Assembly (NCBI GenBank): GCA_963666275.2
Contig: CAXXOA010000001.1
Coordinates: forward strand, 928,001 to 992,000
Origin: Oceanispirochaeta sp.
GTDB lineage: Bacteria > Spirochaetota > Spirochaetia > DSM-2461
Reading direction: 5' to 3'
Length of the DNA: 64,000 nucleotides
Shown here: positions 1 to 64,000 of the stretch, in pieces
Numbering within the stretch: the first letter of the stretch is position 1
Layout of the letters: every line of letters begins with the position of its first letter
Program-made: the position numbers and the translations under genes
The notes under the pieces: model-generated
What the model saw: only the letters and a program-made list of their open reading frames with translations
What the model was told of the DNA's origin: nothing
The model's database searches: none

Positions 1-338
1 CTTTTTCCCGATTCCAGGGGGATAGCTCCTCTGCTGTCCTGCCATGTATAGAGAGGACTTACGGATTTGCCCTGTTTATCGACATAAAGGAATCCGTGCA
101 TCTGGCTGCTGATCCCGATCGACTGGACCGGTTCGGGAGATATCCCTTTCAGTTCATTGACAATTTTCAGAGAGGTTTCCAGGATTATCCGGGGATCCTG
201 AATCTTTTCCCACTCTTCAGCAGATTTCAAACCGGCTTTGCTATTGATGGAAAGGGCTTTGATAATCTGATTCTTTTCTCTATCCAGCAGGACTCCGGCT
301 ATTTTTGTGGTCCCTATATCTATTCCAAGAATATACAT
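1..338 (-). CDS. FGGY-family carbohydrate kinase, sedoheptulokinase-like (N-terminal part, runs off window)
   Basis: Not in ORF track. Manual translation gives MYILGIDIGTTKIAGVLLD...SIGISSQMHGFLYVD...SPLYTWQDSRG (FGGY N-domain motifs); GGAG upstream of ATG 338. Confidence 0.85.
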   Translation of the reverse strand, partial: MYILGIDIGTTKIAGVLLDREKNQIIKALSINSKAGLKSAEEWEKIQDPRIILETSLKIVNELKGISPEPVQSIGISSQMHGFLYVDKQGKSVSPLYTWQDSRGAIPLESGK

Positions 339-486
339 TCCTACTCCTTCTTTCTCTCCTATTTTTACATGACTTTCTTATTTTATAAAGGAGAGATTAT
401 GGAAATGTTCTCCATCCCGGGAATTCGCTGCAGAACAGGCTGATAGAATACGGAGGGGCTACTGTAATGGACGTTTTTTTTAGTCT

Positions 487-2079
487 TCAGCTTATATAGG
501 GTGGCATTCTCCTCTGTTCCCCAGTGAAATTAAGGAGGAAATCCTCCCGGGGAGTGTAATCGACTTTCTTTGACTCCTCAGTTTGAGCAGCTGAGGAAGC
601 AGCCGGTAGGTATACTGATACTTCGGTTCCCCTGTTCTGCAGGCTTTTTATGCTTATGGAACCTTTCATTTCTTTGACGAGTTCATTGATGATGGAAAGA
701 CCCAGTCCTGTCCCTTCCCCGGGGGCTTTGGTTGTAAAATAGGGTTCGAATACCTTTTCCAGCAGTTCCTCTCTGATTCCAGCTCCCGTATCACTGATCC
801 GTAAATGAACATAGTCGCCCTGTTTTTTATCAAATGGATGGTTGACTGTCTCAGTTCTCTGCGAATTTTCAAGAGAAACTGTGATCAATCCCCCGGCGGA
901 GCCTATGGCCTGCACGGCATTGGTGATCAGGTTCATCCCAATCTGATGAATATGGGACTGAGGAGCCAGGACAGGGAAACAGTTCTCATCAATTTTTTCA
1001 ATTATCTCAATGTTTTCGGGAAGGACGACCCTGCTGAGACTTATTATTTCCGCAAGAAGATCCTTCAGTTCCACAGTTTGTTTTTCCATATCAGTATGCC
1101 TGCTGAAGTGAAGGATCTGGGAGGTCAATTCCTTACCCCTGATCCCTGCCTGATGAATCTTTTCCGCCTTTTCCCAGTCCCTGCTTTCTACAGGGAGGGA
1201 GTCGGTAAGCATTTCGGCAAAACCAATGATCGGGGTGAGAATATTTTTAAAATCATGGGCTATCCCGCCTGCCAGTTTCCCCAGAGCTTCCAGCCTCTGG
1301 GTCTGAATCAGTTTCTGGGCCAGCTTCTGATTTTCCTCCTCTCTTGCTTTCAAGGGGGTTATGTCTGTGTTGACGCAGAGGATTCCTGTGATTCTCCTAT
1401 TTTCATCATAGACAATGGAGGAACTCCGAAGAACTGTTTTATATTCTCCGTTTTTATGCCGCAGTCTGACCTCTGTGACAATCCTTTCCGGATCAGGTAG
1501 TGTCAGGATTCCCTCAAATTTCTCAAGAAGGCGCTTTACATCATCCGGATGAAGGTATTCTGCCAGATTTTTTCCGATCATTTCCTCCTTCCTGTAACCC
1601 AGAAAACGGCTGGAATTGCTGCTTACGGCCACAATCATTCCCGATATATCCATAACTTCAGCACCATAGGGGAGGATATTGAACAGATTTTTGAATTTCT
1701 CTTCATTAAAACGGGACTTTTCTATGGCTTTTTCAAGATGGCAGTTCCTTTTTTTAAGGTGGAAAATGAGCATGCCGATTACCAGGCCGTATAAGCTGCC
1801 CATCACCATGGGGGTTATAAAACCTTTAAAATGGAGAGGGAGGTTCACGTAGAGTTTCTGAAACACCGAAGAGATGCAGAGAGAAAGCATCCCCAGCAAC
1901 ATATACTGGAGAATATAGAGGGCAAGGAGAACCCTGTCAGGTTTGATAAAAAAACGTTCCTTTTTACCGATTAAAAGTATCCGGGTTAGAATGATTTCAA
2001 AAATACCTGAAAACAGAATAATCCAGACAATTATTTTTTCCAGAAACTGCGGAATCATATCCTGCCACTCGCTTATCAT
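487..2079 (-). CDS. membrane PAS sensor histidine kinase (HisKA + HATPase)
   Basis: N-terminal TM segments, PAS (YLHPDD), H-box LAGGIAHDFKN, NLITNA, DTGAGI, FEPYFTTK, GTGLGL. Confidence 0.9.
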   Translation of the reverse strand: MISEWQDMIPQFLEKIIVWIILFSGIFEIILTRILLIGKKERFFIKPDRVLLALYILQYMLLGMLSLCISSVFQKLYVNLPLHFKGFITPMVMGSLYGLVIGMLIFHLKKRNCHLEKAIEKSRFNEEKFKNLFNILPYGAEVMDISGMIVAVSSNSSRFLGYRKEEMIGKNLAEYLHPDDVKRLLEKFEGILTLPDPERIVTEVRLRHKNGEYKTVLRSSSIVYDENRRITGILCVNTDITPLKAREEENQKLAQKLIQTQRLEALGKLAGGIAHDFKNILTPIIGFAEMLTDSLPVESRDWEKAEKIHQAGIRGKELTSQILHFSRHTDMEKQTVELKDLLAEIISLSRVVLPENIEIIEKIDENCFPVLAPQSHIHQIGMNLITNAVQAIGSAGGLITVSLENSQRTETVNHPFDKKQGDYVHLRISDTGAGIREELLEKVFEPYFTTKAPGEGTGLGLSIINELVKEMKGSISIKSLQNRGTEVSVYLPAASSAAQTEESKKVDYTPREDFLLNFTGEQRRMPPYIS

Positions 2080-2175
2080 GGATTTGGAAACAGTTTTATA
2101 GTATTGAAGTCTTTAGATAAATTATAAGCGAATGCCGGTAAACAATTCAAATATTCCGGAGGATTCTTTTAAGAA

Positions 2176-3354
2176 TCAGTTCCCCCTCATTTCACTTTCG
2201 GGAAAATCTCTTCCCAAAGGAGCAGGAATGTTAAAACTGCTTTCAATATTTATATATCTGCTCTCTCTGGCAGCCTCTAAAATACGCGTCATCACTTCCA
2301 GAGAGTGATAGGCCATATCACCACTGGCTCTATGAGGTCTGTTGTCTCTTATTGCCAGAGCCATATCGATCAATCCAATCCCTCTGCTGTTTTGCTGGTG
2401 GGATGTCGAGGTAAAGGGAAAGTCTATGGGAACGTTTATCCAATCAGAAGGATTTTCCTGCCGGGGAAAGCTGTTCCATCGGTATTCTTTTTTTGTCCGT
2501 AAAAGGATGGGGCCTCCGAAAATATTGGGGCCATCCAGAGGATCTGGATCATTCAGGCATATGGTTCCTTCCGTTCCATATAGTTCCAGTCTGGGCATTT
2601 CGGATTCCCAGACATCGAAGCTTGTAATGATATTTGCAAGCGCACCGTTATGAAACTCCAGATTTCCGATAATATGGGTATCCACTTCTACATTGATTTC
2701 TTCCTCTTTGTGAGGGCCTGTCGGAATTTTTCTCGGATTAAATGTTTTTCTGGACATTCCGCTGCAGCGTTTTACCGGTCCCAGAAGAGAGAGCAGAGCT
2801 GTCATATAATAAGGGCCTATATCCAGAAGAGGGCCTGCACCGGTCTGGTAGAAGAAAAAGGGATTGGGATGGAAAGATTCCACCCCGTGATAGAGGCAAT
2901 AGGCTCCCGCACCGATGACCTCACCGATGACTTTTCTGTCCAGGAGGTTTCTGACTGTTTGCAAACGGCCCCCCATAAAGGTATCCGGGGCACATCCGAC
3001 ATATAGTTTTTTTTCCTTTGAGAGCCTGATAATTTGTTTCGCGCCCTCCAGATCAGTCCCCAGAGGCTTTTCGGTATAGATATGTTTTCCAGCCTGGAGG
3101 GCTGCAATATTATAGTAGCTATGTACGGATGGAGGTGTAAGGTTCAGTACAATATCTATCTCAGGATCCTGAATGAGCTCCTCGCCTGAACTGTAAGCCC
3201 TGGAAATATGAAACCTGTCTGCTGTGATCCGGGCCTTTTCCAACCCCCTGCTGGCGCAGGCATGAACCTCAACAATGTTGTATTTTTTAAGGTTATTAAT
3301 ATATTTATCGCTGATATCTCCTAAGCCGATAATTCCGACTTTATAGTTCTTCAT
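2176..3354 (-). CDS. Gfo/Idh/MocA-family oxidoreductase
   Basis: GIIGLG Rossmann motif, AGKHIYTEKP, GAGPLLDIGPY; GGAGG RBS. Confidence 0.92.
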   Translation of the reverse strand: MKNYKVGIIGLGDISDKYINNLKKYNIVEVHACASRGLEKARITADRFHISRAYSSGEELIQDPEIDIVLNLTPPSVHSYYNIAALQAGKHIYTEKPLGTDLEGAKQIIRLSKEKKLYVGCAPDTFMGGRLQTVRNLLDRKVIGEVIGAGAYCLYHGVESFHPNPFFFYQTGAGPLLDIGPYYMTALLSLLGPVKRCSGMSRKTFNPRKIPTGPHKEEEINVEVDTHIIGNLEFHNGALANIITSFDVWESEMPRLELYGTEGTICLNDPDPLDGPNIFGGPILLRTKKEYRWNSFPRQENPSDWINVPIDFPFTSTSHQQNSRGIGLIDMALAIRDNRPHRASGDMAYHSLEVMTRILEAARESRYINIESSFNIPAPLGRDFPESEMRGN

Positions 3355-3557
3355 CGTAATCCTCCCTATTTATTGTCAGAATATCATACCATTGTTTTCC
3401 CTGTCTTTCCATAAAAATCCGAAAATGTAAAAAGGAATGAGAAGGGACATTCCTGTAGTTTTCAGCCTGTAATTTCATGAGAAAATAAAAAACCTAACAT
3501 TTTTTTAATTTTATACATGGAAAGATATTAAAGGGTTCATCGATTTTTCGGTGACAG

Positions 3558-3575
3558 TTGGCACCGGTTTCGCAT
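3558..3575 (+). promoter_or_regulatory. putative sigma54 (-24/-12) promoter
   Basis: TTGGCACCGGTTTCGCAT fits TGGCAC-N5-TTGC with exact GG-N10-GC spacing, 35 nt before ATG 3611. Confidence 0.6.
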
Positions 3576-3610
3576 AGATAATGGTATCTGAATACCAAAG
3601 GATTGATTTT

Positions 3611-3922
3611 ATGAATGTATTTCCTCCGAAACCACTGGGATTTATTAAAGAGGGTCTTGAAAAAATGGGGCAGGATGTCTCTTATGTGTATGAGGACCTT
3701 GTTTTCCCGACCCATACGGCTTTTCTCATTCAGTTCGGAAAAGAAAATTATGAACTCAATATCTATTTCAATGAAGAAACAGATCCTGACGAGATCGCCT
3801 CCCTGAAAGAGTTTCTCAAAGATATTCTGGCTGCTGATATCGGTTTTTCTCTGGCCTTCATGGGAACCTTCCTCCTCGAAGAGGCGGAAAATGAGGAGCT
3901 GAAAATACATTTTACAAGTTAA
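3611..3922 (+). CDS. small acidic hypothetical protein
   Basis: ORF 3581-3922; ATG 3611 preferred because it follows AAAGGA and lies downstream of the sigma54 site. Confidence 0.7.
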   Translation: MNVFPPKPLGFIKEGLEKMGQDVSYVYEDLVFPTHTAFLIQFGKENYELNIYFNEETDPDEIASLKEFLKDILAADIGFSLAFMGTFLLEEAENEELKIHFTS

Positions 3923-3982
3923 AATTAGTTGAGAAAAAATTGGTGAATCCGGAGAAAATCTATTATAGTAGATTTTATTCCT

Positions 3983-5068
3983 ATGAAAAATTTAAAAAGA
4001 CTCTCTACCATCCCCAATCTGCCTCTTCTTTCCGGAGTACTGATATTTTTTTCTGTGATACTCCTTTTTAGCTATATCCAGTACAGCTCTTCTCTGAATC
4101 TCATCAATATGGAAAAAGATCTGAGAAAGACGGTTTTTGATCTGTATCAGGCAGAAGACCATCATCAGCTGCTTCAGGTGTACAGTGATCTGCAGAAAAT
4201 GAAAGCTTCCCGCAGACTCTCCCTTCTCTACAGGACCATATACGGGAAAGGGATGGAAACCGGTGCTGATGTCATTCCCACCCGTGAGAGCCTCAGACAG
4301 AATCTGGCTGAAATCGGAGAACTCCTTGAAACCTGCAACAGGGAGCAGAATCGCACCGTTCTCATACTCTTTTTTTCACTGGTAGCCATGTCTCTGATCC
4401 TGGCAATCTTTCTCACCATATCAGTAGTGGAAACTGGCAGAAACCTAGAGAGAGAGGAGTATCAGCATCGTATGGATCAGATGCTGATCCGGTCCCTGGA
4501 GGAAGAAAGGAATCTGCTGGCTCTGGAACTGCATGATGATGTAGCCCAGAAACTGGCTCTCATCAGTCAGCATCTCCATCAGGAGGAGAGGGGGCATACG
4601 GATCTTCTCAAACGGTATAACCGGGATATTATTGACAAAATAAGAACCATGTCCCACTCCCTTCGTTCTCCCGAATTTAACACTGTAGGTCTTCAGAAAC
4701 AGATTGAATCTCTTGTTGCAGATTTCAGATCCCTCAGCTCCATCCAGGTCAATATAGAAGTGAACGGTCTGTCTGTGCTTCATCTGGATGATCAGCAGAA
4801 ACTCCATGTCTACAGGATCATTCAGGAGCTGCTTACAAATTGCCGGAAACATTCCCGGGCAGGGAATGTTTCCATCAGGATCCTCTATGTTCATCCGGAA
4901 CTCCGGATTTTCTACAGGGATGATGGAATCGGAATGGAAAAAAGGGACTCCCGGGAATCCATGGGATTGAGAGGAATCGACTACAGATTGAATATTCTGA
5001 ACGGACGGATGATCATGAAGCAGGAAGATGGGCTGAAAATCACTTTTACAATTCCGGTGCCGCTATGA
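3983..5068 (+). CDS. NarX/UhpB-type sensor histidine kinase (HisKA_3)
   Basis: 2 TM segments, EEERNLLALELHDDVAQ, YRIIQELLTNCRKHS, DDGIG, MGLRGI. Confidence 0.92.
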   Translation: MKNLKRLSTIPNLPLLSGVLIFFSVILLFSYIQYSSSLNLINMEKDLRKTVFDLYQAEDHHQLLQVYSDLQKMKASRRLSLLYRTIYGKGMETGADVIPTRESLRQNLAEIGELLETCNREQNRTVLILFFSLVAMSLILAIFLTISVVETGRNLEREEYQHRMDQMLIRSLEEERNLLALELHDDVAQKLALISQHLHQEERGHTDLLKRYNRDIIDKIRTMSHSLRSPEFNTVGLQKQIESLVADFRSLSSIQVNIEVNGLSVLHLDDQQKLHVYRIIQELLTNCRKHSRAGNVSIRILYVHPELRIFYRDDGIGMEKRDSRESMGLRGIDYRLNILNGRMIMKQEDGLKITFTIPVPL

Positions 5069-5679
5069 AAAAAATTCTCCTTGTGGATGATCATGAACTG
5101 ATCTATACCGGTCTGAAAAACACTATCCCGGGCTATGAAATTCACTATTCCAGTTATCTGGAAGAGGCTGTCGGAAAACTTGAAAAACAGGACTATTATG
5201 CTCTGATTCTGGATATTTCCATCGGGTATGCCCGGGGATTTGAACTGCTTAAATGGATCCCCGACTGCTCCCATGTTTTTTTTCTGAGTATGCATAAGTC
5301 TCCCCAGTTTATAAAACAGGCAAAAGAATCCGGAGCAAAAGGATATTTCCTGAAGGACGAACCAGTGGATCTCCTTCTGGAGGCTCTGAGAAATCCGGAA
5401 GGCAGAACTTTCTGGATGTCGGAAAATGTAGAATCTGTGCTGCAGAACAGCCGGGAGGAAATGGCAACCAACTATGATGCATTAACTCCCCGGGAACAGC
5501 AGATCTTTTCTCTCCTTGCTCAGGGTATGGGATACTCTGAAATTGCCAGGCTTTTGAATATCAGCAAAAAAACGGTTAACAATCATCGGGATCACATCTA
5601 TAAAAAACTTGAAATTTCATCCCAGACCCAGCTGGTTCATGAAGCTCTGAAACTGGGAATCCTTGATATAACTTTTTAG
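5065..5679 (+). CDS. NarL/LuxR-family response regulator
   Basis: ILLVDDH, LILDIS, FLSMH, LTPREQQIF...IARLLNISKKTVNNHR; ATGA overlap with the kinase. Confidence 0.93.
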   Translation: MKKILLVDDHELIYTGLKNTIPGYEIHYSSYLEEAVGKLEKQDYYALILDISIGYARGFELLKWIPDCSHVFFLSMHKSPQFIKQAKESGAKGYFLKDEPVDLLLEALRNPEGRTFWMSENVESVLQNSREEMATNYDALTPREQQIFSLLAQGMGYSEIARLLNISKKTVNNHRDHIYKKLEISSQTQLVHEALKLGILDITF

Positions 5680-5990
5680 CACGCCCTGTCCCCGTCTGTT
5701 AAATATTTATCGTAAAGCCATAGAATTATATCAACTGTATTGCAGAGAAATGACGTTTCCTGCCGATTCAGAAATGTACTTTTCCTTCCTTCAGTTATGA
5801 GTGTTTCCGGATTTTCTTCTCAACAGTCTGTGCCTGTCAAATTGCAGATAATTCTCTGCTGTATGAGCAGTTAAAATATTCATATGAGAATTTCTGTGAA
5901 AAGGCAATTCTGATTATTTATATATTATATATAACTACCTATAATCCATTTTAAAATTTCAAAAAATCATAAAAAAAGGAAATCTATTCT

Positions 5991-7688
5991 ATGGTAACTG
6001 AAAAAAAACTGCTGCTGATTCGTTTGATCACAGCTGTTGCCGCGGTTCTGACAGCCTCTGTCTCTGTATGGGCATGGCAGATAGGGAGGAACCTCTCCAT
6101 TTCTTCTGTGACTGTATTATTATTCATTCTTGTTGTTACACTTCTCATTATGATTCAATCCCATCTCCGTCAGATGAGAGAGTTCCTCCGTCAGCTCGCT
6201 GCCTTTCAGCAGGGACAGGAAACTGCAGAAAATCTGTCTCAGGAAGGAGACCCTCTATTCCATATGCTTTCGGACGGATGCAGGAGAACTTCAGATATGT
6301 GCCTTTCTCTGCAGGAAGGTAACCGGGAGCTGGGGCTGCTGAGTACGAATCTTTCGGATTCATTGGAAAAAAGCATAACCAATATGGTCGAGGTATACAA
6401 AAAAACACGGACCATCAACGAAGGTGCATCCCTTCTGAGGCAGGAAATTGCCAGTTCGACTGCCGCTATGTCTCAGATTTCCCTGAATAACAGCGGTTTT
6501 GTTTCTCAGGTAGACAGCCAGGTAGCCGCCATAAACCAGACCTCCGCCGCTATTGAAGAGATGGCTGCTTCCATTGACAGTGTCAGAAACATTGCCGAGG
6601 GCAAAAGTACCGCTGCCAGTGAACTCCAGGATGAGGCCAGGATCAATTATGACAAGATGAATAGTACCAACAGCTTCATTATGGATATAAACAACAGGGT
6701 GGGAGATGCCCTTTCCATGATTGAAGTCATCGATAATGTGGCGGCTCAGACCAATCTTCTTGCCATGAATGCCGCCATTGAAGCCGCCCATGCGGGAGAG
6801 TCGGGTAAAGGATTTGCTGTTGTTTCCGATGAGATCCGGAAGCTGGCAGAGAGTTCCGCTCAGAATGCTCATGAAATCTCCAGAAGCCTGAAAGAGCTGA
6901 TTGATATGATCCAGGGGGCTTCTAAAGCCAGTAAGGAAACAATTGAAAATTTCTCTCAGGTTATGAGTTTCATTAATGAGGTTGTTTCGGCATTCAGGGA
7001 AATCCACTCTTCTACGGACGAACTGTCCGCCGGAAGCCGTGAAATGGTCAATGCCCAGTCATCTCTGATTGAGGTCTCAGACACAATCAGGAACGGCAGC
7101 AGAGAGATTCAGACTGGAATTGATCAGATACAGGAAAGTATCATCAAAATCAACAGCCTGTCGGATCAGAATCTCACAGACTCGGATTCCATAAAAGGAA
7201 GTGCCGCTGATCTGAACATGGAGCTGAACACCCTGGCGGGGCTCTTTATTTCCAATAATAATTATACTTCTTCCCAGTCCCGTCTCCTCAGAGAGTCGCT
7301 TCCGGAAAACGGTAAGCCCCCCAGTGCTCTGCATAAGCTGGAGTTGAGTGAGTACTCCAATCTTCTGCTGAAGTACCAGACCTGGGTAAGCCGGATTCGG
7401 AGCATCCTGGATCATAAGATGCCCTTTGATCCCGCCCTGATCGTGGATCATAAACACTGCGATCTGGGTCTCTGGTGTGAAAAGTATGCGGCCCAGGTCA
7501 TGATGAAAGAGGACTATGAACAGATGCAGGATTATCATCAGCAGTTTCACAGGAAAATCCGCGACATCTATGAAGGACTTGATAAAAGGTCTGCCGAAGA
7601 GCTGCAGTCTCTTTATGAAGAGATCATTATTCTTTCCTCAAATATTCTCTTTTATCTCAGAAAATATAAGGACGATTTTATTTTCTGA
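5991..7688 (+). CDS. methyl-accepting chemotaxis protein with C-terminal CZB-like domain
   Basis: [36 protein letters not shown]-terminal HCDLGLW...HQQFH. Confidence 0.92.
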
Positions 7689-7822
7689 GAGGGACGGAGG
7701 TCCATTGATCCTCCGGTTGCTTCCCTCTGAGGGGACGGAGGATCTCAAAGGGAACTCACCATAAAAAGAAATTCATTTGAAGATGGAAGAAATTTCATTA
7801 CTTAAGTGTTATAGTATACCCT

Positions 7823-8845
7823 ATGGTATCAATTGTTCATTATTTGCTTCATCTGTCCAGGCTCTTCTTTCTGGTGTTTCTGCTGGTATTCTCGTCCTGC
7901 CGGACAGCTCCTGATCTGAAAGAGCAGATTCTTAATATGCCGGCGAAGCAGTATACTCATTACTCTTTTGATTCCCGGTCTGATCTGATCTCACGGGTTA
8001 AGGATCCGCCTGCTGTCCTTCTGGATTATCTGAGGAATATGGATAACAGGGAGGACTATTCTGCATATACTCCGGATGAAAAAGAGCTGGCCATGCTGAA
8101 TGAGTATCTACAGCTTCTTCCTCCGAAAAATCTTGAAGTGATGCAGGAGAAACTGGCAGGGATCTATTTTGTTGAGAATCTGATTGGAAGTGCTCTGGCC
8201 GATTACGTCCTTGATGATGAAGGATGTCTTTACAACATATTGATTATCAATCCCGAAACTATGCATCACAGCATGACAGACTGGCTTAGTTACAGGGAGA
8301 ATTCCTGCTACAGGGACAGTCGTGACAGGATACAGATTTCCTGCGGCAGTAAATATACAGGTCTCTTATATACGCTCCTCCATGAATCCGCCCATATTGT
8401 GGATTACAATATGCATATCACTCCTTATACCGAGTACACAAGTATGATAGGAACAGGATACAGCCCCGATAAGAATAATGTTTTTATCCTGGATATCTGG
8501 AAGGATTACAGAACTCCGGTTAAAGAGTATTACAAAGAGAGCTTTATGGAAAATATATCCTTCTATGGTCTGGGGGAAGGTGCTGAAATTGATTTTGAAG
8601 GAGCTCAGGAGGTATATGATCAACTTCTGACGACTCCCTTCATCTCACTCTACGGTACCATGAGCTGGGCAGAAGATTTTGCAGAACTTGCCACCTGGCA
8701 TCACTATACTGAAGTTCTTGGAGAAACATATCAGGTTATTCTGAAGAGAGATAGTATGAATATCCGGGAATGGGGATTTTTGGAAAATCCCCTTGTAGAA
8801 GAGCGACTTGCATCTCTGGATGTCTTGTATCAGAAGAATCAGTAG
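7823..8845 (+). CDS. lipoprotein, putative zinc metallopeptidase
   Basis: lipobox-like LVFSSC; LLHESAH (HExxH) and downstream SLYG...AEDFAE. Confidence 0.65.
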   Translation: MVSIVHYLLHLSRLFFLVFLLVFSSCRTAPDLKEQILNMPAKQYTHYSFDSRSDLISRVKDPPAVLLDYLRNMDNREDYSAYTPDEKELAMLNEYLQLLPPKNLEVMQEKLAGIYFVENLIGSALADYVLDDEGCLYNILIINPETMHHSMTDWLSYRENSCYRDSRDRIQISCGSKYTGLLYTLLHESAHIVDYNMHITPYTEYTSMIGTGYSPDKNNVFILDIWKDYRTPVKEYYKESFMENISFYGLGEGAEIDFEGAQEVYDQLLTTPFISLYGTMSWAEDFAELATWHHYTEVLGETYQVILKRDSMNIREWGFLENPLVEERLASLDVLYQKNQ

Positions 8846-9720
8846 GATGTCTGTCTTGCGGAAGGATCCGCCAGAGACTCCAGGATCTGTCTGAAAAGAT
8901 TGTGAATCAGATACCTTTCAAAGGAATTTTCACTTTCAGGAAAGTAGCTGATCAGATTGGAGAGAAGCAGGTCCGTATCTTTTTTATTGATAGGAAAGCG
9001 GCGGCCCAGAAGGTTTGCCTCCAGGTCCCTGTTCCTCAGGATAAGACGGCCTCCGTTGGTAAAAGCCAGGCGGAAGTCTGAGAGGACTCCCTTTTCGATG
9101 GATGCCAGGCAGTTCACAGTCATAAAGCTGTCATTCTGAATATTGACTTTTCTATGAAAGGAGAAGTTGCCTTCGTAGTAGGGAATCCGTACCCGTGTAA
9201 GAACTTCCGCTTCCCCCAGGTTTATGGCCCCCTCCTGCGTCAGAAGGGAGTTGATGGTTGTCCAGCGGGATTTCATTGACATTTTCCCGTTTCTCCGGGG
9301 TTTCACATGACGGATCTCAATACGGCTGTCCAGGAGCTGCAGGACAGGCAGCAGGTCCATCCTCCTTCCGGGAATACAGATATTGCCGCCCAGGGTGGCC
9401 ATATTCCTGATAGGGTAGGGCCCCATTTCTGTCATGGTTTCCTGCATCAGGGGGATATTGAATATATAGGCTGTATCAATGAGTCTGTTGATGGTGACGC
9501 AGCACCCTGCTTCGGCATACCTGTCTGTCCGGGTGATCCGTTTCAGTTCTTCCAGCTGAGAAAGGGCCAGCACGGAGTGATGACCTTCCTCCTGGTTGAG
9601 ATAGTGATTCATCAGATGGGTCCCGCCGGCCAGAAGCTGGGTATTGGGACTCTTCCGGTACAGTGTCAGAAGTTCCAGCAGATTCCGGGGAATACTGATA
9701 TGAAACCCTTTCGCTTTCAT
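8839..9720 (-). CDS. FAD-binding subunit, xanthine dehydrogenase/CoxM family
   Basis: LLAGGTHL, IRNMATLGGNI. Confidence 0.85.
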   Translation of the reverse strand: MKAKGFHISIPRNLLELLTLYRKSPNTQLLAGGTHLMNHYLNQEEGHHSVLALSQLEELKRITRTDRYAEAGCCVTINRLIDTAYIFNIPLMQETMTEMGPYPIRNMATLGGNICIPGRRMDLLPVLQLLDSRIEIRHVKPRRNGKMSMKSRWTTINSLLTQEGAINLGEAEVLTRVRIPYYEGNFSFHRKVNIQNDSFMTVNCLASIEKGVLSDFRLAFTNGGRLILRNRDLEANLLGRRFPINKKDTDLLLSNLISYFPESENSFERYLIHNLFRQILESLADPSARQTSY

Positions 9721-10193
9721 TTCTTCTGCCTCCGCTGCCTGACTTCGGATGCCTTGAGAATTCCTTTTTTCAGAGTTTCATAGGGGGTGCAGTTGCATTT
9801 TACAGTGGTGAGAATCTCTTTCATCTGCCTTTTATCCGGTCTGATATATTTATCCAGAAGGATCCCGGTGGAGAGAGTCCGCGTGGGAGCGCAGTAGTCG
9901 CAGAGATGAACCCCCGCCTGCTTGAATCCCTCGAACACATCATTGAAATCCTCCAGTTCCGCATATCCTTCAATCGTGAGAACCTTCTTTCCCTTGATCT
10001 GAAATACAGGGACCATACAGGAGTAGACGAGTTCTCCGTCCAGCACGACCGTACAGAGGCCGCAGTACCCTTTTCCGCAGGCCGACCGCAGCCCTGTCAG
10101 ATTGTAGTGATCTCTGAGTATTTCCGAAAGCTTTTTATAGGCGGGGACTTCAATGGTTGTATCACTGCCGTTCAAATTGAATTCAATCAGCAT
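9717..10193 (-). CDS. 2x[2Fe-2S] subunit, xanthine dehydrogenase/CoxS family
   Basis: CGKGYCGLC...YSC and CDYC...CNC. Confidence 0.92.
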   Translation of the reverse strand: MLIEFNLNGSDTTIEVPAYKKLSEILRDHYNLTGLRSACGKGYCGLCTVVLDGELVYSCMVPVFQIKGKKVLTIEGYAELEDFNDVFEGFKQAGVHLCDYCAPTRTLSTGILLDKYIRPDKRQMKEILTTVKCNCTPYETLKKGILKASEVRQRRQKK

Positions 10194-12240
10194 ATTCAGG
10201 GCCTCCCGTGAGAAGGTCTCCCGGAGTCAGGGGGAGAGATGTTATCTTCAGTCCCGTCGCCAGAGACACAGCCTGGGAAAAAGCCGCCGGAACGGATCCC
10301 AGGACAAGTCCTTCGAGCCCTCCGATCCTCCGTGCCGGGTTGTCCGAATCGATAAACTCGATTTTAAGTTCCGGAAAGACTGTCGGGCGAATGGACTGTT
10401 TTTTCAGGCACTGGCAGAGAGCCAGGCGGACTTCCGCTTCGATATAGGATCTGGCAGACTTCTGGTCCAGTATATAACCGCAGTCCAGGGAGAGCCATAT
10501 CCGGGGGACTTTCAGTTCCATGGTCGCCGTTTCCAGTTCTACATCTACCACGGCAGCTCCCCAGGAGGGGAAGGCGAAAGGGTTTCCCTTCAGGGTATCC
10601 CTGTCCCACTCTTTTTTGGTCCGCCGGCGATAGGTGCTGGTTTCCGTTATGGGAAGAGCCTCTCTGAATCGTTTCTTCTGTACAGAATCACAGCTCTGAT
10701 CAATCAGCCTTGTCAGTATCGTGGTTGATCTTGAAAGGGTGGAGGGGCCTGTAAATGTCTGCTCATCCGCCAGATCCATTGTAAAGGAAATCTGTTCCTC
10801 CGGAATGGACATCTGGGCGGAGATCCTCTTGCGCCAGAGGGCCATGAGACCCGGAGACGCGGGGACTCCGTTGATCCTTATATTCAGGTTTCCCTCTTTA
10901 TCCAGGGTCGTAGAGGTATTGGCGGCCGTGAGTGTTTTTGCCTGAGAGAGAAATTCATTTCCCTGAAAACAGACTGCCATACCGATACCGCTGTAGGATT
11001 TCGGCTGAAGTTCCAGTTGCTTGATATTTTCCCGGAGCTGTTTTCCCGCGGCATGTTTTCTTGCAAAATCAGAGCGCTTTGTCAGGTGCTCCATCATTTC
11101 CTTCAAAGGCGGGGCCTGTTTGACCGAACCGGCTGTGGAGAGAAGATTCCCTTTGCCGACAAGATTTTTCCGCCGCCAGGTAGCCGGGTCTATACCGGAC
11201 TGTTCCGCCAGAGTATTGGCAAGCATTTCCAGACCGTAGAAGCCCTGAGGCAGTCCCCATCCTGTCATGGGAAGCCAGGGGGGGGTGTTGCTCCGGTAGG
11301 CTTCTCCCTGTATGCGGATATTCCGGCACTGATAGTATCCCGCAGCGGATATACAGATTCTGCTGAGAACTTCCGAGGCAAAACAGCCGAAGGCTCCCGC
11401 GTCGAGCTGAAAGTTTCCTTCCAGGGCCGTGAGTTTTCCCTGGCTGTCAATGCCGGCTCTGTAGTGTATTTCAAGGACTCGGGGAATAAGGATCTCCCGG
11501 GTACTGTACTCCATGAGTTTGATAGGCTGTCTCAGGATGGAGGCAACCGCTACGGCCAGTGCTGCGGGAATGGCAGACTGCCAGATATGGGAATCCCAGG
11601 AACGGCCGGCTGTATTGAACTGAAGCTCAACCTGCTTGGGACTGATTTTGGCCGACAGGGCGCAGAATTTCCTGACAAGCGAGGGCCATTGGGTATGGAG
11701 ATTGAGAATATAGCGGCCGCCCTCTTTGGTACAGAAAACTCCCATACGGGGATAGCTGGGTACCTCCGGCATTTCCAGCGAGTAGGTTCCTTCCAGTATT
11801 ATCTCCGCCTTGTTCAGTCCCTTCTGTATATCTCCTTTTGAAACCTCTTTTACAGCGGCTCTTGTCCCGGGATCATTGATTCCCGGAGGAGGGTAGGCGG
11901 GAATCTTCCTGATACGGCACTGGATTTTCCGGCCGTAGCGGAAAAGAAGATCCTGATCGGGACTTGTGAGAACCCCTACGGGCTGTCCTTTATAGTGTAC
12001 TTTTTTATCGGCCAGAAGAGGTATGGATCCCTCGGGAAGGGGCATCTCATTTTTCCCCGGTAGATCCTCAGCTGCGAAAAAATCCATGTTTTCAGGGAGT
12101 TCGGGAACATCAATGCCCAGAAGGAGTCCCGAATCATAGGGACTGCGGATCAAGAGAGCATAAATCAGCTTTTTGCTGGTCATATCCTCGGGAAATCGAA
12201 CCCGTCCCGCCATGCGGTTCCGGAATTTTTCTTCATCCAA
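10183..12240 (-). CDS. xanthine dehydrogenase/CoxL-family large subunit homologue, degenerate Moco motifs
   Basis: IRSP, VHYKGQPV, DAGAF, RRKNL, GIGMA, DCG retained. TTG 12240 overlaps the degT stop; the ORF track uses GTG 12270. Confidence 0.8.
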   Translation of the reverse strand: MDEEKFRNRMAGRVRFPEDMTSKKLIYALLIRSPYDSGLLLGIDVPELPENMDFFAAEDLPGKNEMPLPEGSIPLLADKKVHYKGQPVGVLTSPDQDLLFRYGRKIQCRIRKIPAYPPPGINDPGTRAAVKEVSKGDIQKGLNKAEIILEGTYSLEMPEVPSYPRMGVFCTKEGGRYILNLHTQWPSLVRKFCALSAKISPKQVELQFNTAGRSWDSHIWQSAIPAALAVAVASILRQPIKLMEYSTREILIPRVLEIHYRAGIDSQGKLTALEGNFQLDAGAFGCFASEVLSRICISAAGYYQCRNIRIQGEAYRSNTPPWLPMTGWGLPQGFYGLEMLANTLAEQSGIDPATWRRKNLVGKGNLLSTAGSVKQAPPLKEMMEHLTKRSDFARKHAAGKQLRENIKQLELQPKSYSGIGMAVCFQGNEFLSQAKTLTAANTSTTLDKEGNLNIRINGVPASPGLMALWRKRISAQMSIPEEQISFTMDLADEQTFTGPSTLSRSTTILTRLIDQSCDSVQKKRFREALPITETSTYRRRTKKEWDRDTLKGNPFAFPSWGAAVVDVELETATMELKVPRIWLSLDCGYILDQKSARSYIEAEVRLALCQCLKKQSIRPTVFPELKIEFIDSDNPARRIGGLEGLVLGSVPAAFSQAVSLATGLKITSLPLTPGDLLTGGPEYAD

Positions 12241-13435
12241 GGGAAACCCCCGACTGCATCCGCGCGGCACAGCCTATTGTCCTGACGCAGCTGCAGACTC
12301 TCTCCAGCTGCTCTTCCGTCATATCCGGAAAAAGTGGCAGGCTGATGATGCGTCTGAACATCTCCGCCGCCCGGGGCAGATCCTGAGGATTCAGACTGTA
12401 CCGTCCGGCATAGTAGCTCATCATATGAAGAGGTTTGTAGTGCACCGAGGTTCCGATTCCCATCTCCTGCAGTTCTTCGATAAACCGGTCCCGGTCAATG
12501 GAGAGTCTTTCCGGTTTGAGGCGGATCATGAAAAGGTGCCAGGCATGGGTCTCCTTCATAGCGGGAAGTTCCAGAAAATCCAGGTCTTTCAGATTTTCCA
12601 GATAGGCTTCCACAAGGGCTCTTCTCCTGCGGAGAAACTCTTCCGCCCGTTTCAGCTGCACCCTGCCTATGGCAGCGGACAGATCGGTCATATTGTATTT
12701 GAATCCGGGAGCGGCAATATCGTACTCCCAGGCGGCTTTCCGGGAGGTATAGCGGTCCCAGGCGGCTCTGTTGATTCCGTGGAGCCGCATGATCTCCATC
12801 CGCCTGACAAGATCCGGATCCGTTGCGGCAATCATTCCGCCTTCTCCGGTGGTTATGGTCTTATTGGCATAGAAAGAGTACACTCCCGCATCGCTGAAGG
12901 TGCCCACATACCCCCGATCCGTTTTCACAGGGAAGCAGTGCGCCGCATCTTCCACCAGAAAGAGATTGTACTTTTCAGCAAGGCTATGAAGTTCTTCCAG
13001 GTATTCGGGATCTCCCCCGATATGGACCGGGAGGATTCCCCGTACTCGTTTCCCTTTGCCCAGGAGTCGTAAAATCTCGGTTTCCGTTTTTTCAGGGTCC
13101 ATGTTCCAGCTGTGCTCTCCCAGATCCACAAACCAGGGATCTGCGCCGCAGTAGCGGATAACCTCCGCAGTGGCTGTAAAGGTGTAGGAGGGGACTAGAA
13201 CAATATCTCCGGGACCGACACCCAGAGCTTCCATCACGAGATGGAGCCCGGCTGTTGCCGAATTGACGGCTAACGTGCGGGAGGCTCCGGTATAGCGGGC
13301 AAACTCCTGTTCAAAGGCCAGGGTTTCCTTTCCCGTGGTCAGCCAGCCGCTTCTGAGAACTCTCAGGACAGCCTCTTCCTCCTCCCGTCCGATGGAGGGG
13401 CGGGAAAAAGGGATAAACTCAGTATTCCGGTTCAT
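12233..13435 (-). CDS. DegT/DnrJ/EryC1/StrS PLP-dependent sugar aminotransferase
   Basis: NSATAGLHL, VEDAAH, SFYANKTITTGEGG, GFKYNMTD. Confidence 0.95.
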   Translation of the reverse strand: MNRNTEFIPFSRPSIGREEEEAVLRVLRSGWLTTGKETLAFEQEFARYTGASRTLAVNSATAGLHLVMEALGVGPGDIVLVPSYTFTATAEVIRYCGADPWFVDLGEHSWNMDPEKTETEILRLLGKGKRVRGILPVHIGGDPEYLEELHSLAEKYNLFLVEDAAHCFPVKTDRGYVGTFSDAGVYSFYANKTITTGEGGMIAATDPDLVRRMEIMRLHGINRAAWDRYTSRKAAWEYDIAAPGFKYNMTDLSAAIGRVQLKRAEEFLRRRRALVEAYLENLKDLDFLELPAMKETHAWHLFMIRLKPERLSIDRDRFIEELQEMGIGTSVHYKPLHMMSYYAGRYSLNPQDLPRAAEMFRRIISLPLFPDMTEEQLERVCSCVRTIGCAARMQSGVSLG

Positions 13436-14912
13436 TGTCTGGTACCTGAAGGGAGGGAAAGAATTTTTTCAGAATATTCCGGAGAGCATTCCGGTTTCTG
13501 AATACGTCCGGATGTTCCGGATCGAAAAAGCAGATGGGATCCACTTCTTCGGCCAGTTCTCCGGCGGAAAAATCAGCCTGCTCCGCCTTGACTTTGAAGA
13601 TCCGGGCGTATTCGGTCTGGATAGGATCCTCCCTGTTGTTCCAGAGTTTCTCCACAACCTTTTCTCCCGGACGCATTCCTATAAAATGGATGGGAATATC
13701 TTCCTCTTTGTAGCCGTAGAAGCGAATCATCTGTTTGGCCAGGTCCAGTATCCGGATCGGTTCACCCATATCCAGGACATACAGGCCGCCGTTGTGTCCC
13801 ACCCCTCCGGCTTTCAGAACAAGGGATGCCGCTTCGGGTATGGTCATAAAATAGCGGGTCGTATCCGGGTGGGTCACTGTCACGGGACCTCCCGCGAGGA
13901 TCTGTTCCTTGAAGAGAGGGATAATGCTTCCCCGTGATCCCAGAACATTGCCGAACCGGACAACCATGTAGTCCAGCCCCTTCTTCCTCTCCTCCAGAAC
14001 AAGCATCTCCGCCAGACGTTTGGTGACGCCGTAGGTACAGGAGGGGGAGACGGCTTTGTCTGTGGATATCAGTACAAGGCGGGGAACCCCTGCGGCCTCG
14101 GCGGCTCTAATCAGGTTGAGGGTTCCGAAGACATTGTTCTTTACCGCTTCCACAGGATTGAATTCAAGCATGGGCACATGCTTGTGGGCGGCGCAGTGAA
14201 ACACGACGTCCGCCTTCAGACGTTTCAGGATAAACTCCATATACTGCTTGTCCTGCAGATCCCCGATGATGGGTACCACGGTGGCTTTTTCACCCACTCC
14301 GCCTTCCTGCAGAAGCCTGAGTTCCCTGTCGATCCTGTAAATGCTGTTCTCTCCATGACCCAGCAGATAGAGCCTCTCGGCTCCTCCCGAAAGGAGCTGC
14401 CTTGCCAGTTCACTTCCGATACTCCCTCCGGCTCCTGTAATGAGAACTCTCTTGCCCCTCAGGTAGGAAAGGCTCTCCACAAGATCTATGGCTACCGGAT
14501 TCCGTCCCAGAAGGTCTTCCGGATCAATATCTCTTGCCTGAACCAGATGGGCGTGGCCATTGACGATCTGGGATATATTGGGAAGGATCCGGATCCTGGT
14601 AAACTCGGCCTTGCTCAGTGTGTTGTAGATCCTGGCCAGCTCTTCTCTTGAAGCCGTGGGAATGGCAATGATGGCTTCGTCCGCGGGAGTCGTCCTGAGT
14701 ATCCTGGTAAAGGCATTAATCGGCCCCAGGACCGGGACATCTGCTATCTGGGTTCCAATCTTTTCAGGATTGTCATCCAGGAAGGCAACAACCTCTCCGG
14801 CGTTTTTTTTTCTGTTGATCTCTTCTGCTATATTAGAGCCGGCAAACCCGGCTCCTATAATGAATATTCTATTCCCTTTCTTTACGCTCACCTGATCAGA
14901 ATAACACAGCAT
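13419..14912 (-). CDS. CapD/PglF-type nucleotide-sugar 4,6-dehydratase (no N-terminal TM region)
   Basis: DLLGR, TGAGGSIGSEL, AAHKHVP, ISTDKAV, YGVTK, VRFGNVLGSRGS, RPGEK. Confidence 0.93.
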   Translation of the reverse strand: MLCYSDQVSVKKGNRIFIIGAGFAGSNIAEEINRKKNAGEVVAFLDDNPEKIGTQIADVPVLGPINAFTRILRTTPADEAIIAIPTASREELARIYNTLSKAEFTRIRILPNISQIVNGHAHLVQARDIDPEDLLGRNPVAIDLVESLSYLRGKRVLITGAGGSIGSELARQLLSGGAERLYLLGHGENSIYRIDRELRLLQEGGVGEKATVVPIIGDLQDKQYMEFILKRLKADVVFHCAAHKHVPMLEFNPVEAVKNNVFGTLNLIRAAEAAGVPRLVLISTDKAVSPSCTYGVTKRLAEMLVLEERKKGLDYMVVRFGNVLGSRGSIIPLFKEQILAGGPVTVTHPDTTRYFMTIPEAASLVLKAGGVGHNGGLYVLDMGEPIRILDLAKQMIRFYGYKEEDIPIHFIGMRPGEKVVEKLWNNREDPIQTEYARIFKVKAEQADFSAGELAEEVDPICFFDPEHPDVFRNRNALRNILKKFFPSLQVPDNEPEY

Positions 14913-15113
14913 GATTGATTAGTTAATAGAACTGTTATTAAAACTTTTCTCGTACAAAAGGCTTCGTAATCCTGAAAAAAACGCCGATACTAAGAAAAAC
15001 CTCCTGTTGTCTGCATGAGCAGACGGCAGTGCCGTTGATCATCCTCTGATAATCGACGGCCCTTGAGAGAGAGGATTTTCAGAGAAAATCCGGACGCTTT
15101 TACAGGAGTTATG

Positions 15114-15566
15114 ATGAGTCGATTTATAGTATGGAAAAAATTACTGCCCCTGTTTACAGGCCTTGTCTTTATGACGGCAAATCTTGCCGGGCAGACTGTT
15201 ATTGTCAATACGGTTCCGGCAGCCTCTGCGGGAGAGCAGGAACCTGATTCCTCGGAGGCTGTTGATTCGGGGATTATGGAAGTTCTCTTTGACAGGGGCT
15301 ATATCATTTTCAGTCAGTCAACAGACGATTCCAGAGAGACCCTCCTTTCCACTGCCAGGAATACGGGGGCGGATATTGTTCTCTCATGGAAAATGCAGGA
15401 TGAAGCGGTTTCGGGTATGCTGCTGGACTGTAATACAGGAGATGTGGTACGGAGTGTAGACCTCTCCGTGGAAGATCTTGAAAACCCGGTGGAAAATCTT
15501 CACAGGAAATATGTAGCCCTGGGAGAAAAACTATGTGATCATCTGATTCCGGAAAACTGGAACTGA
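15114..15566 (+). CDS. exported hypothetical protein
   Basis: AGGAG before ATG 15114; signal-peptide-like N-terminus. Confidence 0.7.
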   Translation: MSRFIVWKKLLPLFTGLVFMTANLAGQTVIVNTVPAASAGEQEPDSSEAVDSGIMEVLFDRGYIIFSQSTDDSRETLLSTARNTGADIVLSWKMQDEAVSGMLLDCNTGDVVRSVDLSVEDLENPVENLHRKYVALGEKLCDHLIPENWN

Positions 15567-15583
15567 AAGAGGGGAGCCTGAAT

Positions 15584-16780
15584 ATGCATACAGAAAGATT
15601 AGGAAAAATATTATTTCAAAGAGCCGCGGTCCTCTGGCTGCTTCTGGCGCCGGTTCTGCTTTCATCCGAACCTGTCTGGTCGGGGAATGCTTCGGTGGAC
15701 GGTGCAGAGTTTGTCAATTTTATAGAAGATACTCCCCTGGCCGGAGCCTCCAGTTCCTTTACAAGAAATACTGTCATTGAGGTTACCAATGCCCAGAACG
15801 GAAGGACCGTGGAAGTGACCATTGTGAAAAGAGCTCCCCGGCCCGGAGTCTTTCTTGTGTTAAGTTCCGCAGCAGGGGAGGCCCTGGGACTTCCGGCGGA
15901 CCAGGTTGTCCCGGTACAGGTCCGGGTAAAAAGCGATAGCGCTTCCTCCAGCTATGAAAACAGGTTCGAAAGTCCTGATCCCGATATAAATCCTGCGGTT
16001 TCACTTCCCGAGGAGGCTGCTGCCGCCGGTACAGCTCTTGTCCCACCCGATGCCTCTGTTCCTCCGGAAGCCCTTCCTGAGGCGGGAGATGCAGATTCCG
16101 TAGAGGGTGAGTTTTCACCGGAAGCGGAAGAGGCGCTGCCCGAACCGGATTTTCTTGACGGTCCTGTTCCGGTTCCCCTGCCGGATGTACCCATTGTCAT
16201 GGAAGAAGAGACCATCCCGGAGGAAGGGGTCTCTCCCGTTTCTCCTGAGGTTCCCCCTGTGGAGGAGGTCATGGGTGAGGACTCCTTTCCAATGGACGAA
16301 GACGCTCTTGTACTGGCGGAAGAACCGGCGGTCATACCCGTTCCGGAGGAAACAGCGGAAGAAGAGCTCTTTCCGGAAGAGAGCGATCCTGCGGAAGGCT
16401 TGCTCCCCGAGGATATGGCAGGAGAGAATGTTATCTACTTTCTGACTCCTTCGGATTTCAGGCCTCCTGAAGCTCCGGATGTGGAGGAGGAGATTGTTCC
16501 GGTTTATGTTGACAGGGAGGAGCTTGAAAACAGGATTGAAGAGCAGCTTGAAAACGGCTCCTCCTATATACAGCTGGGTGCCTACTCTTCATCGGAACTT
16601 GTCTACGGAGAAATGGACAGGATTGCCGTGAAGTATCCCATGATTGTCTGGACAGACGATTCGGGAAGCGGTCCTGTATACAAGCTTCTGATCGGCCCCC
16701 TCACAGGTGATGAAACAGGTGTTCTTGTCTATCGTTTCAGAGCCGAGGGGTATCACGACCTTTTCCTTTACAGACCCTGA
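15584..16780 (+). CDS. RlpA-like double-psi barrel + acidic Pro-rich linker + SPOR domain protein
   Basis: VIEVTNAQNGRTVEVTIV...LSSAAGEALG; C-terminal YIQLGAYS...YKLLIGP. Confidence 0.8.
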   Translation: MHTERLGKILFQRAAVLWLLLAPVLLSSEPVWSGNASVDGAEFVNFIEDTPLAGASSSFTRNTVIEVTNAQNGRTVEVTIVKRAPRPGVFLVLSSAAGEALGLPADQVVPVQVRVKSDSASSSYENRFESPDPDINPAVSLPEEAAAAGTALVPPDASVPPEALPEAGDADSVEGEFSPEAEEALPEPDFLDGPVPVPLPDVPIVMEEETIPEEGVSPVSPEVPPVEEVMGEDSFPMDEDALVLAEEPAVIPVPEETAEEELFPEESDPAEGLLPEDMAGENVIYFLTPSDFRPPEAPDVEEEIVPVYVDREELENRIEEQLENGSSYIQLGAYSSSELVYGEMDRIAVKYPMIVWTDDSGSGPVYKLLIGPLTGDETGVLVYRFRAEGYHDLFLYRP

Positions 16781-16802
16781 AAGATTCCTTATCCTTAAGA
16801 GT

Positions 16803-16835
16803 AACCCTGTCTGAAGCCTCAGGCGGGGTTTTTTT
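16803..16835 (+). terminator. intrinsic terminator
   Basis: AACCCTGTCTGA-AGCC-TCAGGCGGGGTT followed by T tract. Confidence 0.7.
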
Positions 16836-16957
16836 GGTTTTCTCAGAAATTGAGAATTTAAGTATATGGACAATGATGGACAATAGAAGACATAATGAGT
16901 CTATAATAGAAATTTATTCGATAAAAACTCCCTTCCGGGGGAGATAATGAGGTGCCT

Positions 16958-17419
16958 ATGAATCTGAGTAAAGTGATTGCCCCTGAGTGCTGTATTTCCC
17001 TGACCGAGAGCAGTAAGACTGAAGTCCTGATAGAACTGATGGAAAAGATTGCCCTTTCGGGGTTCGTTGAAGACCTGGAGTCTCTTAAAAAAGAGATCTT
17101 CTACAGGGAACAGCTGATGAGTACCGGTATCGGTATGGGGATCGGAATCCCCCATGTCCGCTTTAAAGGAATCAAAAATCCTGTGGTGGCAGTGGGAATC
17201 AGACCCGAAGGGATCAAAGACTATGAAAGTATAGACAAAGAAGATGTGAAAATCGTCTTTATGATCCTTGTGGGAGAAGATCAGCACAAAGAGCATATCC
17301 GCCTTCTGTCCCAGATCATGGAAAAACTGAAGAGTCCCGAAGATCGGCAGACCCTTTCAGGATTGACGGATTCACAGAAAATCTACAGCTTTCTGACCGG
17401 CGGAGAGTCTCATGAGTGA
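16958..17419 (+). CDS. PTS EIIA (Ntr/fructose-mannitol type) protein
   Basis: REQLMSTGIGMGIGIPH with phospho-His; HIRLLSQI; GAGGTG RBS. Confidence 0.92.
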   Translation: MNLSKVIAPECCISLTESSKTEVLIELMEKIALSGFVEDLESLKKEIFYREQLMSTGIGMGIGIPHVRFKGIKNPVVAVGIRPEGIKDYESIDKEDVKIVFMILVGEDQHKEHIRLLSQIMEKLKSPEDRQTLSGLTDSQKIYSFLTGGESHE

Positions 17420-19073
17420 GTTGGTTTCAGGTCATCTGAACATCCTGCTTCTTCTGGGGGTCGTGCTCTCTCTGGGGACTTTGGGGGGACGGTTTTTTCA
17501 GTTCCTTAAAATTCCCCAGGTGGTAGGCTATATCATCATCGGTATTTTTCTGGGCCAGTCCGGACTGAAACTTGTCAATACCGATACGGTTGCCAACCTG
17601 AAATACTTCAGCTCCTTCGCCCTGGCAATTATCGGTTTTCTTATCGGGGGAGAACTGAAAATCCAGGTTATCAAAAAGTATGGAAAACAGTTTACCTGGA
17701 TCCTGTTTCTGGAGGCCATCACCGCCTTTGTGGTGGTGTCTCTTCTGGTGACACTGGTGGGACTCCTCCTTTTCAGGGATGTGAACCTGGCAGTTTCTCT
17801 GGGGCTCCTTCTCGGCGCCATCTCCTCGGCTACCGCACCGGCGGCGACGACGGATGTGCTGTGGGAGAATAAAACCCGGGGCCCTCTGACAACAACCGTT
17901 CTGGGACTGGTTGCCATGGACGACGGTGTTGCCCTTCTGCTGTTTGCGATTGCCACAAGTGTGGCCGGGGCCCTGACGGGAGAGGTCACAACCGGATTCG
18001 GTCTGAGTATTCTCCATCTTGTATACGAGGTGGGTGTGGCCATCATCCTGGGTTCCCTGGTGGGCTGGGGCCTTTCCAAGCTGATCAGAGGATATCTGGA
18101 AGAGGACAAAATCCTTGTGTTCTCAATCGGAGCGATCCTGCTGATTATCGGTCTGACCCAGATCCTGGAACTGGATATGATTCTCAGTGCCATGTCCATG
18201 GGATTTTTCATGTCCAACTTCGCTCCCCGTAGGAGTAAAGTCCTCTTTACTCTGGTAGAAAAATTCGCCCCTCCCATCTATGTGCTGTTTTTCGTACTGG
18301 TAGGAGCCAAGCTGAATATCTGGGCCATAACGGGAATTGTCGCCGTTCTGGCATCGGTTTTTCTGGTGGGAAGAACCTCCGGGAAATTCCTGGGGGCCTT
18401 TCTGGGGGCAAAAATCTCTCAGGCTCCCGAAACAGTCAGAAAGTATCTTCCTTTCTGCCTGCTCAGCCAGGCCGGTGTGGCTGTGGGACTTTCCATAGTG
18501 GCCGGTCAGACTTTTCAGGGAGAACTGGGCAATATCATTGTCATGGTCGTAACCACTTCCACTTTCATTGTACAGCTGGCGGGACCTCCCTTTGTCAAAT
18601 ACGCGGTTGGGAAAGCCGGGGAAGTGGGGCTGAATATTACCGAGGAGGATCTGATCCAGAAAAGCCGGGCCGGCGATATGATGCATCCAGTTCCCCCCAT
18701 CCGGGAAGATCAGCCTGTGACAGAGATCCTTTCCCATTTCAGTAAGTACGAAAACCTGATCTATCCTGTTGTGGACCGGGATAACAAGCTCATCGGAGTG
18801 ATTACCATCGATCATCTCAAAGATACCTTTATGGCTTCCCAGCTTTCCGGATTCCTCCTGGCTCATGATATTTCCATACCCGTACCGGATGCCTGCCGAA
18901 TGGATACCCCTGCTGAGGAGGTGTATCTGCTTATGAAAAAACACAATCTGGATTACATGCCTGTGACGGATGAAAATAACCAGGCTGTGGGGGTCGTGGA
19001 GAAACGAATTGCCCAGAAGCTCTTCTCTCTGAGAATTCTGGAACTCCGGCAGAAAGCCGAGGCCCTGGGGTAG
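17412..19073 (+). CDS. cation:proton antiporter with C-terminal CBS pair
   Basis: many TM segments, SATAPAAT, VAMDD, QAGVAVGL; CBS motifs YPVVD...LIGVIT and MPVTD...VGVV. Confidence 0.9.
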   Translation: MSELVSGHLNILLLLGVVLSLGTLGGRFFQFLKIPQVVGYIIIGIFLGQSGLKLVNTDTVANLKYFSSFALAIIGFLIGGELKIQVIKKYGKQFTWILFLEAITAFVVVSLLVTLVGLLLFRDVNLAVSLGLLLGAISSATAPAATTDVLWENKTRGPLTTTVLGLVAMDDGVALLLFAIATSVAGALTGEVTTGFGLSILHLVYEVGVAIILGSLVGWGLSKLIRGYLEEDKILVFSIGAILLIIGLTQILELDMILSAMSMGFFMSNFAPRRSKVLFTLVEKFAPPIYVLFFVLVGAKLNIWAITGIVAVLASVFLVGRTSGKFLGAFLGAKISQAPETVRKYLPFCLLSQAGVAVGLSIVAGQTFQGELGNIIVMVVTTSTFIVQLAGPPFVKYAVGKAGEVGLNITEEDLIQKSRAGDMMHPVPPIREDQPVTEILSHFSKYENLIYPVVDRDNKLIGVITIDHLKDTFMASQLSGFLLAHDISIPVPDACRMDTPAEEVYLLMKKHNLDYMPVTDENNQAVGVVEKRIAQKLFSLRILELRQKAEALG

Positions 19074-19075
19074 GT

Positions 19076-19849
19076 ATGGAGAATACAGATACAATAGACG
19101 CCCTGCTTAAAAAAAAGGGCCTCTCCGAAAAGGACCTGGCGGATTTCCTGGCTCAGAGAGGCTGGGGATGTGAGCATCCCTCTACCTGGCGGATCGATCT
19201 GGAACAGGACTTTCTGACCCTCTGGAAAAAAGTCTCTCCCTTTACCATGATTTCCATGGAGAGAGGATACGCTGTCTATCAGGCGGTCCATCACATTCTG
19301 GACCGGGATCTGCCCGGAGACTTTGTTGAGTGCGGAGTCTGGAAGGGGGGAACCTGCATGCTCATGGCTCTGGCGTTGAAGGAGAGAGCTGTTTCCGACC
19401 GGAATATCTGGCTCTATGATACCTTTGAAGGAATGACCGAACCGGGGCCGGAAGACAGAATCGCTTCTTCCGGTCAGGCTGTCTCTGAACGCTGGCAGGA
19501 AGGCTGGTGGGCCGTGGGAATGGAAGAGGTCAGACGGAATCTGCTCTCTACAGGATTTCCAGAGGAGAAGATCCGTCTGGTACCCGGTGATGTGTGCAAA
19601 ACACTATCCGAGACAGCGCCCCAAGAGATTTCTCTCCTGCGCCTGGATACGGACTGGTATGAGTCAACCAGAGCGGAACTTGAAGTCCTCTATCCCCGTC
19701 TGGTGGGCCGGGGGGTGCTTATCATTGATGATTACGGACACTTCAGCGGATCCAGGCAGGCGGTGGATGAGTATTTCACCGGGCGCCGGGATGCACCTCT
19801 TCTTCAGAGAAGTGACTATACCGGCAGGCTGGGTGTCAAAATAGACTGA
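19076..19849 (+). CDS. TylF/MycF/NovP-family O-methyltransferase
   Basis: GDFVECGVWKGG, YDTFEG, LLRLDTDWYEST, IIDDYG. Confidence 0.92.
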   Translation: MENTDTIDALLKKKGLSEKDLADFLAQRGWGCEHPSTWRIDLEQDFLTLWKKVSPFTMISMERGYAVYQAVHHILDRDLPGDFVECGVWKGGTCMLMALALKERAVSDRNIWLYDTFEGMTEPGPEDRIASSGQAVSERWQEGWWAVGMEEVRRNLLSTGFPEEKIRLVPGDVCKTLSETAPQEISLLRLDTDWYESTRAELEVLYPRLVGRGVLIIDDYGHFSGSRQAVDEYFTGRRDAPLLQRSDYTGRLGVKID

Positions 19850-19857
19850 CAGGGCTT

Positions 19858-20979
19858 TCAGAATGCCAGGCTGTGGCGGTAGTGGAACAGGAGATCCAGA
19901 AAATCCCTGTTCTGCAGCGGATTCTCTTTGAAGTAGAATAGATGGGAATCGCAGCGGCAGTCGCTGCAGCCGAAACCCGGGATGATCCTGTCGGACAGCT
20001 TTTTCAGGTCCTCCGCCAGGGGGCATTCCAGATCTTTCTCCGTATAAACGGGAAAATCCTTCACCTTTACCGCAGAAGCCAGGAGATAGTCTATATGCCA
20101 TCTCTTCTTTTTCCGTTTTCTCATATGCCTGGCCACTCGGGATTTCAGATTCCTGGCGGCTGATCCCGCATAGATGTAGAATCCCCTCTGAAAGTTCATC
20201 TCCCCCAGGCTTCCCACTGTAATGGACTCTTCCTCCAGTTCGGCCATTATCATATAGATGCCGCTGTTCTCCTCCGCGGCCCTGTGAAGATCGGTCATAA
20301 CCGGGATCTCCGTAGAAATCAGAGAGAGCTCTCCCTCGGCGGTGCATGTGGTGCTGACACCATGGAAGTGCACATAGGGGGACACCTCATGAACGGTCCT
20401 GGCAAAGACAGGATCTGTATGCAGATTGGGAATAAAGGTTCTGGTTTCCCGGTTCATAATGACAAAAACCACATGGCACTCCCGGGAGGGATCCGTAGCG
20501 GCTATCTCGGCCAGCTCCTTCAGATGCCGGGAGGCTCTGTCCGACGGAGCATCGGGAAACATGGCGACCCCTTCTTCGATAAGGGTACAGGCTTTGACCT
20601 CCATGAAGATCTCTTTACCTCCCAGACGGAAATGCCAGTCAAACCGGGAGTTTCCCCATCGGTATTCAGCTTTTATCTCTTCTGCCTCGGGAAAAAGACG
20701 GGGTATGATCAGTTCTCCTGTGACGCTATTGGCCCTGGCAGAGAAAAGGGACACGGTCTGCCCCTTGTATACGGCGGCCGCCAGTGTCCAGGCTGTTTTC
20801 CTTTCAGGATCTTTTCCTTTTTCCAGGATCATGGTGCGTCCCGGATTCATAAGTTCGATAAGCCTGCCGGGATTGGGGCAGTGAGCCCTGACCGGACCTT
20901 CGGGCAGCTGGACGTTGACTATAAAGCGGTTGGGACGGTCAATCAGAGTCCCTACGGCATCGGGTGTGAATATTTTCAA
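19858..20979 (-). CDS. sfsA: SfsA nuclease fused to DUF123/GIY-YIG-like domain
   Basis: RPNRF, HCPNPGRL, MEVKACTL, FPDAPSDRA; then YIYAGSA, RWHIDYLL, GFGCSDCRCDSHL. TTG start overlaps the tlpA-family stop. Confidence 0.85.
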   Translation of the reverse strand: MKIFTPDAVGTLIDRPNRFIVNVQLPEGPVRAHCPNPGRLIELMNPGRTMILEKGKDPERKTAWTLAAAVYKGQTVSLFSARANSVTGELIIPRLFPEAEEIKAEYRWGNSRFDWHFRLGGKEIFMEVKACTLIEEGVAMFPDAPSDRASRHLKELAEIAATDPSRECHVVFVIMNRETRTFIPNLHTDPVFARTVHEVSPYVHFHGVSTTCTAEGELSLISTEIPVMTDLHRAAEENSGIYMIMAELEEESITVGSLGEMNFQRGFYIYAGSAARNLKSRVARHMRKRKKKRWHIDYLLASAVKVKDFPVYTEKDLECPLAEDLKKLSDRIIPGFGCSDCRCDSHLFYFKENPLQNRDFLDLLFHYRHSLAF

Positions 20980-21521
20980 GGTGTTTCTTCCAGGAGTTCC
21001 CTGATGGTCCGTAGGATCAGGGGATTGTCCCATGAGGCACTGTCCTTTATAACAGCAGCCACACGTCCCTTCGCGTCTATCAGGTAGGAGGCGGGGATTC
21101 CCTTGAGATTATAGGCTCCCAGATAGGTGTCATCGGGAAAGTAGTACACCGGGAGTTCCAGTTCCATATTCCGAAGGAACTCCTGCACATAGGAGATCTC
21201 TTCATTCATATTGACGGCACGGATTTTAAGACCTTCAGAATCGAGGATCCGGTGAAGCCGCTGAAGAGAGGGCAGTTCGGCCCGGCAGGGAGGGCACCAG
21301 GTCGTCCAGAAGGTGATGAGAGTCACAAGTCCCTTTTCTGGCAGAATCTCTCTGTTCTTCCCTGTCTCATCGGTGACCAGGATCTCAGGAGCCGCGGTCC
21401 TTTCTGCGGGTACGGTAAACCCCAGCTGTTTCAGCCGGCTGACATCCGCTTCGGCCGTTATCAGGGCAGAGTGCGTCAGTAAAAAAAGAAGAATCATCCG
21501 GAAAATCCAGTTTCTTTTCAT
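20976..21521 (-). CDS. TlpA-family thiol:disulfide oxidoreductase
   Basis: FWTTWCPPCRAELP, GIPASYLID, signal peptide. Confidence 0.92.
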   Translation of the reverse strand: MKRNWIFRMILLFLLTHSALITAEADVSRLKQLGFTVPAERTAAPEILVTDETGKNREILPEKGLVTLITFWTTWCPPCRAELPSLQRLHRILDSEGLKIRAVNMNEEISYVQEFLRNMELELPVYYFPDDTYLGAYNLKGIPASYLIDAKGRVAAVIKDSASWDNPLILRTIRELLEETP

Positions 21522-22195
21522 GGAAATTGTCCCCCGCTCAGATAGTTTATCAGTATTAGCAGAAAGTTGAAAAGCCCGTGGGCCATGATAAGAGAAATCA
21601 GAGAACTTCCCCGTTTGACAGCCAGGGTCAGAAACAGACCGGCTGTGAAGGAGAACAGCAGAGCGGGGACACCTTCATAGGCATGCCCGGCTGCGAAAAT
21701 CAGGCTCATATAAAACATGGATTTTCCCGGAGGGGTTCCGTTCTGTCTGAGCCTGGCATAGCCGTAGAAACGGAAGAACACCTCTTCCTGGGCCGCGCTG
21801 AACAGGCAGGTCAGGGCCGTGGGGACCAGCATGAAGCCTTTTGTAAGGAGCTGCTGGCTGTCGGGAGAGGAGAAAGGGGAGAGTATCCCTGTTACGAATC
21901 CGTAGAGGAGTATCAGCCCTCCCAGAAGGATCAGGAATTCTCTGATCCGGGGCTTTTCTCCCGTCCGGGACATTTCTTCCGGAAGTGCCTGCTGGGGCCC
22001 ATCCATCATATAGAGCACAAAAAATGTGTAGACCAGGGACATCAGGATCATCTGTATATGAAGGACAGGGGAGTCAAAATAGCCCGACTGCATCGGCCCT
22101 GTCTGATTCAGATAGGCCGGCAGGTAAAGGATAATAAAAAGAAGGGGAAATTCCGCCTGAAAAGGGATACTGAAGCTTTTTCCGGTTAGTCTCAT
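21518..22195 (-). CDS. CPBP (Abi/CAAX) intramembrane metalloprotease
   Basis: EEVFFR, FAAGH, AHGLFN; multiple TM segments. Confidence 0.88.
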   Translation of the reverse strand: MRLTGKSFSIPFQAEFPLLFIILYLPAYLNQTGPMQSGYFDSPVLHIQMILMSLVYTFFVLYMMDGPQQALPEEMSRTGEKPRIREFLILLGGLILLYGFVTGILSPFSSPDSQQLLTKGFMLVPTALTCLFSAAQEEVFFRFYGYARLRQNGTPPGKSMFYMSLIFAAGHAYEGVPALLFSFTAGLFLTLAVKRGSSLISLIMAHGLFNFLLILINYLSGGQFP

Positions 22196-22348
22196 ACTCT
22201 CTTTTTAACTGTTTTCCCCCTTTCCTCCTATCCCCGGCGGAAAAAAAATCGAAAAGTGATCGGGAAAATTGGAAAAATAGAATAAAAGGGGCAAATTGAT
22301 TATTATTTGCCCTTATGGCATTATCTGCCGAAGATAGAAGTAATATAA

Positions 22349-23530
22349 ATGAGTATTTTCAGTGTTCTCCTTATAGTTTTTATTCTCATCTCTGCGGTCC
22401 CTCTCTTTCTGGCCCTCCGGAATGGATTCCGGAATTTCAACTGGGTTGAATTCTATTCCATGGGGAAAGATGCGGGTTTCAGTTTTAAAGAGATAAGCCT
22501 TTTACGGAAGACCGCTGTGATCAATAAGCATCAGAAACCATCCTCCCTCTTCTGGTCTCTGGATGTTCTGGATAAAGCTATCGCGGGAATCCATAAAAAG
22601 AAAGATGCCGAATCAGATGCCATGGAAAAGGAGTATCTCGAATACCTCCTTAAAAAAATATACAACTACCGGAAAAAGGTGGAATTTCAGAAACCCCGTT
22701 ACAATCGCGGACTGGACAACACCTGGGAAATTCCGCTCAATCAGGTTCTCAAGCTTAAAGTGGAGATGGTCGGAGTCTATGAGTGTTCGGTCATTGAAAA
22801 CAACAGAACCTATCTCCTTGTCACCTATCCCAAAGGCCCGCCTCTTCCTGTGGGTTTCAGCTGGCGTGACAGGACTCTGAATGTCTATTTCTGGAAAAAA
22901 GAAGATGCCGGTTACTTTTTTCAGGCCAAAATACTGGAAGGGTATCCGGACCGGGACTTCAAGACTCTCCGAATGACCCATTCGGATGTAGTTCTGAGGA
23001 GCCAGAAGAGAAAATCCGTCAGAACTCCCTGTGAGATTCCTGCACAGCTCTATCCTGTCAGAAGTGTACATACAGCTACTATCATCCCCGAATCCAAACC
23101 GGGACTCCGCTGCATCCTCAAGGATATCTCCGAGGACGGGGCTTCCGTACTGATCGGAGGACGGGGTGAAAAAAATATGAGTCTGAAAATTCAGTTCACA
23201 CTCTATGACAAACCGGTGGTCATGAGGGGCGTTGTCAGGACTATCGATTATGACGGGTCCAAAAATCTCTCTCTTCTTCATATTCAGGCTGTGGAGCCTG
23301 ATGAAGAGTCCAGATATCTTATCCTCTCTCTTGTCTACAATATCTTCCGGGATGACAAGAAAAATACCGAAGCCGGAGAAACGGCAGTCCTTGCGGAGGA
23401 GCCCATTTCCGGCACTTCCGCAGATGCGGACAGTTCATCGGAACAGCAGGAGGGGGAGGATCCCGAGAATCTGGAGACTCTGGAAGCTCTGGAAGAAGAT
23501 CTGCCTTTCTTTGAATCGGATAACGAATAA
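22349..23530 (+). CDS. membrane-anchored PilZ domain (flagellar-brake-like) protein
   Basis: RKSVR (RxxxR) and DISEDG (DxSxxG); N-terminal TM; acidic tail. Confidence 0.85.
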   Translation: MSIFSVLLIVFILISAVPLFLALRNGFRNFNWVEFYSMGKDAGFSFKEISLLRKTAVINKHQKPSSLFWSLDVLDKAIAGIHKKKDAESDAMEKEYLEYLLKKIYNYRKKVEFQKPRYNRGLDNTWEIPLNQVLKLKVEMVGVYECSVIENNRTYLLVTYPKGPPLPVGFSWRDRTLNVYFWKKEDAGYFFQAKILEGYPDRDFKTLRMTHSDVVLRSQKRKSVRTPCEIPAQLYPVRSVHTATIIPESKPGLRCILKDISEDGASVLIGGRGEKNMSLKIQFTLYDKPVVMRGVVRTIDYDGSKNLSLLHIQAVEPDEESRYLILSLVYNIFRDDKKNTEAGETAVLAEEPISGTSADADSSSEQQEGEDPENLETLEALEEDLPFFESDNE

Positions 23531-23586
23531 TAGTAGTAGGTTTCCTTTACTTTTTCTCCCAATCATATTAACTTTGATTTCATGTC

Positions 23587-23602
23587 CGGCAACAGTTTTG
23601 CC
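23587..23602 (+). promoter_or_regulatory. possible sigma54 promoter or palindromic operator
   Basis: CGGCAACAGTTTTGCC has GG-N10-GC spacing and is also the inverted repeat GGCAA-N5-TTGCC. Confidence 0.4.
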
Positions 23603-23648
23603 TTATTACTTAAAGTTTGAAAAATCATGAATTAGGAGAATAGAATCG

Positions 23649-24530
23649 ATGTTGAAATCCCTGAAAATTTTATGGATTATACCTGCGGCGCTATTTCTTT
23701 ACAGCTGTGCTTCTGCTCCGGAAGAACCTGTTGAAGACTCTTTGGACAGCGGAATGGCTGCCCAGGAGAAAGCGGAACCTGAAAAGGAACTTACCTGGGT
23801 CTCTGTTACAGAAGAGGAATATTTTGTTTCTCAGGAGACCATTAAATACGGAGACGGATTTGTTGACGGCTATCGTCTGTACGAATACGACGACAATGGA
23901 CGTCTTCTGAAAAAATCCCAGATCGGTTCTGACGAGTCCGTTATTTCCGAGGAAATTTTCTTTTACGAAAACGGACTTCTCATAAACAGCGAATTCTATT
24001 CGGGAAATGAGATGATTTCCCAGTCAAGCTACTCCTATGATAAAGATAACAATCTGGTGGAAGAGTCTTTTATGAACCCCAAAGGGGAGCTGCAGGGTGT
24101 CTCTTCCTATGAATACGACAGCCGTGGCCGCCGGATCAAATGGATTTCCGGCGACAGCGGAGGCATTCCCATGATGTATACCGAATACGAGTACAATGAT
24201 GACCAGATTGTGAGAATGAGCTATTTCCTTCCCACCGGGGAGATGGAAGGCTATACCCAGCTGAGCTACGGTGATGAGGGAGTTCTCGAGGAAGCCACCT
24301 ATTCGGCTGCTTCCAAACTGGAAAAAAAGACTGAATATGTTTACAGGGACGGGACACTTGCCCAGGCCCTGTTCTACTACGGAAAGAATCTTTCCCGGAC
24401 CATTGAGTATGAATACGACAATAACGGGAATGTGAGTACAATGACAACACTGAACAGAAACGGAGATATCACAGATATTGTTGAGAAAGAGTATCTTGTC
24501 ATACCCGTGACCAGACAGGTTCTGCAGTAA
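23649..24530 (+). CDS. lipoprotein with YD-like beta-hairpin repeats
   Basis: lipobox LYSC; repeated YEYDxxG units about every 24 aa. Confidence 0.75.
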   Translation: MLKSLKILWIIPAALFLYSCASAPEEPVEDSLDSGMAAQEKAEPEKELTWVSVTEEEYFVSQETIKYGDGFVDGYRLYEYDDNGRLLKKSQIGSDESVISEEIFFYENGLLINSEFYSGNEMISQSSYSYDKDNNLVEESFMNPKGELQGVSSYEYDSRGRRIKWISGDSGGIPMMYTEYEYNDDQIVRMSYFLPTGEMEGYTQLSYGDEGVLEEATYSAASKLEKKTEYVYRDGTLAQALFYYGKNLSRTIEYEYDNNGNVSTMTTLNRNGDITDIVEKEYLVIPVTRQVLQ

Positions 24531-24543
24531 AGGAGGGCCGGTA

Positions 24544-25725
24544 ATGAGGAATAAATATCGCTTATTGTTAATAGGTCTTCTTGTCATCACGGCAGGATCC
24601 CTTTTTGCTACAGACCAGGCGGAAGTCTGGTCCCGGCTGTATCGGAGATCCATATCGTTTGAACAGAAAAAGATGGTTATGACCAACATTGTAAAAATGG
24701 ATGACCGGGCTCTGGAACCAGTTCTTATCGAAGCACTGGAAGAGATGAACGGAGATATTCAGAAGTTCAGCGGGAACATTGCCCTTATGGTGCAATGGAC
24801 CGAAATGACAAGAATGATTGTGAAAAAACTGGGTGAACTGAAGACATTGGATGCGGAGGATCAGATCTATTTCGTGGTCACTCATTCGGAAGATCCCTAT
24901 CTTATTGCTGATTCTCTGATTGCTCTGGGGAACATAAGGGCTGTGAAATACGCTGAGAATATTTCAACCATGCTGAGAAATCTCAACTTCAATACCCAGC
25001 AGACAAACAGGGACAATGCGGAGATTCAGGCTTACGGGGCTGTGATGGCTCTGATGAAAATGAGGGAACCCATCGGTTTCGAACAGGCTTTCTATGCCTA
25101 TATCGGATGGTATTCCAAGAGAACAAAAGACCTGGCTCAGGAAGCTCTCAAGTATATTACAGACGATCCTACCGAACCGATCATGGCCATTATGAAAGAA
25201 GCGGACTACAAGACGAAGAAAACAGCCCTTATGGTTGAAAAAGAGTCTTCCGCTCCGGCAGACAGTAAAACCCGAGTCGCCGTACTGGCGCTGGAGGAAG
25301 GTCTCCGGTATCAGACTTCCGACCGTATCGAACAGGATGAACTTTCAAAACTCCGTATAGAAGCAATGAAAATCCTGATTGAAAATGAAGCCGATGATGA
25401 TGCGGCGGTGCCCTTCCTGAAAGAGATCTTCAGAAGGAAAACCGATCTGAATGAGTCCCTTTATTCCCTCTATGCCCTGGGGGTTATCGGGTCTGACGCG
25501 GCTGTGAAAATCCTCGTGGACAACCTGGAAATGTACAACCATCGTCAGCAGGATGAAATTGTAGCTACCAGAGATGAGCTGGAATATATCAAGCAGATTA
25601 TCAAATCTATCGGTATGTCGGGAAATCCCCTGGGAATGGGAGTCCTGACGGAAGTCCAGTTTTCAAACTATACTCCCGCTATCAACAGACTGGCAAAAGA
25701 GGCCTCAGGCGCCCTGGGCAACTGA
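24544..25725 (+). CDS. exported HEAT-repeat protein
   Basis: signal peptide; helical repeats ALGNIRA, ALGVIGSDAAV, SIGMSGNP. Confidence 0.75.
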   Translation: MRNKYRLLLIGLLVITAGSLFATDQAEVWSRLYRRSISFEQKKMVMTNIVKMDDRALEPVLIEALEEMNGDIQKFSGNIALMVQWTEMTRMIVKKLGELKTLDAEDQIYFVVTHSEDPYLIADSLIALGNIRAVKYAENISTMLRNLNFNTQQTNRDNAEIQAYGAVMALMKMREPIGFEQAFYAYIGWYSKRTKDLAQEALKYITDDPTEPIMAIMKEADYKTKKTALMVEKESSAPADSKTRVAVLALEEGLRYQTSDRIEQDELSKLRIEAMKILIENEADDDAAVPFLKEIFRRKTDLNESLYSLYALGVIGSDAAVKILVDNLEMYNHRQQDEIVATRDELEYIKQIIKSIGMSGNPLGMGVLTEVQFSNYTPAINRLAKEASGALGN

Positions 25726-25752
25726 TCCCTTTCAATTTGCCTTTTGAAATAT

Positions 25753-25781
25753 ACCGTTCCTCCCGGGGAACGGTTTTTTTT
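25753..25781 (+). terminator. intrinsic terminator
   Basis: ACCGTTCC-N6-GGAACGGT followed by T tract. Confidence 0.7.
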
Positions 25782-25824
25782 ATCCTTTTTGAAGCACCCT
25801 TTTTCCGCTGTCCGTAAAGGGGTT

Positions 25825-27417
25825 ATGTCAAAGGCGTTTCAATCCGGGAAAATCCCCTTCAGGCTCACTCTGTTCTGTTCTCTTTCAGGTATACCCATAC
25901 TCTTTCTGTCGGATCATAACGCCCCGTCGGCGGGAGTCCTGCTTCTTCTCTGTCTCCTGGCAGCCCTTCTGCTCCCCTTCGGAAGGGACGGGTTAATTGC
26001 CGGGATTATCATTCTATCGGTCTTCTGTCTGTTTCAGATCCGGCTATACAGGAGCGGCCGGGAGTACCTTCCTTTTCCGGAGGATGATATCTGCGGGATG
26101 GAAGGTGTGCTGGCTGCAGATCCCCACTGGCGGGATTCGGATACCATGATTCTGAAGATCCGTCTGAAACGCTGCGTCAATTCCCGGGGGATTTCCGGCA
26201 GGGCAGAAGGGGAGATCTCCTACAGGCTGAAAACATCCTCCTGTACCGCTGAGGTCGGGAGGCTGGTCAGGTCCGATCCGGTGATGATGGAAGGTCCGGG
26301 GTTCTCTCTTTACAGGAAGGACCGCAGGCTCTATGCCTCCGGCGGAAGATTTTCCGGGGGGGATGCTACAGGTCCCGATGCCCGGAGAGGGAGCTTTCTT
26401 TTCTGGATGCAGAGTAAATGCAGCCTCCTTTCTCCCACGGCTGAAATCCTTCTGCCGGCGCTTCTGGCCGGCCTGGATCATCCGGGGAAAGAGAGGATTC
26501 ATCAAATCTTCAGAGAGTCCGGTACGGCGCATATCATGGCTCTCTCGGGATTTCATGCAGGCCTGATAGGGGTAGCTCTCTTTATCCTTGGCAGGATCTT
26601 TTTCGGGTTCAGAGGGGGCTGTCTCTTTTCTCTGGCCGGACTGGTCGGGTATCTCTGGCTGGCCGGTTTCACTCCCTCTCTGACAAGGGCTGTGGTCATG
26701 TACGGTCTGTTTATTGCCGCCAGGCTCTTTCACAGCCGTTTCAGTCCTGTGGCAGTTCTTCTCTGCAGTTATTATCTGACGGCTCTTATGTTTCCCTCCG
26801 CACCGCATACCCTTTCCAGTCAGCTGTCCTACCTGGCTCTGGGAGGAATTCTCCTGACGGCCCGCCGTCTGAATATCATGGCTGAGCCCTATATTCCCCG
26901 CTGGATCCGGCTTCCTCTGGCGGTATCCCTGGGGGCTCAGCTCTGGACCGCTGCTGTGGTTCTCCGTACCTTTGGAATCCTCTATCCCGCCGGCCTTGCC
27001 GCTTCTCTTGTCCTGACGCCCCTGGTGACCTTCTATGTCTATGCAGGCGTTCTCTGGCTGATTCTCCCGGCAGGGACCGTGACAGTCCGGCTGTTTTCTC
27101 TGCTGCTGGGAGGCATGGAAACGCTCATTCTCCGGGGAGCTGAGTTCTTTGCCTCCTTTCCTTCTGTAAAGAGCGGTCAAACCGGTGCAGGACCTTTTCT
27201 TCTGTTCCTGATTCCTGTATTATTACTGGAATTCTATCGACCCGGGAGACTATATGGAAAAGGAAAAACTGGATTTAAACTACGATTCGGTTTCAGAAAT
27301 CAAAACCCTGCTGGAGATGATGGGGCTGGGACCCCGCAAACGGTGGGGACAGAATTTCCTGATAAACCGGGGTGCCAGAGAGAAGATCATCTCCCTTCTG
27401 GATATTCAGGAGGATGA
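25825..27417 (+). CDS. comEC: ComEC/Rec2 competence protein (no beta-lactamase domain)
   Basis: FRESGTAHIMALSGFHAG, PSLTRA, SQLSYLA; ATG 25825 chosen because it follows the terminator. Confidence 0.85.
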   Translation: MSKAFQSGKIPFRLTLFCSLSGIPILFLSDHNAPSAGVLLLLCLLAALLLPFGRDGLIAGIIILSVFCLFQIRLYRSGREYLPFPEDDICGMEGVLAADPHWRDSDTMILKIRLKRCVNSRGISGRAEGEISYRLKTSSCTAEVGRLVRSDPVMMEGPGFSLYRKDRRLYASGGRFSGGDATGPDARRGSFLFWMQSKCSLLSPTAEILLPALLAGLDHPGKERIHQIFRESGTAHIMALSGFHAGLIGVALFILGRIFFGFRGGCLFSLAGLVGYLWLAGFTPSLTRAVVMYGLFIAARLFHSRFSPVAVLLCSYYLTALMFPSAPHTLSSQLSYLALGGILLTARRLNIMAEPYIPRWIRLPLAVSLGAQLWTAAVVLRTFGILYPAGLAASLVLTPLVTFYVYAGVLWLILPAGTVTVRLFSLLLGGMETLILRGAEFFASFPSVKSGQTGAGPFLLFLIPVLLLEFYRPGRLYGKGKTGFKLRFGFRNQNPAGDDGAGTPQTVGTEFPDKPGCQREDHLPSGYSGG

Positions 27418-28135
27418 AAAAGTCTGGGAGATCGGTCCCGGCCTGGGAGCCATGACAAAAATGGCCGCAGCCTTCCCGGCGGACCTGACGGCTTTTGAAA
27501 TCGATCCCGGCTATGTGGAATACCTGGGCCGGGCCATGGGGGAGTTCCCCAGGTTCCGCCTTGTCAGCGGTGATGTTCTCAAGACCTGGAAGAGTGAAGC
27601 CGAGAAGACGGGAAAACCCGACAAGGTGCTGGGAAACCTTCCCTACAATGCGGCATCCGCGATCATAGCGGATTTTATTGAAAACGGCATGGTCCCCTCC
27701 AGACTGGTTCTGACTGTTCAGAGTGAAATGGGCGACAGGATGACAGCCGCATACGGGTCAAAAAATTACTCCTCTTTTTCCATACTCTGCCAGTCCGCCT
27801 GTGATGTGAAAGACTGCGGTGTTCTCAATCCCGGTTCCTTTTATCCCGTTCCCCGGGTGGCTTCCCGGATTGTGATGCTCACGCCCCATAATAAGTACCA
27901 GGGGATGAAGAACCCCCGGCTTTTTCAGATGCTGATCCGGGACATCTTTGTTTCCCGCAGAAAAACCATAAGAAATAATCTCACAGCCATGGCCGGGCAG
28001 AGATTCCGGGATTTTTCCAAAGAGACCCTTTTTGAAGTGTTTGAGCAGGAAGGGGTCCCTCTCACTCTCCGTCCCGAAAAGATCCCTGTGGAAACCTATG
28101 TCAAAATTGCCGACAGACTGGCAGATCTGCAGTAG
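27254..28135 (+). CDS. rsmA: 16S rRNA A1518/A1519 dimethyltransferase
   Basis: KRWGQNFL, EIGPGLGAMT, GNLPYN, FYPVPRVAS, RRKTIRNNL. Confidence 0.96.
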   Translation: MEKEKLDLNYDSVSEIKTLLEMMGLGPRKRWGQNFLINRGAREKIISLLDIQEDEKVWEIGPGLGAMTKMAAAFPADLTAFEIDPGYVEYLGRAMGEFPRFRLVSGDVLKTWKSEAEKTGKPDKVLGNLPYNAASAIIADFIENGMVPSRLVLTVQSEMGDRMTAAYGSKNYSSFSILCQSACDVKDCGVLNPGSFYPVPRVASRIVMLTPHNKYQGMKNPRLFQMLIRDIFVSRRKTIRNNLTAMAGQRFRDFSKETLFEVFEQEGVPLTLRPEKIPVETYVKIADRLADLQ

Positions 28136-28137
28136 CC

Positions 28138-28785
28138 ATGGAACTCTGTCCCGTCTGCCGCAGCCGGGGGCAGGAATTTTTCTATCTGAAAAAGAAAAAC
28201 CGGAGTTTCCGGCTCTGCACCTCCTGTCATCTGGTTTTTCAGACCGGTGAAACTCTGCCTTCTTCCGGAGAAGAGCAGGGGCGGTATGAACTGCACAGAA
28301 ATGACGGCAATGATCAGGGATATACCCGATGGCTTGAGAGTTTTCTGGATCGGGGATTTTATCCCTGGTACAAAGGCGGGAACGTTCTGGATTTCGGAAG
28401 CGGTCCTGAACCGGTTCTGACAGATCTTCTGAATAATCAAGGCATTCAGACTGTACCTTACGATAGATACTTTCAGCCCCTGTGGCCGGAGGATCAGTCC
28501 TTCTCAATGATTATCCTGTCGGAAGTACTCGAACATCTCATAGATCCCGTCCGGGAGTTTACAAAAATTGCTTCCCTCTGCGATAGAGGGGCCCGCCTTG
28601 TCTTTCAGACAGCCTTCCGAAGGAACAGCTCCCCACAGTGGTTCGGATCCTGGTGGTACAAGGAAGATATTACGCATACACGCTTCTATAATGCGGAGAG
28701 TCTTATGGCTCTGGGTGAGCAGAGCGGGTGGTCATTGATATATCAGGACGGCAGGTCCATGGGATGCTTTCAGAAAATCAGATAG
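28138..28785 (+). CDS. class I SAM-dependent methyltransferase with N-terminal Zn ribbon
   Basis: CPVC...CTSC, LDFGSGP, EVLEHL. Confidence 0.85.
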   Translation: MELCPVCRSRGQEFFYLKKKNRSFRLCTSCHLVFQTGETLPSSGEEQGRYELHRNDGNDQGYTRWLESFLDRGFYPWYKGGNVLDFGSGPEPVLTDLLNNQGIQTVPYDRYFQPLWPEDQSFSMIILSEVLEHLIDPVREFTKIASLCDRGARLVFQTAFRRNSSPQWFGSWWYKEDITHTRFYNAESLMALGEQSGWSLIYQDGRSMGCFQKIR

Positions 28786-28891
28786 TCGGGGAATGATTAA
28801 GATAGTCGGGGAATGATTAAGATAGTCGGGGAATGATTAAGATAGTCGGGGAATGATTAAGATAGTCGGGGAATGATTAAGATAGTCGGGG
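28781..28891. repeat. 20-bp perfect tandem repeat x5.5 (GATAGTCGGGGAATGATTAA)
   Basis: five identical units 28781-28880 plus partial GATAGTCGGGG. Confidence 0.97.
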
Positions 28892-28916
28892 CTTATTGCA
28901 ATAAGCCCCGACTGTC
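28881..28916. terminator. palindromic hairpin between convergent genes (probable bidirectional terminator)
   Basis: AGTCGGGGCTTATTGCAATAAGCCCCGACT is a perfect 30-bp palindrome (28884-28913); no clear U tract. Confidence 0.6.
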
Positions 28917-28919
28917 ATA

Positions 28920-29795
28920 TCAGATAAGACCCTGATCTTTCAGAATCTTTTTCAGTATGGCCTTATGCTCTTCCGAAGGAGGACACAGGGGCAGTCTGAA
29001 CTCTTCTTCCAGAAGACCCATCATTGCCATGGCGGATTTTACAGGAATCGGATTGGTTTCAATAAACATGGATTTAAACAGGGGCAGAAGTTCGTAGTGG
29101 ATGGTTTTTGCCTTTTCAAGGTCTCCCGAGCGGGCCGCCTGGACCATCTCTTCCATCCATCCGGGAATGATGTTGCTGGCAACAGAGACAATGCCGTTAC
29201 CACCCATAAGGGTCAGGGGCAGTCCCATGTTGTCATCTCCCGAAAGAACATCAAAATCAGATGGTTTCCTTTTGATAACATCCATCATCTGGTTCAGATC
29301 ACCGCTGGCTTCTTTTACGGCGACAATATTGTCATGCTCTGCCAGTCTCATAAGTGTGTCGGTCTCAATATTGACTCCGGTTCTTCCCTTGATATTGTAT
29401 ACCATCATGGGCAGATCTACCGTATCGGCAATTGTCATGAAGTGGCGGTAGAGTCCCTCCTGTGTGGGCTTGTTGTAGTAGGGCGCTACCTGAAGACTCG
29501 CATCGGCACCGATGGCTTTCGCTAGTTTGGTCATTTTGATGGCCTCTTCTGTAGAGTTGGATCCCGTTCCTGCAATGACAGGGACTTTTCCAGCGGCTTC
29601 CTTGACAACAATTTCCACGACTTCCATATTCTCTTCATGGGTAACCGTGGGGCTCTCTCCGGTGGTTCCCACGGGAACCAGTCCCGAGATGCCTTTTTTG
29701 AGCTGAAAGTTCACGATTTTTTTCAGGGCTTCCGTATCGATCTCTTTCTTACTGTTAAAAGGGGTCACCAGTGCTGTGAAAACGCCTGTAAACAT
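28920..29795 (-). CDS. dapA: 4-hydroxy-tetrahydrodipicolinate synthase
   Basis: GTTGES, GTGSNST, PYYNKP, YNIKGRT, VKEASG, ETNPIPVK; start MFTGVFTA after AAGGAG. Confidence 0.96.
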   Translation of the reverse strand: MFTGVFTALVTPFNSKKEIDTEALKKIVNFQLKKGISGLVPVGTTGESPTVTHEENMEVVEIVVKEAAGKVPVIAGTGSNSTEEAIKMTKLAKAIGADASLQVAPYYNKPTQEGLYRHFMTIADTVDLPMMVYNIKGRTGVNIETDTLMRLAEHDNIVAVKEASGDLNQMMDVIKRKPSDFDVLSGDDNMGLPLTLMGGNGIVSVASNIIPGWMEEMVQAARSGDLEKAKTIHYELLPLFKSMFIETNPIPVKSAMAMMGLLEEEFRLPLCPPSEEHKAILKKILKDQGLI

Positions 29796-29844
29796 AATTA
29801 TATTTTTCTCCTTGTTCTTACTGTGCCAAATGCTTCCGTCAGAC

Positions 29845-30594
29845 TTATCCGAGGAAATCCTGCATGAAATCATCTACTGAAAAGATCCCGGATCTGTTCT
29901 GAAGCCATTCTGCGGCAAGAACTGATCCCAGAGCAAAACCGCCTCTGGTTCGGGCATTATGGGTAATTTCCAGGGTATCTGCCGGGGAGTCCATAGTCAG
30001 TGTATGGATTCCCGGAATATTTCCCGCTCTTACCGAGGCCACATGGAGCTGCTCCGGTTTGATGGCTCCCGGGGGATTCCCCGAGAGGATCTCCTTTTTT
30101 CTGTCCAGCTGTTCAAGAACCTTTTCCGCTGCAGTCAGAGCTGTTCCCGAAGGGGCATCCACTTTTTTATTGTGATGATACTCAATCAGGGCGGCATCAT
30201 AGTCTTCCACCTTGTTTATAAGGGAGGCTGCATAGGAGGACAGTCTGAAAAAAAGATGGGCCCCTACAGAAAAGTTTGAACCGTAGAGGATGGCCCCTGA
30301 ATCTTCCTGAAAGGGGCTGAGGACATCTTTTTTCTGTTTGTCCCAACCGGTTGTGGCAATAACGGATTTCAGGCCGTACCGGCTGTAGAGCCGGGCTCTC
30401 TCCTGAATGCCCACGGGAAGAGCAAACTCAATGACCGCATCAGAGTTCTGCAGAGTTTTCTCATCCGGTTCGATCATGTCTCCCGAACCGGAAGGGTCTA
30501 CCCTGGCTGTCACGGTATGGCCTCTCTGCAGGAGGATCTGTTCGACTTCTCGGCCCATCCGGCCGTATCCCATCAGGAAAATATTCATATTCAA
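29845..30594 (-). CDS. dapB: 4-hydroxy-tetrahydrodipicolinate reductase
   Basis: GYGRMG, ATTGW, SNFSVG, EYHHNKKVDAPSGTA, GFALG. Confidence 0.95.
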   Translation of the reverse strand: MNMNIFLMGYGRMGREVEQILLQRGHTVTARVDPSGSGDMIEPDEKTLQNSDAVIEFALPVGIQERARLYSRYGLKSVIATTGWDKQKKDVLSPFQEDSGAILYGSNFSVGAHLFFRLSSYAASLINKVEDYDAALIEYHHNKKVDAPSGTALTAAEKVLEQLDRKKEILSGNPPGAIKPEQLHVASVRAGNIPGIHTLTMDSPADTLEITHNARTRGGFALGSVLAAEWLQNRSGIFSVDDFMQDFLG

Positions 30595-30600
30595 ATACCC

Positions 30601-31599
30601 TTAATCTTCTACCTGTGTCATTGTGACAGCGATTGTGTTGATAATGTCTTCAACCGAACAGCCTCTGGAAAGGTCGGAAATCGGTTTGGCAAAACCCTGA
30701 AGGAAGGGACCGTAAGCACCGGCATTTCCGAATCTCTGAGCCAGTTTGTAACCAATGTTTCCGGACTGGAGATCGGGGAATATCAAAGTATTGGCTTTTC
30801 CGGCGACTTTGGATCCGGGCGCTTTTTTGGCACCAACGCTTTCAACAAGGGCTGCATCCAGCTGGAGTTCGCCGTCGACATTCAGTTCCGGTGCTTTCTC
30901 CTGAACGATCTTCAAAGCTTCCGTTACCTTGTCCACATTGGGATGGGAAGCGGAACCTTTGGTTGAAAAGGAGAGCATCGCTGTTACAGGTTCGGTCTGC
31001 AGGAATGTTTTACAGGAAGTGGAAGCCTGGATTGTTATTTCAGCCAGCTGTTCTACAGTGGGGTCGGGAATGGTGGCGCAGTCGGAAAAAATCATCAGTC
31101 CGTCTTTTCCCCACTGTTTGTCGGGAAAGTCCATAACGAAACAGGACGAAGCGGATGTGACTCCGGGAGCTGTCTTTATAATCGTGAAACCGGCCACAAG
31201 GACTTTTCCTGTCGCATTGTCGGCTCCGGCGACCATGGCGTCCGCGTCCCCTTTGCGAACCATCATGGCACCCCATTTCAGGCAGTCTTTGATCTGGGCG
31301 GCCGCGTCTTCGGGGGAAATCCCTTTTTTCTTTCTCAGTTCATAGTATTCCTGGGCATAGGCTTCGGCCAGGGGGGAAGTTTCAGGATCAATGATGGTCA
31401 GCCCGTCCAGGGATACCCCTGCAGAGGATGCGGCAGACCCGATGGCGTCTTCCGTTCCTATAAGGAAGACTTCAGAAACAATTTTTTCGTCCATAGCCTG
31501 TCTGGCAGCCTGAAGTGTTCTGGGTTCTGTTCCTTCCGGAAGAACAAGTTTCTTCTGCATCAATTTAGCCTGGGCTTTCATATCTTCAACAAATGACAT
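30601..31599 (-). CDS. pta: phosphate acetyltransferase
   Basis: LVLPEG, SDCA, MLSFSTKGS, DGELQLDAA, FPDLQSGNIGYK, DLSRGC. Confidence 0.96.
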   Translation of the reverse strand: MSFVEDMKAQAKLMQKKLVLPEGTEPRTLQAARQAMDEKIVSEVFLIGTEDAIGSAASSAGVSLDGLTIIDPETSPLAEAYAQEYYELRKKKGISPEDAAAQIKDCLKWGAMMVRKGDADAMVAGADNATGKVLVAGFTIIKTAPGVTSASSCFVMDFPDKQWGKDGLMIFSDCATIPDPTVEQLAEITIQASTSCKTFLQTEPVTAMLSFSTKGSASHPNVDKVTEALKIVQEKAPELNVDGELQLDAALVESVGAKKAPGSKVAGKANTLIFPDLQSGNIGYKLAQRFGNAGAYGPFLQGFAKPISDLSRGCSVEDIINTIAVTMTQVED

Positions 31600-31729
31600 A
31601 GCGTATCTCCTGGTTTATCTTACTATTTTCAAATACTATATCCTATTTTGGATCAGTAGGAAAACACCGAATACAGGGAATTCTCCCACCATCTATGCAC
31701 CTGAGAGGAAATTCTGTATGATAGGGACC

Positions 31730-32479
31730 ATGCGTATTGGTGTTTTCGGCCTTGGACGCTTTGGAGCTTTCTGGGCCGGTTTATTAGCGAAATCATTTGA
31801 AGTTTACGGGTATTCAAGAAACCCCGATAGATTGACTCCTGCAGGGGTTGCACGTATTGAATATGAAGAGCTTTTCTCATGCCACGTGATCTTCCTCTGC
31901 AATGCCATATCCTCCATGGAATCTGTGCTTGAAGAGATGAAAAATCATCTAAAGCCCGGAACATTAGTTGTGGACACATGTTCAGTTAAAGTTTATCCTG
32001 TAAATCTGATGAGATCCCTGCTTCCTGAACAGGTAGGCATTCTCGGAACCCATCCTATGTTCGGGCCCGATTCCGGCAAGGACGGCGTGAAGGGACTTCC
32101 CATCGTGCTGTGTCAGGAGAGGATCAGTGATGAGCAGTATATTTTCTGGAAAGACCGTTTCCGGGAGATGGGCCTTGTTCTCCAGGAGATGACTCCCGAA
32201 GAGCATGATCGCGAAGCCGCCTACACCCAGGGGATTACCCATTTTGTGGGAAGGACTCTCAACGAACTGAACCTTCATGAGAGTTCCATCGGTACCGCCG
32301 GTTATACAAGACTTCTGGATATCATCAGACAAACCTGTAATGATCCCTGGCAGCTATTTCTGGATCTCCAAAAATACAATCCCTATACATCTCAGATGAG
32401 ACGGGATCTGCACCGGGGACTGGAAAAGATGCTGCAGACTTTTGATAATATAGAAAGTTTAGGAGACCGGGATGGCTGA
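31730..32479 (+). CDS. tyrA: TyrA-family (arogenate/prephenate) dehydrogenase
   Basis: GLGRFG, DTCSVK, THPMFGP, EEHD...QGITH; alternative start 31718. Confidence 0.9.
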   Translation: MRIGVFGLGRFGAFWAGLLAKSFEVYGYSRNPDRLTPAGVARIEYEELFSCHVIFLCNAISSMESVLEEMKNHLKPGTLVVDTCSVKVYPVNLMRSLLPEQVGILGTHPMFGPDSGKDGVKGLPIVLCQERISDEQYIFWKDRFREMGLVLQEMTPEEHDREAAYTQGITHFVGRTLNELNLHESSIGTAGYTRLLDIIRQTCNDPWQLFLDLQKYNPYTSQMRRDLHRGLEKMLQTFDNIESLGDRDG

Positions 32480-32837
32480 AATACATTCGAAAAAAATCAA
32501 GGAACATCGGCTGGACACTGTTCTGGCAGAAGACATTGTTTTCAATGGAGAGGTCTCTTTCTCTCAGGAACTCATGATCAAAGGCAAATTCGAAGGCCGG
32601 ATCAAGGCTGACGGGGATCTTTTCATTGCGGAAAATGCCGACATAAAAGCGGAAATCGACGCCAGATCCGTCCATGTCCGCGGCCGTGTGGAAGGCAATG
32701 TCACCGCAGAAACCCAGGTCGAACTGATGGGCTGTGCCGAAGTGATCGGCGACATAACAGCGCCCCGGATCGTCATGGAGACAGGCTGCCGTTTTGAAGG
32801 TGTAAGCCGTATGCTTCCCCAGGAGAAAAAATCATGA
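32472..32837 (+). CDS. bactofilin (polymer-forming cytoskeletal protein)
   Basis: TVLAEDIVFNGEV...IKGKFEGRI...VRGRVEGNV...VIGDI...GCRFEG beta-helix pattern. Confidence 0.9.
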   Translation: MAEIHSKKIKEHRLDTVLAEDIVFNGEVSFSQELMIKGKFEGRIKADGDLFIAENADIKAEIDARSVHVRGRVEGNVTAETQVELMGCAEVIGDITAPRIVMETGCRFEGVSRMLPQEKKS

Positions 32838-33475
32838 ACTTAAGAGTAGGCACCCTGCTTTTCATTCTATCCGCTCTGTTGATCCTTCCTGTCAGTGCTC
32901 AGGAAAAAAAGGATGCCCTGAAACTGTACCGTCAGGGCTCCTATGAAGAGTCCGTTGCTGTCTGTCTTGAAGAACTGGAATCCTACAGTGATACCCAGAT
33001 TGTCCGCCGCATGGATTCCTATACTGTTCTGGGATGGGCCCTGATCGGGCTGAACCGCTACGATGACGCTATCGCTTATTCAAAAGAAGCGCTGAATTAT
33101 TCCCGATACGACACCCGGGTTATTGAAACTCTGGGAGAAGCCTATTATTTTAAAGGGGACTACACGGAAGGGCTGAACTATTTTCAGCAGTATGTTGCTC
33201 TGAATCCCACAGGAGACCGGATTGCCCAGGTTTACTCCTATATGGGAGAAACATACATTCGTATGGGAATGTACAATCATGCGGACATCGCATTGACAAC
33301 AGCCCTCTACCATGTCCCTTCCGTTGCCAGATGGTGGTCCCGTCTCGGTTATGCCCGGGAAGGTGCCGGACTGGCAGACACGGCTGAAGAAGCCTACTCA
33401 AAAGCCCTCTCGCTGCAGCCCAATCTGCAGGAGGCACGAAAGGGGCTTGAAAGGATACGGGGTACTGAATCCTGA
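32834..33475 (+). CDS. exported TPR protein
   Basis: signal peptide; LGEAYY, MGETY, LGYARE TPR helices. Confidence 0.85.
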   Translation: MNLRVGTLLFILSALLILPVSAQEKKDALKLYRQGSYEESVAVCLEELESYSDTQIVRRMDSYTVLGWALIGLNRYDDAIAYSKEALNYSRYDTRVIETLGEAYYFKGDYTEGLNYFQQYVALNPTGDRIAQVYSYMGETYIRMGMYNHADIALTTALYHVPSVARWWSRLGYAREGAGLADTAEEAYSKALSLQPNLQEARKGLERIRGTES

Positions 33476-33483
33476 TTTTATAG

Positions 33484-34842
33484 ATGAAAGCATCATTTTT
33501 TACTTTCGGCTGCAAGCTGAATCAGTGTGAAACTGAAGCGCTGGCCGATTCTTTTGAGAAGCAGGGGTTCGAAATTGTCAATTTCGAGTCTGCTTCCAAC
33601 GTTTTTGTTATCAATACCTGCACGGTTACGTCAAAAAGCGAACAGAAAGCCAGAAGGGTTATCCGCAAGGCCAGCAGAGAGTTCCCGGACTCTCTTGTCC
33701 TTGTCACAGGGTGCTATGCCCAGCTGGAACCGGATCTGATCCGGGAACTGGGGGACAATGTCCTTTCAGTTCCTCTGGATCAGAAAGATCTCATAATGGA
33801 TCTTGCCGGCTACCTGGGAAGTGAGCTTCAGGCGGGAGACAATCTCTACAAAAAAGCGGGTTTCTGGCTGGAGACACAGGCTCCGGGGATCGAGAATCCC
33901 CAGAACCGCTTCCGGTTCTCTGCTGCAGACTTCAATTTCCATGCCCGGGCATTCCTCAAAATCCAGGACGGCTGCGACAACCGCTGCGCCTACTGCCGTG
34001 TCTGTCTGGCCAGGGGGGCCTCGGTCAGTCTGGAAAGTGACAGAATCATAGAAAGGCTCAAAGAGCTTGAAGCCTCCGGATCGAGGGAAATTGTTCTGAC
34101 CGGAGTGAATATCGATTCCTACAGGGATGGAGACAGGGACCTTTCGGGGCTTCTTGAACGGATCATGGAGGAAACATCAGGCTTCCGGGTCCGCCTGTCT
34201 TCCCTGGAACCGGAAACTCTCCTGAGCCGGGATCTGAGTATCCTCTCCCATCCCCGGATCTGCCCGCATTTTCATGTTTCCGCCCAGTCCGGTTCGGACA
34301 GTGTTCTGGGCAGGATGAACCGGCCCTATGACTCATCCGCTGTCAGAGAGGCTGTCACCCGCCTGAGAGAGCTCAAGGATGATCCCTTCATTGCTGCGGA
34401 CCTTATCTCCGGATTTCCCGGGGAGAGCGATCAGGAGCATCAGGAAACCCTTTCCCTTGTAAAGGAAATGGGGTTTACCCGTATACATGTTTTTCCATTT
34501 TCCGCCCGTCCCGGCACAGCCGCCTGGGATATGAAACCTCAGGTCCCCCAGCGTATAACCGGGGAAAGGACCAGTGAGCTCCGCCGGGCTTCCGGCCGCT
34601 TTCACGAAGAGTACTTCCAGCGGTGGATGAACAGGAACGTCAGTGTCCTCCTTGAAGAGAGAAAGACGATCGGAGGCAGAGAGTACTGGGAAGGAACTTC
34701 CGAGAACTATCTGAAGGTCCGCATTCCCGCCGGAGCTCTGGATGGAAATGACGAAACTGTCCGGGGAAGCATCGTACCCTGTATTATCGAGTATCACAAA
34801 AATTTTATCTGTTACGGTAACACAGGCTCTCCTCACATTTAA
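33484..34842 (+). CDS. mtaB: tRNA t6A37 methylthiotransferase
   Basis: TFGCKLNQCE, INTCTVT, VTGCYAQ, LKIQDGCDNRCAYC, HVFPFSARPGT. Confidence 0.95.
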   Translation: MKASFFTFGCKLNQCETEALADSFEKQGFEIVNFESASNVFVINTCTVTSKSEQKARRVIRKASREFPDSLVLVTGCYAQLEPDLIRELGDNVLSVPLDQKDLIMDLAGYLGSELQAGDNLYKKAGFWLETQAPGIENPQNRFRFSAADFNFHARAFLKIQDGCDNRCAYCRVCLARGASVSLESDRIIERLKELEASGSREIVLTGVNIDSYRDGDRDLSGLLERIMEETSGFRVRLSSLEPETLLSRDLSILSHPRICPHFHVSAQSGSDSVLGRMNRPYDSSAVREAVTRLRELKDDPFIAADLISGFPGESDQEHQETLSLVKEMGFTRIHVFPFSARPGTAAWDMKPQVPQRITGERTSELRRASGRFHEEYFQRWMNRNVSVLLEERKTIGGREYWEGTSENYLKVRIPAGALDGNDETVRGSIVPCIIEYHKNFICYGNTGSPHI

Positions 34843-34971
34843 TCGGTTGATTATTCCTCAAATTGCGATACTATTATAAAAGGAGTCGGATATTTTCCGG
34901 CTTTTTAAAAAAATAGTTTCAGTTCTGCTGAAACACCAATAGAATTAAAAATAGTGAATCAGGAGGCAATC

Positions 34972-35880
34972 ATGATAAAGAGAACTGCAGGAGGGCTTGC
35001 GGCACTTTTGCTGATGTTGCTCCTTTCGGGTTGTAATCCCTTTACAACCAATATTTATTCCGGCATAGACGAGTACAGGATGCCCGATCTGGATGATGTG
35101 GATGAGGTTCTCGATGCCGCCAATGATCCGGACTTCTATGATAATCTGAAGGATGATCCCAAGGCGAAGCAGAAGGTGCTGGAAACTCTGGAAGAGACCT
35201 ATAATGATCCCGATGAGGATGAGGAAACCAGGCAGGAAGCGGCAATCATGGCCGCGGATGTACATCTGAAAACCTCAGACACCGAAGAGACCCTGGATAA
35301 TTTCAATGATCTGATCAGCGATGCCGTCAACGGAGAAGAAATCTATGATCCCGATAGCGGAGACGGGCCGGAAGTTCTGTTCAAAAGCCTTTTCGGTGAT
35401 CCTCCCTATCCTGTGGGAACGTCTACCACAAGCTCCAGCTATATTTCCTACAAAGCCCTGGTTGTGACCCAGTTGAACGGATTTCTCCTGGCTGTCCCGG
35501 CTCTGCAGGTATACGGGAACAATGTGAATGCAGGGTTCCCCATTCCCCCTGATTCCAATGCGGGAGATACGGCGACCAAGGCTCTGATGGCGGGTCTGAC
35601 CCGGTATATAAGCTATATGCTCGATGTGGACGGGGATAACAGTACCGTCAGTGACGCCGGTTATGTTTCCGGTATCGAAGCGGCCGATGTGGAAAGGCTG
35701 GCGGTCTATCTGGCCAATCCTGATCCCGCTGCCACCCTTGAGGGGCAGTATAAACGGGAGCTGACTGTTCCTGATGGTATAGATGAGATCGAGTATTTTC
35801 TGACAGATCCTGTTAGCGGTGATAAAGGCATTTACTATGCTGTAAATGCCGGACTTGATATCAATTCACTGATGGACTAA
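34972..35880 (+). CDS. acidic lipoprotein of unknown function
   Basis: AGGAGG RBS; lipobox LLSGC. Confidence 0.8.
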   Translation: MIKRTAGGLAALLLMLLLSGCNPFTTNIYSGIDEYRMPDLDDVDEVLDAANDPDFYDNLKDDPKAKQKVLETLEETYNDPDEDEETRQEAAIMAADVHLKTSDTEETLDNFNDLISDAVNGEEIYDPDSGDGPEVLFKSLFGDPPYPVGTSTTSSSYISYKALVVTQLNGFLLAVPALQVYGNNVNAGFPIPPDSNAGDTATKALMAGLTRYISYMLDVDGDNSTVSDAGYVSGIEAADVERLAVYLANPDPAATLEGQYKRELTVPDGIDEIEYFLTDPVSGDKGIYYAVNAGLDINSLMD

Positions 35881-35893
35881 TAGGAGCTGAAGA

Positions 35894-37090
35894 ATGAAGA
35901 AAATACTGCTGCTTATACTGACTATTCTATTTACGGCGGGCACTCTTGCTGCAGGAGACCGCTATTATACATCTCCTTTCCGCTGGTACAGCCCGGAAGT
36001 GCAGGCCCAGGGAGGATCTTATTTTTCCAATGCCCAGGGGTTTAACTCCCTTCTCTATAATCCGGCGGCGTTCTATAAAACAGTGGAAAAAATGAAGAGG
36101 AACGGAGAGGTTGAACAGGATGGGGAGATTACTATCCTTTCCATGAGTTCCTCCTATTCTGGTAATATCTTTCAGTTTATGGAAGAGTATAGAGAGGAAC
36201 CGGACAACCTTGTGGGGATCATTCTGGATCAGGTAACAGACTCCGGTTTAGGTGCAGGCATGCAGGTGGGGTCCGGCTATGTAGGGAAAGGTTTCGGTGT
36301 AGGGCTGATGTCGGTCATCGACGCCGATCTTCCCCCAGTAGAAACCACACTGGGCCTTACGGCTGATTTCACCTGGACGTCCGGAATTGTCGCCGGATAT
36401 GCCCATCCTTTCCATGTGGGCCCTGTTAAACTGGTCGCTGGAGCGGATATCCGGCCCATGTACCGGTATCTGATTCCCGGAGTCAATGTCTCCTCTTTTC
36501 TGGGGGAGGATGACGGATCGTCCTCTGACAGCGGTGACGATCTGGATCTGACAGGAATTGATGCCATGGCCGGTCTGGGGGTCGGTGTGGATGCAGCTGC
36601 TGACGTTTACTGGAAGGATTTCATCTTCAGTCTTGTACTGAGGGATATCGGTAATACCCGGTTTTTCTTCAATCCCCTCAATTCTCTGGGATCCACTGAA
36701 TTTTCCGATGCCGATGAGGTGGAAGATACCTACATAACCCCATGGACTCTGAATCTGGGTACCTCCTATCATCCTGTATTCGGAAAGCTGAATAAGTTTA
36801 TGGATTTTAAGGTCCATGGCGCCTGGTCGCAGCCTCTGATATTTGAAGATACTCTCTACGGATACAATGCCCAGTCCTTCTGGACAAAGCTTGATCTGGG
36901 AGCCGAAATTGTACTCCTTTCATCCGTGGCCCTGAGGACAGGGCTGCAGGGGGGATATTTTACCGCAGGATTTGGACTGGATCTGTTTTTTGTCGAGCTC
37001 AACGGGGCTCTGTATGCGGAAGAACTGGGGTCCAACGCGGGAGTTCAGCCCAAAATGGGCGGAGCTCTGGAAATGGCATTCCGCTTCTAA
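35894..37090 (+). CDS. putative outer-membrane beta-barrel (TraF_2/FadL-like)
   Basis: signal peptide; N-terminal AQGG...LLYNPA hatch-like motif; amphipathic strands; C-terminal AFRF. Confidence 0.7.
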   Translation: MKKILLLILTILFTAGTLAAGDRYYTSPFRWYSPEVQAQGGSYFSNAQGFNSLLYNPAAFYKTVEKMKRNGEVEQDGEITILSMSSSYSGNIFQFMEEYREEPDNLVGIILDQVTDSGLGAGMQVGSGYVGKGFGVGLMSVIDADLPPVETTLGLTADFTWTSGIVAGYAHPFHVGPVKLVAGADIRPMYRYLIPGVNVSSFLGEDDGSSSDSGDDLDLTGIDAMAGLGVGVDAAADVYWKDFIFSLVLRDIGNTRFFFNPLNSLGSTEFSDADEVEDTYITPWTLNLGTSYHPVFGKLNKFMDFKVHGAWSQPLIFEDTLYGYNAQSFWTKLDLGAEIVLLSSVALRTGLQGGYFTAGFGLDLFFVELNGALYAEELGSNAGVQPKMGGALEMAFRF

Positions 37091-37111
37091 TCTGCCCGTC
37101 TGAATGCCTCG

Positions 37112-37141
37112 GCCCGGGAGTACAGCTCCCGGGCTTTTTTT
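37112..37141 (+). terminator. intrinsic terminator
   Basis: GCCCGGGAG-TACAG-CTCCCGGGC-T7. Confidence 0.88.
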
Positions 37142-37249
37142 ATACGCATTTCGTAAAGATCCTGTAATGCAAATCATTGCCTATTCGGATTTTATTTTTA
37201 TCTATAGAGTTGCTGTCATAATTATATATCAGTTTTTTACGAATAAGTG

Positions 37250-37278
37250 TTGACACTTTCAGGGCCATTTGGTATCTT
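37250..37278 (+). promoter_or_regulatory. sigma70 promoter of tRNA cluster
   Basis: TTGACA-17 nt-TATCTT with TGn extension. Confidence 0.8.
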
Positions 37279-37292
37279 CTCAATCGTTCTAC

Positions 37293-37365
37293 GGGCCGCT
37301 AGCTCAGCTGGCAGAGCAACGCCCTTTTAAGGCGTGGGTCACTGGTTCGAACCCAGTGCGGCTCA
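37293..37365 (+). tRNA. tRNA-Lys(UUU)
   Basis: cloverleaf; anticodon arm ACGCC-CTTTTAA-GGCGT; no encoded CCA. Confidence 0.97.
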
Positions 37366-37388
37366 TAGGCTAACCGAATGAACAATTT

Positions 37389-37460
37389 GTCTCCATCGTC
37401 TAGGGGTTAGGACACCGGGTTTTCATCCCGGCAACGGGGGTTCGATTCCCCCTGGAGATG
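37389..37460 (+). tRNA. tRNA-Glu(UUC)
   Basis: cloverleaf; anticodon arm CCGGG-TTTTCAT-CCCGG. Confidence 0.96.
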
Positions 37461-37464
37461 CTAC

Positions 37465-37537
37465 GGGCCGCTAGCTCAGCTGGCAGAGCAACGCCCTTTT
37501 AAGGCGTGGGTCACTGGTTCGAACCCAGTGCGGCTCA
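37465..37537 (+). tRNA. tRNA-Lys(UUU), identical second copy
   Basis: identical to 37293-37365. Confidence 0.97.
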
Positions 37538-37560
37538 TCCGTATTGTTCGGTTAGTTTTT

Positions 37561-37632
37561 GTCTCCATCGTCTAGGGGTTAGGACACCGGGTTTTCATCC
37601 CGGCAACGGGGGTTCGATTCCCCCTGGAGATG
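37561..37632 (+). tRNA. tRNA-Glu(UUC), identical second copy
   Basis: identical to 37389-37460. Confidence 0.96.
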
Positions 37633-37638
37633 CTCCTT

Positions 37639-37669
37639 AAAGGCTACTCGCTTGAGTAGCCTTTTTTTT
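37639..37669 (+). terminator. intrinsic terminator of tRNA operon
   Basis: AAAGGCTACTC-GCTT-GAGTAGCCTTT followed by T tract. Confidence 0.9.
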
Positions 37670-37794
37670 ATCCTTCACTCATTTGCTCCCTTCCGGTTTT
37701 TCAGTAACCTATCCCTAGGAAAGAAACTCCGAATCCAATATTTAAAAGACAGGGAATGTTGTGTATAATGGGTGGAAAACGTTGAGGAAATGGT

Positions 37795-38865
37795 ATGAGT
37801 AAGAATATAGTGCTGAAAGCAGAAGATCTAAACGGTTATCTCACAGAAGAGGACCAGAAAAATATCAACAGAATGAATGAATACTACTCCGAGGCATCTG
37901 CGTCTTTTAAATCCCTTTCCATTGCCGAAGGCAATTCGGCTGTGATTCAGAAAGAGACTGATAAAATCATCAAACTTTATGAAGTCATGGGTGACTTTAT
38001 GAAGGAGATCACTTCCAAAGAGGATGCGATCAGAGTCTACTCTTTTGAAACTCCCCAGCTGAAGCATGGAGAAGTTTCCCGGCTGATCGCCAAATTGAGA
38101 GATTTGAGAACTCCCCATGACGAGTTTGTCTACTATGTACAGAGAGCCTACGAACTTCTGTTCAACCTGGCATACGACGGAGGGGAGTCCAACAGGAAGA
38201 ATCATCTGATTGTTAAAACACCGGTGACGGTTCCCGTGCAGAATTATGCTGTTCACAAGATTCCCGATGTGGATGATGCCATCTCGGATTCTGTTATGTG
38301 CGTGATGCTCAGGGGGGCTCTCCTTCCATCCATGATACTCAGCAAGGAAATCCAGGAGTACTCCTCCACCGGTTACGTAACGCCTTTTGCTCTTTTCAAG
38401 ATAAAAAGGGACGATACCAAGATGAAGGACAATATGGAGTATGTTCTTGATCTGGATAAATCTTTTTTTGATCCTGATCAGCTGGACGGGAAAAATCTTA
38501 TCTTTGCAGACCCCATGAATGCCACAGGAGGAAGTATGGTGACTATTGTCAAATACATCCTCAGTCTGGGTGTGAAACCCAAATCCATAAAATTCCTGAA
38601 TGTGATTTCTGCTCTGAAAGGAACACTTCAGATTATCCGTTCCATAGAAGACATCACATGTTATACCCTCTGGATGGATCCTGTCCTGAATCAGGCTGCG
38701 TATATTCTTCCCGGCCTGGGGGATGCGGGTGATAGATTGAATGGTCCCGATCAGGATGAATATCCCAGGAATATGATTCAGCTGATTGCCGATTACGGTG
38801 CCAATCTCGCCAACCTCTACAGAGCCCAGGTAAGGACTATTGAACAGACAATACTGGGCAACTAG
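37795..38865 (+). CDS. upp: uracil phosphoribosyltransferase with N-terminal extension
   Basis: LRD, VMLRGAL, FADPMNATGGS, LNQAAYILPGLGDAGDR. Confidence 0.9.
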   Translation: MSKNIVLKAEDLNGYLTEEDQKNINRMNEYYSEASASFKSLSIAEGNSAVIQKETDKIIKLYEVMGDFMKEITSKEDAIRVYSFETPQLKHGEVSRLIAKLRDLRTPHDEFVYYVQRAYELLFNLAYDGGESNRKNHLIVKTPVTVPVQNYAVHKIPDVDDAISDSVMCVMLRGALLPSMILSKEIQEYSSTGYVTPFALFKIKRDDTKMKDNMEYVLDLDKSFFDPDQLDGKNLIFADPMNATGGSMVTIVKYILSLGVKPKSIKFLNVISALKGTLQIIRSIEDITCYTLWMDPVLNQAAYILPGLGDAGDRLNGPDQDEYPRNMIQLIADYGANLANLYRAQVRTIEQTILGN

Positions 38866-39814
38866 TCTAACTCTTCTTTTCTTTCTGGTTATTCTCTCGT
38901 CCTGCCAGAGCTCCCCTGAAAGGGAGAGGCTGGCAAAGGATTACTACAATATAGGGAATGCCTATTTTGATCTGGAACAGTATGATAAAGCTGTAGAGTA
39001 CTATGACAGGGCTCTGCAGCTGGACCCCACCATAAATCAGGCTGTGTTCAATATGGCCAGAACCAAAATCGAAACCGGGGATTTCCGAAGAGCTCTGAAG
39101 CTGCTGAACCGTCTGCTGGAAAGTGACCCGGAAAATGTTATGGTTCTGGAGATGATTGCGTATACCTATTATCGCATGGACTCCTTTCCGCAGGCCGTGG
39201 ATTTGTATAAGAGGATCCTTGTTCTGAACCCCTATAACAAAAAGGCACTGTACAACATAAGTATCCTTGAGGTTGAGCTGGAAAGGTTTGATCTGGCCCG
39301 CCTGCATCTGCAGAAGCTTCAGGAGCAGGAAGATAAAAGCGAGTACAGGAAGCTTCTTGCCGATATAGCCAGAGAGGAGGGGGATTCGGAAGCTGCCATA
39401 GGGCTCTATGAATCCATTGTGGCTGAAGACAAGGCCTCAGGCGATGTCTATACGGCTCTTAAGGAGCTCTATCTGGAGGAACAGCGCTATTCGGATGTCC
39501 TGACAGTGTTTGATGAACTGGTGGAGTCTTCTGAAAATGGATCAGAAAAAGCTGATCTTCTTTTTGAAAGGGCCCGGATAGAGTTTCTGTATCTGGAGGA
39601 TATGGTCCTGGGGCAGGAGCATCTGATTCAGGCTCTGCAGCTGGGATTCGGTTCCGGTGACTCTTCTTCCCTGGAGAGTCTGACGGAAGAGCTGGATTCG
39701 CCTGTGAAAGAACAGGTGGAAAAGATTATTGATGAGAACCTGATGGATCCGGAACCGGAAGAATCTGAAAAAAAGGAATTGGAAGTAGGAAACTCTTCTG
39801 ACAGTGAATCATAA
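38840..39814 (+). CDS. TPR lipoprotein
   Basis: lipobox ILSSC; YYNIGNAYFDLEQYDKAVEYYDRALQLDP. Confidence 0.85.
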   Translation: MNRQYWATSLTLLFFLVILSSCQSSPERERLAKDYYNIGNAYFDLEQYDKAVEYYDRALQLDPTINQAVFNMARTKIETGDFRRALKLLNRLLESDPENVMVLEMIAYTYYRMDSFPQAVDLYKRILVLNPYNKKALYNISILEVELERFDLARLHLQKLQEQEDKSEYRKLLADIAREEGDSEAAIGLYESIVAEDKASGDVYTALKELYLEEQRYSDVLTVFDELVESSENGSEKADLLFERARIEFLYLEDMVLGQEHLIQALQLGFGSGDSSSLESLTEELDSPVKEQVEKIIDENLMDPEPEESEKKELEVGNSSDSES

Positions 39815-39843
39815 AAAAAGCCGGCTCGAATGCCGGCTTTTTT
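39813..39843. terminator. bidirectional intrinsic terminator
   Basis: A7-GCCGGC-N6-GCCGGC-T6 between convergent genes. Confidence 0.88.
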
Positions 39844-39848
39844 CATTT

Positions 39849-40475
39849 TCAATCCAGGATCTTTTTCAAATCCTCGAAAACTTTTTCGGGTTTCTGGCTG
39901 CTGTCCACATCCACAAGGTTTCCCTCGTTTTTGTAGAACTCAATCAGCGGTGCTGTTGATTTGTCATATACGGACAATCTGTTTTTGATGGCTTCGATCT
40001 TGTCGTCGTCTCTGGTGTAGAGCTCTCCGGAGCACTTGTCGCAGACTCCCTCTTTTGCAGGGGGGATAAACTCGACATGAAAACTTTCACCGCAGCTGCG
40101 GCAGACTCGTCTGCCGGACAGTCTTCTGACCACTTCCTCTTCGGCAATGGTAAAGTTGACAACCTTTTCTATTCGGGTAATTTCCTTAAGCGCTTCGGCC
40201 TGGGGGATGGTCCGGGGGAATCCGTCCAGGATGAATCCTCTGGCAGTATCATCCTGTTCCAGTCTTTCTTTTACCATTGCCGTGGTCAGTTCGTCTGGAA
40301 CAAGGTTGCCGCTGTCAAGAATACTCTTTACCTGTTTTCCCAGTTCTGTCTGATTCTTAATGGCAGCCCTGAAAAGATCTCCCGTGGAAATATGGGGGAT
40401 ATCGTAGTGTTCTTTCGCTTTAAAGGCCATGGTTCCTTTGCCGGCACCGGGAGGGCCCAGAAAAATAAGATTCAT
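39849..40475 (-). CDS. adk: adenylate kinase (Zn-LID type)
   Basis: GPPGAGKGT, HISTGDLFR, LDGFPRT, CRSC...CDKC. Confidence 0.97.
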   Translation of the reverse strand: MNLIFLGPPGAGKGTMAFKAKEHYDIPHISTGDLFRAAIKNQTELGKQVKSILDSGNLVPDELTTAMVKERLEQDDTARGFILDGFPRTIPQAEALKEITRIEKVVNFTIAEEEVVRRLSGRRVCRSCGESFHVEFIPPAKEGVCDKCSGELYTRDDDKIEAIKNRLSVYDKSTAPLIEFYKNEGNLVDVDSSQKPEKVFEDLKKILD

Positions 40476-40478
40476 ATT

Positions 40479-40703
40479 CTATACCTCTTCTTTTATAATA
40501 GTGAAATTGTCATGGCACGGTTCAGAACAGAAATCCCTGTCATATCCGGATTCCAACGGGAAGTATCTGCCGCAGTTCCGGCATCTCCCGTATAAAGCTG
40601 CACACTCCTCTGAACAAAAAGTTTTATTGATCATAAGAAATTCAGGGCAGTACTTTCCGCAATTGGCGCATTTTCTGTAATTACTGATTTCCGTCTCAGA
40701 CAT
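40479..40703 (-). CDS. small protein with two CxxC-x12-FCSxxC zinc-finger repeats
   Basis: CANC...FCSEEC and CRNC...FCSEPC; 3 nt upstream of adk; has its own promoter. Confidence 0.75.
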   Translation of the reverse strand: MSETEISNYRKCANCGKYCPEFLMINKTFCSEECAALYGRCRNCGRYFPLESGYDRDFCSEPCHDNFTIIKEEV

Positions 40704-40709
40704 CCTGCC

Positions 40710-40738
40710 ATCTTATATAAATAAAAATAGGTGGTCAA
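40710..40738 (-). promoter_or_regulatory. sigma70 promoter for Zn-finger/adk operon (leaderless)
   Basis: TTGACC-17 nt-TAAGAT, 6 nt before ATG 40703. Confidence 0.7.
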
Positions 40739-40814
40739 TATTGGCCTTATTCTCTATATGAAAAGAGGTTAGAGAATTGCCTCTTTGGAATTGAAGTTTT
40801 TTTTGCATTTCCTG

Positions 40815-40900
40815 TTGACAAAAAAAGCGAATAAACGTTATATTCACGGAGCGTTCGGGCAGTACAGCAGCGGACGCACAGAACTAAATGTTCTTTTACA
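40815..40900 (+). promoter_or_regulatory. rrn promoter and boxA-like antiterminator
   Basis: TTGACA (40815)...TATATT (40839); TGTTCTTTTACA at 40889. Confidence 0.75.
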
Positions 40901-41241
40901 AAGGAATTAGAGAAGGGGAATTGAAGTATTTGACGAAAGTCAAGTCCATTGCGAATCACAGGCATTTATGCCGGGGATCGCAATGATTGGTAGTATGTTC
41001 GGATCGCTGATCTTTTTAGATTGACGGTCCGCCCACTATGGTTCGGTTAAGGTTTATCTGAAGCCGTGACCATTAAGATTCCGTTCCTCGGCACTAGTGC
41101 CTGTGGTACGGAATATCGTTAGTTTTCTTTTAGAGATAAAGGGAATCTGACTCACTTTAAAGCGGATCAGGATGATTACATTCGACAGTATCTGTTTTGA
41201 AGCTTTGATACGAACTTATCCACTTCGGTGGATAAATTATA

Positions 41242-42782
<1,541 letters not shown>

Positions 42783-42953
42783 AGCGTGAAAGGTATAAAG
42801 ACCTTGAGTTTGTACACTTAAAGGCAGTGAGTCACTGAGCAATCGGTGCACTACTGATCATATATGGCTTGGCTTTCGTCAACTACTTCTAATTTCCCCT
42901 ATGTAATTTCTTAAAAAAGGCTTTAGCCATCAGGTGAAGGCCATGTTTAACCA

Positions 42954-43027
<74 letters not shown>

Positions 43028-43161
43028 TAAAAACGAAGTTTGTTTCTTCTGAGGATCAAACTTTTTTTACGCCGATTTTCTTGAAAAGAGGCGGGAGATG
43101 CATGAGACTTTACTCTTGCGGATCTTTTAAATAGGTAATAGCGAAGGGATAAATAATAATA

Positions 43162-46095
<2,934 letters not shown>

Positions 46096-46319
46096 TATTA
46101 TTATTTATCCCTTGGTTGCAGAGGCGAGCAGTAAATCTCTGATTTACGACCAGCCTTTAAGATATAATTTTTATTCTGCTTTGAATTGTAGATATATTGC
46201 GAGAGCGAAGCGGAAGCATATTCAGCAATTCAAAAATTGCAGAAATAAATTATATCGTGTTATTTATAGAAATTAGCAGTTAATTCTGTTGATTATATAT
46301 AGTGTGCTTCTACACACAA

Positions 46320-46428
46320 TCCAGTGGCTATAGCGTTGAGGTTATACCCGTTCCCATCCCGAACACGGAAGTCAAGCTCAACTGCGCCGATGGTACTGCT
46401 ACGGTGGGAGAGTAGGTCGTCGCTGGTT
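46320..46428 (+). rRNA. rrf: 5S rRNA
   Basis: CCAGTGGC...CCCGTTCCCATCCCGAACACGGAAGTCAAG...GAGAGTAGGTCGTCGCTGG. Confidence 0.96.
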
Positions 46429-46432
46429 TATT

Positions 46433-46463
46433 AAACCCTCAGTCTTAGGACTGAGGGTTTTTT
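46433..46463 (+). terminator. rrn operon terminator
   Basis: AAACCCTCAGTC-TTAG-GACTGAGGGTTT followed by T tract. Confidence 0.9.
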
Positions 46464-46477
46464 ATTTTATAAAATGC

Positions 46478-47458
46478 TTAAGGTTTATAGTACTGGGGAT
46501 AGAGCTTTTTGGCGCAGTCGGGGCAGATACTATGACTGAATTCCACTTCTGAATGCTGGGACATATAGGTTTCTATCTGATTCCAGTATCCTTCATCATC
46601 GCGGATTTTTTTACAGCTGCAGCAGATCGGAAGCATGCCTTTCAGAGTCTTAACTTTTTCAAGGGCATCTTCCAGTTCCGTTATGAGATCCTCCCGGGTC
46701 TGTTCGGCCTGTTTCCTCTGTGTTATATCAGTATTGCTGCCTCGTCTTCCCATAAATTCACCGGAAGGGGAGAATACGGGTTGGCATACATGCTCGATCC
46801 AGCGAAGTTCTCCTGATTTATTTCTTATCATAAATTCCAGATGGAGCGGATCTTCAGTGTTTCTGTTATGATTTTTCAGATTTGACTTTGATTCATCCGT
46901 TTCTATTATGTCATACAGTAGATCGGGATTTTCCAGGAATTCCTGCCTTGTATATCCTGTTATCCTCAGGCATGAAGGAGACATATATTCCATAATATCA
47001 TCCTGATTGATCCATGTTTCCCAGTTCCGCGTGTAATCAGCAACGGTTCTGAACCGGATTTCACTTTCCTGAAGTTTTTTCTCCATATCATATTTATAAA
47101 AGGCAATTTCCAGGCTGATTGTAAGATCTTCCAGTCGGACAGGTTTTCTCAAGTATCCGAAAGGGCTGGATTTTTTGGCCTTAACAATTGTATCCTGATC
47201 AGAATATGCTGTAAGGAATATGATGGGGATACCCAGTTTTTCAGATATCATACCGGCCGCTTCTGTTCCGTCCATAGGACCTTTCAGGTTGATATCCATA
47301 ATAACCATCTCAGCTCCGGTCTCTTCCGCCTTTTCAAGAGCTTCTTCTCCATAGCGGAGACAGCCGACTATGTCATATCCTATTCTTTTCAGTTTAATTT
47401 TCAGGTCGGTACTGACAACCACTTCGTCTTCAACAATCAAAATCTTACGTTCTTTCAT
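46478..47458 (-). CDS. response regulator: REC + PAS + C-terminal Cys-rich domain
   Basis: ILIVEDE, IMDINL, FLTAYSD, YLRKP; PAS; LPICCSCKKIRDDEGYW...HSICPDC. Confidence 0.9.
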   Translation of the reverse strand: MKERKILIVEDEVVVSTDLKIKLKRIGYDIVGCLRYGEEALEKAEETGAEMVIMDINLKGPMDGTEAAGMISEKLGIPIIFLTAYSDQDTIVKAKKSSPFGYLRKPVRLEDLTISLEIAFYKYDMEKKLQESEIRFRTVADYTRNWETWINQDDIMEYMSPSCLRITGYTRQEFLENPDLLYDIIETDESKSNLKNHNRNTEDPLHLEFMIRNKSGELRWIEHVCQPVFSPSGEFMGRRGSNTDITQRKQAEQTREDLITELEDALEKVKTLKGMLPICCSCKKIRDDEGYWNQIETYMSQHSEVEFSHSICPDCAKKLYPQYYKP

Positions 47459-47472
47459 TTTCCGCCTGCCTG

Positions 47473-50400
47473 TTAAATTTTCCACTCGATTGTCCAGCGG
47501 GTACCGTGGCTTGTATCCAGCGACCAACTGCCTTCCAGCTGTTCTTCAATCAAATCTTTGACAAGGAGTAAACCAAGAGAGTTCAAATTGTTAAGATCAG
47601 TATCCTCGGGTATACCTTTTCCATTATCTTCTATCGTAGCTTTTATGCCCCTGTCAGGGCTTTGTTCCACTTCGATCCTGAAAATCCCGTTTTTCATGTC
47701 CCCATAGGCATGTTTCAACGAGTTCGTCAGGAGTTCCGTCACAATCAGTCCCAATGGGACAACATACTGTATTTCCAGTTCCAGGTTATACGCTGACACC
47801 TGAACACTGATGGAATTGCCATAGAACATATAATGCATCTGATCGCTCAGCTTTTCAAGGTAACTCTGCATATCAATTTTATTGAGACTTCCTGATTGAT
47901 AGAGAACCTCATGAACCAGCGACATGGATCTGACACGATTCTGGGCCTCGGTGAAGGCATCTTTTGCAGCCATATCGGTAATTTTCTCAGACTGCAGGCT
48001 CAGCAGACTTGTGACCACCTGCATATTATTTTTTACACGGTGGTGAATCTCCTTCAGAAGGATTTCTTTTTCCTGCAGAGCTTTTCTTATTTCTTCTTCC
48101 GATTGTTTCATGCTTGTAATATCGATCCTGAATCCCACAGTGCTTCCATCGCGCATTTTTTTTTCTTTAATCCGCATCCATCTGCTGTCCTTTAATCTCA
48201 GAACAAGACTGTTCTGCCCTGATCTGTGGTGCTGAATCCTTTCACTGATCCACTTTTCCGGATCGTCGGCTGCAGCGGGAATTTCTCCCCTATCAACCCG
48301 CATACGGGTTATGTCCTCAAAACTCATGTTCCTGAATTTTCTGATATCTTCCGATGGGATGAAATCCATATATTTTGCATTGGAATATATGAGTTTATCC
48401 TCACTGTTATATATGGAAAAACCTTCATCAATTGTTTCTATGGCTGTTAAAAGCTGTTCTTCAATATTCTCTCTTTCTGTTGAAAGTTTAATTCGCTCCA
48501 GAATCAGGACTGTTTCGGATAAAATAGCTTCAATGCTGTACTTGGTATGCCTGGAAAATTCATTCCGGATTGTTGAAGCAATATTCAAACAGCCTATGAG
48601 TTCTCCATCAATGACAAATGGCAGAATCCCGGTTGCCTTCAGGCCAATGGACAGCCGTTCCTCTTTTTCCGCTGGAGAGAGGAATTTAATGGCCTCCAGA
48701 AGGTCCTCATAGCTGAGGAATAGAGGTTTTCCTTTCATTACTATTTTAAATTGACCGGATTCTCTGGCGTAGGAGGAAGATATTCGTATAAATGTTTCGG
48801 CCAATCCCCTGTGTGACTTCATATCCAGCTCCAGAGAATCCGTGTCGGGATTATACAGATAGATCCCTCCCGCTGTTACATCGGATATATTCAGAATGGC
48901 ATGTAGCGTTTCTTTCAGAGCTTCCAGAACAGTATTGGAATTCCCGAGTACCAGGCTGAGATCTCTCTGTATCTCAAGGAGTTCTTCCGTATGTTTGTAC
49001 TCTGTGATATCGATGGCCAGAGAGAGCAGATAAAGTAGTGATTTTTCCTCATTATCAAAAACCGGGATAATTTTGATCTGGAAGATCTTTTCTTCATCTT
49101 CGGGATTCCAGGAAATCCGGATTGTTTCCTGCTTCATCTGATGAGTTTCTATGACATGCTTCTTCAGCTGTTCCAGGGGAAAATTCTGTTCTTCCGTCAG
49201 TAGCTCCTGAGTATTTTTTCCCTGAATATCCTCCCGGGGAAGATTGAAAAAGTGTTCAGCTGCTTTGTTTACACGGATGTATTTCAATGTGTTTACATCC
49301 TGAACAAATACCGCATCCGGTATGTTTTCTATAATGGATGAAAGGAAGATTTCCTGTTCTTTTAATTTCTTCTCTGCAGCGACGCGGTCTGTGATACTAT
49401 GTGCAATTCCCAGAACACCAAGCAGATCCCCCTGGCTGTTATAGAAGGGAGTTTTTGTCGTTTCCAGTATTTCCCCACAGCCCTCAGATGCAAATACAAC
49501 CTGTTCTTCACTTTTCTGGGGGCTGCCTCTATGGATAGCTTCTCTGTCATTTCGTCTGAAAAAATCTGCCAGTTTTTCCGGCATAAAATCATAATCTCTT
49601 TTTCCCAGCATCTGAGATTCTTTGACTCCCAGAAAGGATTCAAAGGCAGGGTTGCAGCCAAGATAGGAGCCATCAGGATCTTTAATCCAGAGCAGATCAG
49701 GTATGCTGTTGAATATGGTCCGCAGCTGGATTTCATTTTCTGCCAGTTTTTTTGCCTTTATTGAAACCACTCTCTGCAGCTGTAAGTTCCAGAGAAGGAT
49801 AGACAGAAGCAGAAGAACTGAGAATACAAGGAGTCCAATGAACACAGAGAGGTTCCTTTCAAAAAAAGATTTCTCTCTGAAAGGGGTTGAACCCAGCCAT
49901 TTCTCTGTAATCCTGTCTATCGTCCCTGTTTCCCATGCCCTGTTCACACCTTTATTCAGAATCGACTGAAGGATCTTATTTCCGTCCCTGGTAGCCATAC
50001 AGTTCTGCCCGGTGTAAAGCGGTGGATCCACCATCTTCAAATGGTCAAGAAGATCATGTTTATAGAGTTCGTAAGTCACTACCTGCTGATCCCCAATAAG
50101 GGAATCAGCCTTCCCGTCGATTACAGCAAAAATGGCTTCTTCAAAAGATTCTGTGGGGTAGAGAATAAAATTGATATTTCCGGATTTAAGAAACTCTTCT
50201 GCATAGTCTCCCCGCTGAATGGCAATTCTTTTCCCTTCCAGGTCATTGACAGTCCTGATTTCAGACTGGCCGCCAGAAACAAATATCTGACCGGGAACCT
50301 GCCAGATCATGGGGGTAAAATTGAAGAGAGTCTCCCGCTGGCTGCTGTAGAAAAAACTTGTAAGAACATCCGCCCGGCCGTCCAGCACTGACTGCTGCGC

Positions 50401-50682
50401 CTCCAGAAAGGGCATATCTATGAAATCGGCTTTTATTCCCATTTCCGTGGCGATCCACCGGGCCAGTTCGATCATCATGCCGTCACTTCGCTTATTCTCA
50501 TTGATAAATTCGAAAGGGGGGTAGTCCGACTGGCTCACAAAGGTAATCTGTCTATGCTCTGACAGCCATTTTTTTTCACTTTCCGTCAGCAGAATTCCAG
50601 ACTGGCCTGATATTGCCGTTTCCATTAGAAAGAGAAAAAATATCAGAATGAAAATTCTGCCGAAACCGAGTGTCTTTGCCAT
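47473..50682 (-). CDS. multi-sensor histidine kinase (SBP_bac_3, PAS x3, GAF, HisKA_2)
   Basis: DYPPFEF periplasmic binding domain; LLKEIHHRVKNNMQ; ELLTNSLKHAY; DNGKG; start uncertain (50682 or 50721). Confidence 0.9.
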   Translation of the reverse strand: MAKTLGFGRIFILIFFLFLMETAISGQSGILLTESEKKWLSEHRQITFVSQSDYPPFEFINENKRSDGMMIELARWIATEMGIKADFIDMPFLEAQQSVLDGRADVLTSFFYSSQRETLFNFTPMIWQVPGQIFVSGGQSEIRTVNDLEGKRIAIQRGDYAEEFLKSGNINFILYPTESFEEAIFAVIDGKADSLIGDQQVVTYELYKHDLLDHLKMVDPPLYTGQNCMATRDGNKILQSILNKGVNRAWETGTIDRITEKWLGSTPFREKSFFERNLSVFIGLLVFSVLLLLSILLWNLQLQRVVSIKAKKLAENEIQLRTIFNSIPDLLWIKDPDGSYLGCNPAFESFLGVKESQMLGKRDYDFMPEKLADFFRRNDREAIHRGSPQKSEEQVVFASEGCGEILETTKTPFYNSQGDLLGVLGIAHSITDRVAAEKKLKEQEIFLSSIIENIPDAVFVQDVNTLKYIRVNKAAEHFFNLPREDIQGKNTQELLTEEQNFPLEQLKKHVIETHQMKQETIRISWNPEDEEKIFQIKIIPVFDNEEKSLLYLLSLAIDITEYKHTEELLEIQRDLSLVLGNSNTVLEALKETLHAILNISDVTAGGIYLYNPDTDSLELDMKSHRGLAETFIRISSSYARESGQFKIVMKGKPLFLSYEDLLEAIKFLSPAEKEERLSIGLKATGILPFVIDGELIGCLNIASTIRNEFSRHTKYSIEAILSETVLILERIKLSTERENIEEQLLTAIETIDEGFSIYNSEDKLIYSNAKYMDFIPSEDIRKFRNMSFEDITRMRVDRGEIPAAADDPEKWISERIQHHRSGQNSLVLRLKDSRWMRIKEKKMRDGSTVGFRIDITSMKQSEEEIRKALQEKEILLKEIHHRVKNNMQVVTSLLSLQSEKITDMAAKDAFTEAQNRVRSMSLVHEVLYQSGSLNKIDMQSYLEKLSDQMHYMFYGNSISVQVSAYNLELEIQYVVPLGLIVTELLTNSLKHAYGDMKNGIFRIEVEQSPDRGIKATIEDNGKGIPEDTDLNNLNSLGLLLVKDLIEEQLEGSWSLDTSHGTRWTIEWKI

Positions 50683-50788
50683 ATGAGATCTCTTACAACT
50701 TTTTATAATTTCAGCATGCAAAAATTAACAATGAATCATGCTGTCATTTCAAGTCTAGTGTAATCTCAGGCGGCAGGAAAGAAAAAAA

Positions 50789-51634
50789 TTATTCTGCGGG
50801 TAGTATGATCACAACTTTACCCTGTCTGAGTAGTTCTCTGTTGTGTTCGGAACCGGTTAATATAGCTGAGGCTTCCTCAGAAAGAACCAGATCAGTTTTT
50901 TTGGTGCCGTATATGGCTCTGGCCATGGTGCGGTAGGGGTATACGCCGATCCGTTCGGATATATTTGCAATATTGCTGCTGTAACTGTACCCTGCATTTC
51001 CCCAGTGACTCAGAGCATCGGGATAAACCATCTCCATGCTGTGAATCTCTTTTCCTTCGGGAGTGAATAAACGGGGGAATAGACAGGGCATTAGATTGAC
51101 CTCCCTGTCGGAGGAATCAATCCAGGGTAGGGGATCGGCGGCATAGATAACTATGCCTGTGAACTCGTCGTTGGGAACATACCTGGGATTGACAGGATAG
51201 GAGTAGGGGGAGTCGTGATGAATCAGGAGGTCAGAGACATGGGGGAAAAGAGCCAGTTCATACCTGACAGTCAGAAACTTCCGATCCGCTGTGGCGGTGG
51301 TGAAAATTTTCTGCATGACCTCTGATAGGTTTTCCAGTTTTCTCAGGAGGACAGGTTCGCGTTCCACCAGATCCTCCAGGGTATTGGAGGAGTTGACGAT
51401 CAGAGGCAGCAGGACTTCACCTGTTGTAACCGGAGTTTCCCTTATTATCATCTGCTCTGTTTTGTATCGTCCCGTGGGCTGATTGGACTCTTCGCTGATG
51501 GGAGCGGTCATGTCCAGCTGAAGTACTTTCTTTTCCCAGTTGACCTCGGTTTCTATGTCGATTTCCCGGGCGGACAGGGATAGGATCAGAGATAAAAAGA
51601 GAAGGGCTGATAAACATTGTCTGAGCATGATCAC
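50789..51634 (-). CDS. exported conserved hypothetical protein
   Basis: signal peptide; TGIVIYA...PCLFPRL...GKVVII; overlaps the upstream gene by 4 nt. Confidence 0.75.
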   Translation of the reverse strand: MIMLRQCLSALLFLSLILSLSAREIDIETEVNWEKKVLQLDMTAPISEESNQPTGRYKTEQMIIRETPVTTGEVLLPLIVNSSNTLEDLVEREPVLLRKLENLSEVMQKIFTTATADRKFLTVRYELALFPHVSDLLIHHDSPYSYPVNPRYVPNDEFTGIVIYAADPLPWIDSSDREVNLMPCLFPRLFTPEGKEIHSMEMVYPDALSHWGNAGYSYSSNIANISERIGVYPYRTMARAIYGTKKTDLVLSEEASAILTGSEHNRELLRQGKVVIILPAE

Positions 51635-52935
51635 TCTCCCTGCTGCGGTACGGTCAATTTCATACCCGGTACTATGGTGGACTCAAGGGGCATCCCGTTG
51701 CCGGCGGCGATCTCTTCGGGGCTGGTCTTATGGAGCATCGCAATTTTCCACAGAGAATCGCCGGGCTGGACTGTATAAAGCCCTGTCCAGCCGCTTGTAT
51801 CCCCGTCACTGAGATAGCCCGGTTTATCCGGTATGGATAGATCAACAACCGGGACGAGGAGGACCTGACCGATCCTCAGGTAACGACTCTCCACTCCGGG
51901 GTTGTACTCTTTTATATAGGCAATGGGGATCCTGTACCACTCGGCAATTTCCGAAAGGGTATCTCCCGACTGGATACAGTACCTTTTAAATGTGATCAGT
52001 TCAGTGTTCTCCGAGAGGATTTTCTCCACCTGAAGGGAGTATTTCGCAGGTACCTTCAGATAGTATCTGTCTGTGGGAGGAGGAGTGACTCCGTAGTTTA
52101 ACTCCCTGTGGGCATCCATCAGAAGGGGGAGGGGGATCTCCGCTTTTTCCGCAAGACGTCTGAGGTCTACACTCCGGGTCAGGGGGATTCGGGTCCATCC
52201 TTCATGGATCTCCCAGTCCAGAGGGAGTCCGGCCAGTGAGCGGGATTCGCAGAGTATCGCCACCGCTGCCAGTTTGGGGATATAGTTCCCTGTCTCTCTG
52301 GGCAGGAGACCTTTCTCCTTGAGCTGCCAGTAGTCATTCAGGCCGCTGGCACTGACAGTCCTCGTCATTTTATTCAGACCGCAGTTATAGGCTGCCAGAG
52401 CCAGGAGCCAATCCCCGGTTTTCTGATAATTGTATTCCAGTTTATCCAGTGCCCCCTGAGTGGACCGCCAGAAATCCCTTCTGTCGTCCCGCCAGGCATC
52501 CACTGTTATATCGTAGGGATCTATGCTGTTCATCATAAACTGCCATAAACCGGCGGCTCCCGAGCGGGAATAGGCATCTGTTCTGTAGGCGGATTCTATA
52601 AGGGGCAGATAAATGATTTCATAGGGCATCTCTTTTCTTTCAAGTTCGCTCTGTATGAAATCCCAGTAGGGCTGGGCTCTGTCAAGGCATCGGATAAGAT
52701 AGTCCCTTCCCGGGCCTTTACCGAAATATTCAAGATATTCCGCAATGGAGGGGTGATCCAGGACCGGTTGAGTCCATTGGCTTATATGCCTGTGTCTGTC
52801 CTGAACCGGCTGGTTGACCGGAACCTTCCCCGCAGGATGTTCTGTATGAGAAAAACTGCTGATTCGGCTTAATACACCCATCAGCAAAAGTAGTGTCAGA
52901 GACGATTTCCGAAGTATATTCCTGCCCATTCCCAT
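51631..52935 (-). CDS. mltD: MltD-like lytic transglycosylase with two LysM domains
   Basis: LPLIESAY, AAGLWQFM, LALAAYNCG, ETGNYIPK; IQSGDTLSEIA, VQPGDSLWKIA. Confidence 0.9.
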   Translation of the reverse strand: MGMGRNILRKSSLTLLLLMGVLSRISSFSHTEHPAGKVPVNQPVQDRHRHISQWTQPVLDHPSIAEYLEYFGKGPGRDYLIRCLDRAQPYWDFIQSELERKEMPYEIIYLPLIESAYRTDAYSRSGAAGLWQFMMNSIDPYDITVDAWRDDRRDFWRSTQGALDKLEYNYQKTGDWLLALAAYNCGLNKMTRTVSASGLNDYWQLKEKGLLPRETGNYIPKLAAVAILCESRSLAGLPLDWEIHEGWTRIPLTRSVDLRRLAEKAEIPLPLLMDAHRELNYGVTPPPTDRYYLKVPAKYSLQVEKILSENTELITFKRYCIQSGDTLSEIAEWYRIPIAYIKEYNPGVESRYLRIGQVLLVPVVDLSIPDKPGYLSDGDTSGWTGLYTVQPGDSLWKIAMLHKTSPEEIAAGNGMPLESTIVPGMKLTVPQQGE

Positions 52936-53942
52936 CTACCGTTGATTTCCGGATCAATCGGATATCTGATACGTTTAAAATAGAGGTACCAGATGTTGAT
53001 CCTGTAGGACCATCCGCCGGTTCTCAGGTACGCTTCTTCTTCATTGGCACCTGGTTCCAGATTTCTATTATACCAGACAGAGGATTTCAGGAAATACCCC
53101 AGCTCCATGGGGATCTGGGTAAAGGGGTCGTAACGGTCCTGTCCCCAGCTCATCATGAAAAAATCTTCTGCCTTATATACATTTAATCGGCTGCTGCTTC
53201 TTGTGTAGATAGCATATTTTATGGAATTCACAAGACTGTCCAGAGACTCTCTTGTCCAGTCTTTCCTGGAATAGTGGAATTTCAGATAATGACTGACCTC
53301 ATTATAGACATTCGGTTCCCCCGGTATTGTGGTCACCGGTGCTTCCAGGAATTTGGTATAACTGTCGATTGATTCCTCCCAGAGTCCTTCTTCTTCGTAG
53401 GCTCTGGCCAGTCTGTAGAGGATCAGTCCCCGGTCTATATCTGAAGGGAACCGGGATATGAGTTCCTGATAATAGTCTATTTTCTGAAGAGTCGGAGGAT
53501 TGCCGGCAATCAGTTTGTTCAGAGTATACAGATGGATGGAACTGCCTTTGATAATAAGGTCATCAAAGTAGGTCAGCTGTCTGTTGAAATAGACAGAGGC
53601 CGTCTCCCATGCTCCTTCTTCTTCGTAGAGAGTTCCCAGAACGAGGATGTAATAGCAGTTGTAGCTGTCCTGAGGATATTCCCGTATGTACTGATTGAGA
53701 AAGAGCTTGAGTTCCTCTGTGTGATTACCATTCCGGTAGAGGGATATGAGCTGTTCCATGAGTCCGTAGCGCTGTACCTCTCCCGTCTGATTCGGGAGCA
53801 TTTCATAAAGACTCTGGATTTTCTGATCCGTTTCTCTGTTTCCGGTCATCCACAGGGGGGACTGTTCCCGGCTCAGGCATCCTGAAAGGCCTGTGATCAG
53901 AACAAGTATCAGCAGAAAGGGATAAAACTTACGATCTTTCAT
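52896..53942 (-). CDS. TPR lipoprotein
   Basis: lipobox LSGC; TPR-like helices; aromatic C-terminal domain. Confidence 0.8.
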   Translation of the reverse strand: MKDRKFYPFLLILVLITGLSGCLSREQSPLWMTGNRETDQKIQSLYEMLPNQTGEVQRYGLMEQLISLYRNGNHTEELKLFLNQYIREYPQDSYNCYYILVLGTLYEEEGAWETASVYFNRQLTYFDDLIIKGSSIHLYTLNKLIAGNPPTLQKIDYYQELISRFPSDIDRGLILYRLARAYEEEGLWEESIDSYTKFLEAPVTTIPGEPNVYNEVSHYLKFHYSRKDWTRESLDSLVNSIKYAIYTRSSSRLNVYKAEDFFMMSWGQDRYDPFTQIPMELGYFLKSSVWYNRNLEPGANEEEAYLRTGGWSYRINIWYLYFKRIRYPIDPEINGRWEWAGIYFGNRL

Positions 53943-54037
53943 TTTGAGATGATAATATCACAGGCCGGGGAGATGGGACAAGGAGCGTTTTGGCGAAAAC
54001 CTCCCTGACCCGGACCTTCCCCGGGGCTGTCTGAAAA

Positions 54038-55228
54038 CTAAAATCCTTCGAGCTTCAGAAATGCCTGATTGAACTCCTCGGTATGATCGATATCCGTACC
54101 CGCACCCTGCCACAGAGGTTCTTTTCCTCCGCCGTTACCGTTTATAAGGGGCAGGCATTTCTCACGGAACTGCTCAAAATGAAAACTCCGGTCCCGGGGA
54201 AGATAGAGAGCCCACTGCAGGCGGTTCTCTATCTTCATTGTCAGGAGAAAAGAGATGCCCTCCAGCTGGCTCAGTTTTTTCACAACCTGCCGGAACAGGC
54301 CGGGAGAGCCTTCGGGAATCTCATGAGCAATCAGAGGGGGATAGTGAGTGATGGATTCACTCAGGCTTTTCACCAGGGATTCGGCTGAAAGGTCTTCCAG
54401 TTTCTGAAGTTCATCATTCATGGCTTTTTTCTCCTTCAAAACTTGTTCTATACGGTTTATCAGAGCATCCGTTTCCGCGCTGAGCAGCGTTCCCGCCCGG
54501 GCGGATATGTCATGCTTCTGTCTGTAATCTCTGTAGGCGGGAGTTCCTATCTTCCAGTATAAGCGCAGACGACCGCGGATTCTTTCATTTCCTGTGTATT
54601 TTATAAGTCCCAGCTCCCCTGTCCGGTTGACATGCACACCTGCGCAGGCTGCGGTGTCCAGATCTCCGATCTGAACGAGTCTTATATTTTCCTGTTTATC
54701 TGTTGCCCGGCGGATATGGAAGCGTTCCAGTTCCTCTCTGTCCCTGAGAACCATGGTGGTGACGGGATGATTTTCTCTGACGGCTCTGTTGGCCAGATCT
54801 TCAATGCTCTCCAGTTCCCGGGGGGACAGATCCTCCCTGTCGATCTCTATGGTTGTAGAGTCCTCCCCCAGATGGACAGAAAGGGTATTGATTTCAAAGA
54901 GGGATTTCAAAGCCCAGGAGAGAAGATGCTGTCCTGTATGCTGCACCATGAAATGGTAGCGGTACTCCCAGTCCAGCCGGCCCTTCAGCTCCTTCTGTCC
55001 GGGATCTGATGAAAGGATGTGTATGATCCCCTCATCGGATTTCAGAACATCCTCCACGGTCAGACCCGAAAGGGTCCCCCTGTCGGACGGCTGTCCTCCT
55101 CCCCGGGGATAAAAGAGTGTTCTGTCCAGTGTTATGCGCCATTTCCCGCTCTCTTTTTCACGGGAGATCACTGAGGCGGAAAATTCTGTTTCATAAGGTG
55201 TCTGATAATAGAGTGGTGCCGTGGTCAT
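54038..55228 (-). CDS. AlaX-type tRNA editing protein with DHHA1/C-Ala domain
   Basis: LDRTLFYPRGGGQPSDRG, HTGQH, CAGVHV, GNGGG. Confidence 0.92.
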   Translation of the reverse strand: MTTAPLYYQTPYETEFSASVISREKESGKWRITLDRTLFYPRGGGQPSDRGTLSGLTVEDVLKSDEGIIHILSSDPGQKELKGRLDWEYRYHFMVQHTGQHLLSWALKSLFEINTLSVHLGEDSTTIEIDREDLSPRELESIEDLANRAVRENHPVTTMVLRDREELERFHIRRATDKQENIRLVQIGDLDTAACAGVHVNRTGELGLIKYTGNERIRGRLRLYWKIGTPAYRDYRQKHDISARAGTLLSAETDALINRIEQVLKEKKAMNDELQKLEDLSAESLVKSLSESITHYPPLIAHEIPEGSPGLFRQVVKKLSQLEGISFLLTMKIENRLQWALYLPRDRSFHFEQFREKCLPLINGNGGGKEPLWQGAGTDIDHTEEFNQAFLKLEGF

Positions 55229-55397
55229 ATATAAAAGATATCAGATGAAAAGCCCGGGTGAAAGAATATTTATCCCTCCGGGCATAGTGAAAATTCACTA
55301 ATTTTGCCTGTTATTCCGAAAACAGGCAGGAATGCCGGGTATGTCTTATAATTAAAAATATCAGAACGCCTGGTGACGTCTGTTCAGGAGGAGCTCT

Positions 55398-55769
55398 ATG
55401 GAAAGTCGGAAAATGGATCATCTGATTAAACTGGAAGAGGCGGGACTGTTTATTGTGACAGTCTATCTGTTCTTCCAGCTGGATTACCCCTGGTGGCTCT
55501 TTCCTCTCCTGCTTTTTCTTCCGGATGTGAGTATCCTCGGGTATATGGTCAATGAAACCACAGGAGCCTATATCTATAATTTTCTGCATCACCGGGGAAT
55601 TGCGGTTATCCTTTATATGGGAGGTGTTCTCCTGACTCAGCCCCTGATGTCCCTGATCGGTCTTATCCTTTTTGCCCACTCCTCTCTGGACCGGATATTC
55701 GGATACGGTCTCAAGCATACAACCGGATTCAGTCATACCCACCTGGGCAGGATCGGCAAAGGGAAATAG
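55398..55769 (+). CDS. DUF4260-like membrane protein
   Basis: LEE...PDVSILGY...YNFLHH...AHSSLDRIFGYGLK...FSHTHLG. Confidence 0.85.
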   Translation: MESRKMDHLIKLEEAGLFIVTVYLFFQLDYPWWLFPLLLFLPDVSILGYMVNETTGAYIYNFLHHRGIAVILYMGGVLLTQPLMSLIGLILFAHSSLDRIFGYGLKHTTGFSHTHLGRIGKGK

Positions 55770-55834
55770 AGAGCCCGGCTCTTCCGGCCTCCCTGAGAAT
55801 TGACTTCCTCTGAAGTGTGGCTACAATAGACTGT

Positions 55835-56680
55835 ATGAATAATACAAAAGATAAAATCCCATTTCCGGGAATTGTGGCTGTGGATCTGGACGGCACACTT
55901 CTCAGGAGTGATCTCACCATAAGCGACAGGACCGTGGAAGCCTTTCACAGGATCCGTGAAAAGGGGAGTGTCCCTGTGATCAGCACCGGCAGAAGCTACG
56001 AAGCGGTTGCTGCGATTCAGAAGCGTCTGGATCTGGATACTCCGGTCATCTGCTACAACGGAGCCATGATCTGCGACGGACGGGACGGGCGGGTTCTGCA
56101 CGAGCTGCGGCTGCCTTCGGATGTTGCCAGAGGGGTACTGGCGGAAGCCAGGAAACGGGATCTTCACTACCAGGGATTCCTGGAGGGACAGCTCTATTAT
56201 GAGAAAAAACGGGAAGAGACCGACTACTATGAAGCCCAGACCGGTCTGACCGGAAAAGTCGTGAACTTTGATGACTGGGATGTCCTGGAATTCACAAAAG
56301 TTCTCCTCATCGCTAATCCCGGAAGAGAGTCCCGCTTGTGGCCCGAACTGACGGAAATGCAGGAGTTCGCGTCTGAAACCTTCGGAAGCAGGGTTTATAC
56401 GGCATTCTCCAAACCCTTCTACCTGGAGATGATCCATGGGGAAAGTTCCAAAGGACATGCGCTGAAGCAGCTGGGAGCTGATCTGGGGGTGCCCCGGGAA
56501 GCCATTGCCGCCTTCGGGGACGGATTCAATGATCTTGAGATGCTCTCCTATGCGGGCATCTCTGTCGCCATGGGCAACTCTCCCGATGAGGTCAGGGAAC
56601 AGACCCTTTACACCACTTCAGGGAATGATGAGGACGGGATTGCCCGGTTTCTGGAGGAGCATTTTCTCCGGGAGGGGTGA
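55835..56680 (+). CDS. Cof-type HAD-IIB hydrolase
   Basis: DLDGTLL, STGR, YNGA, SKG, FGDGFNDLEML, AMGN. Confidence 0.94.
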   Translation: MNNTKDKIPFPGIVAVDLDGTLLRSDLTISDRTVEAFHRIREKGSVPVISTGRSYEAVAAIQKRLDLDTPVICYNGAMICDGRDGRVLHELRLPSDVARGVLAEARKRDLHYQGFLEGQLYYEKKREETDYYEAQTGLTGKVVNFDDWDVLEFTKVLLIANPGRESRLWPELTEMQEFASETFGSRVYTAFSKPFYLEMIHGESSKGHALKQLGADLGVPREAIAAFGDGFNDLEMLSYAGISVAMGNSPDEVREQTLYTTSGNDEDGIARFLEEHFLREG

Positions 56681-56684
56681 AAAT

Positions 56685-56921
56685 TCAGAACAGGATTTCT
56701 TCGGGATATTTTCTGCGGAGAATCTCGATGACTTTCAGCATATCCACCTGATATTTTGTAAAGACATCCAGCTCCAGATGGAGATCCATCAGATCCCGGC
56801 CCTGGCGGACGCCGTTCATAATATAGTTCAGTTCCATATCCGAAAGGAGATGGGATATCTGCTGCCAGGCTGCCATCTGTATCTCTTCTCTCTGCTGTTC
56901 TATCCAGTCCTGAATGGTCAT
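56685..56921 (-). CDS. small hypothetical protein
   Basis: fills the gap between genes; helical composition; TATTCT 6 nt upstream. Confidence 0.65.
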   Translation of the reverse strand: MTIQDWIEQQREEIQMAAWQQISHLLSDMELNYIMNGVRQGRDLMDLHLELDVFTKYQVDMLKVIEILRRKYPEEILF

Positions 56922-57010
56922 AGAGGCAGAATAGCCTCTTTTCGAAGAGGATGTAAAGGATTAGACTTTGTAAGAGATCATGATCCAATGCTTCAGGGAG
57001 ACCTTATTGT

Positions 57011-57493
57011 ATGATTCCGGAAAAATTTATCAGCGGCCTTGATGAGCTGTGCATAGATGCTTCCAGTATGATTTATCTTCTGAAAACAGGGCTTCTGGGC
57101 TCTCTGGCGGCGGAGGTTAAACTCCTGGCACCTCCGGGGGTCATCGCCGAAACCGACTGGCCCCATCTGCCTGTGGAGGCTGTGGCGCCAGGGGATGAAG
57201 ATGCGGAGCTCTACACCAATGACCAGAGCCTGGTTGTGCTGGCCCGGGAAAGGAACAGCCCTGTGCTTTCCGAGGATTATGAAGTTCTGATGGATGCCCG
57301 GGAAAACAGCCTGGACTATTTCAATACCCTGATGATGCTGAACTATCTGCTCCTGAAGGGGCGGATTCAAAAAGAGGAATATCCCCTTTATCTGGAAAGG
57401 CTGAAAGAGTGCTCCCACTACAGTGAGAGGGTTCTCCGGGAGGGAGAACTTGTTCATCAGGAGGTTCTGACCTATATTGAAACCCATGCATGA
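57011..57493 (+). CDS. PIN-like domain protein
   Basis: CIDASSMI, VIAE, NDQSLV, VLSED acidic pattern; GGGGAG RBS. Confidence 0.55.
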   Translation: MIPEKFISGLDELCIDASSMIYLLKTGLLGSLAAEVKLLAPPGVIAETDWPHLPVEAVAPGDEDAELYTNDQSLVVLARERNSPVLSEDYEVLMDARENSLDYFNTLMMLNYLLLKGRIQKEEYPLYLERLKECSHYSERVLREGELVHQEVLTYIETHA

Positions 57494-58832
57494 TCACAAA
57501 AAGACCTTTGAAACCGATTCTATAGGACGTCTCCTGTTTAAAATGTCCCTTCCCGCTATGGTGGGGATGATGGCCAATGCTCTCTACAATCTGGTGGATA
57601 CCATTTTTGTCGGACAGGGTGTGGGATCCCATGGTATCGGCGGGCTAACCATCGCTTTTCCCATTCAGGCCCTGATCGGGGCTCTGGGGCTGACGTTCGG
57701 AACAGGCGCCGCGTCTATCATCTCCCGGAGGTTGGGAGAGAAAGATCCCGACACTGCCGCCAGGACCGCTGTCACGGCTTTTACCCTTGCCTTTCTGGCA
57801 AGCACTGTCATATTCCTGGGAGGAGAGATCTTTATCGATCCCCTGCTGAAGATCTTCGGTGCCACCGAAACACTCCTTCCCTATGCCCGGATCTATATGA
57901 GGATTATCCTGATAGGATCCTTCTTCCTGTCGGCAGCTATGGTGGGCAATAATGTCGTCCGTGCGGAAGGACAGCCTAAAATAGCCATGTTTACCATGAT
58001 GATCGGGGCAGGGCTGAATATCATCCTGGACCCGGTTTTTATTTTCGTCCTCCACATGGGGATTCAGGGCGCCGCTCTGGCAACCATTATCAGTCAGGCA
58101 TTCTCGGCTCTTTTCATACTGCGGTTTATGATAACGGGAAAGAGCCATCTCCCTTTAAAAGGGGAGTACCTGAAACTGAAGCTTCCTCTGGTCCTTGAAA
58201 TCTGCTCTCTGGGGATGCCCACCTTTATAAGGCAGGCAGGGCTGAGTTTTCTGGCGCTGGTCCTCAATAATGTTCTGAAAGTCTACGGGGGAGATCTGGG
58301 GATCGCCACCTACGGCATGATAAACAGGCTCTTTATGTTCACCCTTATGCCCGTATTCGGCGTTGTTCAGGGGTATCAGCCCATTGCGGGTTACAGTTAC
58401 GGTGCCAAACTCAGGGAACGCCTGGCGGAAGTGAACAAAAAAGGCATACAGGCCACCACACTGATGTCCTTCGGCGGATTCCTTGTTCTGGAGCTGTTTG
58501 CCCCCTTTCTGATCTCCGTTTTTACTCGTGATACTGAACTGATTGCCATGGCTGTCCCTTCTCTGCGGATTGCCTGTCTCTGTATATGGCTTCTGGGATT
58601 TCAGGTCATCGGTTCCACATTCTTTATGAGTATAGGCCGGGCCATGCCCGCCTTTTTTCTGGGACTTTCCAGACAGTTCGTCTTCCTGATTCCCCTGGTT
58701 CTGATCATTCCCCGGTTTCTGGGACTGAGGGGGGTATGGATCGCTCTTCCTCTGGCGGATCTGCTCTCTACCATCCTTACGGTGGTATGGTTTTATGCGG
58801 CCTGGAAAAATCTGAAGTTCCGCGAAAATTAA
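57477..58832 (+). CDS. MATE efflux transporter (MepA-like)
   Basis: LYNLVDTIFVG, RAEG, NIILDPVFI, GAALATIISQ, QPIAGYSYGA. Confidence 0.94.
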   Translation: MKPMHDHKKTFETDSIGRLLFKMSLPAMVGMMANALYNLVDTIFVGQGVGSHGIGGLTIAFPIQALIGALGLTFGTGAASIISRRLGEKDPDTAARTAVTAFTLAFLASTVIFLGGEIFIDPLLKIFGATETLLPYARIYMRIILIGSFFLSAAMVGNNVVRAEGQPKIAMFTMMIGAGLNIILDPVFIFVLHMGIQGAALATIISQAFSALFILRFMITGKSHLPLKGEYLKLKLPLVLEICSLGMPTFIRQAGLSFLALVLNNVLKVYGGDLGIATYGMINRLFMFTLMPVFGVVQGYQPIAGYSYGAKLRERLAEVNKKGIQATTLMSFGGFLVLELFAPFLISVFTRDTELIAMAVPSLRIACLCIWLLGFQVIGSTFFMSIGRAMPAFFLGLSRQFVFLIPLVLIIPRFLGLRGVWIALPLADLLSTILTVVWFYAAWKNLKFREN

Positions 58833-58916
58833 TGCCCGGTGTTTACAATAGAACTATATTCCGGTTACATTTCATCCGAAAATTAAGAAATATTAAGAAA
58901 TTATCAAGGAGTTATT

Positions 58917-59426
58917 ATGAAAAATCATAAAGCTGTTGCAGCTATACTCATATTGCTTATGCTTCCGGTTGCGGCTTTTTCCGCTACCGGTCTGGGTGCT
59001 GCCTTTACCTACGGACTTTCCCACGGGGACAATCACACAGGAGGAGCATTGAGTATCAATTCCCCTCTGATCCCCGGAACAGTTCAGAATGTGTCCTTCT
59101 CCTTCAATTCGGACTACTTCAATTTCAGTCTCTCCGATGACTGGTGGGTGATTCAGGAAAACCTGGCCAACACCCTGGATCTGTACATCGGACTGGGATT
59201 TTACGCCGGCGTCGCCCGGTATGAAGAGACCAAGGATGACAAAACAGATACAACCTACGACTTCGGTCTGGGAGCACGGGTTCCTGTCGGTCTGACCATG
59301 ATGCCCATAGACTTTGCCGAGCTGTTTTTCGAGATTGCTCCCGCCATGGGGCTGGGATTTGAACCGGAACTCTATTTTCCGTCCTGGTATGTTCAGGGAG
59401 CCCTAGGATTCCGTCTCTGGTTCTAA
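58917..59426 (+). CDS. small outer-membrane beta-barrel (DUF3996-like)
   Basis: signal peptide; LYIGLG, GARVPVG, ELFFEIAP; C-terminal GFRLWF. Confidence 0.75.
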   Translation: MKNHKAVAAILILLMLPVAAFSATGLGAAFTYGLSHGDNHTGGALSINSPLIPGTVQNVSFSFNSDYFNFSLSDDWWVIQENLANTLDLYIGLGFYAGVARYEETKDDKTDTTYDFGLGARVPVGLTMMPIDFAELFFEIAPAMGLGFEPELYFPSWYVQGALGFRLWF

Positions 59427-59921
59427 AGCCAGTTCCCAGTAACCCACATCGATCCAGCGGGAGAATTTATATCCCGTTTCGCTGAGGTGGGCGACTTTTT
59501 TGAAACCGAGTTTTTCATGGAGTCTCTGACTTCCCGGGTTGGGCAGGGCTACCACACCGTACACTCTGTGGTAGCCTTTCTGCTCCATCTGTTTAACAAG
59601 TTCCCTGTAGAGGGCCTCTCCCGCACCCGTCCGGGTTGCGGATCTGTCCACATAGATGGTGGATTCACAGGAGTGGGAGTAGGCCTTTCTGACCCTCCAC
59701 TGACTGGTATAGGCATAGCCTATCAGTTCTCCGTCTTTTTCCGCTGCAATCCACGGAAATCCGCCGCCTGTGATCTTCTCCATTCTTGAGGCGATCTCTT
59801 CGGGAGTGATGGTTTCCTCTTCAAAGGTAATAACAGTTTCTTTAATATAGTAGTTGTATATTTCGCAGATACGCCGGGCGTCTTCTTTCCTTGCCGGCCG
59901 TATGGTCAGTTGGTTCTTCAT
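59403..59921 (-). CDS. GNAT N-acetyltransferase (phosphinothricin/ArsN-like)
   Basis: IYNYYI...ITFEE, GYAY, STIYV, LPNPGS, HEKLGF, GYKFSRWIDVGYW. Confidence 0.9.
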   Translation of the reverse strand: MKNQLTIRPARKEDARRICEIYNYYIKETVITFEEETITPEEIASRMEKITGGGFPWIAAEKDGELIGYAYTSQWRVRKAYSHSCESTIYVDRSATRTGAGEALYRELVKQMEQKGYHRVYGVVALPNPGSQRLHEKLGFKKVAHLSETGYKFSRWIDVGYWELALEPETES

Positions 59922-59997
59922 CTCTGCAGTTTATCCATATCTGCGCTGTTTAGGCAAATACTTTTCGTATCCGCCGGATTCGGTTAGAATACAGGGT

Positions 59998-60471
59998 ATG
60001 GTAAAACCTTTTATTTCCGTTCTATTTCTGCTTGTCTGCAGCCTCTCTTCTCTGGCCGCTTCGGATGGATTTCCCGACTCTCTTTTCGGGGGCTATCAGG
60101 ACTATCTGGGCAATACCCCCGACCAGGTCATTCAGACCCTGGGGGCGCCTGATAACATGATGGTTTATCAGGGCCAGGAGGATGCCTTCGGGAGTGTGGT
60201 ATTTGAATATGACGATTCGCCAACCCTGTTCTGGATAGACAACAGAGTATGGCAGCTCAGGCTGGACAGGGACTTCCTTCTGGCAAATATTCCCGCCCTG
60301 TCTGAGATTACAAGAGACTCCCTCCTGCGGGACGGGAGCTCTCCCTATCTTCAGGAGGAGGATCTTCTTGTCTTCAACCTTGAGGACGCTGCATTTCCCA
60401 CAGGATGCGCTTTCTATTTCTCCCAGGAGGGAATCCTGGAGGATCTTTATATTTTCAGGAGAGATTACTGA
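59998..60471 (+). CDS. exported hypothetical protein
   Basis: signal peptide from ATG 59998; TGATG overlap with aroD-aroE. Confidence 0.7.
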   Translation: MVKPFISVLFLLVCSLSSLAASDGFPDSLFGGYQDYLGNTPDQVIQTLGAPDNMMVYQGQEDAFGSVVFEYDDSPTLFWIDNRVWQLRLDRDFLLANIPALSEITRDSLLRDGSSPYLQEEDLLVFNLEDAAFPTGCAFYFSQEGILEDLYIFRRDY

Positions 60472-61913
60472 TGACCCGACTCTGTCTTACCCTGACCGGA
60501 AAAACTCTGGAGGAGAATCTATCCCTTCTGAATGATCTCAAACCGGATCTTGCAGAACTCAGGATCGATCTGCTGGAGACCATAGAGGCTGAGGAGATCG
60601 CTCTTTTTCCTGCACAGACCGGGGTTCCTCTGATTCTGACCTGCAGAAAGGAGGAGGACGGCGGTTTGTGGAAGGGTTCCGGCCGGGAGCGGGAGGATCT
60701 CCTGCTCCACTGTATGGACGGGGCCTTTGCCTACATCGATCTGGAAGAGGATGAATACTCGAAGAAGCTTGTGGAGAAGGCCCTGAATACAGGCTGCCTT
60801 GTGATCCGGTCCATCCATGATTTCCAGGCTGTTCCGGATGATCTGCCATCCCGCCTTGAAGCGATGTCCTCACGGGGGGATTTTGTCAAAGCCGCTGTCA
60901 TGCCGAAAGGGATAAAAGACCTGATAAGGATCTTCCGTATCGGCATGGAATGGGAGACAGACAATCTGATTCTTCTGGGAATGGGGGACTTCGGTGTACC
61001 TTCCCGTATCCTGGCATGCCGGGCCGGCAGCTATCTGACCTTCTGTTCCGCCGGAGGAACCCGCTCCGGGGCGCCCGGGCATATGACCCTGGACACTCTG
61101 AGGGATCTCTACAGGGTGGGAGAGATAGACAGGGATACAGAACTGTACGGCATAATAGGGAATCCTGTGCTTCATACCAAATCTCCTCTTATACACAATC
61201 AGGGACTCCGGAAGATAGGCCGGAACGGGGTCTATGTTCCTTTTACAGTGGATGATCCGGAGGATTTCTTTCAGCTGGCCGAGCTGCTGGGACTGAAAGG
61301 CTTTTCCGTAACGGTGCCCCATAAACAGGGGGTCATTCCTTTTCTGGACCATTGCAGCGAAGGGGTGGAAAAAGTGGGCGCCTGCAATACCGTTGTCAGA
61401 GAGTCCGGCGGATGGGCAGGATACAATACGGATGTACACGGCTTCATTGCTCCTCTGAAACAGGAGCTGGGAGATCTGGAAGGGTTGAAAGCCGCGGTTC
61501 TGGGAGCAGGCGGAGCCGCCAGAGCCGTTGTTTATGCCCTTGTGAAAGAGAAGTGCCGAACCCGGGTTTTTAACAGAACCTCTTCAAAAGCGGCCGCCCT
61601 GGCAGAGCATATGGGATGTGAATCCGGATCGCTGGAAGATTTTGCCGCACTGGAGCCGGGCCATTTTGATCTTATCGTTCAAACCACCAGTTCCGGGATG
61701 GAAGGGGCGTCGGGTCCGGACAATCCGGTTCCCGCCTATTCCTTCAGAGGGGATGAAGTCCTTTATGATATTATCTACACCCCTCCGGTCACCGGGCTTA
61801 TGAAAAAAGCAGCAGACGCGGGATGCCGGGTTCTGGGAGGATGGCCCATGCTTGTGGAGCAGGCGAGAGAGCAGTTCCGTCTGTTTACCCGTGAGGAACT
61901 GCCTGAAAACTAA
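60471..61913 (+). CDS. aroE: bifunctional type I 3-dehydroquinate dehydratase / shikimate dehydrogenase (AroD-AroE)
   Basis: ELRID, ILTCR, SIHDF, VKAA, APGH; GNPVLHTKSP, VTVPHK, NTD, LGAGGAARA. Confidence 0.93.
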   Translation: MTRLCLTLTGKTLEENLSLLNDLKPDLAELRIDLLETIEAEEIALFPAQTGVPLILTCRKEEDGGLWKGSGREREDLLLHCMDGAFAYIDLEEDEYSKKLVEKALNTGCLVIRSIHDFQAVPDDLPSRLEAMSSRGDFVKAAVMPKGIKDLIRIFRIGMEWETDNLILLGMGDFGVPSRILACRAGSYLTFCSAGGTRSGAPGHMTLDTLRDLYRVGEIDRDTELYGIIGNPVLHTKSPLIHNQGLRKIGRNGVYVPFTVDDPEDFFQLAELLGLKGFSVTVPHKQGVIPFLDHCSEGVEKVGACNTVVRESGGWAGYNTDVHGFIAPLKQELGDLEGLKAAVLGAGGAARAVVYALVKEKCRTRVFNRTSSKAAALAEHMGCESGSLEDFAALEPGHFDLIVQTTSSGMEGASGPDNPVPAYSFRGDEVLYDIIYTPPVTGLMKKAADAGCRVLGGWPMLVEQAREQFRLFTREELPEN

Positions 61914-62152
61914 TAGCCTATGGAACGGAGCAGCGGAATCATTACCACACAGAATATGAGACCGCAGAAGGCCAGAAACCCGGTGAGGCTGATTAATATC
62001 AGATCCAGTCTGCTGAAATCGCCCTGATTTTTTCCCGCTTTTTTCCTTTTTGAAAAAGGGTTGGCGGGTAGTTTCATTTTCCTGGCTTTCTCTTTTATAT
62101 TTTCCTGCGCTTCTGCAGCAGGTTCCTGATTCTCTATTATTTCTTCGGTCAT
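61910..62152 (-). CDS. small membrane protein (C-terminal TM)
   Basis: MTEEIIENQ..., charged N-terminus, one TM helix. Confidence 0.6.
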   Translation of the reverse strand: MTEEIIENQEPAAEAQENIKEKARKMKLPANPFSKRKKAGKNQGDFSRLDLILISLTGFLAFCGLIFCVVMIPLLRSIGY

Positions 62153-62291
62153 AATACGTATACCCCGATGGATTGTTTCTCTATGATTTTTCCAATGCCT
62201 GTATGATAGCTCTTTTCTCTTTTCCCGTAAAGGATCCTTTGCATTATAATAGATAGGAGAGGACGCAGTTTCCGGGAATGAGGAGGGGTTT

Positions 62292-63269
62292 ATGACATAC
62301 AGCGCCATTCTTCTGGCAGGATACAACAACAGGCGAGCTGTAGAGAAATACAGCCGGATGGTTGCAGAGAGCTACCATGAAAAATACATTGAGACAGGGT
62401 ACAAGCCCTTAAGGGAGTTTACCCTCCATCATCACGGCAGGAATGTCTCCAAACCTCTGATACAGTTTACCCTGGAGGAACTGCTGGGAATGGAGCAGAT
62501 CCGGGAAGTGGTGATCCTGGGAAATAAAACCCTCCTTGAAAACAGGCTCCTCCCTCTTTTGGAGGCGCAGGAAAAGCCCTGGAAAATCCTGGACCAGAAA
62601 TCGGCCCTGAGCAGCGCTGTCCTCGAAAGATTCGGTCTGGAGGGGAGGAATTTCCCTGTAGAATCCATTGCCGGGAATATCCTGAAAGGCTACAGTGCCT
62701 CCTCCGCATCAAACAGGAGAGAACCCGCCCTGTTTATCGCCTCTGATTCTCCCATGACCGACAGGGAATTTATCGGGGCATTCCTCAGGGAATCCGAGGC
62801 TCTGCCGGAGGACGCCGGTATTATCCTGCCGGCGGTCCCCGTGGGGCTTCTGCGGGACCGGATGGGCAGACGCCCCCTGCTGCTTATCAATGATACGGAA
62901 AAATCCCTTTCCTGCCGGAAAGACCTCCACGGCCGCTGCGGGTTCCGGCTCTCATCCCTTCTCCTCTGCCGCCTGGATGGGGTGGATGTGCCCAGGATCA
63001 ATGACATCTACAGCATGAGAAAGGCTCTGAGTCCCAAAGTACAGCTTCAGATTTTCAGGATCTGCCGGGATCTGGGTTACCCCGGTCTGTACCGGAAGTA
63101 TTTCAGGCAGAAAAATCTTTCTATCCGGGAGTGTGAAAACATTCTGTCCCGTTTTGTGGGCGCCCGGGTCATGGCTCTTCCCATAGAAGGGGAGAAGACA
63201 ACCTATGATTATGACGGTACCCGGAAAGAGCTGAAAAAACTGACCCGTATGCTGAGAAGAAAAGTATAA
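62292..63269 (+). CDS. nucleotidyltransferase-like (GT-A/MobA-like) protein
   Basis: AILLAG, KPL, SKPLIQFTL, IASDSP, YDYD; GAGGAGG RBS. Confidence 0.65.
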   Translation: MTYSAILLAGYNNRRAVEKYSRMVAESYHEKYIETGYKPLREFTLHHHGRNVSKPLIQFTLEELLGMEQIREVVILGNKTLLENRLLPLLEAQEKPWKILDQKSALSSAVLERFGLEGRNFPVESIAGNILKGYSASSASNRREPALFIASDSPMTDREFIGAFLRESEALPEDAGIILPAVPVGLLRDRMGRRPLLLINDTEKSLSCRKDLHGRCGFRLSSLLLCRLDGVDVPRINDIYSMRKALSPKVQLQIFRICRDLGYPGLYRKYFRQKNLSIRECENILSRFVGARVMALPIEGEKTTYDYDGTRKELKKLTRMLRRKV

Positions 63270-63373
63270 AATTAGGATCAAATTGATTGATCATAACATA
63301 AATAAAAGGTTAAAATATTTATGTAATTGTCATATTGAATGGCAATAATCTATGGAAATGTAAGGGGTCAGAC

Positions 63374-64000
63374 ATGAAGCAGACAGCTCTTCACGCTCTG
63401 CATATCGAGGCGGGAGCCAAAATGGTTCCATTTGCAGGTTGGGAAATGCCTCTCTATTACGGGAACGGAGCCACAGAGGAGCACAGGCTGGTCCGCAGAA
63501 GTGCCGGGCTCTTTGATGTCTCCCATATGGGAACTTTCAGGATAGGCGGAAAAGGATCAGAAGCTTTTCTGGACCGGATGATCACCTCGGCGGTCAGGGA
63601 GATCGCTCCGGGAAATTCAGGATACGGACTCCTTCTGAACGAACAGGGCACAGCTCTGGACGATGTGTTTCTGTACAGGATTACCGGCGACGAGTGGATT
63701 CTTGTGGTAAATGCCTCCAATCTTGAAAAAGACTGGGCCTGGCTTGAGAAACACGCAGGAGATTTCGACTGTTCTCTGGAGGATACTTCCTCTCATACAT
63801 CTCTTCTTGCCTTTCAGGGGCCTCAGGTTATCGGCTGTCTTGAAAAACTCACAGGTGAGAGTCTGGCCGACTGGAAAAGGTTTGCTGTAAAAGATTTTTC
63901 CTGGGAGGGGATTTCCTTCCGCTGCGGAAGAACAGGGTATACCGGAGAAGACGGTGTGGAAATTTTTGTCCATAATGACAGAGCCTGTGAGCTGTGGCAG
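63374..64000 (+). CDS. gcvT: glycine cleavage system aminomethyltransferase T (partial)
   Basis: Not in ORF track. MKQTALH...MVPFAGWEMPLYY...EH...GLFDVSHMG...VVNASN...QGP...RTGYTGEDGVE. Confidence 0.95.
   Translation, partial: MKQTALHALHIEAGAKMVPFAGWEMPLYYGNGATEEHRLVRRSAGLFDVSHMGTFRIGGKGSEAFLDRMITSAVREIAPGNSGYGLLLNEQGTALDDVFLYRITGDEWILVVNASNLEKDWAWLEKHAGDFDCSLEDTSSHTSLLAFQGPQVIGCLEKLTGESLADWKRFAVKDFSWEGISFRCGRTGYTGEDGVEIFVHNDRACELWQ

Follow-up and report, generated by a model that had tools for sequence, protein, structure and literature searches.

A class-wide spirochaete protein trio with a xanthine dehydrogenase fold has lost the residues for the molybdenum cofactor and may serve in protection under oxidative stress

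The DNA analysed here (the window) is a stretch of 64,000 nucleotides from Oceanispirochaeta sp. (assembly GCA_963666275.2, contig CAXXOA010000001.1, positions 928,001 to 992,000; genome G000 in our set). Five minus-strand open reading frames lie at 8839..14912, each overlapping the next (by 17, 8, 11 and 4 bp for capD/degT, degT/L, L/S and S/M, respectively), an arrangement described in an earlier note on this DNA and borne out by the frame calls (Table 1). The start adopted for L is a TTG whose 8 bp overlap reaches the DegT stop, while the longest possible L frame begins with a GTG at 12270. A scan of the window for promoters and terminators returned sites no more numerous than in shuffled sequences.

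Table 1. Genes of the cluster and its divergent neighbours (window positions).
Feature	Position	Strand	Details
CapD/PglF-type UDP-GlcNAc 4,6-dehydratase	13419-14912	-	497 aa; PF02719, 363 bits
DegT-family PLP sugar C4-aminotransferase, ArnB/PseC-like	12233-13435	-	400 aa; PF01041, 390 bits
L subunit, xanthine dehydrogenase (XDH) large-subunit fold	10183-12240	-	685 aa; PF02738, 122 bits; PF20256; PF01315
S subunit, Fe-S	9717-10193	-	158 aa; PF00111, PF01799
M subunit, FAD-binding PCMH fold	8839-9720	-	293 aa; PF00941, 100 bits
Small gene, divergent, outside known families; stands where other loci have a conserved neighbour	15063..15566	+
RlpA/SPOR-like gene, divergent	15584..16780	+	Conserved cluster neighbour, 71/121 loci

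The CapD frame shows no membrane helices in its Pfam profile, carries Thr-Asp-Lys and a YxxxK motif, and has C. jejuni PglF/WlaL as its closest solved relative (E 4.5e-80); the motif pattern was matched in 70 of 92 orthologs, with Tyr in all 70. The enzyme likely performs the first step towards a 4-amino-6-deoxy sugar. DegT, which matches ArnB at E 8e-85, scores 366 bits against the PseC model and 350 against that of ArnB, both below cut-off. Its catalytic lysine is Lys246, a Lys is found at this position in 114/114 orthologs, and the family has no conserved Cys motif.

The predicted model of L (pLDDT 85.7) superimposes on xanthine oxidase/dehydrogenase with a Foldseek TM of 0.83-0.84. Nevertheless, the 133 L orthologs keep only 0-2 of nine cofactor and catalytic residues, whereas 27 of 29 canonical relatives keep all nine: GGGFG, the Arg of FRGFG, EMGQG and the Gln of QxEG are lost across the clade, and the catalytic Glu is lost in half of it (kept in 67/133, compared with 29/29 canonical proteins). 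The window L has a Gly at the KGxGE catalytic Glu column, a position set by the canonical rows rather than by alignment to a solved structure. In 90 of the 133 proteins the Arg that binds substrate (human Arg881) is still present. Together with the catalytic Glu retained in many orthologs and the allopurinol effect in Borrelia described below, this makes a residual purine pocket possible. Clade-specific features of L comprise Trp185, Trp220, Glu290 and the motif K-[KR]-RFR-x-x-LP.

In S, the pterin-contacting Gln of QCGxC is replaced in every ortholog (kept in 0/136, against 19/19 canonical subunits). The window S has all eight Cys ligands for two [2Fe-2S] sites and an Arg-rich C-terminal tail, and the window M contains both the AGGT and RNxATxGGN motifs. 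Across the family, the four N-terminal Cys are whole in 127 and the four C-terminal Cys in 132 of 136 S subunits; T. pallidum, three Borreliaceae and G167 lack the N-terminal set, G212 lacks the two together, and the FAD motifs have disappeared from the Borreliaceae, including B. burgdorferi, and from one genus of the window's own family. The full FAD/Fe-S set is thus present in most orthologs (127/136, or ~109/134 by a strict FAD pattern), but since some lineages have lost the FAD site and some one or other of the Fe-S sites, a complete electron wire is not universal. The repurposed Fe-S/flavin complex proposed in the earlier note stands as far as repurposing and freedom from the molybdenum cofactor (Moco) are concerned; the Fe-S/flavin wire is broken in T. 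pallidum and the Borreliaceae. Compared with their canonical counterparts, L and S are the more basic proteins (L in 6/6 same-genome pairs, with a median L charge still near neutral), and the NCBIfam scores of the window trio are all far under cut-off. Judged by predicted structure and sequence, the trio has an XDH fold without being a molybdoenzyme. It makes a clear case for cofactors being lost step by step while selection on the complex continues: molybdenum went first, followed by the distal Fe-S cluster, FAD and, in rare instances, the proximal site.

Of the 103 genomes sampled from the class, 102 have an M-type gene, and L was detected in 37/37 relatives within the order, one of them at a canonical-level score only. 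Related loci were retrieved with the L alignment as query (a single L protein gave none), and in the Borreliaceae-type family the count rose from 0/16 at E 1e-40, a threshold artefact, to 16/16 after correction. Three pairs gave dN/dS ratios of 0.04-0.12, and a single Borrelia pair, for which ligA gave 0.22, had ratios of 0.13-0.31; by these estimates the trio is under purifying selection. Pseudogene decay is ruled out by the open frames and the low dN/dS.

This conservation does not follow Moco synthesis. MoaC occurs in only 14/80 and MoeA in 13/80 genomes (0/35 in the Treponema family), MoaC is missing in 65 of 79 trio carriers, MoCF_biosynth has no match in 16 Borreliaceae-type genomes, and XdhC_C none in the five genomes searched, so the co-occurrence check put forward in the earlier note came out in favour of a Moco-free trio. 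The window genome itself encodes Moco synthesis and XdhC, plus eight other canonical large subunits. Five genomes (G359, G365, G396, G398 and G436) carry canonical-motif XDH genes, yet MoaC and MoeA were not found in them, and therefore absence of the synthesis genes alone proves nothing.

The neighbourhood of the trio is equally distinctive. Among the 121 ortholog loci, which include some short contigs and some duplicates, degT lies in the fetched flank of 101 and capD in that of 97, compared with 0/19 canonical XDH loci; the synteny envisaged by the earlier note is thus conserved across spirochaetes, and the capD-degT-trio order is far beyond chance. A LoaP-type antiterminator heads 68/121 loci (the upstream NusG paralog exceeds the LoaP cut-off in 4/5 tested), although not in the window, where loaP is not upstream and a second NusG-family gene sits elsewhere in the genome. 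At the other end, dnaE immediately follows M in 27/106 loci, and 20/121 have ligA within the flank. In view of the dnaE position, the adjacency seen in the window reflects an old mixed gene cluster, for which loaP-capD-degT-trio-dnaE is the best reading of the ancestral order. In one Treponema genus capD and degT are separated by non-glycan genes, and degT remains joined to L even where capD has been displaced. The T. pallidum synteny given in the earlier note was recovered as well: locus L121 reads capD-degT-L-S-M, its S, M and DegT proteins being named T. pallidum/Treponema, and this 1.14 Mb genome, which retains the trio, has no match to MoaC, MoeA, MoCF_biosynth or XdhC_C, in agreement with the suspected lack of Moco synthesis. 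A literature search by the tags TP0077-0081 found nothing, and one paper lists TPASS_0079/0081 merely as XDH-like.

The trio is nevertheless kept without an ortholog of the window capD/degT in 19/80 genomes from about five separate lineages. Absence was scored only where capD, degT and the locus agreed, because the DegT query at E 1e-85 overlooked G308, G317 and G365, whose loci hold an ortholog. In five tested cases of this kind flagellin is missing too, and in L118, L140, L141 and L193 loaP is still joined to the trio after capD-degT loss. Conversely, flagellin and NeuB are present in G424 (96% complete), a genome in which the trio search found no match. The capD of the cluster is the only strong PseB-model match in 5/5 genomes tested (G272 and G125 among them), although the window pair scores below the equivalog cut-offs, and capD/degT likely feed flagellin nonulosonic acid. 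The trio is demonstrably independent of Moco synthesis, of capD/degT and of flagella.

A phenotype is available for one member of the family. Phelan et al. (2023) named B. burgdorferi bb0554-bb0555-bb0556 ('xdhACB') a Moco xanthine dehydrogenase (PMC9993122). In the accessible portions of that paper the trio forms a single transcript, its deletion mutant grows normally in culture but is peroxide-sensitive and non-infectious, the locus is needed for survival in ticks and mice, urate rescues the deletion and allopurinol phenocopies it, whereas attempts to detect urate and to confirm activity did not succeed; the same portions do not mention Treponema or cofactor biosynthesis. Passages on the phenotype also appear in the available part of PMC5333916. 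The stress phenotype comes solely from the most eroded form. The published locus resembles our Borreliaceae locus L185 (L-S-M order; 622/155/289 versus 625/155/287 aa), one published primer fits L185 with 3 mismatches while the second has no match, and M of L185 shares a 90% cluster with a B. burgdorferi protein. The Borreliaceae proteins have no Pfam match, have lost the N-terminal Cys set and FAD motifs and show eroded basic motifs, but they retain 13-14/37 clade-specific against 1-2/51 canonical-specific residues, and ligA adjoins (one gene sits between ligA and L). Profile comparison aligned 585 columns of L between the window clade and the Borreliaceae (E 3.6e-5, probability 71%) and gave E 1e-17 to 1e-20 for S and M. 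A 29-row LG+G4 quick tree places the Borreliaceae in the same clade with an SH-aLRT of 100; on this long branch, the AU test left an origin from the canonical clade unrejected (p 0.18). Orthology of the Borreliaceae trio, as indicated by shared residues and position, nevertheless appears well supported.

Given that the molybdenum-binding residues are lost and that the trio persists where the sugar genes are gone, it likely has its own non-enzymatic job in stress protection rather than one in building sugars or making uric acid. As to what that job is, we tentatively favour, at just under even chances, a class-wide XDH-fold complex that has lost Moco and the catalytic residues and acts as a non-catalytic redox- or metal-sensing scaffold, protecting the cell under oxidative stress. 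It is also possible, if a little less so, that, when the class arose, a molybdoenzyme complex turned into a cofactor-independent three-protein machine, an XDH-family pseudo-enzyme that serves as a redox/metal-sensing hub and has been misnamed xanthine dehydrogenase. In the favoured reading the complex would have branched off the XDH clade of purine degradation in the class ancestor. L, S and M would still assemble, the vacated cofactor pocket being taken up by bulky residues; the four-Cys metal site at the C-terminus of S, the cofactor element lost least often, would report redox or metal state; NAD(P)H-FAD-Fe-S input would be an accessory retained in most lineages; and the new conserved surface motifs may bind a partner. 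capD and degT would be co-transcribed neighbours supplying flagellin nonulosonic acid. The sensor/scaffold label is built on what is dispensable, and G212, with its C-terminal Cys set gone, weakens the sensing step.

A Moco-free NAD(P)H:acceptor oxidoreductase, passing electrons through FAD and two [2Fe-2S] clusters to an acceptor bound where the L pocket is vacant (a peroxide-defence protein, for example), with the eroded forms as secondary simplifications, is unlikely but would account for the Cys sets being whole in most orthologs, the FAD motifs kept in most M subunits, the presence of all of these in the window proteins and the peroxide sensitivity of the Borrelia deletion. In XDH, the N-terminal (distal) cluster links FAD to the proximal cluster. 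This link has no ligands in T. pallidum, the Borreliaceae and G167, and the FAD motifs are gone in Borrelia, the sole lineage with a measured phenotype, both of which argue against such a wire. The FAD/Fe-S set retained in most orthologs does fit a real oxidoreductase, and function may vary by lineage. A true xanthine dehydrogenase using scavenged Moco to make protective urate, the reading given in PMC9993122, has the fold, the urate rescue and the allopurinol phenocopy on its side, as well as some Moco-synthesis-negative spirochaetes that hold canonical XDH genes. We regard it as very improbable indeed: the cofactor-contact motifs are gone on L and S, the XdhC chaperone was not found (0/5), the Borreliaceae proteins are eroded as described, and neither urate nor activity could be established in the accessible part of that work. 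The allopurinol phenocopy also counts against the scaffold reading.

The earlier note placed the trio within the amino-sugar pathway of CapD and DegT, where it would carry out a redox or tailoring step. Such a step could be that of an E3-like reductase or of an acyl-group enzyme for the flagellin sugar. The adjacency of both genes, the overlapping frames, the LoaP-type heads, the bond between degT and L where capD is displaced and the unusual deoxy-hexanoyl group on the T. denticola flagellin glycan (reported in the available part of PMC13439194) all point that way. The proposal is nonetheless improbable, and the distribution data lend it no support as the main task of the trio: the genomes with the trio and without these enzymes include lineages lacking flagellin or a strong NeuB match, loaP stays with the trio when capD-degT is lost, and G424 shows the reverse. 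Moreover, the DegT is an ordinary Lys aminotransferase, not the E1 type that needs a reductase. More doubtful still is a nucleic-acid- or replisome-associated factor whose loss causes oxidative sensitivity through DNA maintenance. dnaE and ligA lie near the trio and not near canonical loci, and L and S exceed the canonical subunits in basic character, with a conserved RFR motif and an Arg-rich S tail; against this, the median L charge is near neutral, the Borreliaceae show erosion of the basic motifs, and the Borrelia deletion grows normally in culture. Gene order in spirochaetes is in any case generally conservative, which also counts against this reading.

Should the scaffold reading hold, a locus that Borrelia needs to survive in ticks and mice, and that T. 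pallidum retains, would be reassigned in function, and a new function, shared by free-living species, T. pallidum and Borrelia, would be required for infection by the Lyme spirochaete. Both the name xanthine dehydrogenase and the urate mechanism based on it are hard to square with the sequence. The Borrelia phenotype is now tied to a class-wide family, and because less eroded members occur in free-living and in cultivable species, its biochemistry is directly testable.

Literature joining pseudoenzyme, xanthine dehydrogenase and molybdenum cofactor yielded only unrelated plant work. The three-subunit molybdenum hydroxylases (R. capsulatus XdhAB 1jro, bovine XO 1fiq, B. subtilis PucCDE, CoxLMS and 4-hydroxybenzoyl-CoA reductase 1rm6) resemble the trio in fold and subunit set and share Fe-S and FAD motifs with most orthologs, but the trio has lost the Moco motifs and has no tie to Moco synthesis or XdhC. 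The nearest sister group consists of spirochaete XDH paralogs in ygfK/ygeY/ygeW purine-degradation clusters (e.g., G000:C1:284438), which have the same L-S-M order; unlike the trio, these paralogs have every motif and a patchy distribution, and none lies by capD, degT, loaP, ligA or dnaE (0/19). The PglF/PglE and PseB/PseC pairs likewise combine a dehydratase with a C4-aminotransferase, although the window pair joins a PglF-like enzyme with Tyr for Met to an ArnB-like aminotransferase and reaches no equivalog cut-off. LoaP-led operons differ from the window in having loaP upstream. The E1/E3 enzymes of CDP-3,6-dideoxyhexose synthesis provide an example of a flavin/Fe-S reductase that works with a DegT-family enzyme, E1 having His in place of Lys and Fe-S ligands of its own; the window DegT instead has Lys and no conserved Cys motif, and the trio does not follow DegT in distribution as a dedicated reductase would. 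Compared with the Borrelia trio, finally, that of the window is less eroded, with FAD motifs and both Cys sets whole, and stands behind capD-degT.

The five overlapping minus-strand genes described in the earlier note are present as reported (overlaps of 17, 8, 11 and 4 bp), and their products carry the Pfam domains Polysacc_synt_2, DegT, MoCoBD_1/2 with hammerhead, Fer2/Fer2_2 and FAD_binding_5; the scores of none of the five reach NCBIfam cut-offs. The last three form a trio of large (L), Fe-S (S) and FAD (M) subunits with the xanthine dehydrogenase (XDH) fold. The same genome encodes MoaC, MoeA and eight other large subunits, which score 201–263 bits on MoCoBD_1 versus 125 for the window L, the odd one out among them.

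The structure model of L is confident (pLDDT 85.7) and matches xanthine oxidase/dehydrogenase with TM 0.83–0.84. Mapped on human XOR, in which their roles are established, the GGGFG loop, Arg913, EMGQG Gln and Gln1195 are all missing from L. Among 133 distinct orthologs (Borreliaceae and genome G167 left out), zero, one or two of nine molybdenum cofactor (Moco)/catalytic positions, including a catalytic Glu placed from canonical rows, are kept in 42, 62 and 29 proteins, respectively, whereas canonical relatives, with intact Moco motifs, keep all nine in 27 of 29 rows. Bulky conserved residues replace the small cofactor-loop ones (Trp185 in 131, Trp220 in 108 and Leu502 in 96 of the 133) and would fill the emptied cavity. 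The S subunit provides independent evidence, its QCGxC Gln being found in 0/136 orthologs versus 19/19 canonical proteins. The stem of this degenerate clade is long (0.61, SH-aLRT 100, 29-row tree).

The co-occurrence comparison suggested in the earlier note placed the trio mostly in genomes without cofactor genes: of 80 genomes, 79 with the trio, 14 gave a MoaC match and 13 a MoeA match, and the 35 from the Treponema family gave neither, while MoCF_biosynth matched in 1 of 22 genomes (0/16 Borrelia-type) and XdhC_C in none of five tested. Two observations count against a clean story of Moco loss, namely that the Arg881 equivalent and the catalytic Glu persist in 90 and 67 of the 133 orthologs, and that five genomes carry canonical XDH genes without MoaC/MoeA, possibly through cofactor scavenging or assembly gaps (loci L152, L156, L158, L161 and L162 of genomes G365, G396, G436, G359 and G398; the genes lie in purine-degradation clusters). 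As far as its residues tell, the trio is not a molybdoenzyme, and that it should be a true XDH is highly improbable.

L was matched in 37/37 other genomes of the order (in G030 only at the canonical-paralog level), and all but two of 80 named loci, one of them 'Opitutales', carry spirochaete record titles. Exact protein look-up identified locus L121 as T. pallidum and L185 as Borreliella chilensis. In a 401-genome sample of the phylum, an M profile, built with members of several of the matched families, matched 102 of the 103 class genomes (part of these loci being inspected), including 55/55 of the Treponema family and 16/16 of the Borrelia-type family, and 0/89 of family f24; 13 loci fetched from outside the class all encode canonical-motif enzymes. 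The single class genome without a match, G424 (96% complete), encodes flagellin and NeuB, and its CapD is a different one.

The linkage seen in the window extends across relatives, with degT (sugar aminotransferase) and capD (CapD/PglF-type dehydratase) in the flanks of the trio in 101 and 97 of 121 loci, a count that takes in duplicates and short contigs. A SPOR/RlpA gene (71), loaP (LoaP-type antiterminator, a NusG paralog; 68), dnaE (31) and ligA (20) also recur, and each of the six is absent from the flanks of 19 canonical loci. From this recurrence we infer an ancestral arrangement in which one strand carried ligA, SPOR and a small gene and the other loaP-capD-degT-L-S-M-dnaE-yggT-recG-rsmD (cluster names beyond loaP, capD and degT were assigned by eye from sequence), relative to which the window cluster has lost loaP at its head and dnaE at its tail.

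Coordinates of the L start and of genes around the trio and its relatives
Feature	Location	Coordinates	Remarks
L start (taken as TTG)	window, minus strand	12240	agrees with 685-aa homolog P0001
Lipoprotein-like ORF	window	7823-8845	weak zinc-peptidase match; converges on M, 7 bp overlap; place held by dnaE in close relatives
Genes after SPOR gene	window	16952-21033	PTS EIIA, Na/H exchanger with CBS domains, TylF-type O-methyltransferase, SfsA-DUF123 fusion; tylF and sfsA at same place in several relatives
Second NusG-family gene	genome of the window	G000:C1:2319471-2319758	far from window; possibly the displaced loaP
Second dehydratase/aminotransferase pair	genome of the window	G000:C2:1941445-1943593	126 and 214 bits
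Variable S41 peptidase gene array	L189; also L190, L192, L195-L196 (one Treponema genus)	5268-19298 (L189)	capD-degT junction as insertion site; all arrays behind loaP; genome G272 adds peptidase-containing ABC exporter and HlyD protein
CDP-sugar/teichoic-acid-like block	L191 (genome G281)	7397-19590	opposite strand, between capD and L; window-type degT not found here

This adjacency is what would speak for the trio as the redox or tailoring step of a CapD/DegT glycan pathway, as the earlier note proposed, a reading mostly not borne out because the trio is kept in 19 genomes without these enzymes. Window-type capD occurs in 60 of 80 genomes (mostly 57–85% identity), and 19 of the 20 with none or a more distant one still carry the trio, in about five lineages (three Borreliaceae-type genomes, 12 of families f6/f12/f16, two of one f1 genus, G237 and G338). 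A degT query at E 1e-85, a threshold at which it overlooked three true orthologs, matched in none of the 19, and loaP is still joined to L in four loci without capD-degT. Furthermore, DegT keeps its catalytic Lys in 114/114 proteins and has no conserved Cys motif, so no reductase is needed. Flagellin is absent from 5/5 genomes tested from f6/f12/f16, and a strong NeuB match from f5, f6, f16 and 6/8 f12 genomes. The trio is independent of the sugar enzymes, and its being their redox step is unlikely. The capD/degT pair itself probably feeds flagellin nonulosonic acid.

A Moco-free NAD(P)H oxidoreductase would require the electron path from NAD(P)H through FAD to Fe-S, and the window trio retains the two Cys sets and the two FAD motifs in full. 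S orthologs keep the N-terminal set in 127/136 and the C-terminal set in 132/136 (two of the four exceptions being a one-residue shift), and the strict FAD pattern fails in 25/134 M proteins, mostly by single substitutions. The complete path is not universal across lineages: the C-terminal CxxC...CxC is the one set left in T. pallidum, three Borreliaceae and G167, neither set survives in G212, and the FAD motifs are clearly gone in Borreliaceae (including B. burgdorferi), in a single genus from the same family as the window's genome and in locus L026. In L142, the G212 locus, S lacks seven of eight Cys ligands, yet loaP-capD-degT-L-S-M-dnaE is intact. Reading frames stay open in the lineages with such losses; dN/dS of L, S and M is 0.04–0.12 in three pairs and 0.13–0.31 in a Borrelia pair (ligA, 0.22). 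We regard the oxidoreductase as a less probable alternative, though the foremost one.

The three-part body is kept in every lineage and the C-terminal four-Cys site of S in nearly every one, and this persistence leads us to prefer, tentatively and at somewhat under even chances, a non-catalytic sensing complex. L, S and M would assemble into a putative complex that likely senses redox or metal state at the C-terminal site of S and exerts its effect by way of newly evolved, conserved surface motifs (K-[KR]-RFR-x-x-LP, SDFxRK and an Arg-rich S tail), with NAD(P)H/FAD input an accessory. L and S are also more basic than canonical subunits, which might suit a DNA-associated factor, a reading we hold slightly less probable even than the sugar-pathway step.

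Searches of the literature, with subscription journals outside their coverage, returned no paper on a class-wide Moco-free clade and nothing linking bb0554-0556, the Borrelia 'xdhACB' genes, to treponemal ones; the text of PMC9993122 mentions neither Treponema nor cofactor biosynthesis. According to that text, bb0554-0556 (622, 155 and 289 aa) form a single transcript, and the deletion mutant shows normal growth and motility in culture, is H2O2-sensitive and was not recovered from mice (trans-complementation was done); urate rescued and allopurinol phenocopied the deletion, and neither urate nor activity was measurable. PMC5333916 lists the genes among candidates for membrane-damage response. 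No Pfam family matches the Borreliaceae proteins, and the Moco, FAD and distal Fe-S motifs are missing from them, which makes a working XDH there very unlikely. Alignment of their L with the profile of the clade spans 585 columns (E 3.6e-5), and the three sampled share 13-14/37 clade-specific versus 1-2/51 canonical-specific residues; a canonical origin was not rejected in an AU test (p 0.18), which leaves residues, position and single copy as the basis for orthology.

Overall, the observation in the earlier note is real, and its glycan inference mostly fails. The parts of the trio are known folds. Its nearest relatives are canonical L-S-M enzymes beside ygfK, ygeY, ygeW and deaminase genes, the setting of anaerobic purine degradation, and the three Borreliaceae loci sampled (L185-L187) hold, after ligA, the same three genes as bb0554-0556, an operon already published under a different reading.
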